A model generated the notes under the pieces. The model made no database searches and had not been told where the DNA came from. It saw only the letters and a list, made by a program, of their open reading frames with translations. A stretch of DNA of 55,758 bases from a virus (lineage: Duplodnaviria > Caudoviricetes): IMG/VR virus record IMGVR_UViG_3300030085_001335, positions 1 through 55,758 of that record, one strand, 5' to 3'. Below, piece by piece: positions 1 to 55,758 of this stretch. The position numbers were made by a program, and so were the translations under genes. Within the stretch, counting starts at the first letter, position 1. The number at the start of each line of letters is the position of its first letter.

Positions 1-100
1 ATACTATTGATGTTTCTGTTGAAGTTGTTGATGTAAAAATTAATAATCACGAAGAAAATACTGATAGCCGATTTAATCCAAGGATTTCTGCTGTAGGCGA
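1..100. repeat. Direct terminal overlap (copy 1); circular assembly junction
   Basis: Bases 1-100 match 55659-55758 except position 99 (g) vs 55757 (a); the reading frame continues across the junction. Confidence 0.95.
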
Positions 101-3098
101 TCCTGTTTTAGTTGAGGGTAATGCACCTGGTTTTGGAGGTTTATTTGACCCCACTTTTAATTACGATCTATTTGACTTTGGACTAACATATCAGAGTGAG
201 GGTGGTCTTGTACAGGATTCTATAATTAACCCTACATCTGGTAATGGATCAACTCTAAAAAGAAATTTTGATACTGATTCATTCCCAAATGCCGATACAC
301 TTTTCCCTACTGATTTTTCTGTAATTGATTTATCTCCTATTCAAGGATTTAAGTCTGGTGCTTTGCACCCTTTAGGAATTATTTACAAAGACAAGTGGGG
401 TAGATCTTCTTTTGTTAACAAGCTAGGGTCGGCTTACGTTGGATGGTATAACGACCACGATAGACTTAAAGAAGGTGTTTTTAAAAGCCCTGGTGAGACT
501 ATATTAAAAGGAGAATCTTTTGATGGTCCAGCATCTATTAATATAAAATTCCAAAGTGGTCCACCAGCATGGGCTGAAGCATTCCAAATTGTATACCCAG
601 GTAATTCTCTAACGGATGAGTTTATACAGTACTCTGCTGTGGGTGCTTATGTTGCTAGAAAAGGAGACTTTGAAAGTAATGCTGGAAGTACATTTAGAGA
701 GATTGACACTGAGTCAAAAAGAATATATGTTAGCTTTGAGACTTTAGATATATACAGAGATCAGAAGAATACTGTTAGGGATTACTCGTTTACTGTTGGT
801 GATAAGCTTAGAGTTAAGTCCTCAGCACTCCAATTCTCAGCAACAGCTACAGAACCAACAGACGCATACTTTTCTGCAAATGATGGGAGTGTCATTGAGT
901 TTGATGTAGTGGGGGTCGAACTGCTTACCAACGATGTAACCAACCCTATAGCATATAACACAACTAGCCCAGATGATCCTCATGGTCAAGTGGATGCTAT
1001 GGACAAGAGGTTCATGGGTAAGTTCTTAGTCTTAGAGGCTCCTCATATTGCAGGTGGAGCAGTGTCAGAAAATGGTGATCAGATAAAGTATGGGGGGTTT
1101 GATTGGTTCAGCATAGCTTATGAAAATACTATAGCTGGTACAGCTGTTCAAATTCCATATCCAGATGGGACTGTTGTTGAAGAATCATTGAATCATTGGC
1201 AAAATCAAATTATAGTAGAAATATACAATCCTAAAAAATCTACTTCTACTCAGTTCTACTATGAGATTGGTGAGACTGTTATTATAGATAGGAGGGTTAA
1301 CCTTGATGTGGTTGATTATAACACATTTCATGGACCAAACCTTGTGTTAGATACTGGTGATGTACACTACAGACCAGTAGCCTGTAAGACTGCTGATTAT
1401 CGTGATGAGGATGGCGCTGGAAACACTGATGGATCATTTGAGTTTAGGTGGTATGTAAAAGATGACTGGGTATACAAAACAAAACTGCTTGAGGACTTTA
1501 CTCCTTCAGATATTATTTCTGAAAAAATGTGGAGCAAAGGTAGAGCACATGTTGAGTTTAAGAATGCAGCTACAGTAAGAAGATTTAACGGACTGACTTA
1601 CAGTGATGCTTATGCAGAAGATGTAGCTAACCTGTCTCTATCTTCCTTCAATGCAACCCTTGCTAACTTTGGTTCTTTGGAGTCTAAGTATGGAGCCATT
1701 AACTACATATACAACTATGGTAGTACAGGACAGCTTTTAGCACTCCAAGAAAACAAGTTTTCTTTGACAGCTATAGATACCAATATATTACTTGATGTTG
1801 CTGGTAGTGAGAATGTAGCTCTTTCTACTAAAGTTATAAACGCTACAAAATACTTTGTTGGTGACTACGGGTGTGGTGATCATCCAGAGGCAGTTCTGGT
1901 TTACGATAATGATGTATTCTTTGTTGATGTATCAAGAAGGAAAGTACTGAGAATCTCTGGTGGTCAGATGGTTCCTATATCAGACAAAGCTATGTCCTCT
2001 ACTTTCAATGACATCTTTAAAGCTTGGGAGACAAGTTCAAATACTTTATACCCTAGATCAAAAACAAGAAAGATAATAAGTGGTTATGACCCAGATGAAG
2101 ATACATACTATGTAACCTTCTATGCTGAAAGACCATTATTAAACTACGTTCAAGACGCAAACGATATAAACGGAGTAGGTTCTGGTAATGATCAGTTTAC
2201 AGATGTATACTCTGAGATTCAGTTCAATGGGTACACTCTTAGTTATGATGTTGAAGCAGGTTATTGGCAGTCAAAGCACTCTTTCATTCCTACTATATAC
2301 TCTAACCAGAATAATACAATGTACTCATGCAGATATGTTCGTGACAATTCTGATCAAGGACTGACTGACCAACTAACACCACTCTTATTCCACAAGCACG
2401 ATGATCTTTTAGATGGTAATGGTGAACCTATAAATAGAACTGTATTTTACAATCAAGACACAGCAGTGTCTGACTTCACTGTAGTATCTAACCCATCACC
2501 TAGTTCGGTAAAGATTTATGATGCGTTGTCTTACGAGGGTACAAGTCAACCAGATAAAGTGTCTATTAGATCAAGCAACGGAAGTGGTAATGATAACATA
2601 GGTGGTTTGACCTCTTCAGACAATGATATAGGTCAGTATCAATTTGTAGAGAAAGAAGATTCATTCTATATTACTTTACCTAGAGATACTTCTGCTAACA
2701 GCACTTCTCAGTTTAGCGGTTTAGGTGTGTGTACTGACATAGGTGTAAATGATGGTGGTGAGCCCTTCATAACAATTCAAGGATCTCTTATAGGTATACC
2801 TATACCTGCTGGAGCTAGGTTATCATTTTCAAATAATGGGTTTGCTCAACCTATTGGAGCATCAGAGACAACAGTCAAAAGGGTAGAAGGTAACAATATT
2901 TTTGTTTCACTAGCACCATTAGAGGAAATAGTAGATAAAGATATTATACTGCAATACAATTCTTACTTTGATGGTGACTCGATAAGAGGTCATTACGCTA
3001 CAATAAAATCTAATTTTAAAGACAGTGGTCTGTACGAAGTGTACTGCGTCAATGCGCATGTAACGAATTCACCGCTACACCACGCCAGTACTAACTAA
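1..3098 (+). CDS. 3' part of junction-spanning tail nozzle/stabilisation-type protein (full gene 53747..55658 + 1..3098, about 1669 aa)
   Basis: Frame is open from base 3 to 3098 and in frame with the ORF starting at 53747. Motifs FKSGALHPLGIIYKDKWGR, NLSLSSFN, YGAINYI, GDYGCGDHPE and FFVDVSRRKVLR are typical of beta-propeller tail nozzle proteins of Bacteroidetes podoviruses. Confidence 0.75.
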   Translation, partial: TIDVSVEVVDVKINNHEENTDSRFNPRISAVGDPVLVEGNAPGFGGLFDPTFNYDLFDFGLTYQSEGGLVQDSIINPTSGNGSTLKRNFDTDSFPNADTLFPTDFSVIDLSPIQGFKSGALHPLGIIYKDKWGRSSFVNKLGSAYVGWYNDHDRLKEGVFKSPGETILKGESFDGPASINIKFQSGPPAWAEAFQIVYPGNSLTDEFIQYSAVGAYVARKGDFESNAGSTFREIDTESKRIYVSFETLDIYRDQKNTVRDYSFTVGDKLRVKSSALQFSATATEPTDAYFSANDGSVIEFDVVGVELLTNDVTNPIAYNTTSPDDPHGQVDAMDKRFMGKFLVLEAPHIAGGAVSENGDQIKYGGFDWFSIAYENTIAGTAVQIPYPDGTVVEESLNHWQNQIIVEIYNPKKSTSTQFYYEIGETVIIDRRVNLDVVDYNTFHGPNLVLDTGDVHYRPVACKTADYRDEDGAGNTDGSFEFRWYVKDDWVYKTKLLEDFTPSDIISEKMWSKGRAHVEFKNAATVRRFNGLTYSDAYAEDVANLSLSSFNATLANFGSLESKYGAINYIYNYGSTGQLLALQENKFSLTAIDTNILLDVAGSENVALSTKVINATKYFVGDYGCGDHPEAVLVYDNDVFFVDVSRRKVLRISGGQMVPISDKAMSSTFNDIFKAWETSSNTLYPRSKTRKIISGYDPDEDTYYVTFYAERPLLNYVQDANDINGVGSGNDQFTDVYSEIQFNGYTLSYDVEAGYWQSKHSFIPTIYSNQNNTMYSCRYVRDNSDQGLTDQLTPLLFHKHDDLLDGNGEPINRTVFYNQDTAVSDFTVVSNPSPSSVKIYDALSYEGTSQPDKVSIRSSNGSGNDNIGGLTSSDNDIGQYQFVEKEDSFYITLPRDTSANSTSQFSGLGVCTDIGVNDGGEPFITIQGSLIGIPIPAGARLSFSNNGFAQPIGASETTVKRVEGNNIFVSLAPLEEIVDKDIILQYNSYFDGDSIRGHYATIKSNFKDSGLYEVYCVNAHVTNSPLHHASTN

Positions 3099-3106
3099 AA
3101 AAACGA

Positions 3107-3114
3107 TATATTTG
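3107..3114 (+). promoter_or_regulatory. Bacteroidetes -7 promoter box TATATTTG
   Basis: Matches TAnnTTTG; intergenic; 5 nt before ATG 3120. Confidence 0.65.
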
Positions 3115-3119
3115 CAATT

Positions 3120-3974
3120 ATGAATCCATATTTATTAGGAGTAACTGCCTTAGGCAATTTAGCAGGAGGAATTTTCAACTATAAACAGCAGCAAAAAGAA
3201 GTTGACAGACAGAAGCAAGCAGCTCAAGATGCTATAAAAGCTGAAGAAGCAAAAGCTAAAGCGGCTAGAGCTGGGATGCCAGATTTTTCTTTAGGTAGAG
3301 GCGCTAGAGATGCTTACATGAGATCACAGCAAGACAGAGCTGGTGACCTAGCGCTTCAAGAAGTTCAGAGAACAGGAGGTGATGCGCTTAGGGCTTTGGA
3401 AGCGGGTGGAGCTAGATCTTTGATGTTTGCACCAACACTGGCTAGAAAAAGTGCGATGGATACAGCTAATCAGTTAGCTGCTCAACAAGGAAGAATGGCA
3501 TTAGGGGCAGAAAAATTTGCAACTAAGGAGCAAAACATACTAGACAAGAATATAACAAATCAAAGAAACCTAGGGATGTATGATTACGGTCAAGCTTTAG
3601 GGAGGAAATTCCAAGCTGAACGAGCATTGAAAGAAGCTGAAGGTATGGGATCTGCACTTTTCTCTAATCTATTATCAGACAGCTTAGGGTCTTTCACTGA
3701 ACTGGGGATGACAGCTGCTGAGGCTTTTCCACTTGATCCTGTGGATAGTTTTGAAAATGGGGCTAAGATAAAAGAAACTCCAGGAGAGTTTTCACACAAA
3801 ACAAACCCTATCGACCTTATAAGAAACGGTAAGAAGATTGGTGAGGCTACAGGAGGGGAGTTAATCTTTAACCCAGAGCAATCTGGAAAGCTTGAACAAC
3901 TTGCATCTGAAGGCAGCACTGATCTACACAGATACTTAAAAGGATTATTTAAGAAGTTTAATACCAAGAAGTAA
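3120..3974 (+). CDS. Putative internal virion/ejection protein
   Basis: Gly/Ala-rich hydrophobic N-terminus and Ala/Gln-rich helical body; lies between the tail gene and the giant ejection gene; C-terminal GEFSHKTNP...GEATGGELIFNP segment. Confidence 0.55.
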   Translation: MNPYLLGVTALGNLAGGIFNYKQQQKEVDRQKQAAQDAIKAEEAKAKAARAGMPDFSLGRGARDAYMRSQQDRAGDLALQEVQRTGGDALRALEAGGARSLMFAPTLARKSAMDTANQLAAQQGRMALGAEKFATKEQNILDKNITNQRNLGMYDYGQALGRKFQAERALKEAEGMGSALFSNLLSDSLGSFTELGMTAAEAFPLDPVDSFENGAKIKETPGEFSHKTNPIDLIRNGKKIGEATGGELIFNPEQSGKLEQLASEGSTDLHRYLKGLFKKFNTKK

Positions 3975-5374
3975 TGTCTACATATTCAATTCAACAGGGT
4001 CTGATGTCTACTAAAGGTTCAGACACTGGCGTTTATGGTGCGAGGCTAAAAGCATTTCAAGAAAACTATAAAAAGCCAGAGTTTGCAGAGATAGCTAAAG
4101 AGTTTAGTGATATAGTTAATGCAGATAAAATTAGAGCTGATAAATTTAAACAAGCTGCTCTTGGATCAAAAGTAAATCCGTCTTCATCAGAACTGTATCA
4201 GTCTCAATATGTATTCGCTAAAAACAAGTTTGATCTTCTTTACAGCGATGAGACTTTACAGCACTATTCAAAATCCCCAGAATTAATGCTTAGGTGGTCG
4301 AACTTAGTTGATGAGCTTTCTGCAGAGATAGATTTATTCGAGGGTATATATGAAGACTCTTTTGGAGACATGAATAATTCTACTGGAAAAGAACCAACAT
4401 ACGCTGGTGGCGTGGCAAGAATGAACCAAGCAGGGAGCAATCAAGCGTATTGGGAAAGCCAAGGATTCGAAGATGTGTCTGGTAAAGATACTAATGAAAC
4501 TATGAAGTTGATTGATCAGCCGTTGCATTATAATATGACATTAGATTTTGAGAATCATTCCTTTAATTATGAGTCAGACTATAAATATATATTAGAGCCA
4601 CAGTCCCCAGCCTTTGCTTCAGAGCTATTTGGTTACAAATTAAAACCAACCAAAGTATTATCTCCTGCTGAGTATGCAGTTAAGACAACTTTTGAGAGTG
4701 CTTTTGAAACAGGAGAAGAAGGGTTTGGCGATTTTCTTAAGAGAATGCATACTGATCCAATGTATTTGAGGTCATCTATTGCTCAGTACATTGAAGACAT
4801 GGATGTAGATGATTACACTGTGGATGACTTCATCAATGGTAATGTTTCTAATGACCACGCTCCTCTAGAACAAATTCTATCTGGTTACGACACGAAGGTG
4901 ATAAATGCATCAGCTGAATTTGCTGAACAAAAAAAACGTAAGAAAAACAAAACTACTGCATCTGAAAAAGCCAATCAAAAAAAAGCGGACTTACTAGCTA
5001 CAACTCTTAAAACTATGGCTGATCAGAGCAGTGTAGAATATACTGATATAGATGACAATTCTACTACGGGTGACATGAAAATTTTTAATCTACTCACCAA
5101 GTCTATTTATATTGAAGACGGAGGGGAAGAATTTAAACTGAAAAGAATAGGTATTGACGATGAGGGTGATCTATATGCTTACTTGATTGAGGAAATTCCA
5201 GATCCAGATCCACAATATGCCACGGTTAGACCTAGAGATGTCCCAACAATAGAAATTGGTAGGTATAAGGAAATAGAAGCTGGAGATAATATTACTAATC
5301 AACTTGAATCTGGTTTAGATGCACTATACGGAACTGGTGCTCTTAAAAAATTCATAGACAAAGCATTAAATTAA
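3974..5374 (+). CDS. Putative internal virion/ejection protein
   Basis: 466-aa ORF with TAATG coupling to the upstream gene; middle gene of the three-gene ejection cluster by synteny. Confidence 0.45.
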   Translation: MSTYSIQQGLMSTKGSDTGVYGARLKAFQENYKKPEFAEIAKEFSDIVNADKIRADKFKQAALGSKVNPSSSELYQSQYVFAKNKFDLLYSDETLQHYSKSPELMLRWSNLVDELSAEIDLFEGIYEDSFGDMNNSTGKEPTYAGGVARMNQAGSNQAYWESQGFEDVSGKDTNETMKLIDQPLHYNMTLDFENHSFNYESDYKYILEPQSPAFASELFGYKLKPTKVLSPAEYAVKTTFESAFETGEEGFGDFLKRMHTDPMYLRSSIAQYIEDMDVDDYTVDDFINGNVSNDHAPLEQILSGYDTKVINASAEFAEQKKRKKNKTTASEKANQKKADLLATTLKTMADQSSVEYTDIDDNSTTGDMKIFNLLTKSIYIEDGGEEFKLKRIGIDDEGDLYAYLIEEIPDPDPQYATVRPRDVPTIEIGRYKEIEAGDNITNQLESGLDALYGTGALKKFIDKALN

Positions 5375-5383
5375 AATAAAAGC

Positions 5384-8300
5384 ATGAACGAAGAGTTAAG
5401 GCGAATAATAGAAGAATATAATTCAAAGGGTTTTAGTTCAAACAAAATTGCTAACCTTTTGATATACTCTCATGGTATAAAAGATGTAGATAAACAACAG
5501 CTTATTTACATCGTTGATGAGTACAACGCTGGATCGTTGGAGCAAGAACCGCCTCAACAAGAGTCTGATAAAGAGTTAAAAAAAAAAGGACTTGGACAAG
5601 TAGACGGAGAGGTTTACACGTTATTGGGTGCGGAATCGAGTTCTCAAGAGCCTTCTGTGGACTCTACTTTGAGCTTGGATCCTTTAGACTTGAACTTGGA
5701 ATCCGACTTAACTCAAAGAGCTGACGTTACATCACAAGCACCACCTGCTCTTGAAGACCTTCAAGCTAGACCACAAAGCTTTGAGGGAGAAAACATACAA
5801 TCTCTACGCCAAGAGAGGCGTGATTTGGCTGCTGAAATAGAAGCTAAGTCTAAAGAAATATCAAACCTTAAACAAAAGACACCAGATGAATTTGTTTCTG
5901 ATGAAATAAATAAAGCTAAGTTAGAGGGTCTTGAAAAAGAACTTGATGGTCTTGAGGCAGACAAAGAATTCTCTTTGCAGAAAGCAAAGATAAAAAGGGA
6001 AGAAGACTTAAGGTTTTTAGAAGAAAAAGTAAAAGAAGAAGGATTAAGATGGGGGGATGTCCAAAGTGATTATCTAAAAAATGTTGAGGACTTTGATAAA
6101 ATTCAAGACCTTATAGCTGAAAAGAAATCTCAAATTTCTGAAATAGAAGATTCTGCAGAAAGATTTGCAGCTAATGGGTTCGGCAAAAAAGAAAACATTC
6201 TTGCTCTACAGCAGAGTAAAATAGATGAGTTAAACAAAGAGATAAACACTCTGCAGTCAAAATCAGATGATTTTACAGAAAGAGTAGAATCTGGATTGTA
6301 TATTAAAACTAGGAGTGCTTTAAAGAATGTAGCTGGAGGAAGATTTTTTGGGGCTACAATGACTGAAGACGAGGCAAGAAGTCTTGCAGAAGAAGTGCAA
6401 CTCTTAATGAATGAGCCGTCTGTGACTGTTGATCAAGTTTATGAATCAATGGTTAAAGATAACCTTGTTATGATAGACAAGGATGCTGTTTTTCAAGATA
6501 GACTTTATTACGACTTAGGTGTCGCACGTTACGACAAGGAGAATCTTTATAAAGTTGATTACAGAAAAAAAGATCTATCAGATCAATTCAAGATATCTCA
6601 AGAACAATTTTCTGAAAACACAGATGAATACTTATCTAAGGTCCCAGTTGAGCTAAGAAACTTTGAGGACGCTAAGAGTAAGTATAAGTCTATGTATAAC
6701 GTAGACTTAAGTGAAAGTGATTACTTAGATCTTGTTTCTTTTTGGAACTATAGAGATACTGCTTTAAATGCTGTAGAGAATAACGAGTCTATAGAAGATT
6801 CAATAATTAAAGACTATAAGGATTTAATAAAAAACTCAACAGAAGAAAACCTGCAAAGCAATTACTTCAAGTTCTTAAATCAAAACAGACAAGAATTTAA
6901 TCAATACAACAAGAACATAGACATCTTAGGGTATGGAGATAAAGCAGAAAACATAATAGGACTGCTTAATAAATCCCTTAAAGATGATGTCTCTGAAAGC
7001 ATATCAGATGCTTTATTCGCCTATAGAGACAGTGATTACAGACGTGGGTTTGACATGGCAGCTCAAGACAAACTTACTGCATCTACTGTTGTTGAGAGAA
7101 TGTTTACTAAATTCATTTTAAATACAGGGGCAAATGTTCTTGATTACTTCGACATGCTACAGGACTATGAGAAAGAAGATGATGATAGTCCTTGGTGGAA
7201 CTTGCTTTACCTAACCCCAGCAGCTGGAGCAAAAGCTTTTGCGGATCTTGGAGGAGGTGAAGGTATAATCGACTTTCAAAATATTTCAACCAAGTCCAAA
7301 GAGATTGCACGAGGTATTGAAGAATATGATAGAATAAATATGGGGTTAACATTGACTGACTCTCAGAAAGAAATAAGTCAGTTAATAGCGGAAGGTAATT
7401 ATGGTGCTTCTGTGAAAAAGGGAGTTATAGGTGTATCAAATATAATCCCTCAAATTGCTTTGGTAATTGCTGCTCCAGAGTTAGCTATACCATTGTTTGG
7501 TGTGTCTTCAGCTGGTGGTATGTACTCAGAGATACAAGATCTAGACCACATAACATACGGAGAAAAAGTTCGTGCCTCTGTGATAATGGGTGCAGCTGAG
7601 GCTGCTACAGAATATTTATTTAGAGGTCAAGAAGTTGTAATTAAAGAGATAGCAAAGAATGTACTTAAAAGAAAAGCTCTAGGTAAAGGCATTCTAGATG
7701 AGGCTGCAAAGAAAGCAATAGCTAAGCAAGCCAATACGATGTTTAAGTTCAATCCAAAATCGAAGGGTGGGAAGATGTTCTTAAAAGGATTGCAGTTCCA
7801 AGAAGAAGGTGTTGAAGAGCTTATAGTTGATGTGGTTGATCAAAACATTACAAACTATCTAGAGAAAAAAAGTTTAAACGAAGAGCATTTTGATCTAAAG
7901 TACAACCTAGAAGATGCACCAAACTCAATAGTTAGGGAACAGATACTAGACGAGATACAAGCCAACAGAGAAAGCTACAGCGAGATTGGTTACAACATCT
8001 ATCAAACGATGGACTCGTATGGTCTAGGTTTAATTGGTGCTGGAGGACCTTTAATGCTTACAAGGTCGTTGGGGTATATAGCATCTCCTGGTAAAATAAA
8101 ATCAAGGATTCAAATATCTAAAAGGATTACAGAACTTGACAAGCTCATAAAGGAAGAGGTAGATATGGGTGAGAGAATCAAGTTGAAATCAGAGAAGGCT
8201 GAATTAATTAGGAAGCAGTTCTCTGATGTTGCTATGGATCAACAGCTTCTAGAGAAAATGAGTGAGGCTGATGTAGACGAACTTATAAAACTTAATCACG

Positions 8301-11300
8301 AAATATCTAAAGCTAGATTTTCATCTAGAAAACTTAGATCAATGATTAACGAGAGCATGTCTCAAGAGGAGCAGGATAGGATTTATGAGTCTATAATGAA
8401 GAATGCTGCGAAAGCAAAGAAAGCTCTTGAGTCTAAGACAGAAATATATGACAGGTATAATACGGAACAAAACAAGTTAGATCAAAACTCATTGACGGAT
8501 GAAGAGTTGGCTCTTGTTAATGAGATTGAATCTTTAGATACTGAGATTGACACATTCGATTCTGTACCTAATAGCGATGGTTTTATTGATGTAACACTTG
8601 AGAATGTTAACAGCGTAATAGACAAGCTGTTATCATCGTCAATCATAAAGTCAACTAGGTTTTCAACTGCTCAGCAAATAAAAGATGGTCTTAGGAACGT
8701 AGCTAAGATTGTTAAAGAAGTAAAGTCTGCTGGTGGATCAGTTAGAATATTTACTAATAAAAAAGATTTTGAAAGAGTTACTGGTCAATCTATAGCAAGA
8801 GGTTTGCATACAGAGGGGAAAGGGAAAGACTCTATTGTTAGTTTGTACCTACCTGCCTTAAGAGCAAACACATCTTATCATGAGGCATTTCATGACATAG
8901 TATTGAGAAAGCTGGGGGCTGGTAAGATTCAAGAACTTGCTTTGTCATTAGCTAAAGCTATACCAAATGATCTTATCAGCAAGTATGTGACAGTGATGGA
9001 GCTTACTGAACAGCAACTGATAGACGTAAAAGACTTAAAAGGGTATGACCTCCTTAAGTATATTATCAGTGAAGATAAGGGTAGGGCTGAAGAGTTTCTT
9101 GTTGAGGTTCTTGCAGACATAAGTAATGGTGATTACTCCATCTCATTTAAGAATGGTCTTATACAGAACCTAAAAGAGTTTGTTGCTAAGTTCTTTGGCA
9201 CTACGTTCAAGGACCCAAAAATAAAGGATGTAGTAAGTGCTATTAAAACAGCTACAGAACAGCTAGCTGAAGGTGAGCAAGTAACAGCATTAGATGAGAT
9301 AGGTAGAGAAGGTGAGACAGAAGCTGATTCATCAAAAAGAAACAGAGCTAAGAAACAAGTGATAGGTGAGAATGCTGAACTAGCTGCTTACGAACTAGGT
9401 ATGTTAAATGAGGCACTCGCAATGGAGAAGGAAGGGTATACTTCAAAGGTAATATTCTCTTCTACTGGATGGGAGAAGGGTGCAGACGGAAAGTGGAGAA
9501 TGCTTATCACTGAAGGGATAGAAGATTACTACGATATAGGTTTAGATATACAAGAAGAGCTCCTTAATACTAAAATAGAAACAGGTTTTGATGAAGAAAC
9601 TGGGATGGAGATTGAATTTGGAGGAACGAAAGTAACTAAAAAAGGCGAAGAGGTCATACCAGAGTCTATATTAAATCTATACCCAGCTCTAAAAGATATA
9701 AATATAACATTTCATAAAGACGTACTTCCATTCGATAAGACTGGAAAGGTTAAAGGTCAATATCGCGTAGGTAGCTTTTTACCCAAAAAGGAAATAGACC
9801 CACTCTCCACCCTTATCGATTTAGGATTAGGTAATACCGTTATCGATATTGCTGTTGAAATAGAATATTTTGATTTAAAAAAGGGTGACAACATAGATGA
9901 TTACTATGAGTCAATGGGTTTGTTCCCAGAACATTCATTGACATTAGCTCATGAGGTTCAACACGCTATTCAAGAAATAGAAGGCTTTCAAGGAGGTGCG
10001 ACCATGAGCAGGGGTGAAACAGCACCTATGGTGTACTCATATCAATTGTTTAATGATAAAGGAAGTGATGCGCCTAAGGTAGAAAACATTGTTGTTGAAG
10101 AAAAGCAAAACGAGAATGGAGAAACTGTTTACTCTGTTGTTGACAATAACAATACAGCTGTATACAAAGAATATGGTGAGTTCAACACTAAGGAGGAAGC
10201 AGAGTCAGTAAGAGAAAAAGTAGTTGGTGATTTTAAAACAAAATCTGAACTGCTTACAAAACGATTCCCAGACTTTTCTATTGAATCAATGAAAGATGAA
10301 GAGATTTCTAGACAAGTAAGATATCTCTTTTATAAATCAATAATGGGTGAAGTAGAGGCAAGGTCTGTATCAGAAATGATGGAGATGACGGATCCTCAAC
10401 AGAGAGAATCTATGAGTCCATCAGAACTACTGGAGCTTGTTAATGATGGTGATGCAGTTATAATTCAGAGAGGTGTTTCAAAGAAGCAAACTATAGGTGA
10501 TGAAGGTTCTGATTCTGATTTTGATTTCGTTGATACGTCCATGGATCCTCGTCAAGATTCTAGTAAAAAGCTCAGACAAACTATTGCAACTGCTATAGAG
10601 AAATACCCTTCACTAAGAGAAGAGATGCTGGCTAATCCAGATAACTACATAACTCCTCAGAATCTAGAAGAACTAAGAGCTACTCTTAACGATGAGAATG
10701 TTACCGATGCTGATCTTATCGACATGATGACAGATGATGGTTTGGGTAGATTGCAAAACAGAAATGATGACTTGGCTATACTAGCTCTTAACGAGTTGAT
10801 AAACAGAGCCTTAGATGCAGGGGACATGGAGGCGGTTAGTAAATACGAGACAAACAGGGCTCAGATTGGAACGACTGCTGGTAGGATGCTCAGACATCTT
10901 AGAGCATTGAAGTCAACAACACCTTCTGGTTTATTAAGACAAATAGAATTAGAGATTTCTAAAAGAGGTAATACTATCACTGATAAACAACGTGATAAAT
11001 TGCTAGATAAATTAACTAACGTAGTTAAACTGAATAAAGACTACAAAAAGAAAGCACTGGAGTTAGCTAACATGGATACTGTTAACGACCAGATTGAAAA
11101 GGAATTTAAAGATCTAGAGGAAGAAATATTCAGTGCAGAAAAAGATCTAAACATATATCTTCAGAATATAGTTGAGAAAAGTTGGGGGGAGATATACAGA
11201 ACTCTTCAGCAGGGTAATTTGATTACTTTTATATCTCAAGGAGCTAACATAGGTGGTAACATTGTAAACATATTCGGTGATTTTTGGGTGAGCGCTATAG

Positions 11301-13312
11301 CTTTTCCTATGGAAAAAGTCCTTAATCTATTTGGAGTTGCTTCGAAAGTTCCAAGGAGTCACCAATTTTCTGCAAGAGCATACGGATATGCATTAAAATC
11401 TGGGTGGCAAGGCACAAAGAAAAGTTTTAAAAGCATCTTTACTGGTAGAGGTCTTGACGCTGATTCAGAGTGGAGGATGCAAAGAGGTTTTTACCCTTGG
11501 CAAGCTTTATTGAATGTTTTGTCGGGAAAAGATTTACCTATTGATAATGACGCAAATAGCTTAATAGCTAAAGCAAGTGAGAAGCTAGGGTTTAAAAGAA
11601 AAGGAAAGTCCTCATTAACTCAAAGAGTTAAGTTGGGAGTTATAACTCTTCTTGGACCAAATGCAGAGATGCAGTTTCGAGTTCTTTCATTAGGAGATGT
11701 TCCTTTTAGACAGTACACTGCTGGTCTTGAGCTTTATCGTATGGCTAAAGCTAAAGGATTGAAAGGAGAAGAACTTCAAAAGTTCCTTAAGTACCCAGAT
11801 AAAAAGTATTTAGAGCTTGCACAAAAAGCTGGAAGAAAAATCACGTTCCAGGAAGAAACAGATGTTTCAAGAGCAACAATGAATGCATTCCAAAGCATTC
11901 AGAAAGGTTTAGCTAAAACCATTGACACAATTTTCTTTGGAGCTTTAGATGGTAGTGAATACGCTAAGTCCATTGTGAGAACATTTCAGCCATTCATAAC
12001 TACTCCAGCGAATATGTTTGACGAGACGTTGACCTACATGTCTCCTTATTGGGCTACATTTAGGATAATAAAAGACATAAGAAAAGGTGATGCTGCTAGT
12101 GCGAGTCAAAACTTTGGGAAGATGATGGTTGGTAGTATGGCAGTTCAAGTAGCCATGTTGTTAATCAAAGAGGGATTAATTAATGGACCGATAGAATGGG
12201 ATGAGGAGACTGAAAAGAAAAACTTAACATTTGATCAAATGGGACCTAGCAGTGTAAATGTGAGTGGTCTTAAAAGATTTTTTATGGGAGAAGATCCATC
12301 ATGGAGACCAACTGATGAAAGCAGAAACTATCTTAAGCTGGGTATAATAGGTCAAATAATAGGTGCTGTTGTGAAGTCAGCAGATCCAGATGAACTAAAG
12401 AAAAGAGATTACTCTGACTTCAAGTTCCTTCACCATGCGTTTACTGATGCATTTAGTATGAGATTGCTTTCTGGAGCAGGTAATCTATTAGATCAATCTT
12501 TCTTGCAAGGAATAGATGGTATACTACAAATTTTAACCAGCTCTAATGAAGAAGACTTTGAAAGACAAACAGAAAGACTTATAAACACTGTCGTGAGAGG
12601 AAGTTCTTCTGTAGCACTGCCGAACCAGTGGTCTTCTTTTGCTAAGGCAGAAAGAGATTATATGCCAGATTATAGGTTAGACAAAAACATTTCTTCATCA
12701 GAGAGGTTGCTAAAAAACTTTATCTACGTTATAAAAGACAGAACATTTCAAGGTAGGGATGTACCTTTTAGAATAGACTGGAAAGGAGAAAAGGTTTTGC
12801 AAACTCCAGAAGGGTCTAACAGTATAGCGTATCAAATATTTGATATTACAAAAGCTAGAAGAGGTTCTTCCGATCCAGTGTCTAATGAGATAATGAGGCT
12901 GTATCAAGAGACTGGTGTAGTGACAGAGGCTATGAGCACACCAATGTATGCAAACAACAGAAAGATATTAGTACCAAAAGCAAAAAGGCAAAGAAAATTC
13001 ATTGATAGAAAATACACATATCTTGATGATGAAGAATTCGTAGGGTCTAGAATATATTTTAGTATAGAGCAATGCAATAAATTAATGGAGGTTGCTGGTA
13101 AAGAAAGATATTTAGATCTTGAGTATCTAATGAATTTAGATGTTTATAAAAAAGCAGATAATGAACTCAAATTAGAGTATCTAGATGAAGTAGCAGAAAG
13201 ATACAACGGTCTTTTAGAGACAAGAACAAATCGCAAAGGGTTAAGAGATCATAGCTATTTAGCACTTGACTTCTTACAAGAGGCTTACGAAAAACAAAAA
13301 GCAGATGAATAA
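5384..13312 (+). CDS. Giant ejection / large polyvalent protein with two HExxH zincin-like motifs and an LPD23-like segment
   Basis: 2642 aa; coiled coils; SYHEAFHDI; TGWEKGADGKWR followed by LAHEVQHAIQEIEGFQGG and GEVEAR; helical C-terminal region (PFITTPAN, QSFLQGI) typical of phage ejection proteins. Confidence 0.7.
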   Translation: MNEELRRIIEEYNSKGFSSNKIANLLIYSHGIKDVDKQQLIYIVDEYNAGSLEQEPPQQESDKELKKKGLGQVDGEVYTLLGAESSSQEPSVDSTLSLDPLDLNLESDLTQRADVTSQAPPALEDLQARPQSFEGENIQSLRQERRDLAAEIEAKSKEISNLKQKTPDEFVSDEINKAKLEGLEKELDGLEADKEFSLQKAKIKREEDLRFLEEKVKEEGLRWGDVQSDYLKNVEDFDKIQDLIAEKKSQISEIEDSAERFAANGFGKKENILALQQSKIDELNKEINTLQSKSDDFTERVESGLYIKTRSALKNVAGGRFFGATMTEDEARSLAEEVQLLMNEPSVTVDQVYESMVKDNLVMIDKDAVFQDRLYYDLGVARYDKENLYKVDYRKKDLSDQFKISQEQFSENTDEYLSKVPVELRNFEDAKSKYKSMYNVDLSESDYLDLVSFWNYRDTALNAVENNESIEDSIIKDYKDLIKNSTEENLQSNYFKFLNQNRQEFNQYNKNIDILGYGDKAENIIGLLNKSLKDDVSESISDALFAYRDSDYRRGFDMAAQDKLTASTVVERMFTKFILNTGANVLDYFDMLQDYEKEDDDSPWWNLLYLTPAAGAKAFADLGGGEGIIDFQNISTKSKEIARGIEEYDRINMGLTLTDSQKEISQLIAEGNYGASVKKGVIGVSNIIPQIALVIAAPELAIPLFGVSSAGGMYSEIQDLDHITYGEKVRASVIMGAAEAATEYLFRGQEVVIKEIAKNVLKRKALGKGILDEAAKKAIAKQANTMFKFNPKSKGGKMFLKGLQFQEEGVEELIVDVVDQNITNYLEKKSLNEEHFDLKYNLEDAPNSIVREQILDEIQANRESYSEIGYNIYQTMDSYGLGLIGAGGPLMLTRSLGYIASPGKIKSRIQISKRITELDKLIKEEVDMGERIKLKSEKAELIRKQFSDVAMDQQLLEKMSEADVDELIKLNHEISKARFSSRKLRSMINESMSQEEQDRIYESIMKNAAKAKKALESKTEIYDRYNTEQNKLDQNSLTDEELALVNEIESLDTEIDTFDSVPNSDGFIDVTLENVNSVIDKLLSSSIIKSTRFSTAQQIKDGLRNVAKIVKEVKSAGGSVRIFTNKKDFERVTGQSIARGLHTEGKGKDSIVSLYLPALRANTSYHEAFHDIVLRKLGAGKIQELALSLAKAIPNDLISKYVTVMELTEQQLIDVKDLKGYDLLKYIISEDKGRAEEFLVEVLADISNGDYSISFKNGLIQNLKEFVAKFFGTTFKDPKIKDVVSAIKTATEQLAEGEQVTALDEIGREGETEADSSKRNRAKKQVIGENAELAAYELGMLNEALAMEKEGYTSKVIFSSTGWEKGADGKWRMLITEGIEDYYDIGLDIQEELLNTKIETGFDEETGMEIEFGGTKVTKKGEEVIPESILNLYPALKDINITFHKDVLPFDKTGKVKGQYRVGSFLPKKEIDPLSTLIDLGLGNTVIDIAVEIEYFDLKKGDNIDDYYESMGLFPEHSLTLAHEVQHAIQEIEGFQGGATMSRGETAPMVYSYQLFNDKGSDAPKVENIVVEEKQNENGETVYSVVDNNNTAVYKEYGEFNTKEEAESVREKVVGDFKTKSELLTKRFPDFSIESMKDEEISRQVRYLFYKSIMGEVEARSVSEMMEMTDPQQRESMSPSELLELVNDGDAVIIQRGVSKKQTIGDEGSDSDFDFVDTSMDPRQDSSKKLRQTIATAIEKYPSLREEMLANPDNYITPQNLEELRATLNDENVTDADLIDMMTDDGLGRLQNRNDDLAILALNELINRALDAGDMEAVSKYETNRAQIGTTAGRMLRHLRALKSTTPSGLLRQIELEISKRGNTITDKQRDKLLDKLTNVVKLNKDYKKKALELANMDTVNDQIEKEFKDLEEEIFSAEKDLNIYLQNIVEKSWGEIYRTLQQGNLITFISQGANIGGNIVNIFGDFWVSAIAFPMEKVLNLFGVASKVPRSHQFSARAYGYALKSGWQGTKKSFKSIFTGRGLDADSEWRMQRGFYPWQALLNVLSGKDLPIDNDANSLIAKASEKLGFKRKGKSSLTQRVKLGVITLLGPNAEMQFRVLSLGDVPFRQYTAGLELYRMAKAKGLKGEELQKFLKYPDKKYLELAQKAGRKITFQEETDVSRATMNAFQSIQKGLAKTIDTIFFGALDGSEYAKSIVRTFQPFITTPANMFDETLTYMSPYWATFRIIKDIRKGDAASASQNFGKMMVGSMAVQVAMLLIKEGLINGPIEWDEETEKKNLTFDQMGPSSVNVSGLKRFFMGEDPSWRPTDESRNYLKLGIIGQIIGAVVKSADPDELKKRDYSDFKFLHHAFTDAFSMRLLSGAGNLLDQSFLQGIDGILQILTSSNEEDFERQTERLINTVVRGSSSVALPNQWSSFAKAERDYMPDYRLDKNISSSERLLKNFIYVIKDRTFQGRDVPFRIDWKGEKVLQTPEGSNSIAYQIFDITKARRGSSDPVSNEIMRLYQETGVVTEAMSTPMYANNRKILVPKAKRQRKFIDRKYTYLDDEEFVGSRIYFSIEQCNKLMEVAGKERYLDLEYLMNLDVYKKADNELKLEYLDEVAERYNGLLETRTNRKGLRDHSYLALDFLQEAYEKQKADE

Positions 13313-13760
13313 AGATCCTAAAGAAAGAAAAAAACTTAAAGACACCAAGGTAGGTAAGTGGCTTAAAGAGAATGCCCCTAAGGTGCTTGACACGGTAGGA
13401 GAACTGCTTCCAGATAATGGAGCCTTGGGTGTCGTTAAAAACTTGATTGACAGAGATGACTCTATCCCACAAGACAAGAAGTCTGAGTTCCAAAGATTGG
13501 AGTTTGAGCTAGAGCTTGAGGATAGAAAGTCAGCTAGGAGTAGAGAGGTAGAAGTAAAGAAGACTGGTGATAAAGATATAATGATGATGATCACTGGGAT
13601 CGTAGGATTGATATCCTTTGTCTTTACTATCTATGCTGTGGTATACATCCCTTCTGTGAAAGAGAACGAGTTATTCATACACTTAATGGGTATGATAGAA
13701 GGTGTTGTTATTGGTAACATCTTTGCGTACTACTACGGTACGTCTGTGAAGAACAAGTAA
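13305..13760 (+). CDS. Holin-like membrane protein
   Basis: ATG 13305 overlaps the upstream stop. DRKSARSRE is followed by two hydrophobic segments ending YYYGTS, the pattern of 3TM-type phage holins. Confidence 0.55.
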   Translation: MNKDPKERKKLKDTKVGKWLKENAPKVLDTVGELLPDNGALGVVKNLIDRDDSIPQDKKSEFQRLEFELELEDRKSARSREVEVKKTGDKDIMMMITGIVGLISFVFTIYAVVYIPSVKENELFIHLMGMIEGVVIGNIFAYYYGTSVKNK

Positions 13761-13761
13761 G

Positions 13762-14016
13762 CTAAGCTAGTGAGACGAATATAGGAGTCTTCTCTCCAGC
13801 GTAGGCTCCTAGTACATTGAAGTCCATGTATTCGACTGCTTCCATGACATCCATGTCATCTCTTTCCATTAAGATGTGTATGCACATCCCATACTCGTAC
13901 ACAGCTACTACGTTTGGTCCTTGTGTGTGACCTATCAGTGCTTCTTCGAACCCATCAGCTAGTAAAGCCTTAGAGAATGTGAGCTCTTCCAGTATGTTGT
14001 CTATTCTTTTTCTCAT
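13762..14016 (-). CDS. Conserved phage hypothetical protein
   Basis: LLADGFEEALIG...EAVEYMDFNVLGAYAGEKTPIF; coupled to the upstream gene; last gene of the minus arm. Confidence 0.7.
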   Translation of the reverse strand: MRKRIDNILEELTFSKALLADGFEEALIGHTQGPNVVAVYEYGMCIHILMERDDMDVMEAVEYMDFNVLGAYAGEKTPIFVSLA

Positions 14017-14525
14017 ATCATTACCCTTTTATTTGTCTTAGGATGAGTATACTCTTTAGAGTAATCAACTACCTTGTATGATTTAATTTCTTTTAAGTCA
14101 TCAATGCATACCAATGTTATGACATCCTGCCTGCCATGTCTAGTGTACGTCTTCTTGTAAGCGTTTGTCTTGGTGACGAATTCATGCTTTACATTCTTTT
14201 CAATGTAGTCTCTAAGGTGTTTAGTAAGCACACACGCAAACCCTCCTAGCTCTGGCATCTCAAAGGCTATGACTGTTGCGTCACCATACAGCCATCCCTT
14301 GTCACCACGAACATTCTTCATCTCAACCCATATTTCATTTAACTGATTCTCTCCTTTGACATCTACCGTAGCAATCAATACCCCCTCATCATCAGTGATA
14401 TAGAAGTCTATGTGTTTTTTAATATCATCAGACGTTGATGACTTTGTACAATGCAAACCTTTATAGCGCATTGCTTCTAGAAACCTTGATTCAGATCTCC
14501 TTCCTCTTGCGAATGAACTGTTCAT
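14013..14525 (-). CDS. PD-(D/E)xK family nuclease-like protein
   Basis: E...IDFYI...VDVKG catalytic-like pattern; IWVEMKN...GWLYG. Confidence 0.55.
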   Translation of the reverse strand: MNSSFARGRRSESRFLEAMRYKGLHCTKSSTSDDIKKHIDFYITDDEGVLIATVDVKGENQLNEIWVEMKNVRGDKGWLYGDATVIAFEMPELGGFACVLTKHLRDYIEKNVKHEFVTKTNAYKKTYTRHGRQDVITLVCIDDLKEIKSYKVVDYSKEYTHPKTNKRVMI

Positions 14526-14526
14526 G

Positions 14527-14760
14527 TTATAGTTTATTATCGTCTCTATACTGACTAGCCGCAGATCTGATCATATCGAACTCGATATTGATTAGTTTCC
14601 TGTGATCAATTATCATCTTCTCTATATCCTCAGCATTGCATGTAGCTGTTAAACCAGCCTCATCAAACAACTCCTCGTAGAGATCAGATGAAATCCTAGA
14701 GATTCGATCAGTAGCTATCGAGTATGATATAGCTATGTCTTCGTTACTTATCTTCTTCAT
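14527..14760 (-). CDS. Hypothetical protein
   Basis: 77-aa ORF packed tightly in the operon. Confidence 0.6.
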   Translation of the reverse strand: MKKISNEDIAISYSIATDRISRISSDLYEELFDEAGLTATCNAEDIEKMIIDHRKLINIEFDMIRSAASQYRDDNKL

Positions 14761-15202
14761 TACTTTTGATTACCTTAATTGCCTGTTCAATCTGATGTCT
14801 ATTTCTACAGATAAATACCATTGGTACTTTCTCGTAGTTATCAGATAGGTGCTTGAGAAAAAGCTTCCATCGCATAGGAAAATCATGGTGAGAAGGTATG
14901 TAACCTTTAGTCTCTATTATCCAGCTCTCATCTTTGGCTACAAAGTCTGGCGTGTACTTTATTGGTAACACTACGGAGTTTGATCTGTCTCTTAAGTCTT
15001 TAGCTTTAGGTGTCATCTTATGATACACACCTTCGTATCTAAACTTATCCATCACACAGTACTCCTTTTCCTCATACAAGAAAGACAATCCAGATTCAGA
15101 CAAAAGCTTTGAAGCATCAAGCTCCAAACCACTCTTGTACTTTCCGAGTTGTCTTTTCTTCGCTGACTTTCTCTTGCTAGTTAAGTTCCTTTTTCTCTTC
15201 AC
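14744..15202 (-). CDS. T7 endonuclease I-like Holliday junction resolvase
   Basis: KYKSGLE, YTPDF and IIETKG motifs; GTG start. Confidence 0.8.
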   Translation of the reverse strand: MKRKRNLTSKRKSAKKRQLGKYKSGLELDASKLLSESGLSFLYEEKEYCVMDKFRYEGVYHKMTPKAKDLRDRSNSVVLPIKYTPDFVAKDESWIIETKGYIPSHHDFPMRWKLFLKHLSDNYEKVPMVFICRNRHQIEQAIKVIKSNEEDK

Positions 15203-15221
15203 TCAGCCAAGGTACAGTTTA

Positions 15222-17024
15222 TTACTGTAAAAAGCTAGTGTTTGAGGAAATATTAAACTCACGATACTTATCGAACTGATTTCCAATAGGTTGAAACAAT
15301 TCGTTTGACGTTGTATTTATCCTAAAGGCAGTGCCTTGTGTGTTCATGGTGAATTGAACAGGTTCGTCTAGTGGTGTTGGCTCACCACCTGTCTCTGTCT
15401 CTCTCACCTTACGAACGTGCCACTCTGTAGTTCTCTTGGTGTTATTGTCTGGAGCTTGGACCTTTCTGTGTATAGTAACGAAGCCATCAGCTCTGTTCAC
15501 AAACTTACCACCACCCTCTGTATCCTCAGCGAACGGCGCTATAGGTAATCCATCGTCTCCTTTACGTCTCTGTGCTTCTGTAACAGCATGCATATTGAGC
15601 CACACAGCTACGTTATTAGACGTAGAGAAAGTGAGGAACTCACTAGATGCTTCGTAGTGGTACTCATGGCTGCTTATATTGGATGAGGTCTCAATCTTGA
15701 GACTGTTGTATGGATCAACGAATATAGCATCGGCTTCTTCTTGTCTTAATATCTTCTCCAGAAACAAGATGATGTCGCTGTAGCTGTAGACTTGGTTGTT
15801 GCTTATCACAGTGAAGTGTTCGTTCACCCACTTGTATGCAGATTTTCTTTGATCGTAGTTCATGGAATCAATACGTCTGTTTGTAGCAAACTGCATGAGC
15901 TTCATCTTGAGTGAGGCAGTCCTATTCTCAGATGAGTACACAACCCACTTCCAGTTATGTCTAACAGCAGAGTTGACCATCATGTACAGAGCCATGGTTG
16001 TCTTACCTACGTTTGAGTGTCCATTTATAATCAAGAATTCTTTCTTGTATCTAAAGTACTTGTCTAGTGTAGCATCACCAGTATCTAACCCTATCTCAAT
16101 GTTACCATTGGCGAAGTCTTCAATCCATCTAAAGTCTTCATCGTCAGATGATATGAACGACATGTCACCATCGTTTATCATCATCTCTCTACGAGCTGCC
16201 TGTTCGTTAGCAACAGTCTCTCTAATAGGATCAGCTTTACCCATCTCTATACCATCACGTATAGTCTTGATCGCGTGCTCCTCGCTGTCTATATCCCTCT
16301 TGCTAATCTCACGAAGGAGAATACGAACTGCCTCCTCTTCTTCCATCCTACCTGCAGATATGTACCCACCTAGCAGCCTAGAAGCTTTTAGTAACACTGA
16401 ATGCTTCTCACCGTCCTCACTCTGTCTAACCATCTTAGCAGCTAGGTTTAGCTTCATGTAGTCAGTGTACATACCTTTATTGGTAGCTACCTGCTGCTCT
16501 GATCTTTCTGATGAGAACGCCCCAAACTTATTTGATTCTCTGTTGATGATAATTCCCTCATCGTAAGACTCAAAGCAAGCTCGTGATTCGTTTATTCCAG
16601 ACTCATCTACCTCCAGATCATATTGCTTGTGGAAGTATGTCTTAAGAGCTCTAAAATGATCCCTATGTCTTTCTGGGTTTGTGATTCTAACAAGAGCCTT
16701 CAAGCCATCACCACTAGGTGATACCCAGCATGAGTATACATACTGATCTGTACCAAGCATCTTCTTACTACTGCCTACATCAACGTGATCAAAGTCGAGG
16801 ACTATCAGACCACTGTGCTCAAACAATCCCTCATCAGATCTGTCTGTGAATTCTCCAGAGAAACACACCACAGGTAGCTTCTTCTTAGACTCCTTGTCTC
16901 CAGACCTCACGTTATCTATGATAGGCTTGGACTTACCCTTCTCGATTCTCGATAGGGCTACGTCTATATCCACATAGTGTGGTTCGCTCTTCTTATATAC
17001 GTCTTTAAATATTGTTACTTTCAT
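15222..17024 (-). CDS. Primase-helicase fusion: VirE-N/BT4734-like AEP domain plus SF4 (DnaB/twinkle-like) helicase
   Basis: N-terminal KKKLPVVCFSG, SGLIVLDFDHV, WVSPSGDGLK, RACFESYD; C-terminal Walker A GHSNVGKT, YSSEN, IFVDPYNSL, VRKVR. Confidence 0.85.
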   Translation of the reverse strand: MKVTIFKDVYKKSEPHYVDIDVALSRIEKGKSKPIIDNVRSGDKESKKKLPVVCFSGEFTDRSDEGLFEHSGLIVLDFDHVDVGSSKKMLGTDQYVYSCWVSPSGDGLKALVRITNPERHRDHFRALKTYFHKQYDLEVDESGINESRACFESYDEGIIINRESNKFGAFSSERSEQQVATNKGMYTDYMKLNLAAKMVRQSEDGEKHSVLLKASRLLGGYISAGRMEEEEAVRILLREISKRDIDSEEHAIKTIRDGIEMGKADPIRETVANEQAARREMMINDGDMSFISSDDEDFRWIEDFANGNIEIGLDTGDATLDKYFRYKKEFLIINGHSNVGKTTMALYMMVNSAVRHNWKWVVYSSENRTASLKMKLMQFATNRRIDSMNYDQRKSAYKWVNEHFTVISNNQVYSYSDIILFLEKILRQEEADAIFVDPYNSLKIETSSNISSHEYHYEASSEFLTFSTSNNVAVWLNMHAVTEAQRRKGDDGLPIAPFAEDTEGGGKFVNRADGFVTIHRKVQAPDNNTKRTTEWHVRKVRETETGGEPTPLDEPVQFTMNTQGTAFRINTTSNELFQPIGNQFDKYREFNISSNTSFLQ

Positions 17025-17277
17025 CTCTAGATATCATTAAAAGGATTAGATAACCAACAAGGTCTTTAACTGAGTCTTCTGTTTGATCGTTGATGCCAAC
17101 GTTTTGAATACGCTTTAGCTTGTCATCAATCCTAACCTTGATGCTAGACACCGAGTCACCATCGTAAAAGATGTTGATCGGGTCGAGTACAGAGTTACCA
17201 TAAGCTTGATTCTTTTGTATGAGTAACTCTTTGATCTCGTCACACTTGTCTGATATTTTCTTCTGATCATCTTTCAT
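17005..17277 (-). CDS. Nucleotide-modification-associated domain 1 (DUF1599-like) protein
   Basis: KNQAYGNS, RIDDKLKRI and DSVKDLVGYLILL match the family pattern. Confidence 0.7.
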   Translation of the reverse strand: MKDDQKKISDKCDEIKELLIQKNQAYGNSVLDPINIFYDGDSVSSIKVRIDDKLKRIQNVGINDQTEDSVKDLVGYLILLMISRDESNNI

Positions 17278-17495
17278 TTTGCTCTGTTTGTATATCCTAA
17301 AAATTTCTTTGATTTAATCTCTCTCAACATTATATGTCGTTTAGCTTTTGTCTTTCCGTATAGCTCTGATCCTAGTCGGTGCATTGTCTTCCTATCATGA
17401 GCCATGATCTCTCCTACTGTGTCATACGAACTAACTACCCACATCTCTTTGTTATGCATGCGTTTGTTCTTCTTGTAGGCTACATCAATCATCAT
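17274..17495 (-). CDS. Hypothetical protein
   Basis: Start moved to ATG 17495 (MMIDVAYKK), which overlaps the end of the upstream ORF. Confidence 0.55.
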   Translation of the reverse strand: MMIDVAYKKNKRMHNKEMWVVSSYDTVGEIMAHDRKTMHRLGSELYGKTKAKRHIMLREIKSKKFLGYTNRAK

Positions 17496-17838
17496 GTAGT
17501 AGATTGCCCTCCGCTTCGAATCTTGTTTTTCTTCTGATTGCATTTGCAAGTTCTTTGAATGTTATCACTTTACCCATCATACCTTCACACCCTTTCTTGT
17601 CAAGGACAATGAAGTTGTCTCCTTTCTTGTTGGGGATAAGCATAAGCAGTATGTCTTTGAATACTGGTATGCTGACGGTAGAATCTTTGTGGTTCTGCAT
17701 TGAGCACATGAACTCGATCTCTTTACCGTCCTTTGATTTAGCAGAGAAAAAAATAGGGGTAATGACTTTTACATCATTCAACCCCCATTCTAATCTTGCG
17801 TATACAGAGAATACCTTAGAAAGGTAGATCGCCCCCAT
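17485..17838 (-). CDS. Hypothetical protein (start uncertain, probably downstream of 17838)
   Basis: Open frame fills the operon gap, but its 5' part overlaps a terminator-like hairpin. Confidence 0.45.
   Translation of the reverse strand: MGAIYLSKVFSVYARLEWGLNDVKVITPIFFSAKSKDGKEIEFMCSMQNHKDSTVSIPVFKDILLMLIPNKKGDNFIVLDKKGCEGMMGKVITFKELANAIRRKTRFEAEGNLLHDD
17747..17786 (-). terminator. Putative intrinsic terminator after the SSB-like gene
   Basis: Minus strand reads GGGGGUUGAAUGAU-GUAAAA-GUCAUUACCCCU then AUUUUUUU. Confidence 0.5.
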
Positions 17839-18139
17839 CGTCAGCTGTTACTGCGTTCTCTTTAGCCATAGCTATAGCCTTCTCTCTCCTTTCTTTAGCA
17901 GCTTCGCTGTTGAAGTTGTAGATAGAGGCACAAGCCTTGCCGTTCTTACTCATGAAGAGCTTAAGCCTAGCGTTACCACCATGCCCTTTCTCATCTCTCT
18001 TCGTGGTGTAGTTCTCAAGGATGTCCTTAAGTTCTGTGTCCTTTAGACGCACGGTCCAAGAGATTAAGTCTCCATTGTCACTGTAAATTGGGTCATCTGC
18101 CCAGCCGATTAGCTCGGAATCATACTTAGTTTCACTCAT
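17816..18139 (-). CDS. Putative single-stranded DNA-binding protein
   Basis: Small protein with acidic tail ending DDGGDLPF; adjacent to the exonuclease/ERF genes. Confidence 0.55.
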   Translation of the reverse strand: MSETKYDSELIGWADDPIYSDNGDLISWTVRLKDTELKDILENYTTKRDEKGHGGNARLKLFMSKNGKACASIYNFNSEAAKERREKAIAMAKENAVTADDGGDLPF

Positions 18140-18213
18140 AATTATATTGAATTTAATATTAAACTGAAAAATGATATTGTTATGTAATATACTGTCATCA
18201 TAAAAAGCAGTAT

Positions 18214-18221
18214 CAAAGGTA
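18214..18221 (-). promoter_or_regulatory. Bacteroidetes -7 promoter box TACCTTTG upstream of the SSB-like gene
   Basis: CAAAGGTA on the + strand in the 84-bp gap, followed by an AT-rich leader. Confidence 0.5.
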
Positions 18222-18223
18222 CT

Positions 18224-19021
18224 TTAAATTTCGAATTCTTCATAATAATTTCTCGTTACTTTTTCTGGATTGTCCAAAAAGTTATTGATCCTAGAGATAG
18301 AGTCATAGAACTTCATCTCTCCAGAGAAGATTGTTTTGTCCGTACACTTAACCAATGCAGGTAGGTATGGATCTGTCTTCTCTTGGACCACCCAATAGAA
18401 ATCATTGATGTCAAATACCTGCGTATATATGAAAGCTTGTATGTCATAGCAAAAATCTCTAACGGCATATCCAAACTTCTGAACAGAGGCAGCAGACTTG
18501 GAGTCAGTGATGAACCCATCACCTAAGCAATCCAAGAACCCCTTCACCAGTACTGGCTCTCCGTTCTCATCTGGTAACTCATGTAAGAACTCAACTTGAA
18601 ACTTCCCACTCAAGTGAGAGTCTCTAAGACCGCAGTCTTCTAGCCTTGACACCATGTCTCTAGCCATCTTCATGTCTTCAACAGAAACAAGAGTACTGCC
18701 TTCGTTATCACCCTTGATACCAGCAATGGTCTCTTTGTATTCCTTTGTAGCCTTGATGTTCTTAGCAGCTTTGGTCTTATCGCTGAGCCCTTCGATAACT
18801 GCATCCTCATCAATAGAGTAGTAGTTACCGTTGAACTCATCATCAGTCATGAACAGCATGTCATCGTACACATTCCCAAACTCTAACGCCTTAGATGTGT
18901 ATTTGATCTCACCCTTCATGTACTTGTCAAACTTTCGGATGTCTCCAAGAGCTTGCTTGATAGAGGAGTACGACAAGTGTGGCTTGCCATACCTCTCCAT
19001 TAGCTTGTCTGATAACGTCAT
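18224..19021 (-). CDS. RecE/exonuclease VIII-like PD-(D/E)xK exonuclease
   Basis: LSYSSIK, ALEFGNVY, VKGFLDCL, ITDSKS, YDIQAFIY, VVQEKTDPY; paired with ERF. Confidence 0.8.
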   Translation of the reverse strand: MTLSDKLMERYGKPHLSYSSIKQALGDIRKFDKYMKGEIKYTSKALEFGNVYDDMLFMTDDEFNGNYYSIDEDAVIEGLSDKTKAAKNIKATKEYKETIAGIKGDNEGSTLVSVEDMKMARDMVSRLEDCGLRDSHLSGKFQVEFLHELPDENGEPVLVKGFLDCLGDGFITDSKSAASVQKFGYAVRDFCYDIQAFIYTQVFDINDFYWVVQEKTDPYLPALVKCTDKTIFSGEMKFYDSISRINNFLDNPEKVTRNYYEEFEI

Positions 19022-19022
19022 A

Positions 19023-19604
19023 TTATCCTACGAACTTTTTGATTCCTTCCTTCTGCTTGTCAGTCAACTGATCCCCATACTTCTTGAGTATCTGGTTGTA
19101 AGCAGTTGTCTTATTGTTTGAGGACTTGATATACTGTATGGCTTTACCCATGATGTCATCATCCTTTGCAGCAGGCTTTGCCTTCGCTGTGGTTTTCTTT
19201 GTCACAGTTTTCTCACTGTTATCTTGAGAGTCAGCATCCTTGGTATCATCGATTAAGAAGAGACCATTCAGTGCATACTTTCTAGCGTAAGAAGATGTAG
19301 CTCCAGTAACCTGTGATGCGTCCATACCTTTCTTTGATCCCTCCTCCCTAGCTTGGGAAGATACAGTGATTGACTGCCCTTCGAAATCGTACAGCGTAAC
19401 AATCGCCTTGATGTAAACTCTTTCTTGGATTTCAAAAACTTCATCATGGATAGTCAATGACAGCTCGTGCTTAGCGAGTAGTGGCTTCAACGCTTCAAGA
19501 ATATCTTCTTGGTTCCTGTACTTGTACTTACCGAAGTTATTGAACTGACCCTTAGGTGCTTTCAGCTCTGATTGAACTGAGGATAATTTTTTATATATGC
19601 TCAT
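19023..19604 (-). CDS. erf: ERF-family single-strand annealing recombinase
   Basis: LKAPKGQFNNFGKYKYRNQEDIL and GMDASQVTGATSSYARKYALNGLFLIDD. Confidence 0.9.
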   Translation of the reverse strand: MSIYKKLSSVQSELKAPKGQFNNFGKYKYRNQEDILEALKPLLAKHELSLTIHDEVFEIQERVYIKAIVTLYDFEGQSITVSSQAREEGSKKGMDASQVTGATSSYARKYALNGLFLIDDTKDADSQDNSEKTVTKKTTAKAKPAAKDDDIMGKAIQYIKSSNNKTTAYNQILKKYGDQLTDKQKEGIKKFVG

Positions 19605-19630
19605 TTTATTTAATTTACTTTACAAAAATG

Positions 19631-20005
19631 CTAATTATTCTTCAAATATTCAAGTACTTTCTTAACAATATCACTTTCTGATTCCTCAATAGCCTCCGTA
19701 GTTATCCTTCTGAATACCTCTTTACACATGTCAATCCGTGCATTGAACACTGGGTCTAAGTCCGCTATGTTCCTGCCCTCATTGTACGAGTAAACTACAG
19801 TGCTGTGATCTCTGTTAATGCTATCAGCTATCTCTTGGTAAGTCCGTCTGGTGCAATCCCTACACACCACGCTGTAAGCATGCCTAGCAAACGCAGCGTC
19901 CTGCTTTCTTGTTCTTGATCTGATTCGATCTTGTTTCACGAGAAATATTTTTTCTACGCAATCCATGATTACATCAAGATCATCTTTGATTTTGTTTTCT
20001 TCCAT
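19631..20005 (-). CDS. DnaA C-terminal (domain IV)-like HTH protein
   Basis: SRTRKQDAAFARH...TYQEIADSINRDHSTVVYS matches the DnaA domain IV pattern; no AAA+ domain. Confidence 0.8.
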   Translation of the reverse strand: MEENKIKDDLDVIMDCVEKIFLVKQDRIRSRTRKQDAAFARHAYSVVCRDCTRRTYQEIADSINRDHSTVVYSYNEGRNIADLDPVFNARIDMCKEVFRRITTEAIEESESDIVKKVLEYLKNN

Positions 20006-20025
20006 TATATTTTATTATTTATTAA

Positions 20026-21654
20026 TTAACCTTCACATGATTCGCACTCTAGGATATTCCTGCTGAAGTCCTGTGCACTACTCTTGCTGTACTGATAGTA
20101 CAGAGTCTTCACTCCTTGCTCCCAAGCAAATATGTACAGCTTGTTGATGTCCTTCGCTGACACTGATGGATCAATCGAAAGGTTTAGACTTTGCGACTGG
20201 TCTATGTACTTCTGTCTAGCTGCTGCTTGTATCACAATCTCCTTAGGAGATATCTCTGAGAACGTCTTGAAGACTTCCTTATCTGGTAGGTCTAGGTGTT
20301 GAACAGATCCATCCTTCTTAAGGATAGAGTCCCATACCTCATCAGTATTCATACCGTGGTTGTCTAGGTGCTGTACCAAGAATGGGTTCTTGTAAACCGT
20401 CTTGATCTTTGCCAAGTCCTTCACGAAGTAGTTACTCTTGATTGGTTCAATACCCATACTCACTTGACCTAGTATGAATGAGGATGACTTGGTTGGAGCT
20501 ACAGCCATCATGGTTGTGTTAGCTCTGTTGTTACGTAAGCTCTCCTTACCTCTCAAGTTGAAGTAAACCATTGATGCTTTGTCAGCATCTACAGATATCC
20601 TCTTGAAAATAGAAGTGTTGGACAGCTTAGCCTCCATTGATTCGAAAGGAATCATCTTCGACTGCAAGTACGAGTGCCATCCTAGCACCCCCATACCTAT
20701 CGCTCTGTGTTCTTTAGCAAACCTCCACGCTCTCTTCATTGCAGGTAGGTGCTCTGCCTTGGCGATGAACTCATCCATCACAGCGTTTAAGAACAAACCA
20801 TACGTATAAACTGCATCAGTATCTTTGATCTCATCCCAGTGGAGTAAGTTGATACTACCTAGGCAGCACACGAATGACTCGTCTGAGTTGGTAGGCAGTT
20901 GAATCTCACTACAAAGGTTCGAGGCTGTTATCTCCATGCCTAGTTCTTTGTAAGGGGAGTTGTTGTTAGAGTTATCCTTGAACATGACGTATGGATATCC
21001 AATCTCACATCTCCTCTGTATGATAAGCGCCCATATCTTTCGCTTCTCTTTATCACCATCGATCATCTCTTTCATCCACTCGTCAGTAACTGTCACTCCA
21101 GTCTGTAGGTTTTGGATAGGATTCCCCTCTGTAGCAACATCCAAGAACTCCAATATGTCTGGGTGATCTGTAGGTAAGTACACAGCACAGCTACCTCTAC
21201 GTGAATCAGCCTGCTTGCATACGTCAATCACCGTGTCGTACATCTTAGCGTAGTGTATTGGTCCATCAGCATGACCTCCAGTAGATATGGATTCACCCCT
21301 ACCTCTGATGTTACCGAAGTAGGCTGAGGTTCCACCACCATACTTGCTCATCATACCTATCTCTCTAGCTCCGTTGAGGATGCTGTCCATAGAGTCATCT
21401 ATGTTTGAACCGTAGCAACTGATAGGCAGTCCCTTGTCCTTTCCAAAGTTGATCCATACTGGGGTTGACAATGAGTAGTAACCCTTCTTCATGTAGTCTT
21501 CGAACCTATCTGCAAACCCATTGATACCTAGGTATGCCTCTGCTGTCTCCGCTATGTCTCTAATCCTTTTCTCTGGAGCTTCCTGTATGTAGCCCCTAGA
21601 TAAAAACTTCCTTGACTCATCGTTGAGCCAGTAATAATCTTCTCTCTTTTCCAT
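20026..21654 (-). CDS. nrdA: Class I ribonucleotide reductase alpha subunit (short, no ATP cone)
   Basis: GLPISCY, SNLCSEI, VCCLGS, AVAPTKSSS, IDQSQSLN, KTLYY and C-terminal CESCEG. Confidence 0.95.
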   Translation of the reverse strand: MEKREDYYWLNDESRKFLSRGYIQEAPEKRIRDIAETAEAYLGINGFADRFEDYMKKGYYSLSTPVWINFGKDKGLPISCYGSNIDDSMDSILNGAREIGMMSKYGGGTSAYFGNIRGRGESISTGGHADGPIHYAKMYDTVIDVCKQADSRRGSCAVYLPTDHPDILEFLDVATEGNPIQNLQTGVTVTDEWMKEMIDGDKEKRKIWALIIQRRCEIGYPYVMFKDNSNNNSPYKELGMEITASNLCSEIQLPTNSDESFVCCLGSINLLHWDEIKDTDAVYTYGLFLNAVMDEFIAKAEHLPAMKRAWRFAKEHRAIGMGVLGWHSYLQSKMIPFESMEAKLSNTSIFKRISVDADKASMVYFNLRGKESLRNNRANTTMMAVAPTKSSSFILGQVSMGIEPIKSNYFVKDLAKIKTVYKNPFLVQHLDNHGMNTDEVWDSILKKDGSVQHLDLPDKEVFKTFSEISPKEIVIQAAARQKYIDQSQSLNLSIDPSVSAKDINKLYIFAWEQGVKTLYYQYSKSSAQDFSRNILECESCEG

Positions 21655-22637
21655 TAAAATAAATCGTCTTCGGTTACACTTTTGCTTTTCTTATTATAAT
21701 CTATCTGTCTCTTGTAGAAGAAGTCACCTTCCTTCGTAGCTGTTGTCTCTACGTCAAACCACTTAGTGGTAGAAAGGACTGCCTCATCTATGTCGAACAC
21801 AGGCTTATACCCTATGTTTTTCAATGAGTTATTGAACCTGTTTTGAACAAACACTTTAATCGTTTCCTTTGGTAGGAAGTCTAGCTCCCCTTTCTCGAAT
21901 ACCCAATCAAGTATACCTTCCTCAGCCTTAAAGGCTTTCTTGCACGCACCACTCACAACTGCCTCAAAATCAGCGTCAAACCAGTCTGGATTCTCCTCCT
22001 TGATGATGCTGATAATAGCCACTCCGAAGTCACCATGTACGTTCTCCTCTTTACTTGTAGCTTCAACCACATTGGATATACCTTTGAGCACATTCAGTTC
22101 TTTGTTGAATGACATCATGATTAGAAACTGAGAGAACAGTGATACGTGTTCGATGAACAATGAGAACAGCAGTACTGCCTTCGTGTACATCTTGTCATCT
22201 CTAGACCTAGTCCCATCCAAGTACTTCTTAAGGTACTTGATTCTGTTCTTGATAGCAGGTATCTCAACTACTGTTTCGAACTCCTTCTCCAGACCTAGTA
22301 TTCTAATCAGTCTAGCATACGCATCCTTGTGTCTGACTTCACTCTCTGCGAATGTCATACCTACATCACCTACCTCTGTGATAGGCATCCTCTTGTACAT
22401 GTCAGCCCAGAATGTCTTCACAGATACTTCTATCTGAGCGATAGCAAGCATCGTTCTCTTGATCACTTCCCTTTGATCATCAGTCAGTTTTACTTTGAAG
22501 TCTTGGATGTCCTCTGTGAAGTTGAACTCTGTATCAATCCAGTACGAATGACGTATGGCATCCTTGAAATCTAAGAGATGGGGGTAGTCGTACGGAAGGA
22601 TGTTTTCCCTCCGTTTAAAAATGTTTTTTGTCCTCAT
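21654..22637 (-). CDS. nrdB: Class I ribonucleotide reductase beta subunit
   Basis: Di-metal ligands QIEV, ESEVRH, IEHV, EENVH; radical-position Tyr (HKDAY); C-terminal DFF...Y...DLF. Start moved to ATG 22637. Confidence 0.93.
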   Translation of the reverse strand: MRTKNIFKRRENILPYDYPHLLDFKDAIRHSYWIDTEFNFTEDIQDFKVKLTDDQREVIKRTMLAIAQIEVSVKTFWADMYKRMPITEVGDVGMTFAESEVRHKDAYARLIRILGLEKEFETVVEIPAIKNRIKYLKKYLDGTRSRDDKMYTKAVLLFSLFIEHVSLFSQFLIMMSFNKELNVLKGISNVVEATSKEENVHGDFGVAIISIIKEENPDWFDADFEAVVSGACKKAFKAEEGILDWVFEKGELDFLPKETIKVFVQNRFNNSLKNIGYKPVFDIDEAVLSTTKWFDVETTATKEGDFFYKRQIDYNKKSKSVTEDDLF

Positions 22638-22698
22638 AAATATGTTTTGTATCACCTCCAGAATAGAGGCGAAAGGGTTGTAAAGTTAAGTATAAAAA

Positions 22699-22917
22699 CT
22701 ATACTTTTTCTTTGTGTGTTTGTAAAATATTTTCAGCTATTGCTGACACCACTTCGGGGTTATGCAGTTTTAGATTGTCGTACACGCTATCATTGTCTAG
22801 CAGTACATCTGAGATGATTACTGACGCATTCATCTTGTGCTCATGATCCCCATTGAAGTATACTATTTCTGGTTCGTATGTGTAAACAACTCTGTAGTTT
22901 TTTATTCTGTCTTTCAT
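22699..22917 (-). CDS. Hypothetical protein
   Basis: ATG 22917 after an A-rich leader. Confidence 0.55.
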   Translation of the reverse strand: MKDRIKNYRVVYTYEPEIVYFNGDHEHKMNASVIISDVLLDNDSVYDNLKLHNPEVVSAIAENILQTHKEKV

Positions 22918-22928
22918 TTCTGTTTTAT

Positions 22929-23183
22929 TTAGCACTCTCCGTACATATCATAATCAAAATCTTGTGGAAGCAGTCCAGTTGCTTTGTATACATTATAGTT
23001 ATCTGCATCCTCTCTAGCCATATCTCCATTGACTACGAACTCCCTTCTCGTTGCTCTCCTAATGCTCAAGGAATCAACCTTTCTGATTAGCATCTTCAGT
23101 GTGTTACGTAGGTGGCTTTCACTCATGTCATCTACGTTAATCTTATGACCATTACTCATGGTCCAATAAACTTTATCATTCAT
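22929..23183 (-). CDS. Conserved phage hypothetical protein
   Basis: YWTMSNGHKINVDDMSESHLRNTLKML pattern; operon packing. Confidence 0.65.
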   Translation of the reverse strand: MNDKVYWTMSNGHKINVDDMSESHLRNTLKMLIRKVDSLSIRRATRREFVVNGDMAREDADNYNVYKATGLLPQDFDYDMYGEC

Positions 23184-23376
23184 CTTTAGTTTGATTTACT
23201 ATTTCTACTCCTTCATTACATACATACTTTGTGACTACGACCTTGTAAGACTTTAAGAATTTCTTTACTTGTCTAGTACCTATTCTCTCATACTGTTCTT
23301 TACTGCTGTAAATTCTAAACTTCTCGATGCAGTTCGTATAAGGGTCTTTAGCATGCATGATATAAAACTCTTTCAT
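23176..23376 (-). CDS. Hypothetical protein
   Basis: 66-aa ORF overlapping the next gene by 8 nt. Confidence 0.55.
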   Translation of the reverse strand: MKEFYIMHAKDPYTNCIEKFRIYSSKEQYERIGTRQVKKFLKSYKVVVTKYVCNEGVEIVNQTKDE

Positions 23377-23382
23377 GTTCTT

Positions 23383-23550
23383 TTAATTTAAGACTTTTGC
23401 TCTTCTATGCAGTTCATGGGTTGTCCATTCTCTCTTCTCTTCACCATCCATGTGCATCAAGACTGCTTCTACAAATCTCCAATATTCATCACCCATGGCT
23501 GTTGAGTGGAAGTAGAAGTCAACGAAGTCTACGTCTGCTGATACGTTCAT
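23383..23550 (-). CDS. Hypothetical protein
   Basis: Start moved to ATG 23550, giving ATGA coupling with the stop of the 23547-23720 ORF. Confidence 0.55.
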   Translation of the reverse strand: MNVSADVDFVDFYFHSTAMGDEYWRFVEAVLMHMDGEEKREWTTHELHRRAKVLN

Positions 23551-23720
23551 ACTAAGCTGTGTATAATCAGTTTGTCTTTTAATCTTTTTGATATTGCAGG
23601 TGCTTCTATTTTCCATACTTGAAACTCACCATCATTAACTTGATTGAAATTCACACCCCATTTTTTGAGATACTGCTTCACGATGTTGCTGTCTGAAGAA
23701 CAGCACATTAATTTTTTCAT
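23547..23720 (-). CDS. Small hypothetical protein (57 aa, not in ORF track)
   Basis: MKKLMCCSSDSNIVKQYLKKWGVNF...IIHSLV; A-rich leader; ATGA-coupled to the next gene. Confidence 0.55.
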   Translation of the reverse strand: MKKLMCCSSDSNIVKQYLKKWGVNFNQVNDGEFQVWKIEAPAISKRLKDKLIIHSLV

Positions 23721-23741
23721 TTGAATTGATTTTAGTTAGAT

Positions 23742-23772
23742 AAAAAAGGGTGGCTACTTTATTCACCACCCT
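23742..23772 (-). terminator. Intrinsic terminator
   Basis: AGGGUGGU-GAAUAAAGUA-GCCACCCU followed by a U run. Confidence 0.75.
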
Positions 23773-23875
23773 TACCAAACAACAAACAAAGATTCTCGTC
23801 TTTCCGAGACGTCATACAACCCCTACTTGATCAGAGGTGTTCACTAGGGTTTGTTGAGAAACCCCCGTTTCACTC
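23742..23875 (-). ncRNA. Candidate small structured RNA (about 135 nt)
   Basis: ORF-free interval between a promoter-like pair (TAAATTAG at 23878-23885, TTTGG at 23905-23909) and a terminator; hairpins GGGUUU/AAACCC and UCUCG-GAAAGA-CGAGA. Confidence 0.5.
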
Positions 23876-23942
23876 TGCTAATTTATAGGGATTATATCAG
23901 ACTACCAAATCTGATCTTAGTTTTTTTTCTACAAAATTATTT

Positions 23943-24182
23943 CTACCTATGCTTCTCATCCCACTTAGTCCAGTAATGACGGTGCTGTTGGAAGCCCATC
24001 AACGCTGTGAACAATGCACCTACCCAGAAGTAAGGTTGCCCTGTAATAACTGCCTTGACTATAAGCATGGTTAGGATTATAGGTGTTACTGATATGTTTG
24101 TTATCCTAGCCCAAGGTCTTTTTTGCTTGAGCAAGTACTCCCAATAGGAGCCAAATTTATTGTTATCCATCGAGTTCATCAT
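23943..24182 (-). CDS. Small membrane protein (two TM segments)
   Basis: ISVTPIILTMLIVKAVIT and YFWVGALFTALMGF. Confidence 0.6.
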   Translation of the reverse strand: MMNSMDNNKFGSYWEYLLKQKRPWARITNISVTPIILTMLIVKAVITGQPYFWVGALFTALMGFQQHRHYWTKWDEKHR

Positions 24183-24549
24183 TTTTATTTAGGTCAAGTC
24201 CTTTAATTTCAGAGATCATGTCCCTTACATGTGCTCCTGCCTCCAAGAGAGCTAGGTAATTATCAAAGTCTTTTTTTATAAAATCAGCCATATTCTCTTC
24301 TAAGAAAGTAACTGTTCCCTCATCAAGAAGATCATGAGGGGTTTGATCTGGAAGAATACCACCACAAAAAACATCTCTAGTGAGAAGATCAAATGTTGAT
24401 AGTTCCTCATCGTTTAGATGTTGATCTAAAGTATCTATCCATTCGTTCCATAGGTTACGGCAGTGCTGACTAGAACTGCCTTCGTACTGAAACTCATGGT
24501 ACATGAAAAAATACTGAGTGAATTGAAATTTTAAATTATTCATTTGCAT
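24163..24549 (-). CDS. Hypothetical protein
   Basis: 128-aa acidic ORF with A-rich leader. Confidence 0.6.
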   Translation of the reverse strand: MQMNNLKFQFTQYFFMYHEFQYEGSSSQHCRNLWNEWIDTLDQHLNDEELSTFDLLTRDVFCGGILPDQTPHDLLDEGTVTFLEENMADFIKKDFDNYLALLEAGAHVRDMISEIKGLDLNKNDELDG

Positions 24550-24575
24550 GTAGGTTTTAATAAATTAAATTACTG

Positions 24576-24644
24576 CTTTACTTGTGGTAACCCCACAACT
24601 TTACCTATGGGGACCCCACAACTTTATCTGTGGTAACCCCACAA
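24576..24644. repeat. Three tandem 23-bp repeats with internal dyad symmetry
   Basis: CTTTACTTGTGGTAACCCCACAA / CTTTACCTATGGGGACCCCACAA / CTTTATCTGTGGTAACCCCACAA. Confidence 0.9.
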
Positions 24645-24746
24645 CTTTTGAAAAACCTAGCTTTGTTTCTCATGGCTAAAACAAGCAAAGAAGTTGCATG
24701 TAAAACACCAGTCGCAGGATCTCCCTGCGCACCATACGCTTAGGTT

Positions 24747-25103
24747 TTAGAGCTGATCGTTACCAGCTATGTCTTTGATCTCAATATACATAGATGCATA
24801 CTTAGCCATAGATTTGTAAGTACTTATCATCCTTTTAGTCAGCATGAAACAAAACTCTTCCATGCTATCTTTGTCTAGGTGATCATCAGCATCTACGAAT
24901 GCACAACCGATACCTTCTTCTGCGCTTTTCTTGATGTAGCTAACCATGTCTATCAATAGTTCCTCAAGTGGTTTGTCAAGCCAGTTCTCTACGCCCATCT
25001 CTATGATGTCCTCACATAGGAATATCCTTGCGGCTGTTGATACCTCGTCATAATCTCCTAAGGAGTCATTGACTATCTTGATTGCTTCCTCACTCGTTAT
25101 CAT
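24747..25103 (-). CDS. Hypothetical protein
   Basis: 118-aa ORF; operon packing. Confidence 0.6.
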   Translation of the reverse strand: MITSEEAIKIVNDSLGDYDEVSTAARIFLCEDIIEMGVENWLDKPLEELLIDMVSYIKKSAEEGIGCAFVDADDHLDKDSMEEFCFMLTKRMISTYKSMAKYASMYIEIKDIAGNDQL

Positions 25104-25224
25104 ACGTCTCTACTTTTGAATGTGTTCTAGCGAATGCTAGTTCCACACTAGGTGTAACAAGGTTTGATACTTTACCATCCACTACTCTAGTGTAATGGTA
25201 CATTACTTCTTTGGTTTCTTCCAT
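25090..25224 (-). CDS. Small hypothetical protein (44 aa, not in ORF track)
   Basis: MEETKEVMYHYTRVVDGKVSNLVTPSVELAFARTHSKVETYDNE fills the gap between neighbours. Confidence 0.5.
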   Translation of the reverse strand: MEETKEVMYHYTRVVDGKVSNLVTPSVELAFARTHSKVETYDNE

Positions 25225-25232
25225 TGTTATAA

Positions 25233-25445
25233 TTATTTGATTCTGTGACGTATAACGTCAGCCGTTTTATCTATTTTATCATTCAACCACTTCTCGAAGT
25301 ACAGCCATTGCTGTGTTACCGTACCTGCTAACTGAGGTGTGTAGTCTACACTGACCACTAGGTCTCCGATGGTTGTTTGTTTCTCACCATTTTTGATGGC
25401 TATCATAATTGATTCTCTGATAATCTCTTTCTTATTGTACATCAT
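25233..25445 (-). CDS. Hypothetical protein
   Basis: 70-aa ORF. Confidence 0.55.
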   Translation of the reverse strand: MMYNKKEIIRESIMIAIKNGEKQTTIGDLVVSVDYTPQLAGTVTQQWLYFEKWLNDKIDKTADVIRHRIK

Positions 25446-25481
25446 GTCGTATGTGTTTTGTATTCGTTGTATTTTGTAATG

Positions 25482-25770
25482 AATTGTACTACTGCCTTGT
25501 ATGTTAAATCAAGACTACATTCCTCTAAAGTCCGTCATACCCATAAACTAAGTATTCGTTTATTTGTTGCTTCAACTTCTTGAGGTTGGTATTCGTGAAA
25601 GTGGGGTTTGCATATGCTGATGCGGTATATTCACCACTTCTCCAATTAATGCCGTAACCTTTGTAATAAATTACACCTCTATTTCTCTTCTCTAAATTTG
25701 TCATCGTTATATTCTTTAATAAATTCTACTACTGCTTTGTATGTTGAATCAAGATTACATTCCTCTAAAG
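25482..25770. repeat. 49-bp direct repeat pair (25482-25530 and 25722-25770)
   Basis: 45/49 identical by manual alignment; 240-bp offset. Confidence 0.85.
25525..25704 (-). CDS. Small hypothetical protein (59 aa, not in ORF track)
   Basis: MTNLEKRNRGVIYYKGYGINWRSGEY...YGYDGL; lies between the two repeat copies. Confidence 0.55.
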   Translation of the reverse strand: MTNLEKRNRGVIYYKGYGINWRSGEYTASAYANPTFTNTNLKKLKQQINEYLVYGYDGL

Positions 25771-25978
25771 CCCAATGTATATTGTTCCAAAAATCATCGT
25801 CATCATACTCGCATCTACTATCTAGCCTGCACTTTTGCGCTACTGGCATCAACCAATCCCAAGAAGTTTGAAATTTACTCAGAGACTTAATAGAATATGT
25901 CCATTCTCCGTTATCAAAACTTCTTTTGTCTGAGTATTTCACACCCATAAACTCTGCTATTAGCTTGTTATCATTCAT
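25679..25978 (-). CDS. Conserved phage protein with SWDWLMPV motif
   Basis: NKLIAEFMG...FQTSWDWLMPV...TYKAVVEFIK, a pattern I associate with Bacteroidetes phages. Confidence 0.7.
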   Translation of the reverse strand: MNDNKLIAEFMGVKYSDKRSFDNGEWTYSIKSLSKFQTSWDWLMPVAQKCRLDSRCEYDDDDFWNNIHWALEECNLDSTYKAVVEFIKEYNDDKFREEK

Positions 25979-26259
25979 ATCTCATCTACGTTTACGTTCA
26001 TATCTTCAAGCATCTCAAGTAGGTAGTCTGGTAGTTCGAAGATTCCATCGTAACCGTACAGTACGTTGTTTACGATCTCAAGCATACCTTCTGCATAGAA
26101 CTCATCCCCACCGCTTTCTACATCGTAGATTTCAAAGCCTGCATGCTCTCCATCTATGTATATACTTACGTCCATTTTTACTTTTGTTGGTTCGCTTACT
26201 CTACCGAAACTGTTTTCGTAGAAAGCTACTGTCGTGATTTCTTTGTGTGATTTTCTCAT
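25975..26259 (-). CDS. Hypothetical protein
   Basis: 94 aa; YAEGML...YDGIFELP; ATGA-coupled. Confidence 0.65.
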   Translation of the reverse strand: MRKSHKEITTVAFYENSFGRVSEPTKVKMDVSIYIDGEHAGFEIYDVESGGDEFYAEGMLEIVNNVLYGYDGIFELPDYLLEMLEDMNVNVDEI

Positions 26260-26298
26260 GTTTGTGTTTGTTTAATTTTGAGTATTTATTTTATTGTT

Positions 26299-26526
26299 TT
26301 ACCTTACTTCATTAAGAAGATAATCCACTATGCAATCATATTCGCTCCTAGCATCAACATTAAAATTAGATTCTAAGAATAGATTCTGATGTTTTAATAC
26401 TTCAGAAAATATTAAGTCATACTCAACTTCTTGGTATTCAGTTTCATTATTTTCAATATGGTTCATGAATAGTTGAGAGAATAAAAAGCTTTCGTAATTC
26501 ATGATAATTTGCTTTGAATTTTTCAT
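26299..26526 (-). CDS. Hypothetical protein
   Basis: Start moved to ATG 26526 because the upstream region is occupied by the 26535-26708 ORF. Confidence 0.55.
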   Translation of the reverse strand: MKNSKQIIMNYESFLFSQLFMNHIENNETEYQEVEYDLIFSEVLKHQNLFLESNFNVDARSEYDCIVDYLLNEVR

Positions 26527-26534
26527 GTTTGTAT

Positions 26535-26708
26535 TTATTTTTTTATGAAAAATATTTGTCCGCTTAAGTCGTAGTCGAAACTCCAACCTTGGTGTTTTAG
26601 TTCTTGTATTATACGCTCACATTCTGCATACATATCTAGGTTCTCATCCCAAGTATCTACGGTATCTTTTACCGCTTGGGGTAGGCAGTCGTACTCTTGT
26701 GCTGTCAT
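26535..26708 (-). CDS. Small hypothetical protein (57 aa, not in ORF track)
   Basis: MTAQEYDCLPQAVKDTV...GWSFDYDLSGQIFFIKK; ATGA-coupled to the upstream gene. Confidence 0.6.
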   Translation of the reverse strand: MTAQEYDCLPQAVKDTVDTWDENLDMYAECERIIQELKHQGWSFDYDLSGQIFFIKK

Positions 26709-27106
26709 GATTGCTTTGGATTTATGTTTGTTATCCCCATGATTTGTTTTGCTTTATCCCTTCCACGAGGGTTTAATCCATCCTCATCCCAGTATTTCCA
26801 GTTGTCATGAAGGCTCTGCAATGCAGACCAAAATGCTAAAGGATGACCTTTGTACTCTTCTTTCAATAGGTAATCCAACCCTTGTTCATTTCGTTGGTTT
26901 TTAACCATCTTGTCTAACTCATAAACATCACCTATAACGGTTCCAAACTCCTCCAAGGATGGTTCGTTCATACACATACCTACTGCACACATCCTCCCAT
27001 CTTTCGTTAGGTATCTACACTCCTCTCCACCACAGAAGATTTCTGTTGATCTGTTGTTTAACGTGTAGGTATCTGCTACCTGCTTTACAATTTCTTTCGT
27101 TGTCAT
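26705..27106 (-). CDS. Conserved phage hypothetical protein
   Basis: CRYLTKDGRMCAVG...LQSLHD motif. Confidence 0.65.
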   Translation of the reverse strand: MTTKEIVKQVADTYTLNNRSTEIFCGGEECRYLTKDGRMCAVGMCMNEPSLEEFGTVIGDVYELDKMVKNQRNEQGLDYLLKEEYKGHPLAFWSALQSLHDNWKYWDEDGLNPRGRDKAKQIMGITNINPKQS

Positions 27107-27117
27107 ATCTGTTTATT

Positions 27118-27417
27118 TTAATAATCATCATTCATCCTATCACCATACCCATGTGTTTCTAGGGTTGCGTAACGATCCTTTCTGTAAGGGTACTTCTTTG
27201 GATCATTGTAACACTTGATACAGTAGTGCCCCGTAGGTACACCATGTGCATCATACCTCATGTCGCTATCAACCCCACATCCATTGCAAGGTGTGATCTG
27301 CTGTATGTAATGATCGTTGTGGTCAAATGTATATTCCATCATCTCATCTACTTCCCAAGAGGAGTAGGTCTCATACTCAATCTCGTGTGTTTTTTTATTG
27401 ATAATCTGATACATCAT
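27118..27417 (-). CDS. Hypothetical protein with Zn-finger-like CxxC pairs
   Basis: CNGC...CIKC. Confidence 0.6.
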   Translation of the reverse strand: MMYQIINKKTHEIEYETYSSWEVDEMMEYTFDHNDHYIQQITPCNGCGVDSDMRYDAHGVPTGHYCIKCYNDPKKYPYRKDRYATLETHGYGDRMNDDY

Positions 27418-27452
27418 AACTGTTTAATTTTGAAGGGGTTACACCCCATTGG

Positions 27453-27809
27453 TTAATCTATAAATGTAAGTTCAATTTGATCACCGTTGTTAACGGCTTC
27501 CAGTATCTCGTCCATCAGCGCTTCGTACTGTGTGTATACTTCTTCGAAGTTCTCTAGTAGCTTCTCGCCACTACCTTTGATATCAAAGTATTTCTTGACG
27601 TCAGATACTTTCCAGTGTCTATTGGCTTTCATCTTGAACTCTACCCACATACCTAGGTCACGCCTTGAACACATTAGGTTCCAGTTTGCCTTGTTTGCCT
27701 TTGTTGGGTTTCTAAAGTAGTCGTAAAGGTCGACCCATAAAGGGGTTGTGTAGTTTGGGTTGTACACCTTTGGGTACTTACATAGGTTGATCTGTGTGAT
27801 TGTAGACAT
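27453..27809 (-). CDS. Hypothetical early protein
   Basis: Start moved to ATG 27809, downstream of promoter 27849. Confidence 0.6.
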   Translation of the reverse strand: MSTITQINLCKYPKVYNPNYTTPLWVDLYDYFRNPTKANKANWNLMCSRRDLGMWVEFKMKANRHWKVSDVKKYFDIKGSGEKLLENFEEVYTQYEALMDEILEAVNNGDQIELTFID

Positions 27810-27848
27810 AATGTTTTGATTTTGAGTTTTGCCGTTTGATTGACAGTG

Positions 27849-27883
27849 CAAATATAAGGGATAATGTTGGTAACTTCCAAATT
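27849..27883 (-). promoter_or_regulatory. Early promoter (-33 TTTGG at 27877-27881, -7 TATATTTG at 27849-27856)
   Basis: Both Bacteroidetes elements present, with the same spacing as promoters 30582 and 31328; upstream AAAAATAAA. Confidence 0.8.
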
Positions 27884-27905
27884 TATTTTTTTATAGTACG
27901 TAGTA

Positions 27906-28166
27906 CTATACTACTGTGAGTTCAGTGCCATCACATCGAACAGACTTGATAGTATCTGCGTTTATCATACGGTACGCATTCTTCTGAATATCATATACAG
28001 GTAGTAGACCTTTGCTCCTAGCATCGTACTTCATACCTATGCCTTTTGTGTACTTATGTACTCCCATACGTGCCGTCATTACTCTTTCCTCACCGTTCTT
28101 TTTAATGAACGTTACTGAGAAGATTTTACCACCTCTTACGAGGTTCTCGATTGTTTTTACTTTCAT
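27906..28166 (-). CDS. Sm-like/SH3 beta-barrel (WYL_2-like) protein
   Basis: FSVTFIKKNGEERVMTAR...VYDIQKNAYRMIN. Confidence 0.65.
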   Translation of the reverse strand: MKVKTIENLVRGGKIFSVTFIKKNGEERVMTARMGVHKYTKGIGMKYDARSKGLLPVYDIQKNAYRMINADTIKSVRCDGTELTVV

Positions 28167-28182
28167 AATTTTTAATTTATAA

Positions 28183-28773
28183 TTAAACCCATTGATTTCT
28201 AATAGTTACCCAAACAATAGCTTGGAACTGGTACGCCTTCACGCCCATCTCCTTAGCTACCTTCACGGTTTCTTCTTGAATGATACGGTACTGCTTAGGT
28301 GTTACAGATTCTCTACAAGTCCTCGACTTCTTAGATGAGGTTTGACAAGCTCTTAAGTGCCACTTGTCGATTGTAACAAAGTTACTATCGTTCTCACCTA
28401 CGTTCCTAGCGAATGCATACGTCTTAGGTGATGAGGTCAGTATCTTACGATCACCTTTTGCAATAGCGAAAGCCTTGGCTTTGTTTGCATCATAGGTACA
28501 TACCTTTACATCTTGCATAGGTACGTTATCACGTACTGCCATGAGTACTTGGACTGCATCGAACTTGTTTCTTTCCCATCTGTTATTGGGAGAAAGAGCC
28601 GAGATAACGCCTGCGGCTACTTCACCACGTACACCGTAGTCAGTTGATAATTGCTTTGCAAAATCCATTGCATCTTTGTACCAAACCAAACCTTGTTTGA
28701 TCTCGTCTTTAGTCGCTCTATTGTACCAAATACGTAGGTTAGAGCGATACTTTTTAAGCTCTTTTTTAGTCAT
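28183..28773 (-). CDS. Conserved phage protein, possible HhH-glycosylase-like fold
   Basis: GLVWY, AGVISALSPNNRWERN, PKTYAF, VTIDKWH, FQAIVW. Confidence 0.5.
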   Translation of the reverse strand: MTKKELKKYRSNLRIWYNRATKDEIKQGLVWYKDAMDFAKQLSTDYGVRGEVAAGVISALSPNNRWERNKFDAVQVLMAVRDNVPMQDVKVCTYDANKAKAFAIAKGDRKILTSSPKTYAFARNVGENDSNFVTIDKWHLRACQTSSKKSRTCRESVTPKQYRIIQEETVKVAKEMGVKAYQFQAIVWVTIRNQWV

Positions 28774-28794
28774 AACGTTTTGATTCTGAGTTTA

Positions 28795-29073
28795 TTAATT
28801 TTTTAGGAAAGAATCCCAGTCTACTCCAAGCGCACCATCGTGCTTAGATACGTGAAGGTCGTACAGTATTATAGCTACGTCTTGAACGTTACTGTCTTCG
28901 ATGGTTTTTATCTTATCTAAGATCGCTTGCTTCTTTGTTTCTTCTCTGTTATATACAGAGCTATCGCTTGAATACTGGTAGTAAAAGTCAAGTTCTCCTA
29001 GGTCTTGGTTTAGCTTTGCTAAGAAATCCATGTCCTCTGTAGAGGGTTTCCAGTTTTCGTCTCTTGTACTCAT
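28795..29073 (-). CDS. Hypothetical early protein
   Basis: DFYYQYSSD motif; preceded by the conserved AAAACATACATACCT leader. Confidence 0.65.
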   Translation of the reverse strand: MSTRDENWKPSTEDMDFLAKLNQDLGELDFYYQYSSDSSVYNREETKKQAILDKIKTIEDSNVQDVAIILYDLHVSKHDGALGVDWDSFLKN

Positions 29074-29101
29074 AGGTATGTATGTTTTAATTTTTGAATT
29101 T

Positions 29102-29146
29102 TGGAATCGGCAAGGGAATCGAACCCCTCATGCACCATGACCGATT
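29102..29146 (-). ncRNA. Minimal tRNA-like element (acceptor stem + T-arm + CCA; no anticodon arm)
   Basis: AAUCGGU pairs with GCCGAUU (7 bp); internal CAUG-GUG-CAUG hairpin; T-arm AGGGG-UUCGAUU-CCCUU; 3' CCA. Confidence 0.7.
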
Positions 29147-29156
29147 GATTGACTGC

Positions 29157-29501
29157 TTATAGCGAATCAAAGATTTTTGCCGCCCTTTGCCTAGACTCAT
29201 CCTTTGCATCCCATTCAGCATCTCTAAGGTCATACGTCCTCTTGATATACCATCTACGTAACGTATCTACGTCCTCTGTTGAGACGATATGCTCTTTAAA
29301 TGCATACCCACCATCTATGTACATTACTGCCGACAATATGATCGGACAAGAGGACTCTCTTGTAATTTCTGAAAACATACAATGCAGTTCTAGACGTACG
29401 TCATGACCGTCTACATTACCGCTTAGGCTCATGTTATCCAACGCTTTCTTGTTGAATTCAGTCCATTCTACCTTGTTTAATTTGTTAATTAAGTATTCCA
29501 T
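29157..29501 (-). CDS. Hypothetical early protein flanked by the hammerhead and the tRNA-like element
   Basis: 114-aa ORF with A-rich leader. Confidence 0.65.
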   Translation of the reverse strand: MEYLINKLNKVEWTEFNKKALDNMSLSGNVDGHDVRLELHCMFSEITRESSCPIILSAVMYIDGGYAFKEHIVSTEDVDTLRRWYIKRTYDLRDAEWDAKDESRQRAAKIFDSL

Positions 29502-29520
29502 AATATTTGATTTTGAATGT

Positions 29521-29586
29521 TAGTTTGTCTCATCAGTACAAAGAGAACTACTCTTTGTAGACAACCCCTAAGGGTTGTTTCGACTA
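29521..29586 (-). ncRNA. Type II hammerhead ribozyme
   Basis: GUC-GAAA-CAACCC-UUAG-GGGUUG-UC^-UACAAAGAG-UAGUU-CUCUUUGUA-CUGAUGA-GAC-A-AACUA: all core nucleotides and stems I/II/III present; GUC cleavage site between 29560 and 29559; loop I UAGUU complementary to the 3' tail AACUA. Confidence 0.93.
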
Positions 29587-29943
29587 TTCCATATCTAACC
29601 ATACAGGGTATGGGTTGCCACTATTCGAAGAGATTTTGTATACACAATAGCTACCGCTATTGCTTATGTATACCTTCCTACCTTCGTGAGTATGTGGTGT
29701 GGACTTACCTACCCAAACTGCGTAGTCGTTTCCAGTTCTCGGAGACTTACATTTTATGTAAGTGCTACCCTTGTTAGTCTCAAAGAGACTGAAAGTCGTA
29801 CCATCAATGTTAATTGATCTGCCAGTTGATAGACCGCTTTCGACATTGAATCCACCTCCCTTGGAGGTTTTAGATACGAATGTCTGAGTGAAGGCAGTAA
29901 TAGATATCGCTACCAAAGCCAAAGTGAAAATTGCTTTTTTCAT
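29584..29943 (-). CDS. Exported early protein (signal peptide)
   Basis: MKKAIFTLALVAISITAFT-Q signal-peptide pattern; its stop codon runs into hammerhead stem II. Confidence 0.65.
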   Translation of the reverse strand: MKKAIFTLALVAISITAFTQTFVSKTSKGGGFNVESGLSTGRSINIDGTTFSLFETNKGSTYIKCKSPRTGNDYAVWVGKSTPHTHEGRKVYISNSGSYCVYKISSNSGNPYPVWLDME

Positions 29944-29968
29944 GTGTATGTATTTATGTATGTATGTA

Positions 29969-30349
29969 TTAATAATCTAAGTAGTTTCTCTTGTAGTCTA
30001 AAAAGTAGTCGTTGTTGAAATCATACCTTTCACCTACGTATGAAGGATTGAAGACAAGAAAGCCTTTTTTACTTCTCCTATTTGTCTTTACTGCTATTGC
30101 ATCCTCTCCGAGGATTACACATACCTCCCTAAGCGTCTCCCTAAGGTCTCTCAAGTCCTCGAAAGATAGCGAAGCTATTAACGTACGTTCGAGACCCCAA
30201 TCACCGCCTTTGCACCTACGTTCCTCGAAATCAGTTACTGCGATGTCTGAAAATTCGGCTTCACACATTAGTGTTCTTAATGCTTTCGGCATCGAAGTCC
30301 TTTGTATACCTATGTTCACTTGTGCCGCTATGTTTGTTTCTTTTACCAT
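29969..30349 (-). CDS. Hypothetical early protein
   Basis: Start moved to ATG 30349, after the ATACATACATACGTC leader. Confidence 0.65.
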   Translation of the reverse strand: MVKETNIAAQVNIGIQRTSMPKALRTLMCEAEFSDIAVTDFEERRCKGGDWGLERTLIASLSFEDLRDLRETLREVCVILGEDAIAVKTNRRSKKGFLVFNPSYVGERYDFNNDYFLDYKRNYLDY

Positions 30350-30399
30350 GACGTATGTATGTATTTGATTTTGAATTTTTGATTGGTAATTGAACTGCC

Positions 30400-30531
30400 T
30401 TATGCAAGCTCTTGTTCTACGTACATCTGCTCTTCGCAGGTAAGTACGTCCCATTCTAGGGTGTTGATTGCCATTTCGAAGTCTAGCCCATCGAAGATGG
30501 ATGCAAGTTGGTTTAGCTTTTGCTCGTTCAT
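30400..30531 (-). CDS. Small acidic early protein (43 aa)
   Basis: ATG 30531 after AAAACATACATACCT, downstream of promoter 30582. Confidence 0.6.
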   Translation of the reverse strand: MNEQKLNQLASIFDGLDFEMAINTLEWDVLTCEEQMYVEQELA

Positions 30532-30581
30532 AGGTATGTATGTTTTATTTTTGAAGTTGTCGGAATATCGAATCGACCCCA

Positions 30582-30616
30582 CAAAGATACGGCAATCGAT
30601 TCGACAATTCCAAATT
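30582..30616 (-). promoter_or_regulatory. Early promoter (-33 TTTGG at 30610-30614, -7 TATCTTTG at 30582-30589)
   Basis: Conserved spacing; upstream AAAAATAAA shared with promoter 27849. Confidence 0.8.
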
Positions 30617-30659
30617 TATTTTTGTTAATGTTTTTTTACCCTTTAGGGTAGATTGCCAA

Positions 30660-31274
30660 TTAAAACGGGCAATCGCTTGTGTCGATGTCTGCATCTGAGT
30701 ACATAGGTGCACCATCAGCGAGTGCATCCTGCTCAGCTACGTACCTAGCGTGTCTAGCTGCTTCAATTGGGCATTGTCCGATCTCTAAATCAAACGGCAG
30801 GACTGCTTGCTTATTTGAGACTTTCTTAGCCTTCGGCTCATCCGTAGGTAGGTATGTCTGAGCAAGCCCTCTCGAAGCCCTTTGGGCTTGAACTTCTAGC
30901 TTTTGATTGCTAGTCAGCTTCGCTGGAGGGTTAGAGACTTTCTTTCTTCGGCTAGAAGTCTTTGACTTCTTTTTCGAAGTCTTCGACTTCGTTTTTGAAT
31001 CAACCTTTGGTTGATCAACGCCTACCTTCGCTAGAGCTTCGGCAACCGCTTTCTCAATCATAGATTGAACATCTGGAGTTTCAACCTTTTTTTGTTGCTT
31101 CGCAACATGCTTCGAAGTTTTCAGCCCTTTCACGAAGGTATGTAGCGCCTTGACCGCATCAAGGGCTTCGTTCTTAGCTTCCTCGCTTGGAATAAAGCAA
31201 GCTTTATTTATAGACTTCTGAGCATCTTTGATGAGGCTTGTTCTAGCCTCGTTGTCAAAACCGTAGGTTTTCAT
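30660..31274 (-). CDS. First early protein (Lys-rich middle, acidic tail ending CPF)
   Basis: Start moved to ATG 31274, after AAAAACATACATACCT; 204 aa. Confidence 0.7.
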   Translation of the reverse strand: MKTYGFDNEARTSLIKDAQKSINKACFIPSEEAKNEALDAVKALHTFVKGLKTSKHVAKQQKKVETPDVQSMIEKAVAEALAKVGVDQPKVDSKTKSKTSKKKSKTSSRRKKVSNPPAKLTSNQKLEVQAQRASRGLAQTYLPTDEPKAKKVSNKQAVLPFDLEIGQCPIEAARHARYVAEQDALADGAPMYSDADIDTSDCPF

Positions 31275-31327
31275 AGGTATGTATGTTTTTATTTTGAGCG
31301 TCAATCCGTTTGTCGAACTGAACACCG

Positions 31328-31362
31328 CAAATATATGGCAGCTTCAAAACAACCTCCAAATT
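31328..31362 (-). promoter_or_regulatory. First early promoter (-33 TTTGG at 31356-31360, -7 TATATTTG at 31328-31335)
   Basis: Both elements with conserved spacing; heads the minus-strand arm. Confidence 0.8.
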
Positions 31363-32003
31363 TTTGAGGGACTATTTTCGTGCGCGATTTCTCCTGCGCA
31401 TTATGCGCGTGGAAACAGGCGTAAAATCGATTTTCTCAGAGCCTCGTATGCGCTGACCTACGTAGGTGCGAGAAGAGCCCTCAGATTTGATGCATTGGAT
31501 CCAGTGTAGCCTCATGCGTAGGTATGTGTGTAGGTGTACGTATGTATGTGGGGGTGTGTCCCTTGCTTCCGTAGGGCTGAGGACCGAGCCGACTTTCCCC
31601 TTTCCGCTTGTGCAGGCTTTCGTACGTACGTACATACGTGGCTTTTCTTACTTCTAGTGCTTGGTTAATATACGATGGTTAAATAGCTGAAAGTCAAACA
31701 GTTATGCTACACAAAAAGCTCAAATGTGTGCGCAAGACGTAGGTACGTGATACCCACGGGGTGTGTGTTATGCGTTTGCTATGTGTAACGCGGGTGATAT
31801 GTAATACGTATTATCCCCACAATCTACATTACTCATCATTTTTTTCAACCCTACCCCTTTTAACATGCATAAAAAAGCTGTTCATTTTTCAACATATCCA
31901 ATCATCATATGACACAAAAGCAGTATAAGGGACTGCATACTAAGCAGTTACACTATTTACTTAAAGTAATGCTTTAACAGTTGACTATATCAAAAAAAAG
32001 CTG

Positions 32004-32011
32004 TAACTTTG
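32004..32011 (+). promoter_or_regulatory. -7 promoter box TAACTTTG with upstream TTG at 31981
   Basis: Matches TAnnTTTG; faces an interval with no credible gene that ends in a terminator. Confidence 0.6.
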
Positions 32012-32015
32012 CCTA

Positions 32016-32153
32016 ACAAGCGTTGCTTTAACAGCGGCATCGTAGAAAGCTCTGCACGCATTTAAGGTGTTGAGGAAAGAACAAGTAAGATAGATGACTC
32101 TATCATCTTATATAGCTGTGGAGGGCACAAGAACTGTGCTCTTTTTTTTTTTT
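32016..32153 (+). ncRNA. Candidate small structured RNA (about 135 nt)
   Basis: Bounded by promoter and terminator; hairpins GUUGCU/AGCGGC, GUAGA/UCUGC and UAAGAU/AUCUUA. Confidence 0.45.
32123..32153 (+). terminator. Intrinsic terminator
   Basis: GGGCACA-AGAAC-UGUGCUC followed by 12 T. Confidence 0.8.
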
Positions 32154-32188
32154 GTACCTATACATACCATGTATGTTTACTGTTTGGG

Positions 32189-32285
32189 GAACCTCTACCT
32201 ATATATGTTCTGTATTTCGTACCCTCTCTCTATATATGTTATGCATTCTGTACCTTCTCTCTATATATGTGGTGCTTTTCGTACC
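32189..32285. repeat. Three imperfect 30-31-bp tandem repeats
   Basis: GAACCTCTACCTATATATGTTCTGTATTTC / GTACCCTCTCTCTATATATGTTATGCATTCT / GTACCTTCTCTCTATATATGTGGTGCTTTTC / GTACC. Confidence 0.8.
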
Positions 32286-32317
32286 TAATGTCTAAACAGA
32301 GGCAGTCTTATAATTAA

Positions 32318-32325
32318 TATATTTG
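32318..32325 (+). promoter_or_regulatory. -7 promoter box TATATTTG
   Basis: 7 nt before ATG 32333; heads the late arm. Confidence 0.65.
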
Positions 32326-32332
32326 CAAGTAT

Positions 32333-33487
32333 ATGAGACCGATCAAGCCAACTGCTTTCATGACTCCTAATAAAGGACCAGATGATCCGCCTAAAAAAGA
32401 TTTTCTATCTAAAGCTACTGAGAAAAGAGATATAGATTACGCACCTTCTATTCAGCTTCAACGACTAGACTCAATAGACTCTAACGTTAGATCAAAAAAC
32501 CCTTACTTTGGTAACAAAGAAGAGGTTTACGTTCCATTTGATTTTTATTCCGACTGGCTTAATTCTGAGATGTATAAACGAATGATGGACGGAAAGGAAT
32601 CTATTCATGATAAAATGCGCCCCATACCATCTTCAATTTATAAAGACGATGAAGAATCAACCCAGAATATTATTCAGAAGTTTGGATATAAACCTGGCTT
32701 AGACGGGAAGGTATCAATTACAGATGCTAGAAGACAAAATTTAGAAAATACTGAAGTAGAAAACTATGCTCTTTCAGATTTTAAGAACATGGTTAGTAAG
32801 GGGGAATACATAAGCGGAGGTGAATATAAAAGAGATTCTGATGGGAATATTATTAGCAGCTACCCAAAAGTAAAATTGCAAAATCCAAAATATAAAACTA
32901 GTACAGGTCAGTCTATTAGTTTTGATGATTACTTGTCTACGTTGGTTCATGAGCTTTCTCATGCATCAGATGTTGATATACTTAATTATGATGGTCCAAA
33001 CAGTACCTGGGATGCTATTTATTATGAGGCAAGAAAGGAAAGAAGAGGAGAGCCAGTTCCAGAAGGTACTTTTGGCTTAGAAGAAAGAACTGGGGGATAC
33101 AGGAAGGCGTTAATACCTAGTAAAGATGTAGATTTAATAAATTCTTTTGTTGAAAAAAACAGAGAAAAAAACCTTAAAGGACATTATCCAGAATATACAC
33201 GTAACCGAGACTTGAACTGGAGGTATTACACTGACCCTACAGAGGTTAGGGCTAGAGTAAACTCTCAGAGATACGATTTATTTAAGAAGGGAATTTTTAA
33301 TCCATTCTCACAAAAAATGACTCAAAAAAAGCTGGATGAAATAAGAAAGGATACAATTAAATCTGGTTCAAAAAATATGAAAGACCTATTTAACTTCTTT
33401 TCTGACGATCAGATTATAAAGATGTTTAACTCTATAGCTATGGAAGAAACAGGTAAATCAAAAGGTAGGATCCTTAATTTTGCTTAA
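32333..33487 (+). CDS. HExxH zincin-like protein
   Basis: TLVHELSHAS and downstream YYTDPTEVRAR. Confidence 0.55.
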   Translation: MRPIKPTAFMTPNKGPDDPPKKDFLSKATEKRDIDYAPSIQLQRLDSIDSNVRSKNPYFGNKEEVYVPFDFYSDWLNSEMYKRMMDGKESIHDKMRPIPSSIYKDDEESTQNIIQKFGYKPGLDGKVSITDARRQNLENTEVENYALSDFKNMVSKGEYISGGEYKRDSDGNIISSYPKVKLQNPKYKTSTGQSISFDDYLSTLVHELSHASDVDILNYDGPNSTWDAIYYEARKERRGEPVPEGTFGLEERTGGYRKALIPSKDVDLINSFVEKNREKNLKGHYPEYTRNRDLNWRYYTDPTEVRARVNSQRYDLFKKGIFNPFSQKMTQKKLDEIRKDTIKSGSKNMKDLFNFFSDDQIIKMFNSIAMEETGKSKGRILNFA

Positions 33488-33521
33488 AGATAACAGCAGA
33501 AACATCATACGATAAATTAAT

Positions 33522-33529
33522 TAAATTTG
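33522..33529 (+). promoter_or_regulatory. -7 promoter box TAAATTTG
   Basis: 4 nt before ATG 33534. Confidence 0.6.
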
Positions 33530-33533
33530 CAAC

Positions 33534-33956
33534 ATGGCAACGCTAACTACAAAAATAACTGAATCCGTAACAGTCAACAGTAAAGTTTATGGAGCTACAA
33601 ACACCATGAGTATTACTGGTGTAAACAACGTTTATGAAACTGTTGTGACTATAGGTACAACAGCAGCAACAGCAATAGACTTTGTAGCTTCAGCTCCAAC
33701 CTTTGGTTCTGTATTAGAAGGAGATCTTAAGTATCTTAGGATAACAAACACAGATGCATCTAATGGTGTAAATATTATCATAACACTCAAAGGTGCTTCA
33801 GATAAATATAAACAAACAATAGGACCAGGTAAGTCATACATAATTACTAGCGATACTATAAGTTTTGACGGTGGTAGCGCTGGTTTTATGGAGCACATTA
33901 TTCTTGACGCAGTTACAGCAGACGTTGAATGTGAATTCTTTTTAGCAACAGCATAA
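33534..33956 (+). CDS. Small beta-rich virion structural protein
   Basis: Thr/Ala/Ser-rich; KYLRITNTD...PGKSYII; similar in character to 47415-47828. Confidence 0.5.
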   Translation: MATLTTKITESVTVNSKVYGATNTMSITGVNNVYETVVTIGTTAATAIDFVASAPTFGSVLEGDLKYLRITNTDASNGVNIIITLKGASDKYKQTIGPGKSYIITSDTISFDGGSAGFMEHIILDAVTADVECEFFLATA

Positions 33957-33968
33957 TACATTATAGAT

Positions 33969-34259
33969 ATGGCAGATACAACTTCAGAAGAGATACTTAA
34001 AATATTGCAGGGAATGCAAGCTGCACAAGATAAAGCAGAGGAAAGCTTTGACCCATACAAAGGAAGAACATTCATTCCTAGAATGTCTCCAGAGTTTAAG
34101 AAGATGTTGGTTGAGGGTATTAGAAAAGCTAGAGCTAAGAGGCAAGAAAGAAAAGCTGCAGATCGTCTTGAGAATAAAATGGGTGAACCTCAAGATTTAA
34201 TTCAAAATAACGATATGTTTGCTAAGTACGGTGGTAAGATAAAAAAATACAAAGGATAA
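33969..34259 (+). CDS. Small protein ending in KYGGKIKKYKG
   Basis: 96-aa ORF, coupled to the next gene. Confidence 0.6.
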   Translation: MADTTSEEILKILQGMQAAQDKAEESFDPYKGRTFIPRMSPEFKKMLVEGIRKARAKRQERKAADRLENKMGEPQDLIQNNDMFAKYGGKIKKYKG

Positions 34260-34693
34260 TGAATAATGCAGGAACAATGGCTGATATGATTGAAGCCGCT
34301 ATGAAAAAGAAAGAAGGACCTAAGGATAGTTTTACTATGGCTGGTCAATACGCAGGTCCAGTTCAGAGAGACGAAGATCGTGAGTTCGTTATGTATGAAT
34401 CACCAAACGGTGAACAGATTCAAGTGTATGGTAACTGGAATGAGTTTGCTGTAGATAGAGACGAACAAGGTCTTGACTTGATCGCTGATGAAGACTACCC
34501 AATCGTTCGTAATGAAGATGGTGAGTACATATTAGATGAGGCTGCTTATGAAAGAATGGGGGAAGAGATGCGTATGAAGCAAGAGATGATGAATAGAGAG
34601 ATGATGCGTGAGGATGAAGAGCAGATGATGCAACAAGAAGAAGAACAAAGAATGATGGGTGGTGGAATGATGCCTATGAAGAGACGTTACTAA
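34259..34693 (+). CDS. Met/Glu-rich hypothetical protein
   Basis: 144 aa; ends MMGGGMMPMKRRY. Confidence 0.6.
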   Translation: MNNAGTMADMIEAAMKKKEGPKDSFTMAGQYAGPVQRDEDREFVMYESPNGEQIQVYGNWNEFAVDRDEQGLDLIADEDYPIVRNEDGEYILDEAAYERMGEEMRMKQEMMNREMMREDEEQMMQQEEEQRMMGGGMMPMKRRY

Positions 34694-34705
34694 TAATACT
34701 GGTTA

Positions 34706-35761
34706 ATGAAAGCTATTAGGAAAAACGAACCTTACACTACCCCACCTACCAACCCACCAACAGCAGCAGATAGCTTGTTTCTCCTTAACAACAATAGAGA
34801 AGTAGCTAAATTGTTAGATCTTGGTTATGGGACTGACAATATTGATAGAAGAAACCTACTAGAAAACTGGGAAAAGTTTGGTTTTGATATCTCAAAAAAA
34901 AAGGCACTTGATAACTTGCAAAGAGACCTTAATTCTTCTTCCGTCTCTAATATGAAAAGATCCAAAGATCAATCAAATTACATAGACACACAGGGGGATT
35001 TTTTTGGAATAACTGACTACCTTTCAGGAGGAGGTGATGACTACTATATGCCTACTCAGTATATACATCCTGGCATCGTACCACAGGGATTTGCTGACTA
35101 CATCCCTAGCATCCAGGCAATAGACAAAATTAAAAAGAAAGATCCAGATTTTCTTCAAAAGATTTTAGATAACATGCCAGACATACCTACTGATGCTAGT
35201 GGTAATGTTAATGTTTCAAGTCTCCCATCTATAGCTACTTACATTTATGATGACTTAGCAATAACTCCTACAAAGCATTTAACGCCTGAGCAAAGAAAAT
35301 TAAGAATTAAACTTTATGGGAACGAAAACGTAGGAAATGTTGACGCACCTACATATGAGCTGCCGCCTAAGCCATCATCTCAGATGTCAGACAATAAGAA
35401 AAAATCGTCTAGAAAAACAGACCGCATCAAACCTATTAAGCGCCGTGGTTTACCTTCTCGTCCAGAGCCAGAGTTACAAGTTAGAGAGCAAGAACCTAGA
35501 GATAAACTCATTGATACCCAAGCTGTATACAGAAACCCTTTATCTAATAGACTCAATATAAGAGGTCTTGAGCGTCCTTTGATGCAGACAGGTGTGAAAA
35601 AAATCTATGAGCGTCCAGATGGAACTAGATATGTAACAAGAGAAAGGTTTGATAGTGACATGATAAAAGAAATAGATGAGATTAAAAACCCTGCTCCAAG
35701 GATAATCAAAGCCCAAAGTTTTAAGAAAGGTGGTATTATCCCAGTTAAAAAAAGACGATAA
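34706..35761 (+). CDS. Hypothetical protein (possible virion cargo)
   Basis: 351 aa; starts MKAIRK and ends FKKGGIIPVKKRR. Confidence 0.6.
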   Translation: MKAIRKNEPYTTPPTNPPTAADSLFLLNNNREVAKLLDLGYGTDNIDRRNLLENWEKFGFDISKKKALDNLQRDLNSSSVSNMKRSKDQSNYIDTQGDFFGITDYLSGGGDDYYMPTQYIHPGIVPQGFADYIPSIQAIDKIKKKDPDFLQKILDNMPDIPTDASGNVNVSSLPSIATYIYDDLAITPTKHLTPEQRKLRIKLYGNENVGNVDAPTYELPPKPSSQMSDNKKKSSRKTDRIKPIKRRGLPSRPEPELQVREQEPRDKLIDTQAVYRNPLSNRLNIRGLERPLMQTGVKKIYERPDGTRYVTRERFDSDMIKEIDEIKNPAPRIIKAQSFKKGGIIPVKKRR

Positions 35762-36186
35762 TGAAAGCTGTAAAGAAATACAAAGATCCAGAGCCACCAA
35801 AAGATCCAAATCCACAAACCAAATTAACTCGTCTTGAAAGAAAAATTGCAAGAAAGCAAAAGAGGCTAGACAAGATGACTCCTGGTTCAAATAAAAACAT
35901 ATTAGACAGAATGACTCCTGGTGGAAGCCCTGCGGTTTCTTTTAATATGAACGACTCTAACGATGGAGTTAAAGGTAGCTGTAAAGAAGGTAACTTAAAA
36001 GCTTGCCAAAGTGAAGCAGTAGTAACAAAACCGTTTTCAAACAAAAGTAGATTCAATCTTAATAAAGTCGGAGACCCTCAAAAGAGAAAGAAGATGCAAG
36101 AGAAGATTGATAAGCTAAAGAAAAAGCAACGCCGTAAATACAGAAAGAAGAACCCTCTTGGATACGCTAATCCTCGCTTCCTATAA
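35761..36186 (+). CDS. Basic hypothetical protein
   Basis: Starts MKAVKKYK; Lys/Arg-rich. Confidence 0.6.
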   Translation: MKAVKKYKDPEPPKDPNPQTKLTRLERKIARKQKRLDKMTPGSNKNILDRMTPGGSPAVSFNMNDSNDGVKGSCKEGNLKACQSEAVVTKPFSNKSRFNLNKVGDPQKRKKMQEKIDKLKKKQRRKYRKKNPLGYANPRFL

Positions 36187-36598
36187 GATCATTATGCATT
36201 CTCTGAACAAGCAGTCTTGCTTTCTGAGTTAGTGCGTAACGTACTCTGTAGTTGTACTTAGTTTCTTCTCTGAATAGATGAGAGTCCTCTGTACTCGATG
36301 GGGTTAGTTTATCGAACTGCTTATATAAATATTTATTACGTTGCAGGGGGTAGATTATTCTCTCAAGAATATTCTTCTCTCGTATACCATATTCTTGGGA
36401 GGCATACCTTGCTGTAAAGAATTCTAAATCATACCCCCACAATAGGAACTCTAAGTGAGACGCTGATATGTTGTTCTTCTCACATGTATCCTTCCTAACC
36501 TTTCTTATATTCTTTAAGAAAGTATAACCCAGATACTTTTCTTTCATCTTAGAAAACTCTCTGAACATCTTGCCTCTGGCTATTCTAGATCTTGGCAT
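36167..36598 (-). CDS. Winged-helix (MarR-like) putative transcription regulator
   Basis: ISASHLEFLLWGY...IIYPLQRNKYL...RVRYALTQKARLLV fits a MarR-type wHTH; the only credible minus-strand gene in the late arm. Confidence 0.6.
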   Translation of the reverse strand: MPRSRIARGKMFREFSKMKEKYLGYTFLKNIRKVRKDTCEKNNISASHLEFLLWGYDLEFFTARYASQEYGIREKNILERIIYPLQRNKYLYKQFDKLTPSSTEDSHLFREETKYNYRVRYALTQKARLLVQRMHNDLIGSED

Positions 36599-36606
36599 AT
36601 TTTAAT

Positions 36607-36629
36607 TACCTTTGTTAAAATCAAATTTA
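36607..36629. promoter_or_regulatory. Two face-to-face -7 boxes: TACCTTTG (+, 36607-36614) and TAAATTTG (-, 36622-36629)
   Basis: Both match TAnnTTTG within the 36-bp gap between divergent genes. Confidence 0.6.
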
Positions 36630-36634
36630 AGAAA

Positions 36635-36928
36635 ATGGATAGTAAAATACTAGAGTTCCTTCATAAAGTATCAGACAAGATAGAGGAGATTGAAGATATG
36701 GTCGAAGATTACGGCTATAAAGAAAAATTCCTTTCTTGTATTGTCGTTGGTGTTATCTCTGAAAGCGATGAGCACGGTTCTCTTTTAAACTCTATTTACT
36801 CTATGTGCATCGATTCTGATGAAGAGATGGAGAAGATAGAAGATTTTATCAAAACTACATACTCAAAACTCACTAAAGATAAGAGTGACGGTATGGATTC
36901 CATTTTCAAGGATATAAATTTAAACTAA
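36635..36928 (+). CDS. Acidic hypothetical protein
   Basis: 97 aa; TAATG-coupled to the next gene. Confidence 0.6.
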   Translation: MDSKILEFLHKVSDKIEEIEDMVEDYGYKEKFLSCIVVGVISESDEHGSLLNSIYSMCIDSDEEMEKIEDFIKTTYSKLTKDKSDGMDSIFKDINLN

Positions 36929-37164
36929 TGAATGGTCTAATAAGGAAAATTATCATAGGGCAAAACCCTAAGGATGGCATGGCTTATTACCTCGGCATGA
37001 GAGCTGGGGATGGTACGGTCTCAGCCATAATTATCGATGGTGAATATCTACACAAGTATTCAAAGGTTAGGTACATGGTCTACGTTGAGAATGACGAAGG
37101 CACAAACCTATGGAAGTCTGTCAATGACGTCCCTTGTATAATTGAGTACGATCTAAACTTTTGA
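36928..37164 (+). CDS. Conserved phage hypothetical protein
   Basis: LIRKIIIGQNPKDGMAY...LWKSV...IEYDLNF, immediately before the GroES-like gene. Confidence 0.65.
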   Translation: MNGLIRKIIIGQNPKDGMAYYLGMRAGDGTVSAIIIDGEYLHKYSKVRYMVYVENDEGTNLWKSVNDVPCIIEYDLNF

Positions 37165-37165
37165 T

Positions 37166-37744
37166 ATGAAAACAATGAATCTTTTTGTCGTTAAGGTAGA
37201 CAAGCCTATTAACGACACTATGAAAACAGATGGTGGTCTAGAGTTATTCGTTGACACTAGGTTCAATGAGTTTGAACACAGACAAGTCTTTGGTGAAGTA
37301 GTCTCTGCCCCACTGTTAATTAAGAATGATGTAGAACCTGGAGACACACTTTACTTCCACCACTTGGTTGTTGTAGAGGGTGGTCAGAAAATCCCATGGG
37401 AAGAGAACCACTACATCGTTAAGTGCGATAAGCAGTTCACTATTGGTAACCAGGCGTTTGCTTACAAGAAGAAAGGTAGTGATGAGATCACTCCTTTGTT
37501 TGGTTGGTGCTTACTTGAAGAAGCAGAAGTAGAGAAAGAAGAAGCTTTTATAGAGATTGTAAATACAGAAGAAGACTTACCACTTACAGGGATTGTTTCT
37601 TTTGATGCGGACTGCTTAGAAGAGCTTGATGTAAAGAAAGGAGATGAGGTTGGGTTCGAAAAGAACATGGACTATCGTGTAAAAATAGACGGTAAGGAAT
37701 ACTACCGTGTAAGATCTGAGGACCTGTTGTATGTCAAAGAATAG
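37166..37744 (+). CDS. GroES-like co-chaperonin (two tandem GroES-like domains)
   Basis: GEVVSAP...VEPGDTLYF and PLFGWCLLE...VKKGDEVGF...IDGKEYYRVRSEDLL. Confidence 0.7.
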   Translation: MKTMNLFVVKVDKPINDTMKTDGGLELFVDTRFNEFEHRQVFGEVVSAPLLIKNDVEPGDTLYFHHLVVVEGGQKIPWEENHYIVKCDKQFTIGNQAFAYKKKGSDEITPLFGWCLLEEAEVEKEEAFIEIVNTEEDLPLTGIVSFDADCLEELDVKKGDEVGFEKNMDYRVKIDGKEYYRVRSEDLLYVKE

Positions 37745-38024
37745 TTTTACAACAATTAGCGCCTCCAGAAAGCTAATGTCTAGTATGGAGGAAGCCATTG
37801 ACAACATGATACAAGAGGTGAAGAAACCTATTGATCAAGAGATTAGTGGTAGTGCTAGGAAAGCAGAGCTTCAGTCTGTAAAGCAGACAGCCATAGATTG
37901 CAAAGAGCTAATAATAGAACGGCAGAAACTAGCTGAGATGATAAAGTCTTTAGAAGACAACGGTACTATCGAAGACAAGAAAGACTTCGGTGGTGGCTTT
38001 GCTGAAAAGTACTCAAAAAAATAA
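37731..38024 (+). CDS. Possible terminase small subunit
   Basis: Helical 97-aa protein ending GGFAEKYSKK, just upstream of terL; positional inference only. Confidence 0.4.
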   Translation: MSKNSFTTISASRKLMSSMEEAIDNMIQEVKKPIDQEISGSARKAELQSVKQTAIDCKELIIERQKLAEMIKSLEDNGTIEDKKDFGGGFAEKYSKK

Positions 38025-38042
38025 CACATTAAATTTAACGAC

Positions 38043-38231
38043 ATGCCTAAGTATAAATGCGATTGCCATAAGAAAGTATATACCATTGCTAACGTAAAGA
38101 TTAAAGTCAAAGATGGGGAGCTTTATTCTGAAGGTGCTGACTGCCCTAAGTGTGGGAAAAACATGAAACTAGCAAACCCTAAGTCTGGTGTAGCTAACTT
38201 CAGTAGTAACTCTATGGGGCAAGTAAGGTAG
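38043..38231 (+). CDS. Zinc-ribbon protein
   Basis: MPKYKCDC...CPKCG. Confidence 0.6.
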   Translation: MPKYKCDCHKKVYTIANVKIKVKDGELYSEGADCPKCGKNMKLANPKSGVANFSSNSMGQVR

Positions 38232-38232
38232 T

Positions 38233-40359
38233 ATGGCTGGTCTTGTAGACATAGAAGGATTTAGCGATAGTGTAGTAAACATATGCCCAGACAATACCAA
38301 AGGTGAAGTCATTGAGTTGGAAGGGTTATACATCCAGCTACCAAAGAAACCTAAGAAGTCAGACATCTTATATCACGATAAAAAGAAAGCTGACCAAAGG
38401 TGGATGAGAGAAGAAATACCAGAAGCTCTCAAAGCTATTAGGAGTATGGATGAGTGGTACGAATCTCCTAGAGAGTTTAGAGAGAAGTACACTCCTTACA
38501 TTGACCAAGAGTTCAAGCGGAGGAAGCATGGGGTGTGGTTCTACAATAACGGAGAACCTACATACATAACTGGTAGGCACTACATGATATTGCAGTGGAG
38601 TAAGTTTGACATAGGCTACCCTTACTACTTTGTGTTCCAGAGGAAACTATTCTTACACATGCAAGCTTGCGAAGTAGATCCTAGATGTCTAGGTCAGAAC
38701 TTCGTTAAGTGCAGACGTTCTGGGTATACTAATATGATCAGCTCTGTGTTGGTTGATGAAGCTACCCAAGTGAAAGAGAAGCTTTTAGGTATACAGTCTA
38801 AGACTGGTAAAGATGCACAGGAGAATATATTTATGAAGAAAGTGGTTCCAGTGTTTAGCGCATACCCTTTCTTCTTCAAGCCTATCCAAGATGGTACTAC
38901 AAATCCTAGGATGGAGCTGGCATTCCGTGAGCCATCAAAGCGTATCACTAAGAACAACAAAGTAACTAGACGAGGCGATGCACTCAATACTATTATAAAC
39001 TGGAAGAACACTGTAAACAACGCATACGATGGTGAGAAAACCCACAGGCTGTACTTAGATGAGTCTGGTAAATGGGAGAAGCCAGCTGATATCAATGAAG
39101 CCTGGAGGATAGAGAAGACATGTCTTATCGTTGGTAGAAGGATTATCGGTAAGGCGTATGTTGGTAGTACAGTAAACCCAATGGACAAGGGTGGTGAGGA
39201 GTACAGGGTTCTGTATTATGACTCAGATCCAAAGGATAGAAACGAAAACGGTAGAACCAAGAGTGGGTTGTATAGCATCTTTATCCCAGCTTATGAAGCA
39301 CTAGAGGGATTCTTTGACGTATATGGTAATTGTATCGAAGATGATCCAGCTTCCCCAGTCATGGGTATTGACGGTGAGATGATAGATATAGGTAGTAAGA
39401 CTTACCTTAAGAACGAAAGGGCTTCACTCAAAGGTAGACACTCAGAACTGAATGAGATTATACGCCAATTCCCATGGACCATTGAAGAAGCATTCCGTGA
39501 TAGTATCGAGTCTAGTCTGTTTAATGTAGGTAAGATATATGAGCAGATAGACTACAACAATAACATGTACCCCAACCCAATTGTCAAGGGTAACTTTATT
39601 TGGAAAGAAAAAGACAAAGAGGTCGTATTTTCTCCAGATTCAAATGGTAGGTTCAGAATATCGTGGATGCCTAAACCAGAAGACAGGAATAAGATTGTAG
39701 ACAATAGAGGTAAGATATTTCCTGGCAATGCTCACATTGGCGTAGGGGGTGTCGATAGTTATGACCTTGATCAGACTCTAGACAACAGAGGATCTAAGGG
39801 AGCGCTGCACATGTACAATAAGTTTAACATGCATGCACCTAGCAATATGTTTGTGCTTGAATACGCTTCTCGTCCAGACCTTGCTAGTATATTCTATGAA
39901 GATGTATTGATGGCTGCTGTGTACTATGGTTACCCTCTATTGATAGAGAACAACAAGTATGGTATTGTAAGATACTTTGAGCAGAGAGGATTCGATGGTT
40001 ATCTTATGGATAGACCAGATCACTTGAAAGCTCCAGGGTCTAAGTCAGTGAGAACCAAGGGTATACCGTCTAACTCTGTAGATGTAATACAATCTCATGC
40101 ACAAGCAATAGAAGCTTATATACACAACCACGTTGGTGACAATGTTGACACTGGCGAGCCTGGTAATATGTATTTCAACAAAACACTTGAAGACTGGATA
40201 GGTTATAGGATAGACAAGAGAACCAAGTTTGACCTTACCATCAGTTCTGGTTTATGTCTATTAGCTGCACAGAAGGTTAAAGTTAAAGAAGAACGTAAAT
40301 CAAATTTTTCAGATAAACAATTTTTTAGAAAGTTTAAGACTAAATCTTACCACTCATAG
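38233..40359 (+). CDS. terL: Terminase large subunit
   Basis: KCRRSGYT (Walker A-like), YLDESGK (Walker B), GSTVN; nuclease domain GGVDSYD, IENN and FDLTISSG. Confidence 0.9.
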   Translation: MAGLVDIEGFSDSVVNICPDNTKGEVIELEGLYIQLPKKPKKSDILYHDKKKADQRWMREEIPEALKAIRSMDEWYESPREFREKYTPYIDQEFKRRKHGVWFYNNGEPTYITGRHYMILQWSKFDIGYPYYFVFQRKLFLHMQACEVDPRCLGQNFVKCRRSGYTNMISSVLVDEATQVKEKLLGIQSKTGKDAQENIFMKKVVPVFSAYPFFFKPIQDGTTNPRMELAFREPSKRITKNNKVTRRGDALNTIINWKNTVNNAYDGEKTHRLYLDESGKWEKPADINEAWRIEKTCLIVGRRIIGKAYVGSTVNPMDKGGEEYRVLYYDSDPKDRNENGRTKSGLYSIFIPAYEALEGFFDVYGNCIEDDPASPVMGIDGEMIDIGSKTYLKNERASLKGRHSELNEIIRQFPWTIEEAFRDSIESSLFNVGKIYEQIDYNNNMYPNPIVKGNFIWKEKDKEVVFSPDSNGRFRISWMPKPEDRNKIVDNRGKIFPGNAHIGVGGVDSYDLDQTLDNRGSKGALHMYNKFNMHAPSNMFVLEYASRPDLASIFYEDVLMAAVYYGYPLLIENNKYGIVRYFEQRGFDGYLMDRPDHLKAPGSKSVRTKGIPSNSVDVIQSHAQAIEAYIHNHVGDNVDTGEPGNMYFNKTLEDWIGYRIDKRTKFDLTISSGLCLLAAQKVKVKEERKSNFSDKQFFRKFKTKSYHS

Positions 40360-40365
40360 ATTTAC

Positions 40366-40373
40366 TATATTTG
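40366..40373 (+). promoter_or_regulatory. -7 promoter box TATATTTG
   Basis: 7 nt before the portal ATG. Confidence 0.65.
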
Positions 40374-40380
40374 CGAGGAC

Positions 40381-42843
40381 ATGAATAGCTATCAAAAGAA
40401 TAAAAAGTCTGGGTTCCCAGATCCTCTGGTATCGGCAGATATCAAGAAGTCTACAGATTATGGGTTGAAATTCGCTAAGGCGATTATGGATCAGTGGGGG
40501 AACATGCAGGCTGAGAATTCACTGTTAAGAAAAAGACACAATGTTTTTAACAGGAATAAACTATACGCTAACGGAACTCAAGATACTACTATTTACACAC
40601 AGCTGTTGACATCATTAGATCCAAACAATGGTGATGGTAGCTTCTTGAACTTAGACTTCACTCCTGTTCCAATACTGCCTAAGTTTGTTAGGATTGTAGT
40701 CAACAAAATACTTTCTAAGAAACCATACCCAAACCTTGAAGCAGTTGATCCCCTCTCTTCTTCAGAGAAAGATATGCAACGTAGGAAGGTTGAAATGCAG
40801 ATTCTAGCTAAAGAGAAAACAGCTGCTATTGCTGAGAAGCTAGGTGAGGGAGATGCTAAGACTAAGAACATACCAGAGACACTAGAAGAGGCTGAGATCT
40901 TTAGCCAGAATAATATCAAATCATCTGGAGAGATAGCTGCTCAGATTGCAACAAACCTAACTCTAGAATGGAATGACTTTGATGATAACATATTCAGAAG
41001 AGCAGTCCTTGATCTTGTAAGATACGGTATGGGTGTTGTAAAAAGAAGCAATGACCCTAACTATGGTATTGTTGAAGAGTACATTGATCCAGACAAGTTT
41101 ATTCATAGCCACACGGAAGATCCTAACTTTAACGATCTAATCTATGCAGGTCATATTAAGAGCATTACAATCAGTGAGTTAAGAAGACTTTCTGCAGGTC
41201 AATTAGAAGAAGAAGAACTAGAAAAAATAGCAAGGTCTACAGCTAAGAATAAAGGCTATGACATGACTGAATTTTCTAAAAGCAGTTATGACTCCAACAT
41301 ACAGAGATACAGATACGGGTACGATGAGTACATGGTTGACATATTAGATTTCGAGTTCAAGGCGGTGGACTGCCTCTATTTTGAATCTAAAGAAAGTAAG
41401 TACGGGAATGTAGGATTTTACTTTAAAGGTAATAGCTATAAGAAACCAGAGAACTCTGTTTACGAGAGAGAGGTTTCTAAAATGGAGAATGAGGTTGTGT
41501 ATGGAGGTACATACATTATAAACTCTAAGAAAATCTTAAACTATGGGCTTAAATCAAACCTACCTAAGAACATTCATGATCTCTCAAGAGTAAACCTTTC
41601 TTACTTCCCAGTAGCTACTAACCTTGTTGACATGATACCTAAGTCAATGGTTGATAGCTGTATTGGTTTTGCTGATCAGTTGCAGTTGACTCACTTAAAG
41701 ATACAACAAGCTATTGCTAAGGCTAAGCCAGATGGATTGATTATTGACATCGAAGGGTTAGAGAATGTACAGCTAGGTAAAGGTGGGGAGTTACAACCTC
41801 TTGACCTTCAAGATATTTACGAGCAGACTGGTGTATTCTACTACAGAAGTAAAAACCCAGAAGGAGGATTCCAGAACCCACCTATTCGTGAGATTGGTAA
41901 TTCAATCAGAAACATCAATGAGTTTATTGCTCTTTATAATCACTACTTAAGATTGATCAGAGATACTACTGGTATCAACGAGATGATGGATGGTAGTACA
42001 CCTAAAGGAGATACTCTTGTGGGTGTTCAACAGCAAGCTATTGCTGCTGGTAATAATGCTATATATGACATTACCAATGCCTCTATGGTGTTGTTCAAGA
42101 AAGTATCTTCTGATATAGTTAAGTGCTTGCAAGTAATGCCTAGAGAGTCTATTCTTTATAGAGCATACGAGAATGCAATAGGGAAGGAGAACGCTTCTTT
42201 AATTACATCTTTCAGTGATCTACCTCTGTATAACTTTGGTGTTACAGTAAGAAAAGAAATGGAAGAGCAAGATAGAATTCTTTTAGAGCAGAACATACAA
42301 GTATCACTTGCTCAGAAAGAACTTGACCTTGAAGATGCAATTGCTATCAGACAGCTCAAAGATATTAACCAAGCTGAAAGACTTTTGATTGTTAAAAGAA
42401 AGAAGCGTATGTCTACGAATCAACAGATAGCTATGCAGAACTCTCAGATGCAAGCTCAGATTCAACAGCAGTCTGCAGCTGCAACCTCTCAAGCTAGAAT
42501 GCAAGAGATGCAGATGCAAGCTCAGATAAAGTCTCAAATGATGCAGCTTGAATCTCAGATGGAGTTGCAGATGAAGCAAGCAGAGCATGAGATGAGAAAA
42601 GAGATTGAGATGCTTAAGGCTCAAGCACTACTAGGTATGAGATCTGAAGGAGAAGAGTTCAAAGAAAAGCTTGAGGTTCTTAAAGAAGACAGAAAGGATA
42701 AGAGAGTTGATAAGCAAGCAGCTAAGCAATCAAAGCTTATCTCTCAGAGAAAAGGTGAGAGAGGTGAGCTTCCAGAAGTTCAGTCTGATGATAGTGAGCA
42801 GACTGGAGAATTAGATCAGATTATAGACCAATTAATACAGTAA
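40381..42843 (+). CDS. Portal protein
   Basis: 820 aa following terL; NLDFTPVPILPKFV, EQTGVFYYRS, IRDTTGINE; Q/M-rich C-terminal coiled-coil barrel. Confidence 0.85.
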   Translation: MNSYQKNKKSGFPDPLVSADIKKSTDYGLKFAKAIMDQWGNMQAENSLLRKRHNVFNRNKLYANGTQDTTIYTQLLTSLDPNNGDGSFLNLDFTPVPILPKFVRIVVNKILSKKPYPNLEAVDPLSSSEKDMQRRKVEMQILAKEKTAAIAEKLGEGDAKTKNIPETLEEAEIFSQNNIKSSGEIAAQIATNLTLEWNDFDDNIFRRAVLDLVRYGMGVVKRSNDPNYGIVEEYIDPDKFIHSHTEDPNFNDLIYAGHIKSITISELRRLSAGQLEEEELEKIARSTAKNKGYDMTEFSKSSYDSNIQRYRYGYDEYMVDILDFEFKAVDCLYFESKESKYGNVGFYFKGNSYKKPENSVYEREVSKMENEVVYGGTYIINSKKILNYGLKSNLPKNIHDLSRVNLSYFPVATNLVDMIPKSMVDSCIGFADQLQLTHLKIQQAIAKAKPDGLIIDIEGLENVQLGKGGELQPLDLQDIYEQTGVFYYRSKNPEGGFQNPPIREIGNSIRNINEFIALYNHYLRLIRDTTGINEMMDGSTPKGDTLVGVQQQAIAAGNNAIYDITNASMVLFKKVSSDIVKCLQVMPRESILYRAYENAIGKENASLITSFSDLPLYNFGVTVRKEMEEQDRILLEQNIQVSLAQKELDLEDAIAIRQLKDINQAERLLIVKRKKRMSTNQQIAMQNSQMQAQIQQQSAAATSQARMQEMQMQAQIKSQMMQLESQMELQMKQAEHEMRKEIEMLKAQALLGMRSEGEEFKEKLEVLKEDRKDKRVDKQAAKQSKLISQRKGERGELPEVQSDDSEQTGELDQIIDQLIQ

Positions 42844-42847
42844 GATA

Positions 42848-43216
42848 ATGGCAGCTATTAATTTAGATACAGCGGCAAGACTTGACATAACTTGTAGAAA
42901 AGGAGATACATTTCAATTAGAGATTGACTTTGAACAAAGTATTCCTACTTCAACGTGGTTGATGCATGTTAGAGAAACAGATACATCAGAAGAGGATGAA
43001 AATATAATAATACCTGAGGATGATATAACTTTTGCTGTTGCAGATAACTCAAGCGGTGTTACAAATGCTCTGTTAACAGTCACTATTGCCGATAGTGTTA
43101 TGGCGGAAGTTCAATCTGGAACTTATGTTTACGATATACAAAATGATTCTGTTAATGTAACTAAGACTTACGTGTTTGGTTTATTCAAAGTAAATGAAGA
43201 TGTAACAACACCTTGA
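42848..43216 (+). CDS. Ig-like tail/fibre-associated protein
   Basis: LDITCRKGDTF...GTYVYDIQ...GLFKVNEDVT. Confidence 0.5.
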   Translation: MAAINLDTAARLDITCRKGDTFQLEIDFEQSIPTSTWLMHVRETDTSEEDENIIIPEDDITFAVADNSSGVTNALLTVTIADSVMAEVQSGTYVYDIQNDSVNVTKTYVFGLFKVNEDVTTP

Positions 43217-43217
43217 T

Positions 43218-44216
43218 ATGGCAATAACTATAAAAATAAATACACCTTCACCTATTTCTATAAATGCAGGACCTATTGCCAGTGAGCCTAGTACAGTAAA
43301 CGTATTAAGCAGTACAGGTGAAACTTTAGGGTTTTTAGATTCAGCCAAGGCTGAGACAATTAATCTAACAAGTGATGCAGTATCTTTTACTAAAGTTGGT
43401 AGTCAAGGACAGATATCAACTACCCAATCAGCTTCTGGTATAGCTTATGAAGCTCGATATCCAATGGTTAATTTTAGTGTGGTAACTAATGACAGCTGGA
43501 GCCATTACACTTCTGGAAATTACGATCGCACACAACCAGTTTTCCCAGCTACTTATGCTAAGATAAATCGTAGTGCTACACAAGCAGACGTAAGAGGAAC
43601 ACCAGCAACTAGTACAAGTGCATCAGATGCAGTAGCTCCAACAATACTTGAAAGTAACAACGCTTTCGGTAACAAGTTTAGATACACAGATGATCAAGGT
43701 AATGCTTCAAATGCTACAGTAGGATCAAACCTTTACGCACACGTAGACTGGTTTAATCATGACTGGAGTACAGCTGGGTCGACTGCTTACTATGTTATAG
43801 ACCACCTTACAGGTTTTGGGTATACAGTAAAATTTGAAACTGACGATGGTGCATATAACCTTCAAAACACATCTGCTGGTCAAACTTGGGAAGACTGGAT
43901 AACATACATTAACGGAACTCATCACGGTTACACAGGTTGGATGCCCTTAGATATTGGAGAGATTATGAATGCTCATGGTGCTTGTTCACATCCAGAATTA
44001 ACTTGGGCGGATAACTTCTTTGAGTTTGATTCAAATCAAGCTGGTAATACAAGAGGTGCATTTATAACTGGTGAAACCGCAAGCGTAAGTGGAAATGGGT
44101 TTTACATCATATATGATACAAACAATTTTGATTTAGTAAGAAATACAACCAAAGCTAAAGATGGAAATTTCTTCAATAGGATAGCGAACTGTTTCATGAA
44201 AAGAAAACACTACTAA
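43218..44216 (+). CDS. Putative tail fibre/adhesin with degenerate Lcl (DUF1566)-like C-terminal domain
   Basis: VIDHLTGFGY...TWEDWI...HGYTGWMPLDIGEI resembles the D..TGL.W...W...GY.DWRLP...EL pattern. Confidence 0.45.
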   Translation: MAITIKINTPSPISINAGPIASEPSTVNVLSSTGETLGFLDSAKAETINLTSDAVSFTKVGSQGQISTTQSASGIAYEARYPMVNFSVVTNDSWSHYTSGNYDRTQPVFPATYAKINRSATQADVRGTPATSTSASDAVAPTILESNNAFGNKFRYTDDQGNASNATVGSNLYAHVDWFNHDWSTAGSTAYYVIDHLTGFGYTVKFETDDGAYNLQNTSAGQTWEDWITYINGTHHGYTGWMPLDIGEIMNAHGACSHPELTWADNFFEFDSNQAGNTRGAFITGETASVSGNGFYIIYDTNNFDLVRNTTKAKDGNFFNRIANCFMKRKHY

Positions 44217-44217
44217 A

Positions 44218-44376
44218 ATGAATACTTACATACGACAAACGATAGTACAGTACATTGTACAAGATGAAGTAGAGGCTAACAGTTATGCAGAAGCCGAAGC
44301 TATACCTATCACACAAAAAGTACCAGAAGGCGCTGTATTAGAAGTGCCCATAGCTATATTGAAGGATAACTATTAA
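44218..44376 (+). CDS. Small hypothetical protein (52 aa, not in ORF track)
   Basis: MNTYIRQTIVQYIVQDEVEANSYAEAE...KDNY fills the gap. Confidence 0.55.
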   Translation: MNTYIRQTIVQYIVQDEVEANSYAEAEAIPITQKVPEGAVLEVPIAILKDNY

Positions 44377-44384
44377 AATAAGTT

Positions 44385-44798
44385 ATGAGAGATGTAAACA
44401 GAATCGTACTACACTGCTCAGCTACTGTAGAAGGTAAAGAGTATTCTGTAGATACTATAAGAAGCTGGCACACAGCAAAAGGTTGGTCTGATATAGGGTA
44501 TCACTATCTCATTAGTCTAGATGGATGCATAGGTATTGGTAGACCAATAGACAAGCAGGGTGCTCACGTTAGGGGTCACAACAAAGATACTATCGGTATC
44601 TGTTATGTTGGTGGTGTAGATGCTGACCTCAAACCAAAAGACACTATGACTCCAGAACAGGAAGATGCTTTCAGAGAACTTGTTGCTTCTATCAGAACTT
44701 TGTTTGGAGAAGATATAACTATTCATGGTCACAACGAATTTTCATCAAAGGCTTGTCCTAGCTTTACAGTTAAGGAAAAATTCTCTGATTTATATTAA
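44385..44798 (+). CDS. N-acetylmuramoyl-L-alanine amidase (T7 lysozyme-like endolysin)
   Basis: IVLHCSAT, GWSDIGYHY, GAHVRGHN, IGICYVGG, HGHNEFSSKACPSF. Confidence 0.93.
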   Translation: MRDVNRIVLHCSATVEGKEYSVDTIRSWHTAKGWSDIGYHYLISLDGCIGIGRPIDKQGAHVRGHNKDTIGICYVGGVDADLKPKDTMTPEQEDAFRELVASIRTLFGEDITIHGHNEFSSKACPSFTVKEKFSDLY

Positions 44799-44815
44799 CT
44801 ATTAAACTAACAATT

Positions 44816-44878
44816 ATGATTTGCGAAACATGTTGTAACTGTCCTTTGTGTGCTTTGTGTCCTTTTTGCAAGGGATAG
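44816..44878 (+). CDS. 20-aa Cys-rich micropeptide
   Basis: MICETCCNCPLCALCPFCKG (7 Cys) after the A-rich leader ATTAAACTAACAATT. Confidence 0.5.
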   Translation: MICETCCNCPLCALCPFCKG

Positions 44879-44896
44879 ATTAGATCTTAAATAATC

Positions 44897-45154
44897 ATGA
44901 AAGCTCCGATTACCTTCGAGCAGTTTGTAAAGAATCCTACGATGGCAGTATTCTTTTTGGTGACACTAGCAGTTGGCTATCTGTACATTGATAACAGGAT
45001 GAACTACACTAGCCAGATAGAGGCATGCTCTAAACGCACAATCTATTTAGAAGGTAAGATAGAACAACTTTCCATACGATTACATAAGAGTGATAGCATC
45101 CTAGCTAGGACTGCTGCAAGACTTGAAATACTTAATGAGCTTGCAGGTAAATAA
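44897..45154 (+). CDS. Single-TM coiled-coil protein (lysis-associated candidate)
   Basis: AVFFLVTLAVGYLYI followed by a coiled coil; near the endolysin. Confidence 0.55.
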   Translation: MKAPITFEQFVKNPTMAVFFLVTLAVGYLYIDNRMNYTSQIEACSKRTIYLEGKIEQLSIRLHKSDSILARTAARLEILNELAGK

Positions 45155-45614
45155 TAAATACATAATAGCTATAGCCGTAGTAGTTGTCGTATGTACGCTA
45201 CTCATTCGAAACTGCAACAATGAAGTTGACACAGTAGATTATACTCCTCAGTACAGGTATGAAACCATTCGAGATACAGTAACTACCACAATAACCAAGA
45301 CTAAGATTGACACCATAGTTATTGAGATAGAAGAAACTATCAATAACATTATGGATAGAACAGAGACTGTGGTTAGGGAGGTAATAAAAGAAAGGGACTC
45401 AATGGTTGTGCGAGTGGTTGAGCTAGAGCAAGTGACCAATATCTTTGTTTACGATACTGTAAAAGTATTTGTAGATATACCTCCAGATAGTGTAACAGTT
45501 TATAGCATATGGGAGTACGAAAGCTTTGACGGAATAGAAAAGACAACTAAGAGGGATACCTTACAAAAGAATAGAGTACATAGGCATTACGCTCAGAAAT
45601 ACATCATTAAATAG
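45135..45614 (+). CDS. N-terminally anchored membrane protein (spanin-like candidate)
   Basis: YIIAIAVVVVVCTLLI anchor and DT-rich beta repeats; start moved to ATG 45135. Confidence 0.45.
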   Translation: MSLQVNNKYIIAIAVVVVVCTLLIRNCNNEVDTVDYTPQYRYETIRDTVTTTITKTKIDTIVIEIEETINNIMDRTETVVREVIKERDSMVVRVVELEQVTNIFVYDTVKVFVDIPPDSVTVYSIWEYESFDGIEKTTKRDTLQKNRVHRHYAQKYIIK

Positions 45615-45631
45615 CCAAGGTGTTTATTAAT

Positions 45632-45639
45632 TATCTTTG
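45632..45639 (+). promoter_or_regulatory. -7 promoter box TATCTTTG
   Basis: 5 nt before ATG 45645. Confidence 0.6.
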
Positions 45640-45644
45640 CTTTT

Positions 45645-45941
45645 ATGAAAGCCAGAAAAAGAATTAAAAACTTACTAAAAAAGCACAATCTTTCTGGTGT
45701 GAATAAGCCAAAGAAGACTCCTGGTCACCCAAAGAAGTCTCACATGGTTTTGGCTAAAGAAGGTGAAAAAGTAAGACTGATTCGTTTTGGTCAACAAGGA
45801 GCTAAGACTGCAGGGAAACCCAAAGCTGGCGAAAGTGATAGAATGAAAAAGAAGAGAGCTTCTTTTAAAGCTAGACACAGAAAGAATATTAAGAAAGGAA
45901 AAATGTCTGCCGCATATTGGGCAAATAAAGTGAAGTGGTAA
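45645..45941 (+). CDS. Conserved basic phage protein
   Basis: HPKKSHMVLAK...IRFGQQG...SFKARH...SAAYWANKVKW. Confidence 0.7.
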   Translation: MKARKRIKNLLKKHNLSGVNKPKKTPGHPKKSHMVLAKEGEKVRLIRFGQQGAKTAGKPKAGESDRMKKKRASFKARHRKNIKKGKMSAAYWANKVKW

Positions 45942-45942
45942 A

Positions 45943-46152
45943 ATGGATTTAGATTTAACTCAGTACGAAATAATCATGGTAGTTGGAGCTCTTGTTGCAA
46001 CTTGGGTGAAACACAGAATTGATTATTCTAAATTAGAAGCTAAGGTTTATACTTTAGAGCAAGACAATAGAGGCTTCAAAGAAGATCTTAAAACCTTGAT
46101 TGAGGCAGTACAAGAGATTAAATTATTACTAGCAAAAAACCAAGTAGAATGA
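45943..46152 (+). CDS. Single-TM coiled-coil protein
   Basis: IIMVVGALVATWV followed by a heptad pattern. Confidence 0.55.
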   Translation: MDLDLTQYEIIMVVGALVATWVKHRIDYSKLEAKVYTLEQDNRGFKEDLKTLIEAVQEIKLLLAKNQVE

Positions 46153-46373
46153 AACCAATTATGTTTTTAGTAGGTATAGTACTTTTATCTATAGTCTCAA
46201 TAGTAGTGTATTACTTTGTGGCGTTACACAAAGGTGAAATAAAAGACGAGGACAAGAACTTTGTTCCAGATGCAGTTGACTCTGCTGCCGATGAGCTAAA
46301 AAAGAAAGCTAAGAAAGTTAAGAAAGAACTTAAAGATGTTGCTGACGCAATAACTGGCAATAACAAGAAGTAA
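46149..46373 (+). CDS. Single-TM protein
   Basis: IMFLVGIVLLSIVSIVVYYFVAL followed by DEDKNFVPD. Confidence 0.6.
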   Translation: MKPIMFLVGIVLLSIVSIVVYYFVALHKGEIKDEDKNFVPDAVDSAADELKKKAKKVKKELKDVADAITGNNKK

Positions 46374-46374
46374 T

Positions 46375-46554
46375 ATGAAAGCTAAGAAGAAAGAAGTTAG
46401 TAAGCTTAAGATAACTAATCAAGAGGTTGCTATTGATGCACCTAAGGGACATCACTGGATGCTAGAGCAGGGCAGATACTACTTAATGAAAGGTGAGTAC
46501 AAGCCTCATGATAAAGCTGTAAGAAAAGCTAAGTTTAAACTTGCTAGTCACTAA
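46375..46554 (+). CDS. Small basic protein (59 aa, not in ORF track)
   Basis: MKAKKKEV...APKGHHWM...YLMKGEYKPH...KLASH; TAATG-coupled. Confidence 0.6.
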   Translation: MKAKKKEVSKLKITNQEVAIDAPKGHHWMLEQGRYYLMKGEYKPHDKAVRKAKFKLASH

Positions 46555-46748
46555 TGGCTAAGATGAAGTTCAACCCTAAGTATACTAAAGGTAGCTCTGA
46601 TACTTCAAAGCGCAAGAAGCTTATGGCGCAAATAGCTGCTATATATAAAAAGTATAGGGGCACAAAAGGTAAAAGAAAAAAGAAAGGTTTCCCTCCAGCA
46701 GTTGCTGCGAGGCTTAAAGAATTAATGAAACAAAGAGACGCAATATGA
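46554..46748 (+). CDS. Small basic protein
   Basis: NPKYTKG...KRKKLMAQI; coupled on both sides. Confidence 0.6.
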   Translation: MAKMKFNPKYTKGSSDTSKRKKLMAQIAAIYKKYRGTKGKRKKKGFPPAVAARLKELMKQRDAI

Positions 46749-47119
46749 AAGCGATAAAAGGTAAAAAGAAAAGACTGCTTAGAAGAGCAGATAGAAAAGA
46801 AGAAAAATCTAATAAACTAATGTCTGACGCCAAATCTCTTTGGCAAAAAGGTAAAGGCATGAAAGAACAAGAAGGTGTTAATGCTGAAGAGTTAGGTCAA
46901 GGCATGCAAGTGAGATCTGAGGCGAAAGGGGAAAAAGCACTCGAGTTAAAAAAAGAAGCTGAGGTTCTTCGTAAAAGAGCTGCTGCTTACAAGAAAGGAG
47001 GAAAAGTACCTACTTATGCTTATGGAGGTAAAGTGTATGCTGAGAAAGGCGCTATGCTAAAAGCTATGCTTAAAGATCCTAAGCAAGCAGCTATTGCTAA
47101 AAAAGAATTAGGGCTGTAA
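46745..47119 (+). CDS. Basic protein with repeated YxxGG motifs
   Basis: YKKGGKV, YAYGGKV, AEKGAML. Confidence 0.6.
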   Translation: MKAIKGKKKRLLRRADRKEEKSNKLMSDAKSLWQKGKGMKEQEGVNAEELGQGMQVRSEAKGEKALELKKEAEVLRKRAAAYKKGGKVPTYAYGGKVYAEKGAMLKAMLKDPKQAAIAKKELGL

Positions 47120-47121
47120 CA

Positions 47122-47361
47122 GTGAAGGCTATAAAGAAATATAAGAAAGGCGGTAAAGCCAAGAAGGGTAAATCATTCAAGGATCTTGACGCTGCTGAGA
47201 AAGAAGTTTACCGTAGAGGTCTCGCTGCTTATATGTCTTCTGGTAATAGACCAAAAACTTCCCAGCATGCTTGGGCTATGGCTAGAGTGAAAAGCGCTTT
47301 TGGTAAAAGGGAAGCTGCTAAGATAAGAAGAGAGAAAGGAAAGAAGAAAAAGAAGAAGTAA
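47122..47361 (+). CDS. Basic protein, DUF5824-like motif
   Basis: VYRRGLAAYMSSGNRPKTSQHAWAMARV; GTG start. Confidence 0.55.
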   Translation: MKAIKKYKKGGKAKKGKSFKDLDAAEKEVYRRGLAAYMSSGNRPKTSQHAWAMARVKSAFGKREAAKIRREKGKKKKKK

Positions 47362-47383
47362 AATACGCATACGAAAAAGTCTT

Positions 47384-47391
47384 TATATTTG
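47384..47391 (+). promoter_or_regulatory. -7 promoter box TATATTTG for the head-gene operon
   Basis: Intergenic; 23 nt before ATG 47415. Confidence 0.65.
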
Positions 47392-47414
47392 CAAATAAAT
47401 AACTAAAAAAAGAA

Positions 47415-47828
47415 ATGGCATTATCACAAACCCCTAACGTTACCGCATCTCTTACTTTGAGCAGCCCTAACTTAATCAATGACGCTCTTGCGTTAACTGT
47501 TACGGCTAAGCTTAATAAAGCAGGTGCGAGCGATAGCCTTGATCAAGTCAACGGTGTATCGCGAAAAATTTATGCTGCTGCTACTACAGCAGATAACTTA
47601 TTTGCTGCTGCTGACTACTCAGACAATAAAGCTCATAAGCTTTACATTAAAAACGCCTCAACAACTGTTGGTGAGTTTATTAACATAGAGCTTGGATCGT
47701 CAAATACAGCTGTAGGTAGATTGTATGCTGGAGAGTGGGCTTTCCTCCCTTGGGATGGAACTAACGATGTTGACATCGATACTAGCGCAGGATTGACAAT
47801 CGAGTACGCATTATTCTACGAAGCATAA
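47415..47828 (+). CDS. Small virion structural protein
   Basis: Ala/Thr/Ser-rich; LYIKN...RLYAGEWAFLPW. Confidence 0.5.
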   Translation: MALSQTPNVTASLTLSSPNLINDALALTVTAKLNKAGASDSLDQVNGVSRKIYAAATTADNLFAAADYSDNKAHKLYIKNASTTVGEFINIELGSSNTAVGRLYAGEWAFLPWDGTNDVDIDTSAGLTIEYALFYEA

Positions 47829-47832
47829 GACT

Positions 47833-48216
47833 ATGGCACATCCATCAGAAGATTTAGAAAACAGACTTTATTATTCAACCAGTAATGACGTTTTATTACC
47901 AACTCCAGCCACTGGAGCCACGCATTTTCGTAAAGTAGTGTGTACTGTAGCTGGAAACCTTAGGGTGTTTGGGGGAATTGCTGAATTTGTTGATGTTAGT
48001 GAGTTAGCTGACGATGCAGCAGCACAAATTTATACAAACCCAACAACTGGAGTTGCTTTCACAGATAAGGCAGAGGCTGTTGCACTGGGTGACGGATGTT
48101 ATGAAAAGCACACAGCGTTTATCTCTGTAGCGATGGTTGCTGGTGATGTTATAGAGGGTAAGTTTTATAAGATTCAAGGAGACACATCCATCCACTACTT
48201 TGCTTACGCACGATAA
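47833..48216 (+). CDS. Hypothetical (probably structural) protein
   Basis: 127 aa in the head operon. Confidence 0.5.
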   Translation: MAHPSEDLENRLYYSTSNDVLLPTPATGATHFRKVVCTVAGNLRVFGGIAEFVDVSELADDAAAQIYTNPTTGVAFTDKAEAVALGDGCYEKHTAFISVAMVAGDVIEGKFYKIQGDTSIHYFAYAR

Positions 48217-48240
48217 GAAAATAAATAATAATTAAATACA

Positions 48241-49389
48241 ATGGAAGAAAATAATAATACAGCGCAAGCTGAAGAAACAAACACGCCTTCTTGGTCCTTT
48301 GTGACTGAAGAAGAGGTGGCTGCCTCTATGTCTCAAAGTCAAGAGCAGCCTAGTGCAGAACCTGTAGTAGAACCAACAGTGGATACTACAGAAGAACCAA
48401 CGGTAGACACGAATGAGACTGTCACACAGGATGCAGTTCAAGAACCTACCTTGGAACAAGAAAATAGATTTAACGTGACAACTGATGACTTCCAGTCTGA
48501 GGATGTTACTGAAGATAATGGGTTTAGTAATGAAGAACTAGAATCTAGTGTTCTCTCATATTTGAGCGAAAGGCTCGGAAGAGATTTCAATAGTTTCGAT
48601 GATCTAAATGCTACCCAGCAACAAGGAGGGCTAGATGAAAGAATCTCAGCTATAGCGAGTTTTGTTGAAGAGACTGGCAGGGATCCAGAGGACTGGTTCA
48701 TGTATCAGCGTTTAAACCCATCCGAAATGGATGACTTAACAGCTGTGCAAGTTCAAATGGCTTTAGATTACCCTAACCTATCTCAGACAGAAATCTCGAC
48801 TCTTCTCAACTCTAAGTATAAGGTTGATGAAGATATGCATACTGAGGAAGAAATCAGTCTATCTAAGTTGCAACTGAAGATTGATGCGACTAGCGCAAGG
48901 CAGAATGTTGATAAATTTAGAACTCAATACAAAGCCCCAGAAGTTAATCGTACTCAAGAACCAGAATCTTTGTTTGATGATGAATGGTATGGTCAAATGA
49001 AACAAGAGCTTGACTCTTTAGAAGGGATCGATTTCGATCTTGGAAATGGAAACAAGTTTACTCTTGGTTTATCTGACAATTACAAGAATCAACTAGCAGA
49101 GAAGAATTCTCATCTTGATGAGTACTTTGATCCTTATGTGCACGAGGATGGAAGTTGGGATTTTGACAAGCTTAATATGCACAGAGCCGTTGTCGATAAT
49201 ATCGAAATGATTGTTAAGTCAGTATACCAACAAGGTATGAGTGACGGACAACGAGGAATTGTAGATAAAGCAGCTAACGTCAATACTAAGTCTCCAGGTC
49301 AAGGTGGTTTTCCAGAACAATCAAATCCGTTAAGTGAACAGCTTAGGCAAGCACTTGGTGGAGGCGATACAATGACTTTTAAATTATAA
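48241..49389 (+). CDS. Putative scaffolding protein
   Basis: Very acidic low-complexity N-terminus; EETGR and YQQGMSD...KAANV; directly upstream of the capsid gene. Confidence 0.6.
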   Translation: MEENNNTAQAEETNTPSWSFVTEEEVAASMSQSQEQPSAEPVVEPTVDTTEEPTVDTNETVTQDAVQEPTLEQENRFNVTTDDFQSEDVTEDNGFSNEELESSVLSYLSERLGRDFNSFDDLNATQQQGGLDERISAIASFVEETGRDPEDWFMYQRLNPSEMDDLTAVQVQMALDYPNLSQTEISTLLNSKYKVDEDMHTEEEISLSKLQLKIDATSARQNVDKFRTQYKAPEVNRTQEPESLFDDEWYGQMKQELDSLEGIDFDLGNGNKFTLGLSDNYKNQLAEKNSHLDEYFDPYVHEDGSWDFDKLNMHRAVVDNIEMIVKSVYQQGMSDGQRGIVDKAANVNTKSPGQGGFPEQSNPLSEQLRQALGGGDTMTFKL

Positions 49390-49409
49390 CTTTTTAAATA
49401 CATAAAAAA

Positions 49410-50795
49410 ATGGCTATTACTGCTACACAACAAGGAAGCGATGTCGCTGCTTTGTTAAACACAGCCCCAGAGAAATATGTGTCTTTGGGTGACCTCCTTA
49501 AGTACAACAAACCAGACAACCGTGAACTATACGTTCAAACTTATGGTGATCAAGGTATCACAGGTTTCTTGGAAATGACAGGAGCTGTAAAAAACGCTGG
49601 TACTGCTGACCAAGTTCAGTACTGGGAAGAAGGAAGACTTCACAAAACAGTTACTGTAAATGGTAACATTGCTGCACAGGCTAGTACAGAATCAAATGTT
49701 AGCGTTACTTCTGTTGGTGATGATCAATGTCGAGTAAATGATGTTCTTTTAACTCCTGCTGGAGTACGTCTTGTTGTTACCGCTGTTTCTGGAACTGGAA
49801 TTACAGCAAGAACTATGGATGGAAACGCTTTTGCTGCAGAGACTGCACCAGGGGTTATACCTATTATTGGTAACATTTATGCTCAAGGTACAGCACAACC
49901 AATTAATTTCTATCAAACTGACGTTACTAAGCGTACTAACGATTTCTTAATCACTAAAGAGACTTTCCAAGTAAATGGTTCTCAAGCTACTAACATCGGT
50001 TGGATCGATGCAGGTAACGGAGACTTCCGTTGGTATGTTAAAGGTGAGATGGATACTCGTAAGCGTTTCATGAATCAACGTGAGATGATGATGTTGCTTT
50101 CTGAAAGATTTGATACTGCTTTGTCTGGATCGAGTGCAGGTGATAGTAATGCTACTAACGATGCGATTGCATTAGCTAGTGGTGTTACAACTGGTTCTGA
50201 AGGTTACTTCGCTGCTATTGAAGATAGAGGTGTCACTACAACTGGTGACTTTGACTCTATGGCTGATATCGATAAGATCATCTTGCTTCTTGACAAGGAA
50301 GGTGCTCCAGCTGAGTACGCAATGTATGTGAACACTCAGACTTCATTGAACATGGATGATATGGTTGCTTCTGGTATTGCTACTGCTACTACTGCTGGTC
50401 TTCCAGGTCAGTTCGGTGCTTTCCAAAACTCTGCAGACATGGCTGTTCAACTTGGATTCAAATCATTTACTCGTGGTGGTTACACTTTCCACAAGCATGA
50501 TTGGAAACTATTGAACGATCCTACTTTGTTGGGTGCTTTCGGTACTCCGTTGTACAAAGGAGCTATGGTTCCAATGTCTCAAGTTGCTGATGCTAAGACT
50601 GGTGTTAAAGCTCCAGCTCTTGAAATGAACTACAAGGCTGCTAACGGATACTCTCGTGAAATGGAACACTGGGTAACTGGTGGTGGAGTTCTTGGGTTCG
50701 CTACTGATGGTGATGATGTGGCTAAGTTCCACTACCGTTCAGAGTGTAACTTGATCACTCGTGCCGCTAACAAGCACGTGCTTCTTAAGTCGTAA
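49410..50795 (+). CDS. Major capsid protein
   Basis: 461 aa; WEEGRLH, GSEGYFAAIEDRG, LGFKSFTRGGYTFHKHDWK, SECNLITRAAN; strongly biased codons; followed by a hairpin. Confidence 0.85.
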   Translation: MAITATQQGSDVAALLNTAPEKYVSLGDLLKYNKPDNRELYVQTYGDQGITGFLEMTGAVKNAGTADQVQYWEEGRLHKTVTVNGNIAAQASTESNVSVTSVGDDQCRVNDVLLTPAGVRLVVTAVSGTGITARTMDGNAFAAETAPGVIPIIGNIYAQGTAQPINFYQTDVTKRTNDFLITKETFQVNGSQATNIGWIDAGNGDFRWYVKGEMDTRKRFMNQREMMMLLSERFDTALSGSSAGDSNATNDAIALASGVTTGSEGYFAAIEDRGVTTTGDFDSMADIDKIILLLDKEGAPAEYAMYVNTQTSLNMDDMVASGIATATTAGLPGQFGAFQNSADMAVQLGFKSFTRGGYTFHKHDWKLLNDPTLLGAFGTPLYKGAMVPMSQVADAKTGVKAPALEMNYKAANGYSREMEHWVTGGGVLGFATDGDDVAKFHYRSECNLITRAANKHVLLKS

Positions 50796-50803
50796 ACTAA
50801 TAA

Positions 50804-50837
50804 AGCAAGGGGTTCTTCATTGAGCCTCTTGCTATTT
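50804..50837 (+). terminator. Hairpin terminator after the capsid gene (weak U-tract)
   Basis: AGCAAGGGGUUC-UUCAUU-GAGCCUCUUGCU then AUUU. Confidence 0.6.
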
Positions 50838-50871
50838 AACTTATTTATAAAATTTTTAAAAAACAAAAAAA

Positions 50872-51210
50872 ATGAACGTACCAGCTAAAGATAAAATGCT
50901 TTATTTTGCCGCTACTGCTGATGCTGCTATTTGCTTCAAAGCTAGTGAGCTAAGAGGTATGCACATGTTAACTGATGACGTTATTACCTTTCAGTTTTCA
51001 AATGTAGCAACTCTAACAAATGGATCTCCAAATGCAAACGCTACGATTAGCATTAGTAGTGAAAAACAAAAAGAAGTTATGGAAGCTATTTCAAATGAGC
51101 TTGCTTTCGGTAACAATGCTTTTGTTGTCATTGCTGATCAAGTAAACTCTGCTTTCTTTAATTCAGATATTACTGGTTGCACAGGTGTAACTTTTGATAA
51201 TGTTGGATAA
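50872..51210 (+). CDS. Possible capsid-associated/decoration protein
   Basis: 112 aa immediately after the capsid gene. Confidence 0.5.
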   Translation: MNVPAKDKMLYFAATADAAICFKASELRGMHMLTDDVITFQFSNVATLTNGSPNANATISISSEKQKEVMEAISNELAFGNNAFVVIADQVNSAFFNSDITGCTGVTFDNVG

Positions 51211-51224
51211 TAATTTTTAGAATT

Positions 51225-51256
51225 GAGTGGTCGCATTTTGCGGCTACTCTTTTCTT
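51225..51256 (+). terminator. Intrinsic terminator
   Basis: GAGUGGUCGCA-UUU-UGCGGCUACUC then UUUUCUU. Confidence 0.8.
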
Positions 51257-51263
51257 ACTTTTG
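51256..51263 (+). promoter_or_regulatory. -7 promoter box TACTTTTG
   Basis: Abuts the terminator; precedes ATG 51288. Confidence 0.5.
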
Positions 51264-51287
51264 TATCAATAATTTAATTTAACAATA

Positions 51288-52103
51288 ATGGAAAATAATA
51301 CTAAAGCCCCAGTAAAGGGGAGACAAGCGGCTAAAACAGCTGCTCCAAAACCACAAGCGAAATCCGCTTCATTCAAGCCTACAATTCGTAGGGAACAGAA
51401 AACAAATCAGATCAAAGAGTATAGACTTGTAAAGAAGTCTGGAGCTACTTTCTTAATGCAACAGAAGAATGTTACTGTTGTCCAAGATGGTAAGCTTCGT
51501 GAAATTAGATACTGTCCTAACGAACCATCTATTTACCGTGATGAGCAAGATGACAAGTCTACTCGTGAGGCAGTTGTATTCCTAGAGGGCAGAATTTTTG
51601 TTCGTCCAGATCAACCAAACCTTGCTGAATACCTTGACGTCCACCCAGATAATAAAACTAATGGTGGTAATAGATTCTACATGTACAAGAAAGAGGTTGT
51701 GTCTGAAAGAAAGCTTGAAGATGAATTTAAGATGCATGACGCTATTAGTCTAATTAGAAACAAAGACTTAGAAGAACTGCTTTCTGTGGCTATATCATTC
51801 GGGTTTGATGTTGACAGACCAGTAAATGAGATCAAGCATGACTTAATGGTTATGGCTAAGAAGAGTCCTCAAGCGTTTATTGAGTCATTCGACAACCCTA
51901 TTGTAGAGATGAAGACACTAATCTCTCAAGCTTCTAAGTATCAAGTGATTAAGCTTACTGAGAAGGGTGCGTTCTGGTTTGACAGCAACAAGCTTATTGT
52001 ATCTGTCCCTGCAGGTAAAGACCCAATGGATGTATTTGTTAGATACTGTATGACCGAGGCTGCTGTCCCAGTAGTAGAGGAAATAAAGAAACAACTAAAG
52101 TAA
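51288..52103 (+). CDS. Conserved structural-module protein
   Basis: REIRYCPNEPSIYRDEQ, YLDVHPDN; lies between capsid and tail ring genes. Confidence 0.55.
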   Translation: MENNTKAPVKGRQAAKTAAPKPQAKSASFKPTIRREQKTNQIKEYRLVKKSGATFLMQQKNVTVVQDGKLREIRYCPNEPSIYRDEQDDKSTREAVVFLEGRIFVRPDQPNLAEYLDVHPDNKTNGGNRFYMYKKEVVSERKLEDEFKMHDAISLIRNKDLEELLSVAISFGFDVDRPVNEIKHDLMVMAKKSPQAFIESFDNPIVEMKTLISQASKYQVIKLTEKGAFWFDSNKLIVSVPAGKDPMDVFVRYCMTEAAVPVVEEIKKQLK

Positions 52104-52121
52104 TACAATACACTATCTGTT

Positions 52122-52157
52122 GAAAGGAGCTTCCAAATAAGGAGGCTCTTTTCTTTT
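52122..52157 (+). terminator. Intrinsic terminator
   Basis: GAAAGGAGCUUCC-AAAUAA-GGAGGCUCUUUUC then UUUU. Confidence 0.75.
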
Positions 52158-52158
52158 G

Positions 52159-52166
52159 TATATTTG
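52159..52166 (+). promoter_or_regulatory. -7 promoter box TATATTTG
   Basis: 4 nt before ATG 52171. Confidence 0.65.
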
Positions 52167-52170
52167 CTGC

Positions 52171-52920
52171 ATGGCAAGTATTAAAGTCGTATATGACACA
52201 CTGTTAAGTCTGGTCAACAAAGATCAGAGAGGATTTGTCACGCCAAGAGTTTTTAATGAGTTTGCAGGGGTAGCCCAGCTAAACATATACAACAGACTTT
52301 TTGACGATCTAAAAGATGCTCACAGAAATCGCAGGGCAAGTTTTGATCCTGGTCGTGATAAGTCTTTATTCAAAAGAATAAATGAAGATTTATCAGTATT
52401 CTCTAGAACCAAAACATTGGCGAGAGTTGATGGCGTATTTAAGAAGCCAGATGATCTTAGTCGTATCATTTCTGCTACAACCTTTGGACCCGTGCTTCTT
52501 GGACAGTCTAATAGAACACCTATTGAGATGTGCTATGATGAGGATAAGATTGATAGAATCCTTAGGAGCAACATTAGTTCGCCAACTGAAGACTTTCCTA
52601 TTGCGTTAGTATCAGATGACATAGAGCTTTTCCCAACGTCTATAAACAGATTGAGATTAAAGTATTACAAGATACCTCAGAGTGTAAGTGCTGATGGCAC
52701 TCCTAGTACTAACTCCCCTACTTATGGAACTGTAACCTTTCTGGGGGCGGATGTGTACTCGCAAGGTAATAGCTCAGACTTTGAACTGCCTAATCATTAC
52801 GTATCACTACTGGTTATAGAGATTGCTCAACTCATAGGTGTAAACTTGAGAGACAAGGATGTACAGACTTACGGTACGATGGAGCAAGCTGACAATGATC
52901 AACAACAAAGCTTTAGATAA
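52171..52920 (+). CDS. Tail adaptor/ring protein
   Basis: VYDTLLSLVNKDQRGFVTPRVFN, YYKIP, DFELP, IGVNLRD; start moved to ATG 52171. Confidence 0.6.
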   Translation: MASIKVVYDTLLSLVNKDQRGFVTPRVFNEFAGVAQLNIYNRLFDDLKDAHRNRRASFDPGRDKSLFKRINEDLSVFSRTKTLARVDGVFKKPDDLSRIISATTFGPVLLGQSNRTPIEMCYDEDKIDRILRSNISSPTEDFPIALVSDDIELFPTSINRLRLKYYKIPQSVSADGTPSTNSPTYGTVTFLGADVYSQGNSSDFELPNHYVSLLVIEIAQLIGVNLRDKDVQTYGTMEQADNDQQQSFR

Positions 52921-53747
52921 TGGCAAGAAATGAAACACAGTTAAGCCAAGTTATTGATGACTTCATCATAAGCTTGGAGTCAGACAATTATGCTTCTGGT
53001 GCATCTGATAATATAATTAGATCATACGCTTTGCGTGGTATAAGAGAGATGGGGTTTGATCTACTTAAGAAGATTAGATCTCTAAAGATAACCGTAGACA
53101 CAACCAACAATACAGCTGAGTTCCCAGATGACTTCGTTGATTGGACTAAGATAGGTGTAGTTGGTAATGATGGTATTGTTTATGCGTTAGGAGAGAATAA
53201 GAACATCAACCAATCACAAGCTTATGCAACTGTTAACGGTAGTACTTATGACTCAGATAATGATGGTCTGCTTGAACGTGTTGACTCTAAAGGAGCTACG
53301 GATAGTGGTTCCCCTTCTGTTGGTAGCGACCTTAATGATGGTATGGATTCTTACATCTTTAGGAACTACGTTTACGGAGGTAATGAGGGTAGGCTGTATG
53401 GTGCTGGAGGTGGACAGTATTACGCAGAGTTCAGAGTTAACATGGATCAGAATAGAATTGAACTCAAAGGTAATAGCTCTATCAAAGAAATTGTTATTGA
53501 GTACATTGCTGATGAGGCAAGGTCTACAAACCCTAGCGTTCATGTGTATGCTGAAGAAGCTCTGAGAGCTTATATATACTACAAGATTATTGAAAGAAAG
53601 TCTTCTGTACCAGCAAACGAAAAGATGAGAGCTAGGTCTGAATACTACAACGAAAGAAGATTAGCCAATGCAAGGATCAAGTCATTCACTAAAGAAGAGG
53701 CACTGAAAACGATCCGTAAGAACTTTAAACAAGCACCTAAGAGATAA
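52920..53747 (+). CDS. Tail adaptor/ring protein
   Basis: ALRGIREMGFD, FPDDFVDWTKI, IEYIAD, AEEALRAYI. Confidence 0.6.
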   Translation: MARNETQLSQVIDDFIISLESDNYASGASDNIIRSYALRGIREMGFDLLKKIRSLKITVDTTNNTAEFPDDFVDWTKIGVVGNDGIVYALGENKNINQSQAYATVNGSTYDSDNDGLLERVDSKGATDSGSPSVGSDLNDGMDSYIFRNYVYGGNEGRLYGAGGGQYYAEFRVNMDQNRIELKGNSSIKEIVIEYIADEARSTNPSVHVYAEEALRAYIYYKIIERKSSVPANEKMRARSEYYNERRLANARIKSFTKEEALKTIRKNFKQAPKR

Positions 53748-55758
53748 TGGGTATTAATAAGATTACACCGAAAGGACTTTCTCCTGATACAGATGAGAGG
53801 TTAGTTAAGCCTGGCTTTATGCCAGATGCTACTAACATAACTTTATCTGAAGGAGGTGAGGGAACAGAAAGCGTTCTTAAAAACTGTAAGGGTACTATTC
53901 CAGGATCACCATTTACATCTGATGACGTTATCCCAAACGCAGATTCAAACATCCATGTAATAGGTGAAGTGTCTGACTCTCAGAGGGGGTTTATTTATTT
54001 CTTTGTTACAGGTGCTGCTCCTAAGGCATTTTCAAGTATATATCAGTACAATACAAATACAGATGAATACAGGCTTGTTTTTTCACACAGAGGTTTAAAA
54101 TTCCATCCTAGTCTTTATATTACAGCAAATGTTGTTAACGGTGCTTTTCAACAAAATGGGGTAGTTCAAACTATTCTTTACTTTACAGACAATTACAACC
54201 CACCTAGAAAGATAAACGTAGATAGAGCGCTTGCTGGTGACTACGATAGTTTTATTGGGAGTGGATTTGATTACTCTCTTAATACTATCAAGGCTGCACC
54301 ACTAAAAGCACCAACGGCTTTCTTCTCTACAACCGAAGAACTGCCTCACAACAATTTTCAAACAACTGCCTTTCAGTTTGCTACTCAAATAATATATGTT
54401 GACGGTGAAGAGAGTGCTATATCACCTTACTCAAAACTTACTTATTCAGAAAAATTTTCTGTTCACGGTATAGAAGAAGCATCATCAGAAGAAGCTGTTT
54501 ACACACAGGTCCGTTTAGTGGTTGATAATACTTGCAATATATCTTTAAACATTGATCCAGATATAAGAGGTTGCAAAGATGTAAGTAAGATTAGGTTGAT
54601 AGCAAGAGAAGGTAATACCTCTGTTTTTTACATCATAGATGAGTTTGATCCTAATGAAAACTTAAGTAGACAAGTATACGGAGAAAACATAAATGTTTAT
54701 GATAGTGATAGTAGTGAATACAAGTTCTTTAATGACATACTTGGGACTGCAGTTCCTACGGCTACTGAAGACAAACTATTTGACAACGTACCTTTAAAAG
54801 CTAGAGGACAGGCTGTTGTTGGTAATAGGTTAATGTACAGTAACTACGAAGAAGGAAGACCAAACCACCAAGTTTTATCTGATATAAGTGTTACTTATAA
54901 AGATGATACTGCGCTAAAAACTCAATTTGTAAAAGAGCCATTTAATCCTCTCAATGGTTTTGTTGATGGTAACTTAGGTTTTACATTTAGACCTTTAGCT
55001 GAATTTGCTATTGAGCCAGATGAATCTACAATAATTGACGCAGGTAGTATTGTAGATATTTCTTTCAATTTAAAATTGGATGATGTTGAAATTATAAATG
55101 CTGATGCACTTAGTAGTGAACATATATTTGAAGTAGATCTTAGACCTAATGTTTGGATTGGACAAGGATTTTTAAATGAGGATCCTGTCGATTATTTTAA
55201 TGGGGAAGGTGCTTTTGATTTTCCTATTCTTAATCCATTTTATTATAATCCTCTGCCAACATCAGCATATACGTATAAAGTTTCTTCATTTACTCCAGAA
55301 GAGTCTACGTCTAATGGTCTAGATAATTCAACACCAACCTCAGCAGGTTTTCAATCATGGGCTCATATATCAATTTCAGAGGTAACCCCAAGTGAGTTTA
55401 CTATTGATCAGTTTGTTGAATACTTAGCTAATGTCTTAAGCAGAGTTAGTTTTAAACAGGATTATGCAGGTACTTTTAGGTTGTTTCCTACAGAAGCAGC
55501 TAACATTCAATTTCAACAGGACTATCAAAACAACTTTCCTACAGGATTTGAAAACCAAAACCTACCAGAAGCAAGAATGAGAGTCAGCAGTAATATGGAG
55601 AGCGAAAAAGGAGATGTAGGTGTTGAGTACAAACTTGTGTGTGAAGTAAATGAAAATAATACTATTGATGTTTCTGTTGAAGTTGTTGATGTAAAAATTA
55701 ATAATCACGAAGAAAATACTGATAGCCGATTTAATCCAAGGATTTCTGCTGTAGGCAA
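53747..55758 (+). CDS. 5' part of junction-spanning tail nozzle/stabilisation-type protein
   Basis: ATG coupled to the upstream TAA; DTDERLVKPG, YFTDNYNPPRKINV, DGEESAISPYS, DNVPLKARGQAVVGNRLMYSNY; the frame continues at the window start. Confidence 0.75.
   Translation, partial: MGINKITPKGLSPDTDERLVKPGFMPDATNITLSEGGEGTESVLKNCKGTIPGSPFTSDDVIPNADSNIHVIGEVSDSQRGFIYFFVTGAAPKAFSSIYQYNTNTDEYRLVFSHRGLKFHPSLYITANVVNGAFQQNGVVQTILYFTDNYNPPRKINVDRALAGDYDSFIGSGFDYSLNTIKAAPLKAPTAFFSTTEELPHNNFQTTAFQFATQIIYVDGEESAISPYSKLTYSEKFSVHGIEEASSEEAVYTQVRLVVDNTCNISLNIDPDIRGCKDVSKIRLIAREGNTSVFYIIDEFDPNENLSRQVYGENINVYDSDSSEYKFFNDILGTAVPTATEDKLFDNVPLKARGQAVVGNRLMYSNYEEGRPNHQVLSDISVTYKDDTALKTQFVKEPFNPLNGFVDGNLGFTFRPLAEFAIEPDESTIIDAGSIVDISFNLKLDDVEIINADALSSEHIFEVDLRPNVWIGQGFLNEDPVDYFNGEGAFDFPILNPFYYNPLPTSAYTYKVSSFTPEESTSNGLDNSTPTSAGFQSWAHISISEVTPSEFTIDQFVEYLANVLSRVSFKQDYAGTFRLFPTEAANIQFQQDYQNNFPTGFENQNLPEARMRVSSNMESEKGDVGVEYKLVCEVNENNTIDVSVEVVDVKINNHEENTDSRFNPRISAVG
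55659..55758. repeat. Direct terminal overlap (copy 2)
   Basis: 99/100 identical to bases 1-100. Confidence 0.95.

What the first reader, a model, noticed from the sequence alone, without database searches (positions are those of the whole stretch)
29073..29943. Candidate new system: a self-processing early mRNA with one gene bracketed by a ribozyme and a tRNA mimic
Seen, in transcription order from promoter 30582: exported-protein gene, hammerhead, 114-aa gene (29157-29501), tRNA-like element, next gene. Established: hammerhead cleavage leaves a 2',3'-cyclic phosphate upstream and a 5'-OH downstream; RNase P leaves 3'-OH and 5'-P. Inference: two different chemistries cut out a monocistronic RNA of about 410 nt (29559-29147) with a 5'-OH end and a 5' hairpin (stem I), which should resist 5'-monophosphate-dependent decay. 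This would parallel T7 RNase III processing but use RNA-encoded signals, or it could mark a mobile gene cassette. Together with the elements at 23742, 24651 and 32016 it suggests an RNA-based control layer in a phage with no RNA polymerase of its own.
Basis: inference. Interest (0 to 1): 0.85.

Follow-up and report, generated by a model that had tools for sequence, protein, structure and literature searches.

The report
Independent ribozyme and tRNA-mimic punctuation
An uncultured marine phage has a genuine self-cutting hammerhead RNA and a stripped-down tRNA look-alike on either side of one small early gene, but relatives show that each travels with its own upstream gene, so they are two separate "cut here" marks in a long message and not one paired device.

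Summary
A type II hammerhead sits at 29519-29585(-): Rfam 47.9 bits against a cut-off of 37, with stems and pseudoknot that covary in relatives. A 42-nt acceptor/T-arm minihelix sits at 29105-29146(-). ARAGORN and Rfam do not call it a tRNA, but look-alikes with different, still-pairing stems recur in related phage contigs, always on the transcribed strand.

The "one system bracketing one gene" reading fails:
- Two contigs 92-95% identical to the window have the 114-aa gene with its minihelix but no hammerhead before it.
- The hammerhead instead follows the exported-protein gene wherever that gene goes (6 of 8 loci). The other 2 loci have a terminator hairpin there.
- In another relative the order is reversed.

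Each element is therefore inherited with the gene upstream of it, and the cassettes shuffle.

Most likely both are cut sites in a polycistronic early RNA: self-cleavage at the hammerhead, host RNase P (perhaps also RNase Z) at the minihelix. No cleavage was shown.

Hammerheads flanking phage genes are published. I found no paper on the phage minihelix. This scan has already noted the same combination in at least 29 other genomes.

The parts
30582..30613 (-). Promoter-like site (TTG, 21 nt, TAnnTTTG), the probable start of the unit that holds both elements
   Evidence: It shares a 42-nt repeat (71% identity) with the site at 27849-27880 (family D8). The count of such sites in the window (8) is not above shuffles (mean 5.1), so function is inferred.
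29584..29943 (-). Gene for a 119-aa protein with an N-terminal signal-peptide-like segment (exp119); the hammerhead is fused to its stop codon
   Evidence: phrog_16207 at E 1.4e-05; no Pfam family. Homologues in 7 viral loci.
29519..29585 (-). Type II hammerhead ribozyme; predicted cut between 29560 and 29559; loop I 29546-29550 pairs with tail 29521-29525
   Evidence: Rfam RF02276 at 47.9 bits, gathering score 37. With L002 and L005, 8 of 24 pairs change on both sides and 91.4% of cells pair; at most 2 of 500 shuffles reach the observed values.
29502..29527 (-). A/C-rich leader of the 114-aa gene, one copy of a repeated leader family; homology with L106/L107 begins here
   Evidence: D15: 29504-29527 and 30362-30385, 88% identity; block 29527-29070.
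29157..29501 (-). 114-aa gene of unknown function, the gene between the two elements
   Evidence: 0 Pfam and 0 PHROG families. One protein cluster at 89% identity in the 5.8-billion-protein search. 0 relatives in viral contigs; 2 metagenome loci.
29102..29146 (-). tRNA-like minihelix: 7-bp acceptor-like stem, 11-nt linker containing GGU, 5-bp T-stem and T-loop, then C-C-A
   Evidence: Model R1 finds it and no second copy in the window at E up to 10. The L106/L107 copy differs at one base, which turns a G-U pair into A-U. On the model-fitted alignment of 11 matches, 7 of 12 pairs change on both sides.
29074..29101 (-). Leader of the 92-aa gene, a copy of the repeated leader family
   Evidence: D1 and D3: copies before the ATGs at 29073, 30349, 30531 and 31274.
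28795..29073 (-). 92-aa gene that follows the minihelix
   Evidence: No Pfam or PHROG family.

Best explanation
The early operon of this Flavobacteriia-type podophage is built from cassettes of the form leader, gene, 3' RNA element. Two such elements happen to lie one gene apart here.

The type II hammerhead belongs to the exported-protein gene upstream of it. It should cut itself between 29560 and 29559. That leaves the upstream mRNA ending in the stem III hairpin with a 2',3'-cyclic phosphate. The downstream RNA starts with a 5'-OH and the stem I hairpin.

The minihelix belongs to the 114-aa gene upstream of it. It presents the stacked acceptor/T-arm (12 bp) and a GGU-containing linker that could stand in for the D-loop at the tRNA elbow. 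Host RNase P would then cut between 29147 and 29146. RNase Z or another nuclease might cut just after 29105-29104.

Both elements would divide one long transcript into gene-sized mRNAs, each beginning a short, standard A/C-rich leader before the next start codon.

Shown: the identity of both elements, their separate inheritance, their strand bias and their placement. Inferred: co-transcription, every cleavage, and any effect on stability or translation.
For: 1. The hammerhead is genuine. The loop I/tail pseudoknot covaries: UAGUU with AACUA here, UGGCU with AGCCA in L002. This matches the published type II consensus (passages of PMC3088659).

2. The hammerhead is tied to the exported-protein gene. 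Of 8 loci with that gene's 3' end (the window plus the 7 loci), 6 have a hammerhead starting within 5 nt of the stop. These are type II in the window, L002/L019, L005/L021 and L020, and type I in L024 and L025. The downstream genes differ. The other 2 loci (L022, L023) have a terminator-like hairpin there (for L022; L023 read).

3. The minihelix is tied to the 114-aa gene. In L106 and L107 it sits 10 nt after the stop, as in the window, but is followed by the exported-protein gene and not by the 92-aa gene. No hammerhead precedes the 114-aa gene there.

4. My descriptor scans of 85 loci (694,515 nt) give 20 type I hammerheads, 6 type II, 16 minihelices outside tRNAs and 17 tRNAs. All are on the transcribed strand and none on the other. 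Dinucleotide shuffles give a mean of 1.2 minihelix hits per strand, at most 4 (30 shuffles). Hammerhead hits in 5 shuffles: 0.

5. Placement is the same for the element types. The gap to the next ATG is 22-33 nt for 7 of 15 minihelices, 15-24 nt for 14 of 20 type I hammerheads and 26-30 nt for 5 of 6 type II hammerheads.

6. A slot is shared. One gene family is preceded by a type I hammerhead in L033 (21 nt) and L035 (22 nt) and by a minihelix in L054 (23 nt).

7. RNase P binds the T-stem-loop/acceptor stack and measures from the elbow (passage of PMC4919913). tRNA-like t-elements direct RNase P/Z cuts in plant mitochondrial mRNAs (passages of PMC1920247).
Against: - No cleavage was observed. 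No RNA run holding this DNA was listed, so there are no transcript ends.
- The minihelix fold is not unusually stable (z -0.30), and its T-arm motif alone is at chance level in the window.
- The minihelix and type I hammerhead counts rest on descriptors I wrote, which demand pairing. The 16 minihelix hits include near-duplicates (L024/L025/L078, L064/L070, L027/L031) and two weak ones (L022, L043), leaving about 10 independent elements.
- Rfam at gathering level found none of the 17 type I and 3 type II descriptor hits in the 16 loci. In L033 it listed only 1 of 3 type I hits, at 20.7 bits against a cut-off of 34.
- Model R1 gives E below 0.01 over 742,706 nt for only two relatives outside the near-identical copies, L029 and L054. 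The others score E 0.055 to 4.3.
- The trailing CCA is not conserved. Most relatives have CUAA-like sequence after the stem.
- The shared-slot case rests on weak protein similarity (25% over 85 residues, E 8e-07).
- The nearest cultured relative examined has no such elements in its first 32 kb.
Confidence: 0.62

Rival explanations
1. One reading: the hammerhead and the tRNA mimic are a dedicated pair that uses two chemistries to excise a stable monocistronic mRNA of about 413 nt for the 114-aa gene.
For: In the window the two elements do flank exactly one gene. L005 and L020 also carry both elements within about 600 nt. Loci with both are more frequent than independence predicts: 8 of 85, one-sided Fisher p 0.0026, uncorrected for relatedness.
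Against: L106 and L107, the only relatives of the 114-aa gene found, lack the hammerhead before it. The hammerhead follows the exported-protein gene in 6 of 8 loci, with varying downstream genes. In L005/L020 the order is reversed and two other genes lie between the elements. L002 has the hammerhead but no minihelix in 7.5 kb. L003 and L006 have a minihelix but no hammerhead.
Confidence: 0.06
2. The minihelix is a decaying relic of a phage tRNA gene (D and anticodon arms deleted) that no longer does anything. Only the hammerhead is functional.
For: Related contigs carry true tRNA genes in the same operons: 17 ARAGORN calls in the 85 loci. The element has no unusual stability. The linker and the 3' tail vary.
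Against: Across 92-95% nt divergence the only change restores a Watson-Crick pair. Several unrelated acceptor sequences keep pairing: 7 of 12 pairs change on both sides on a model-fitted alignment, which leans towards the structure. All 16 hits are on the transcribed strand. 7 of 15 lie 22-33 nt before a start codon. 13 of 15 distinct hits have GG in the linker, although by my estimate chance alone would give about half.
Confidence: 0.12
3. The minihelix is functional but is not a cut site. It stays in the mRNA as a structured 5' or 3' module. It might stabilise the RNA, enhance translation of the next gene, or bind or titrate a tRNA-binding host protein such as the CCA-adding enzyme, TruB/TrmA or EF-Tu.
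For: It lies at a fixed short distance before start codons. A canonical T-loop is the recognition site for several tRNA enzymes (my recall, no call). The CCA-like tail occurs in some copies: the window, L006/L032 and L056.
Against: It occupies the same kind of slot as self-cleaving ribozymes, including one shared gene family. The closest precedent, t-elements, are cut (PMC1920247). Nothing here tests binding.
Confidence: 0.15
4. The minihelix is the phage attachment site, a copy of the 3' part of a host tRNA gene used for integration.
For: Phage att sites often copy the T-arm and 3' acceptor strand of a tRNA gene (general knowledge; also the title of reference 69 in PMC3088659).
Against: The element also has the complementary 5' acceptor strand, which an att core would not need. 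A 21-nt stretch covering most of the T-arm and the 3' acceptor strand has 1 exact match in 185,579 species genomes. That match is in a Paraburkholderia contig and is not a tRNA. No integrase family appeared among the 34 ORFs scanned. Relatives carry different sequences in the same fold.
Confidence: 0.02

Closest known systems
Clustered hammerhead ribozymes flanking genes in prophages, and the type II hammerhead with a loop I/3'-tail pseudoknot (Perreault et al. 2011, PMC3088659; passages read)
   Same: Same ribozyme class and architecture, with the same pseudoknot. Same context: between genes of a phage polycistronic unit, with varying flanking genes. Same proposed role of cutting long phage transcripts into gene-length mRNAs.
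   Different: The window has a single hammerhead. Its partner mark is not a ribozyme but a tRNA-like minihelix. Here the hammerhead is consistently tied to the 3' end of one gene family, and a terminator hairpin replaces it in two relatives.
t-elements of plant mitochondria and the tRNA-punctuation model (Forner et al. 2007, PMC1920247; abstract and passages read)
   Same: Non-canonical tRNA-like structures with the GGTTCRANYCC T-arm motif lie next to mRNA ends and are taken to direct RNase P and RNase Z cuts. True tRNAs in the same transcripts do the same job.
   Different: Organelle versus bacteriophage. t-elements keep a degenerate cloverleaf, whereas this element has no anticodon arm at all (42 nt). 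For t-elements RNA ends were mapped; here nothing has been mapped.
Theta (HDV-like) ribozymes next to phage tRNA genes (Kienbeck et al. 2024, PMC10879173; search listing and start of abstract only)
   Same: A small self-cleaving ribozyme and a tRNA-shaped RNA in one phage transcript.
   Different: A different ribozyme class, placed directly beside a functional tRNA whose end it trims. Here the two elements are 373 nt apart, a gene lies between them, the tRNA-like part has no anticodon, and the two are inherited separately.
RNase III processing of T7 early mRNA
   Same: A polycistronic early phage RNA is cut between genes at RNA-encoded structures, which leaves hairpins at the ends.
   Different: The signals are different (a ribozyme and a tRNA mimic, not RNase III hairpins), and so are the enzymes and the end chemistry.

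Membership tests
Hammerhead ribozyme, type II (Rfam RF02276) | Score at or above the curated gathering score | tested here: met
   47.9 bits against 37.
Hammerhead ribozyme, type II (Rfam RF02276) | Conserved core (CUGANGA, GAAA, cleavage triplet ending in H) with stems I and III closed and stem II open | tested here: met
   Read and the Rfam alignment. CUGAUGA is at 29536-29530, GAAA at 29581-29578, GUC at 29562-29560. Stem II has 3 bp and is open.
Hammerhead ribozyme, type II (Rfam RF02276) | Stems and the loop I/tail pseudoknot kept by compensatory change in relatives | tested here: met
   8 of 24 pairs change on both sides across 3 sequences; at most 2 of 500 shuffles reach the observed values. 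The L005 pseudoknot is shifted by one column and counts as partly broken there.
Hammerhead ribozyme, type II (Rfam RF02276) | Self-cleavage | not testable with these tools
   No RNA data; needs in vitro transcription.
tRNA gene | Cloverleaf with D arm and anticodon arm, detectable by ARAGORN or Rfam RF00005 | tested here: not met
   0 tRNAs by ARAGORN. No RF00005 match at E up to 10 in 20000-36000. Only 11 nt lie between the acceptor strand and the T-stem.
tRNA-like processing element (t-element-like RNase P/Z substrate) | Canonical T-arm motif GGTTCRANYCC | tested here: met
   29125-29115(-). The same motif was used to find t-elements (PMC1920247).
tRNA-like processing element (t-element-like RNase P/Z substrate) | Acceptor-like stem stacked on the T-stem, 12 bp in all | tested here: met
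   7 + 5 bp. Kept in relatives with other sequences.
tRNA-like processing element (t-element-like RNase P/Z substrate) | RNA ends that coincide with the element's borders, or cleavage by RNase P/Z | not testable with these tools
Hammerhead-flanked gene arrays of prophages (Perreault 2011) | Several hammerheads close together that flank genes | tested here: not met
   The window has one hammerhead only. Relatives do have arrays: 3 in L033 within 1.3 kb, and 2 each in L035, L060, L063, L066, L074 and L080.
   L106/L107 have the gene plus minihelix without the hammerhead. L002 has the hammerhead without a minihelix. L005 has the reverse order.
Phage attP derived from a host tRNA gene | Identity with the 3' part of a host tRNA gene | tested here: not met
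   1 exact match of a 21-mer in the genome collection, and it is not a tRNA.

The most novel reading that the evidence does not exclude
Marine Bacteroidota phages, and other phages that share this early-gene pool, assemble early operons from shuffling cassettes of leader, gene and 3' cut mark. In these cassettes self-cleaving hammerheads (types I and II), true tRNAs and an undescribed class of about 42-nt anticodon-less mini-tRNAs are interchangeable. The mini-tRNA would recruit host RNase P/Z through an acceptor/T-arm stack plus a GGU 'D-loop' mimic. The purpose could be to give every cistron its own 5' end and short A/C-rich leader, which may matter for translation start in hosts that do not use Shine-Dalgarno pairing.
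Probability: 0.35. Interest if true: 0.7.

Novelty: new variant of a known kind. Interest (0 to 1): 0.5.

Why it matters
If the minihelix is cut by host tRNA-processing enzymes, phages would have two interchangeable ways to punctuate operon RNAs. One is self-contained (the ribozyme). The other borrows an essential host enzyme that the host cannot easily withdraw. That would carry the organellar tRNA-punctuation principle over to bacterial viruses. It would also explain tRNA-like fragments that gene finders ignore, and give compact, host-independent or host-dependent RNA cut sites for engineering polycistronic constructs in Bacteroidota. The observation that each element travels with the gene upstream of it, and that cassettes recombine at a repeated leader, also suggests how such operons are rearranged. 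The specific claim of a two-part device around one gene does not hold, so the value lies in the class of element and not in this locus.

Tried and rejected
- **RNA evidence.** The look-up of sequencing runs listed 23 runs and no RNA holder, so read laying was not used and nothing can be said about expression or RNA ends.

- **Context of the 114-aa protein's relative P0001.** I got the context from the search for related loci on metagenome contigs instead.

- **Nucleotide relatives.** A blastn search of 28000-31500 against the phage collection found no match.

- **Covariance model from diverse minihelices.** MAFFT puts the 5' acceptor strands in different columns because the linker lengths differ. 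I therefore built R1 from the window and L107 only, which makes it close to a single-sequence model. Its reach is limited.

- **Rfam support for the relatives' type I hammerheads.** None at gathering level. One weak hit of 3 in L033. Their support is my descriptor plus covariation: 11 of 16 pairs change on both sides and 0 of 500 shuffles reach the score. The 14 sequences in that alignment were picked by a descriptor that demands part of the pairing.

- **Cultured model system.** Flavobacterium phage elemoF (NC_055853.1, first 32 kb of 59.8 kb) has no hammerhead and only one weak minihelix hit, which lies inside a coding region. The remaining 27.8 kb was not scanned.

- **attP idea.** Rejected.

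- **Thermodynamics.** Stability as evidence for the minihelix is rejected.

- **Function of the 114-aa, 92-aa, 126-aa and 43-aa proteins.** No Pfam or PHROG family.

- **Literature.** Searches for a published phage minihelix or tRNA-like punctuation listed nothing relevant. Subscription journals and supplementary files were not seen. The supplements of PMC3088659, which hold its hammerhead alignments and gene contexts, could bear on whether such neighbours were noted before.
Full report
**The genome and the transcription unit**

The window is a whole IMG/VR virus record of 55,758 nt, estimated 92% complete. Its large terminase is closest to those of Flavobacterium phages (68 of 123 matching records) and Cellulophaga phages (15 of 123), all below 60% identity. 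PHROG and Pfam scans of 34 ORFs gave these families:
- terminase, portal and virion proteins
- primase/helicase
- Erf-like annealing protein and exonuclease
- ribonucleotide reductase
- GroES-like protein

No integrase or RNA polymerase family appeared. The 2642-aa protein matches only an LPD23 domain.

The early genes are on the minus strand. Sites of the form TTG, 17-21 nt, TAnnTTTG lie at 31359-31328, 30613-30582 and 27880-27849. The total of 8 such sites in the window is not above shuffles (mean 5.1). However, the last two share a 42-nt repeat (D8), and similar sequences precede early genes in L003, L005 and L107. No minus-strand terminator-like hairpin lies between 31936 and 24729. Co-transcription of 30582 through both elements is therefore plausible, but it is inferred.

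**The hammerhead**

Rfam's type II hammerhead model matches 29585-29519(-) at 47.9 bits (gathering score 37). It is the only match at gathering level in the window. Read:
- The G of the exported-protein gene's TAG stop is the first base of the 3-bp open stem II.
- Stem III has 7 bp.
- The cut falls after C29560.
- Stem I has 9 bp, and its 5-nt loop pairs perfectly with five bases of the 3' tail.

That loop/tail pseudoknot is the feature Perreault et al. found in most type II hammerheads and showed to be needed for fast cleavage (passages of PMC3088659).

The relative L002 has a copy at 43.1 bits. L005 and L020 have copies at 36.3 bits, just under the cut-off. In an alignment of the window, L002 and L005, 8 of 24 pairs change on both sides and 91.4% of cells pair. 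At most 2 of 500 shuffles reach the observed values. The pseudoknot changes from UAGUU/AACUA to UGGCU/AGCCA in L002.

**The minihelix**

At 29146-29105(-) a 7-bp stem encloses an 11-nt linker and a 5-bp stem with a canonical T-loop. C, C, A follow. It is not a tRNA gene: ARAGORN and Rfam find nothing.

Taken alone it is unremarkable. The T-arm motif is at chance level in the window, and the fold is no more stable than shuffles. Its reality comes from comparison.

I wrote a descriptor with these requirements:
- T-loop TTCRANY
- 5 of 5 T-stem pairs
- at least 6 of 7 acceptor pairs, directly abutting the T-stem
- linker of 3-30 nt

I ran it on 85 loci (694,515 nt): 80 loci around DUF7178 homologues, 4 around exported-protein homologues, and the window's early arm. 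It gave 16 hits outside true tRNAs on the transcribed strand and 0 on the other strand. Dinucleotide shuffles gave a mean of 1.2 per strand, at most 4. About 10 hits are independent, since several are near-duplicates and two look weak.

The acceptor sequences differ from one another. Thirteen of 15 distinct hits have GG in the linker, and the covariance-model alignments show a recurrent RGGU there. By my own estimate chance would give GG in roughly half of such linkers.

Model R1, built from the window and L107, finds no second copy in the window at E up to 10. It finds L029 (E 0.0035) and L054 (E 0.0047) in 742,706 nt, and others only weakly. On its fitted alignment of 11 matches, 7 of 12 pairs change on both sides and 97.4% of cells pair. 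That alignment leans towards the structure.

**Are the two a unit?**

No. The 114-aa protein has one related cluster in the large protein collection (89% identity). Two metagenome contigs, L106 and L107, encode that relative. They match the window at 92-95% nt identity in three blocks: 31604-30362, then 29527-29070, then 29965 onward. So the gene order there is:
- the 204-aa gene
- the promoter-like site
- the 43-aa gene
- the 114-aa gene
- the minihelix
- the exported-protein gene

The 114-aa gene has no hammerhead before it. The minihelix is still 10 nt after its stop, with one base change that turns a G-U pair into A-U.

Conversely, the block made of the exported-protein gene plus hammerhead (29975-29496) is found in L002 downstream of the DUF7178 gene. 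It is followed there by a different gene, and there is no minihelix in 7.5 kb. In L005 and L020 a minihelix follows the first small gene of the operon, and the hammerhead comes two genes later, after the exported-protein gene.

Across the 8 loci that hold the 3' end of an exported-protein gene:
- 6 have a hammerhead at the stop, 4 of type II and 2 of type I.
- 2 have a terminator-like hairpin there.

Each element thus belongs to the gene upstream of it. The block boundaries fall in a repeated A/C-rich leader that precedes at least five early genes (D1, D3, D15). That leader is a likely site of recombination. This last point is an inference.

**A shared role**

Hammerheads are common in these contigs. 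My descriptor finds 20 type I and 6 type II, all on the transcribed strand, with 0 hits in 5 shuffles. Rfam's gathering thresholds miss them. An alignment of 14 type I copies has 11 of 16 pairs changing on both sides, and 0 of 500 shuffles reach the score.

Hammerheads and minihelices sit in the same kind of slot, just after a stop codon and a short, fixed distance before the next ATG. One gene family is preceded by a type I hammerhead in L033 and L035 and by a minihelix in L054, at 21-23 nt. The L054 protein is only weakly similar to the others. Loci with both kinds number 8 of 85 where about 3 are expected, uncorrected for relatedness.

Replacement of the hammerhead by a terminator hairpin after the same gene suggests one job of the type II hammerhead. 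It may give the upstream mRNA a hairpin-protected 3' end without stopping the polymerase.

**Mechanism proposed**

- The hammerhead self-cleaves. This is inferred from an intact, covarying core.
- Host RNase P, which recognises the T-stem-loop/acceptor stack and measures from the elbow (PMC4919913), cuts at the 5' edge of the minihelix.
- RNase Z or another nuclease may free its 3' side.
This would be a by-product of cassette order.
- Whether a 5'-OH end stabilises RNA in Bacteroidota is unknown to me. In Bacillus, a ribozyme-made 5'-OH end is reported to be a decay signal (my recall of work on glmS; no paper read).

**Comparison and novelty**

Hammerheads that flank genes in prophage operons, and the proposal that they cut long phage RNAs into gene-length mRNAs, are in print (PMC3088659). 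tRNA-like elements that direct RNase P/Z cuts at mRNA ends are known from plant mitochondria (PMC1920247). Ribozymes beside phage tRNAs are known as theta ribozymes (listing only). Four full-text searches found no description of anticodon-less mini-tRNAs as punctuation in phage operons.

This scan's own notes list 31 earlier findings of hammerhead plus minihelix punctuation in at least 29 genomes. This locus is therefore one more instance of something the scan has already met. What it adds is a clean demonstration that the two elements are inherited separately, each with its upstream gene.

**Verdict**

The paired-system reading is not supported. The cassette and punctuation reading is the best supported, and no cleavage has been shown.

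Noticed in passing
window 24576-24648: Three head-to-tail 23-nt repeats, each with a short palindrome, lie just after the minus-strand terminator-like hairpin at 24729-24713 and before the gene starting at 24541. They look like iterons or operator sites (D4).
   Followed up: no
window 29074-29101, 29502-29527, 30350-30385, 30532-30563, 31275-31297: A repeated A/C-rich leader (with the motif ...CATACATAC... before the ATG) precedes at least five early genes. Homology blocks with relatives break inside it, so it may be where cassettes recombine.
   Followed up: partly
L022:2865-2894 and the same place in L023: Homologues of the exported-protein gene are followed by a 13-pair terminator-like hairpin with a T-run, where other loci have a hammerhead.
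   Followed up: partly
L024:214-261, L025:2860-2907: The exported-protein homologue here is followed by a type I hammerhead, not a type II. The gene keeps a ribozyme at its stop codon while the ribozyme's topology differs.
   Followed up: partly
L027:2734-2775 versus L031:2621-2662: Two close copies of a minihelix differ by one extra base on each side of the T-stem (5 versus 6 pairs), an insertion that keeps the pairing.
   Followed up: no
window 25457-25533 and 25697-25773: A 77-nt direct repeat at 86% identity, 240 nt apart, probably from two paralogous small early genes (D2).
   Followed up: no
L033:4599-4662: A long, nearly perfect palindromic hairpin that gives spurious microRNA-family hits on both strands, between two early genes.
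   Followed up: no
window 28183-28773 (-): The DUF7178 protein used as an anchor has relatives at 27-43% identity in phages of Mycobacterium, Gordonia, cyanobacteria and roseobacters, some annotated as glycosylase. The 80 loci drawn with it may therefore span phages of several host groups.
   Followed up: no
window 5384-13312 (+): The 2642-aa ORF has no PHROG family and only a small LPD23 (large polyvalent protein) domain at residues 1328-1373, so its role, and whether the phage brings any polymerase, stays open.
   Followed up: partly
window 31330-32330: About 1 kb without a convincing ORF lies between the divergent early and late arms. Its sequence is conserved at 81% in L002 and 91% in L107. 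In L006 a minihelix sits at the end of the corresponding region, just before the first early gene.
   Followed up: no

What the first reader, a model, noticed from the sequence alone, without database searches (positions are those of the whole stretch)
29521..29586. Intact type II hammerhead ribozyme with loop-tail pseudoknot, fused to a stop codon
Seen on the minus (sense) strand: core GAAA and CUGAUGA; stem III CAACCC/GGGUUG; GUC cleavage triplet; 9-bp stem I; 3-bp stem II GUC/GAC whose first G is the last base of the upstream UAG stop; loop I UAGUU perfectly complementary to the 3' tail AACUA. Established: such loop-tail pseudoknots activate short-stem type II hammerheads. Inference: likely active in vivo, and a terminating ribosome covering stem II could couple cleavage to translation of the upstream gene.
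Basis: partly seen in the sequence, partly recalled or inferred. Interest (0 to 1): 0.85.

Follow-up and report, generated by a model that had tools for sequence, protein, structure and literature searches.

The report
Type II hammerhead ribozyme in phage operon
A genuine self-cutting hammerhead RNA sits between two small early genes of an uncultivated Bacteroidota-type phage, starting on the upstream gene's stop codon; it is a clean new example of a known kind of ribozyme, and the stop-codon overlap is a common habit of such phage ribozymes rather than a special feature of this one.

Summary
Rfam's type II hammerhead model (RF02276) hits window 29585-29519 (-) at 47.9 bits (cut-off 37, E 8.7e-7).

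- **Conservation:** three related phage contigs keep the ribozyme behind the homologous 119-aa gene, with compensatory changes in stems I and III and in the loop I/3'-tail pseudoknot.
- **Covariation:** across 12 copies of the same architecture, 99.3% of cells pair and 3 of 5 pseudoknot pairs covary.
- **Known class:** the class and its pseudoknot were described and tested by Perreault et al. 2011.
- **Stop-codon fusion is not special:** in 135 phage copies, 53 have the upstream stop at exactly this position and 100 have it within 6 nt. This scan had already noted the habit on other DNA.
- **Translation coupling:** geometrically possible but untested.
- **Local detail:** the gene, ribozyme and leader behave as a unit. 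More distant homologues carry a type I hammerhead-like motif or a terminator-like hairpin in the same slot.

Most likely function: self-cleavage of the early polycistronic RNA at 29560|29559.

The parts
29584..29943 (-). Upstream gene, 119 aa: signal-peptide-like N-terminus followed by a small all-beta domain; family unknown. Its UAG stop is 29586-29584.
   Evidence: ORF list. No Pfam family; weak phrog_16207 match. 8 homologues at 56-95% identity. AlphaFold model pLDDT 81.3, nine strands. No fold match at E<=0.001 in the PDB or BFVD libraries.
29519..29586 (-). Type II hammerhead ribozyme, whole element including the stop codon and the 3' tail.
   Evidence: RF02276 at 47.9 bits, gathering score 37; fold; coordinates checked.
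29582..29584 (-). Stem II 5' strand GUC. Its G is the last base of the UAG stop.
   Evidence: pair 3-65 of alignment A3 shows GC in 11 rows and AU in 1.
29578..29581 (-). Core G12 A13 A14 plus A15.1.
29561..29578 (-). Stem III hairpin (7 bp, loop UUAG). It would be the 3'-terminal hairpin of the upstream cleavage product.
   Evidence: -10.0 kcal/mol alone; 4 of 6 counted pairs covary.
29559..29560 (-). Cleavage site: C17 is 29560, and the scissile bond lies between 29560 and 29559.
   Evidence: Position in the Rfam alignment (GUC followed by stem I). Cleavage itself is not tested.
29537..29559 (-). Stem I hairpin (9 bp) with 5-nt loop I UAGUU (29550-29546). It would be the 5'-terminal hairpin of the downstream product.
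   Evidence: -9.4 kcal/mol alone; 8 of 9 pairs covary (note that stem I pairing was a criterion for choosing those rows).
29530..29536 (-). Core CUGAUGA.
29527..29529 (-). Stem II 3' strand GAC.
29521..29525 (-). 3' tail AACUA, which forms the pseudoknot with loop I.
   Evidence: Compensatory changes: UGGCU/AGCCA in L002 and UUCAGC/GCUGAA in L003 and L004. 3 of 5 pairs covary in A3.
29502..29520 (-). 19-nt A/U-rich leader between the ribozyme and the next start codon. It is partly conserved in relatives although their downstream genes differ.
   Evidence: Alignment A1.
29157..29501 (-). Downstream gene, 114 aa, no known family. It is not conserved behind the ribozyme in relatives.

Best explanation
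This is a genuine, probably active type II hammerhead ribozyme (Rfam RF02276 class). It lies in the early, minus-strand operon of a roughly 56-kb Bacteroidota-type podophage.

Mechanism, step by step:
- When RNA polymerase has transcribed through position 29519, stems I and III, the 3-bp stem II and the 5-bp loop I/tail pseudoknot can form.
- The RNA then cuts itself between C29560 and U29559 (inferred from family membership).
- One product is an upstream message ending 24 nt past the UAG stop, in the stem III hairpin, with a 2',3'-cyclic phosphate.
- The other is a downstream message starting with a 5'-OH and the stem I hairpin, 58 nt before the AUG of the next gene.
- The likely effect is to uncouple the fate of the first early genes from the downstream early genes without stopping transcription. 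That means separate stability or translation for the two RNAs (inferred; the direction of the effect is unknown).

The one-base overlap with the stop codon is the usual tight packing of this ribozyme class in phages, not a device special to this locus. The ribozyme belongs with the upstream 119-aa gene as its 3' end.
For: Identity:
- RF02276 at 47.9 bits against a cut-off of 37, E 8.7e-7.
- All core positions are canonical.
- The MFE fold gives the three stems.

Selection for structure:
- The homologous gene in L002, L003 and L004 is followed by the same ribozyme (43.1, 36.3 and 36.3 bits).
- Loop and tail change together in these relatives.
- In 12 copies with a 9-bp stem I and 5-nt loop, 99.3% of 276 cells pair. 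16 of 23 pairs change on both sides, and 0 of 500 shuffles reach the covariation score. Sliding the 3' partners drops pairing to 33-46%.

Family-wide pseudoknot: 113 of 137 copies have at least 4 Watson-Crick pairs, against 26% with permuted tails.

Experimental precedent (Perreault 2011, passages read):
- Pseudoknot mutants lose 20- to over 100-fold in rate, and compensatory mutants recover.
- Prophage hammerheads cleave within about 2-kb polycistronic transcripts in vitro and in E. coli.

Operon context:
- All ORFs from 31325 down to 14013 are on the minus strand.
- No terminator-like site lies on the minus strand between about 31900 and 26000.

Cassette link:
- Neighbouring proteins are 91-99% identical between the window and L002.
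- The 119-aa gene is 82% identical and lies on the other side of the DUF7178 gene.
- The ribozyme follows it in both.
Against: - No cleavage assay exists for this copy, and no RNA data: no RNA run was listed.
- Two of the three relatives score just under Rfam's cut-off (36.3 against 37).
- All five loop I bases would have to pair with the tail, which may be strained. Only the three inner pairs are shown to covary.
- The rows were chosen by a core-motif pattern and by my own stem I parse, so the stem I numbers are partly circular. Stem III and the pseudoknot were not used in the choice.
- What cleavage does to gene expression has not been established for any phage hammerhead (review PMC6765202, passage read).
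- Four of eight loci with a homologue of the upstream gene lack a type II hammerhead, so the ribozyme is not obligatory for that gene.
Confidence: 0.72

Rival explanations
1. Translation-gated ribozyme. The stop codon lies in stem II, so a ribosome finishing the 119-aa gene holds the 5' strand of stem II, the GAAA core and part of stem III in its mRNA channel. The ribozyme can then fold only when the site is free of ribosomes, and the cleavage rate would report how heavily the upstream gene is translated.
For: - Geometry: the stop is 29586-29584 and the core begins at 29583. A ribosome covers roughly a dozen bases 3' of the A site (recalled knowledge, from no call).
- The arrangement is strongly non-random across the class. 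The upstream stop lies within 17 nt of the ribozyme in 119 of 135 copies and at the identical offset in 53.
- TAG is a minority stop in this phage (9 of 66 ORFs), yet it is used here and in L002.
Against: - Nothing here measures translation or cleavage.
- UAG at this offset is the deepest position at which a stop codon can overlap the fixed sequence AG-UCGAAAC. A pile-up at -3 to -6 is therefore also what pure compaction predicts.
- The 3' side is packed just as tightly: the next start codon lies mostly 18-38 nt after the core, which leaves room only for the tail and a leader.
- 16 of 135 copies have no nearby stop.
- The class cleaves fast in vitro without ribosomes (over 1.2 per min), so much cleavage may precede the first ribosome.
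- My rough control on ordinary gene spacing was too noisy to decide.
Confidence: 0.15
2. Boundary element of a mobile single-gene cassette. The ribozyme serves as a non-terminating '3' end maker' for the 119-aa gene. It is interchangeable with other 3'-end elements and travels with the gene when the cassette is shuffled among phages. This is compatible with the best explanation and adds an evolutionary claim.
For: - Window, L002 and L003 share the gene, the ribozyme and a short leader, but have three unrelated downstream genes and different upstream neighbours.
- The cassette lies on opposite sides of the DUF7178 gene in the window and in L002.
- In homologues at 46-52% identity the same slot holds something else. 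L128 and L129 have a type I hammerhead-like motif with a complete core 3 nt after the stop. L126 has a 13-bp hairpin followed by six U (z -3.8).
Against: - Only 8 loci were examined, forming about 4 lineages.
- The type I-like motif fails all Rfam thresholds (best 20 bits against 56.3).
- L127 was scanned but its sequence was not read.
- No promoter or repeat marks the cassette's 5' edge.
- Phage early regions are mosaic at most gene boundaries anyway, and I have no baseline for that.
Confidence: 0.3
3. Inactive relic or chance match with no role.
For: No direct activity data. There is a single copy in the window, unlike the arrays seen in other phage contigs.
Against: - E 8.7e-7.
- Canonical core.
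- Retained at 57-82% protein identity of the neighbouring gene, with several compensatory double changes, including two in the pseudoknot between the window and L002.
Confidence: 0.04

Closest known systems
Type II hammerhead ribozymes (Rfam RF02276; Perreault et al. 2011, PMC3088659; passages read)
   Same: - Core sequence.
- Open stem II, with stems I and III closed by loops.
- Short stem II (3 bp).
- Pseudoknot between loop I and the bases just 3' of stem II.
- Phage intergenic location.
- Scores above the family's gathering cut-off.
   Different: Nothing structural. This copy has a 9-bp stem I whose 5-nt loop is entirely complementary to the tail, a sub-architecture shared by 15 of 137 surveyed copies. 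Its host lineage is a Bacteroidota-type podophage, and its leader has no Shine-Dalgarno-like sequence.
Clustered hammerheads flanking single genes in prophages (for example the triple arrangement around ardA in Agrobacterium tumefaciens; Perreault 2011)
   Same: A ribozyme placed between co-directional small accessory genes of a phage transcript, presumed to process a polycistronic RNA.
   Different: Here there is one ribozyme, not a cluster. Other contigs from my survey do show clusters, for example 5 copies in L049 and 4 in L026.
glmS ribozyme and engineered 3'-UTR twister ribozymes (as summarised in the review PMC6765202, passage read)
   Same: Self-cleavage within an mRNA that changes the fate of the message.
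   Different: glmS is ligand-dependent and sits in a 5' UTR. No ligand or regulatory input is evident here.

Membership tests
Hammerhead ribozyme, type II (RF02276) | Covariance-model score at or above Rfam's gathering cut-off | tested here: met
   47.9 bits against 37, full-length match to model positions 1-66.
Hammerhead ribozyme, type II (RF02276) | Conserved catalytic core: CUGAUGA, GAAA, the A15.1-U16.1 pair, and C17 at the cleavage site | tested here: met
   All present and canonical at 29536-29530, 29581-29578, 29578/29561 and 29560.
Hammerhead ribozyme, type II (RF02276) | Three-way junction with stems I and III closed by loops and stem II open | tested here: met
   The MFE structure shows exactly this. 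99.3% of cells pair across 12 copies.
Hammerhead ribozyme, type II (RF02276) | Tertiary contact: pseudoknot of 4 or more pairs between loop I and the 3' tail (present in most members, not obligatory) | tested here: met
   5 complementary bases. Compensatory changes in L002, L003 and L004. 3 of 5 pairs covary. Family-wide, 113 of 137 copies against 26% for permuted controls.
Hammerhead ribozyme, type II (RF02276) | Site-specific, Mg2+-dependent self-cleavage | not testable with these tools
   Needs a bench assay. No RNA run was listed for this DNA.
Clustered prophage hammerheads (Perreault 2011) | Several hammerheads close together flanking genes | tested here: not met
   Only one hammerhead hit in the 55.8-kb window, at gathering and at E<=1. 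The close relative L002 has a second, sub-threshold type I candidate (28.5 bits against 34).
   Only the geometry and the family-wide stop proximity could be shown.

The most novel reading that the evidence does not exclude
The stop codon built into stem II is a selected device. Terminating ribosomes keep the ribozyme unfolded, so the phage cuts its early message only when, or where, the upstream gene is not being translated. Phage type II hammerheads would then be translation sensors rather than constitutive cutters. The same slot can be filled by a type I hammerhead or a terminator in relatives, which makes these elements interchangeable '3'-end modules' of mobile single-gene cassettes.
Probability: 0.15. 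Interest if true: 0.6.

Novelty: new member of a known kind. Interest (0 to 1): 0.25.

Why it matters
On its own this adds one well-supported example of a ribozyme class known since 2011, found by the standard Rfam model, so it changes little.

Its modest value is as a clean test case for what phage hammerheads do, a question the 2019 review still calls open:
- It is a single ribozyme in a simple operon.
- The stop codon overlaps stem II by exactly one base.
- Natural relatives carry a different pseudoknot sequence, a type I-like motif or a terminator-like hairpin at the same slot.

The stop-codon habit is family-wide. The words 'stop codon' do not occur in the main text of Perreault 2011 or of the 2019 review. 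This scan has already recorded the habit several times on other phage DNA, so it is not new to the scan.

Tried and rejected
- **DNA similarity:** a search of 27000-32000 against the phage collection gave no match.
- **Downstream gene:** a search for relatives of the 114-aa gene in viral contigs found none, so it gives no comparative information.
- **RNA evidence:** no RNA holder was listed for 27500-31500.
- **Cargo protein:** no Pfam family and no fold match at E<=0.001 in the PDB or BFVD libraries. The best viral row is an uncharacterised Cellulophaga phage phi14:2 protein at E 3.8e-3. Its function stays unknown.
- **Conserved A before stem II:** I considered that the A at Rfam model position 1 merely reflects stop codons. 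This is rejected as a full explanation, because A is also the commonest base there when no stop overlaps it (36 of 59).
- **Compaction control:** the spacing of ordinary co-directional ORFs in the same loci (800 gaps, median 51 nt, 32% at 5 nt or less) was too noisy to separate compaction from function. My crude ORF calling misses small genes.
- **Leader word:** ATTCAAAA, shared by the ribozyme's leader and the next intergenic leader, is not enriched in the window (10 matches against 6.0 +/- 2.5 expected).
- **Promoter scan:** sigma-70-type promoter-like sites are not above shuffles (11 against 16.6), and that scan does not cover Bacteroidota promoters.
- **Literature:** searches were 'type II hammerhead' + pseudoknot (3 papers), 'hammerhead ribozyme' + 'stop codon' + bacteriophage (74 papers, 15 listed by title and abstract start, none on this subject), and hammerhead + self-cleaving + phage + polycistronic (17 papers, 15 listed).
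- **Survey limits:**
  - Of 143 pattern hits, 8 were dropped as exact duplicates or for having under 200 nt upstream.
  - For one search I dropped 3 of 15 rows (L086, L105, L107), whose 8-bp stem I put gaps into the alignment.

Full report
**What the window is.** The window is a complete virus record of 55,758 bases, estimated 92% complete. It encodes a large terminase, a portal protein, ribonucleotide reductase subunits, a primase/helicase and an exonuclease. Its terminase is 43-48% identical to those of Flavobacterium and Cellulophaga podophages. Genes from about 14.0 to 31.3 kb lie on the minus strand, and the rest lie on the plus strand. No tRNA gene is called.

**The observation.**
- UAG stop at 29586-29584.
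- Stem II GUC/GAC.
- GAAA.
- C17 at 29560.
- A 9-bp stem I with loop UAGUU.
- CUGAUGA.
- One spacer A, then AACUA, the perfect complement of loop I.

Rfam's Hammerhead_II model matches 29585-29519 end to end at 47.9 bits (gathering score 37, E 8.7e-7). It is the only ribozyme hit in the window, also at E<=1. The minimum-free-energy fold of the 89-nt intergenic RNA gives the three stems (z -2.96).

**Context.**
- The ribozyme and a 19-nt A/U-rich leader fill the whole 82-nt gap between a 119-aa ORF (29584..29943) and a 114-aa ORF (29157..29501), both on the minus strand.
- The upstream protein has a signal-peptide-like start and a confidently predicted all-beta body (pLDDT 81.3).
- It has no Pfam family and no significant fold match.
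- No terminator-like site lies on the minus strand between about 31.9 and 26.0 kb. The ribozyme is therefore most likely transcribed inside a long early RNA, about 1.8 kb from the divergent intergenic region at 31.3-32.3 kb. This is an inference.

**Relatives.** Three viral contigs encode homologues of the upstream gene at 82%, 59% and 58% identity.
- Each has a type II hammerhead directly after that gene, at 43.1, 36.3 and 36.3 bits. The last two are just below the cut-off of 37.
- The pseudoknot changes on both sides. The window has UAGUU/AACUA, L002 has UGGCU/AGCCA, and L003 and L004 have UUCAGC/GCUGAA.
- Stems I and III also carry compensatory changes.
- L002 keeps the UAG overlap. L003 and L004 end in UAA one base further upstream, with only a 2-bp stem II.

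**Wider survey.** These gave 143 hits.
- *Architecture (137 unique copies):* stem II is 3 bp in 104. Loop I and the tail share at least 4 Watson-Crick pairs in 113 (82%), against 26% when tails are permuted, and at least 5 pairs in 64 (47%) against 8%.
- *Covariation:* twelve copies with the window's architecture (9-bp stem I, 5-nt loop) were aligned. Three further copies with an 8-bp stem I were left out. 99.3% of 276 cells pair, and 16 of 23 pairs change on both sides, including 3 of 5 pseudoknot pairs. No shuffle out of 500 reaches the covariation score, and sliding the partners drops pairing to 33-46%.
- *Caveat:* stem I pairing helped to choose these rows. Stem III and the pseudoknot did not.

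**What is already known.** Perreault et al. 2011 described natural type II hammerheads. They reported the loop I/3'-tail pseudoknot in most of them, and losses of 20-fold to over 100-fold in rate when it is shortened or mutated, with rescue by compensatory mutation. They also described hammerheads flanking genes in prophages that cleave within polycistronic transcripts (passages read).

**The stop-codon fusion.** I took 135 unique copies with at least 200 nt upstream and asked where the nearest upstream frame of at least 50 open codons ends. Offsets are given relative to the U of UCGAAAC.

| Stop codon starts at | Copies (of 135) |
|---|---|
| -3, as in the window (45 TAG, 8 TAA) | 53 |
| -4 | 23 |
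| -5 | 12 |
| -6 | 12 |
| -7 to -17 | 19 |
| further upstream (-20 to -84) | 6 |
| inside stem III (+10 to +12) | 4 |
| no such frame | 6 |

- When copies are grouped by similarity of the upstream 197 nt, 41 of 115 groups are flush and 41 are within 6 nt.
- The fusion is therefore the modal state of the class and not a property of this locus.
- Earlier notes of this scan had reached the same conclusion on other phage DNA. I treated those as leads and repeated the survey independently.
- The words 'stop codon' do not occur in the main text of Perreault 2011 or of the 2019 review. Supplements could not be read.

**Compaction or function?**
- UAG at -3 is the deepest overlap that the fixed bases allow, so compaction alone predicts a pile-up there.
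- The 3' side is just as tight, with the next start codon mostly 18-38 nt after the core.
- TAG is a minority stop in this phage (9 of 66 ORFs). This shows that the ribozyme's conserved AG dictates the stop choice, and both readings can accommodate that.
- My baseline of ordinary gene spacing was too noisy to help.
- A terminating ribosome would certainly occlude the 5' third of the ribozyme (geometry; the ribosome footprint is recalled knowledge). Whether this matters kinetically is untested.
- After cleavage, the upstream RNA still has 24 nt beyond the stop. That should allow normal termination (inference).

**A local point of some interest.**
- Neighbouring proteins are 91-99% identical between the window and L002. 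The 119-aa gene is only 82% identical and sits on the opposite side of the DUF7178 gene.
- The genes downstream of the ribozyme are unrelated in the window, L002 and L003. Similarity runs through the ribozyme and the short leader up to the start codon.
- Four more distant homologues of the gene (46-52% identity) have no type II hammerhead.
- In L128 and L129 the gene is followed, 3 nt after its UAA, by a motif with the full type I order and core: CUGAUGA, hairpin, CGAAAC, hairpin, GUC, with a 6-bp closing stem. It fails all Rfam thresholds (best 20 bits against 56.3).
- L126 has a 13-bp hairpin plus six U in that slot (z -3.8). L127 was scanned but its sequence was not read.
- This suggests that the slot behind this gene is reserved for an RNA 3'-end element, of which the hammerhead is one option. 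With about four lineages, this is a hypothesis only.

**Verdict.** The identification as an intact type II hammerhead with an activating pseudoknot is supported. The translation-coupling idea is neither supported nor excluded. The element is a new member of a known kind, found by the standard model, with a family-wide rather than special relation to the stop codon. Interest is low to moderate.

Noticed in passing
window 29102-29146 (-), in the 83-nt gap between ORFs 29157..29501 and 28795..29073: A 7-bp stem (AAUCGGU/GCCGAUU) encloses a sequence matching the canonical tRNA T-arm (GGGGUUCGAUUCCCU) and is followed by CCA. ARAGORN calls no tRNA. Rfam gives only tiny T-arm matches to mascRNA and tmRNA. 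The fold is no better than shuffles (z -0.31). If real, the 114-aa gene would be bracketed by two different RNA-processing signals.
   Followed up: partly
L002 1172-1221 (+): The close relative carries a second, type I hammerhead candidate (28.5 bits against a cut-off of 34). Its 5' stem strand contains the UAA stop of a 111-aa ORF (842..1177). The window has no counterpart.
   Followed up: partly
L129 2856-2909 (+) and the identical stretch in L128 about 212-265 (+): A type I hammerhead-like motif with a complete core lies behind a 46-52% homologue of the upstream gene. The multi-locus cmscan missed it. In a focused scan it scored only 20 bits, against RAGATH-1-hammerhead.
   Followed up: partly
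L126 2865-2900 (+): At the same slot behind the homologous gene there is a 13-bp hairpin followed by six U, like an intrinsic terminator.
   Followed up: partly
L049 2186-4162 and L026 9127-11316: Other viral contigs hold arrays of 5 and 4 pattern-matching type II hammerheads within about 2 kb, the clustered arrangement known from prophages.
   Followed up: no
window 32194-32294 (+): Three direct repeats of a 39-nt unit, spaced 31 nt apart (74-82% identity to the first copy), lie just upstream of the first plus-strand gene at 32333, inside the roughly 1-kb region between the divergent gene blocks. A strong terminator-like hairpin with a long T-run is at 32120-32144 (+).
   Followed up: no
window 52123-52159 (+): Sub-threshold match to the ctRNA_p42d family (31.7 bits against 50, E 0.0039) in the short gap between two late ORFs. 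It may be just a hairpin.
   Followed up: no
window 5384-13312 (+): A 2642-aa ORF whose only Pfam hit is LPD23, a 'large polyvalent protein' domain.
   Followed up: no
window 28183-29943 compared with L002 1907-3360: The gene order of the early region differs between two phages whose shared proteins are 91-99% identical. The DUF7178 gene lies downstream of the ribozyme cassette in the window and upstream of it in L002.
   Followed up: partly
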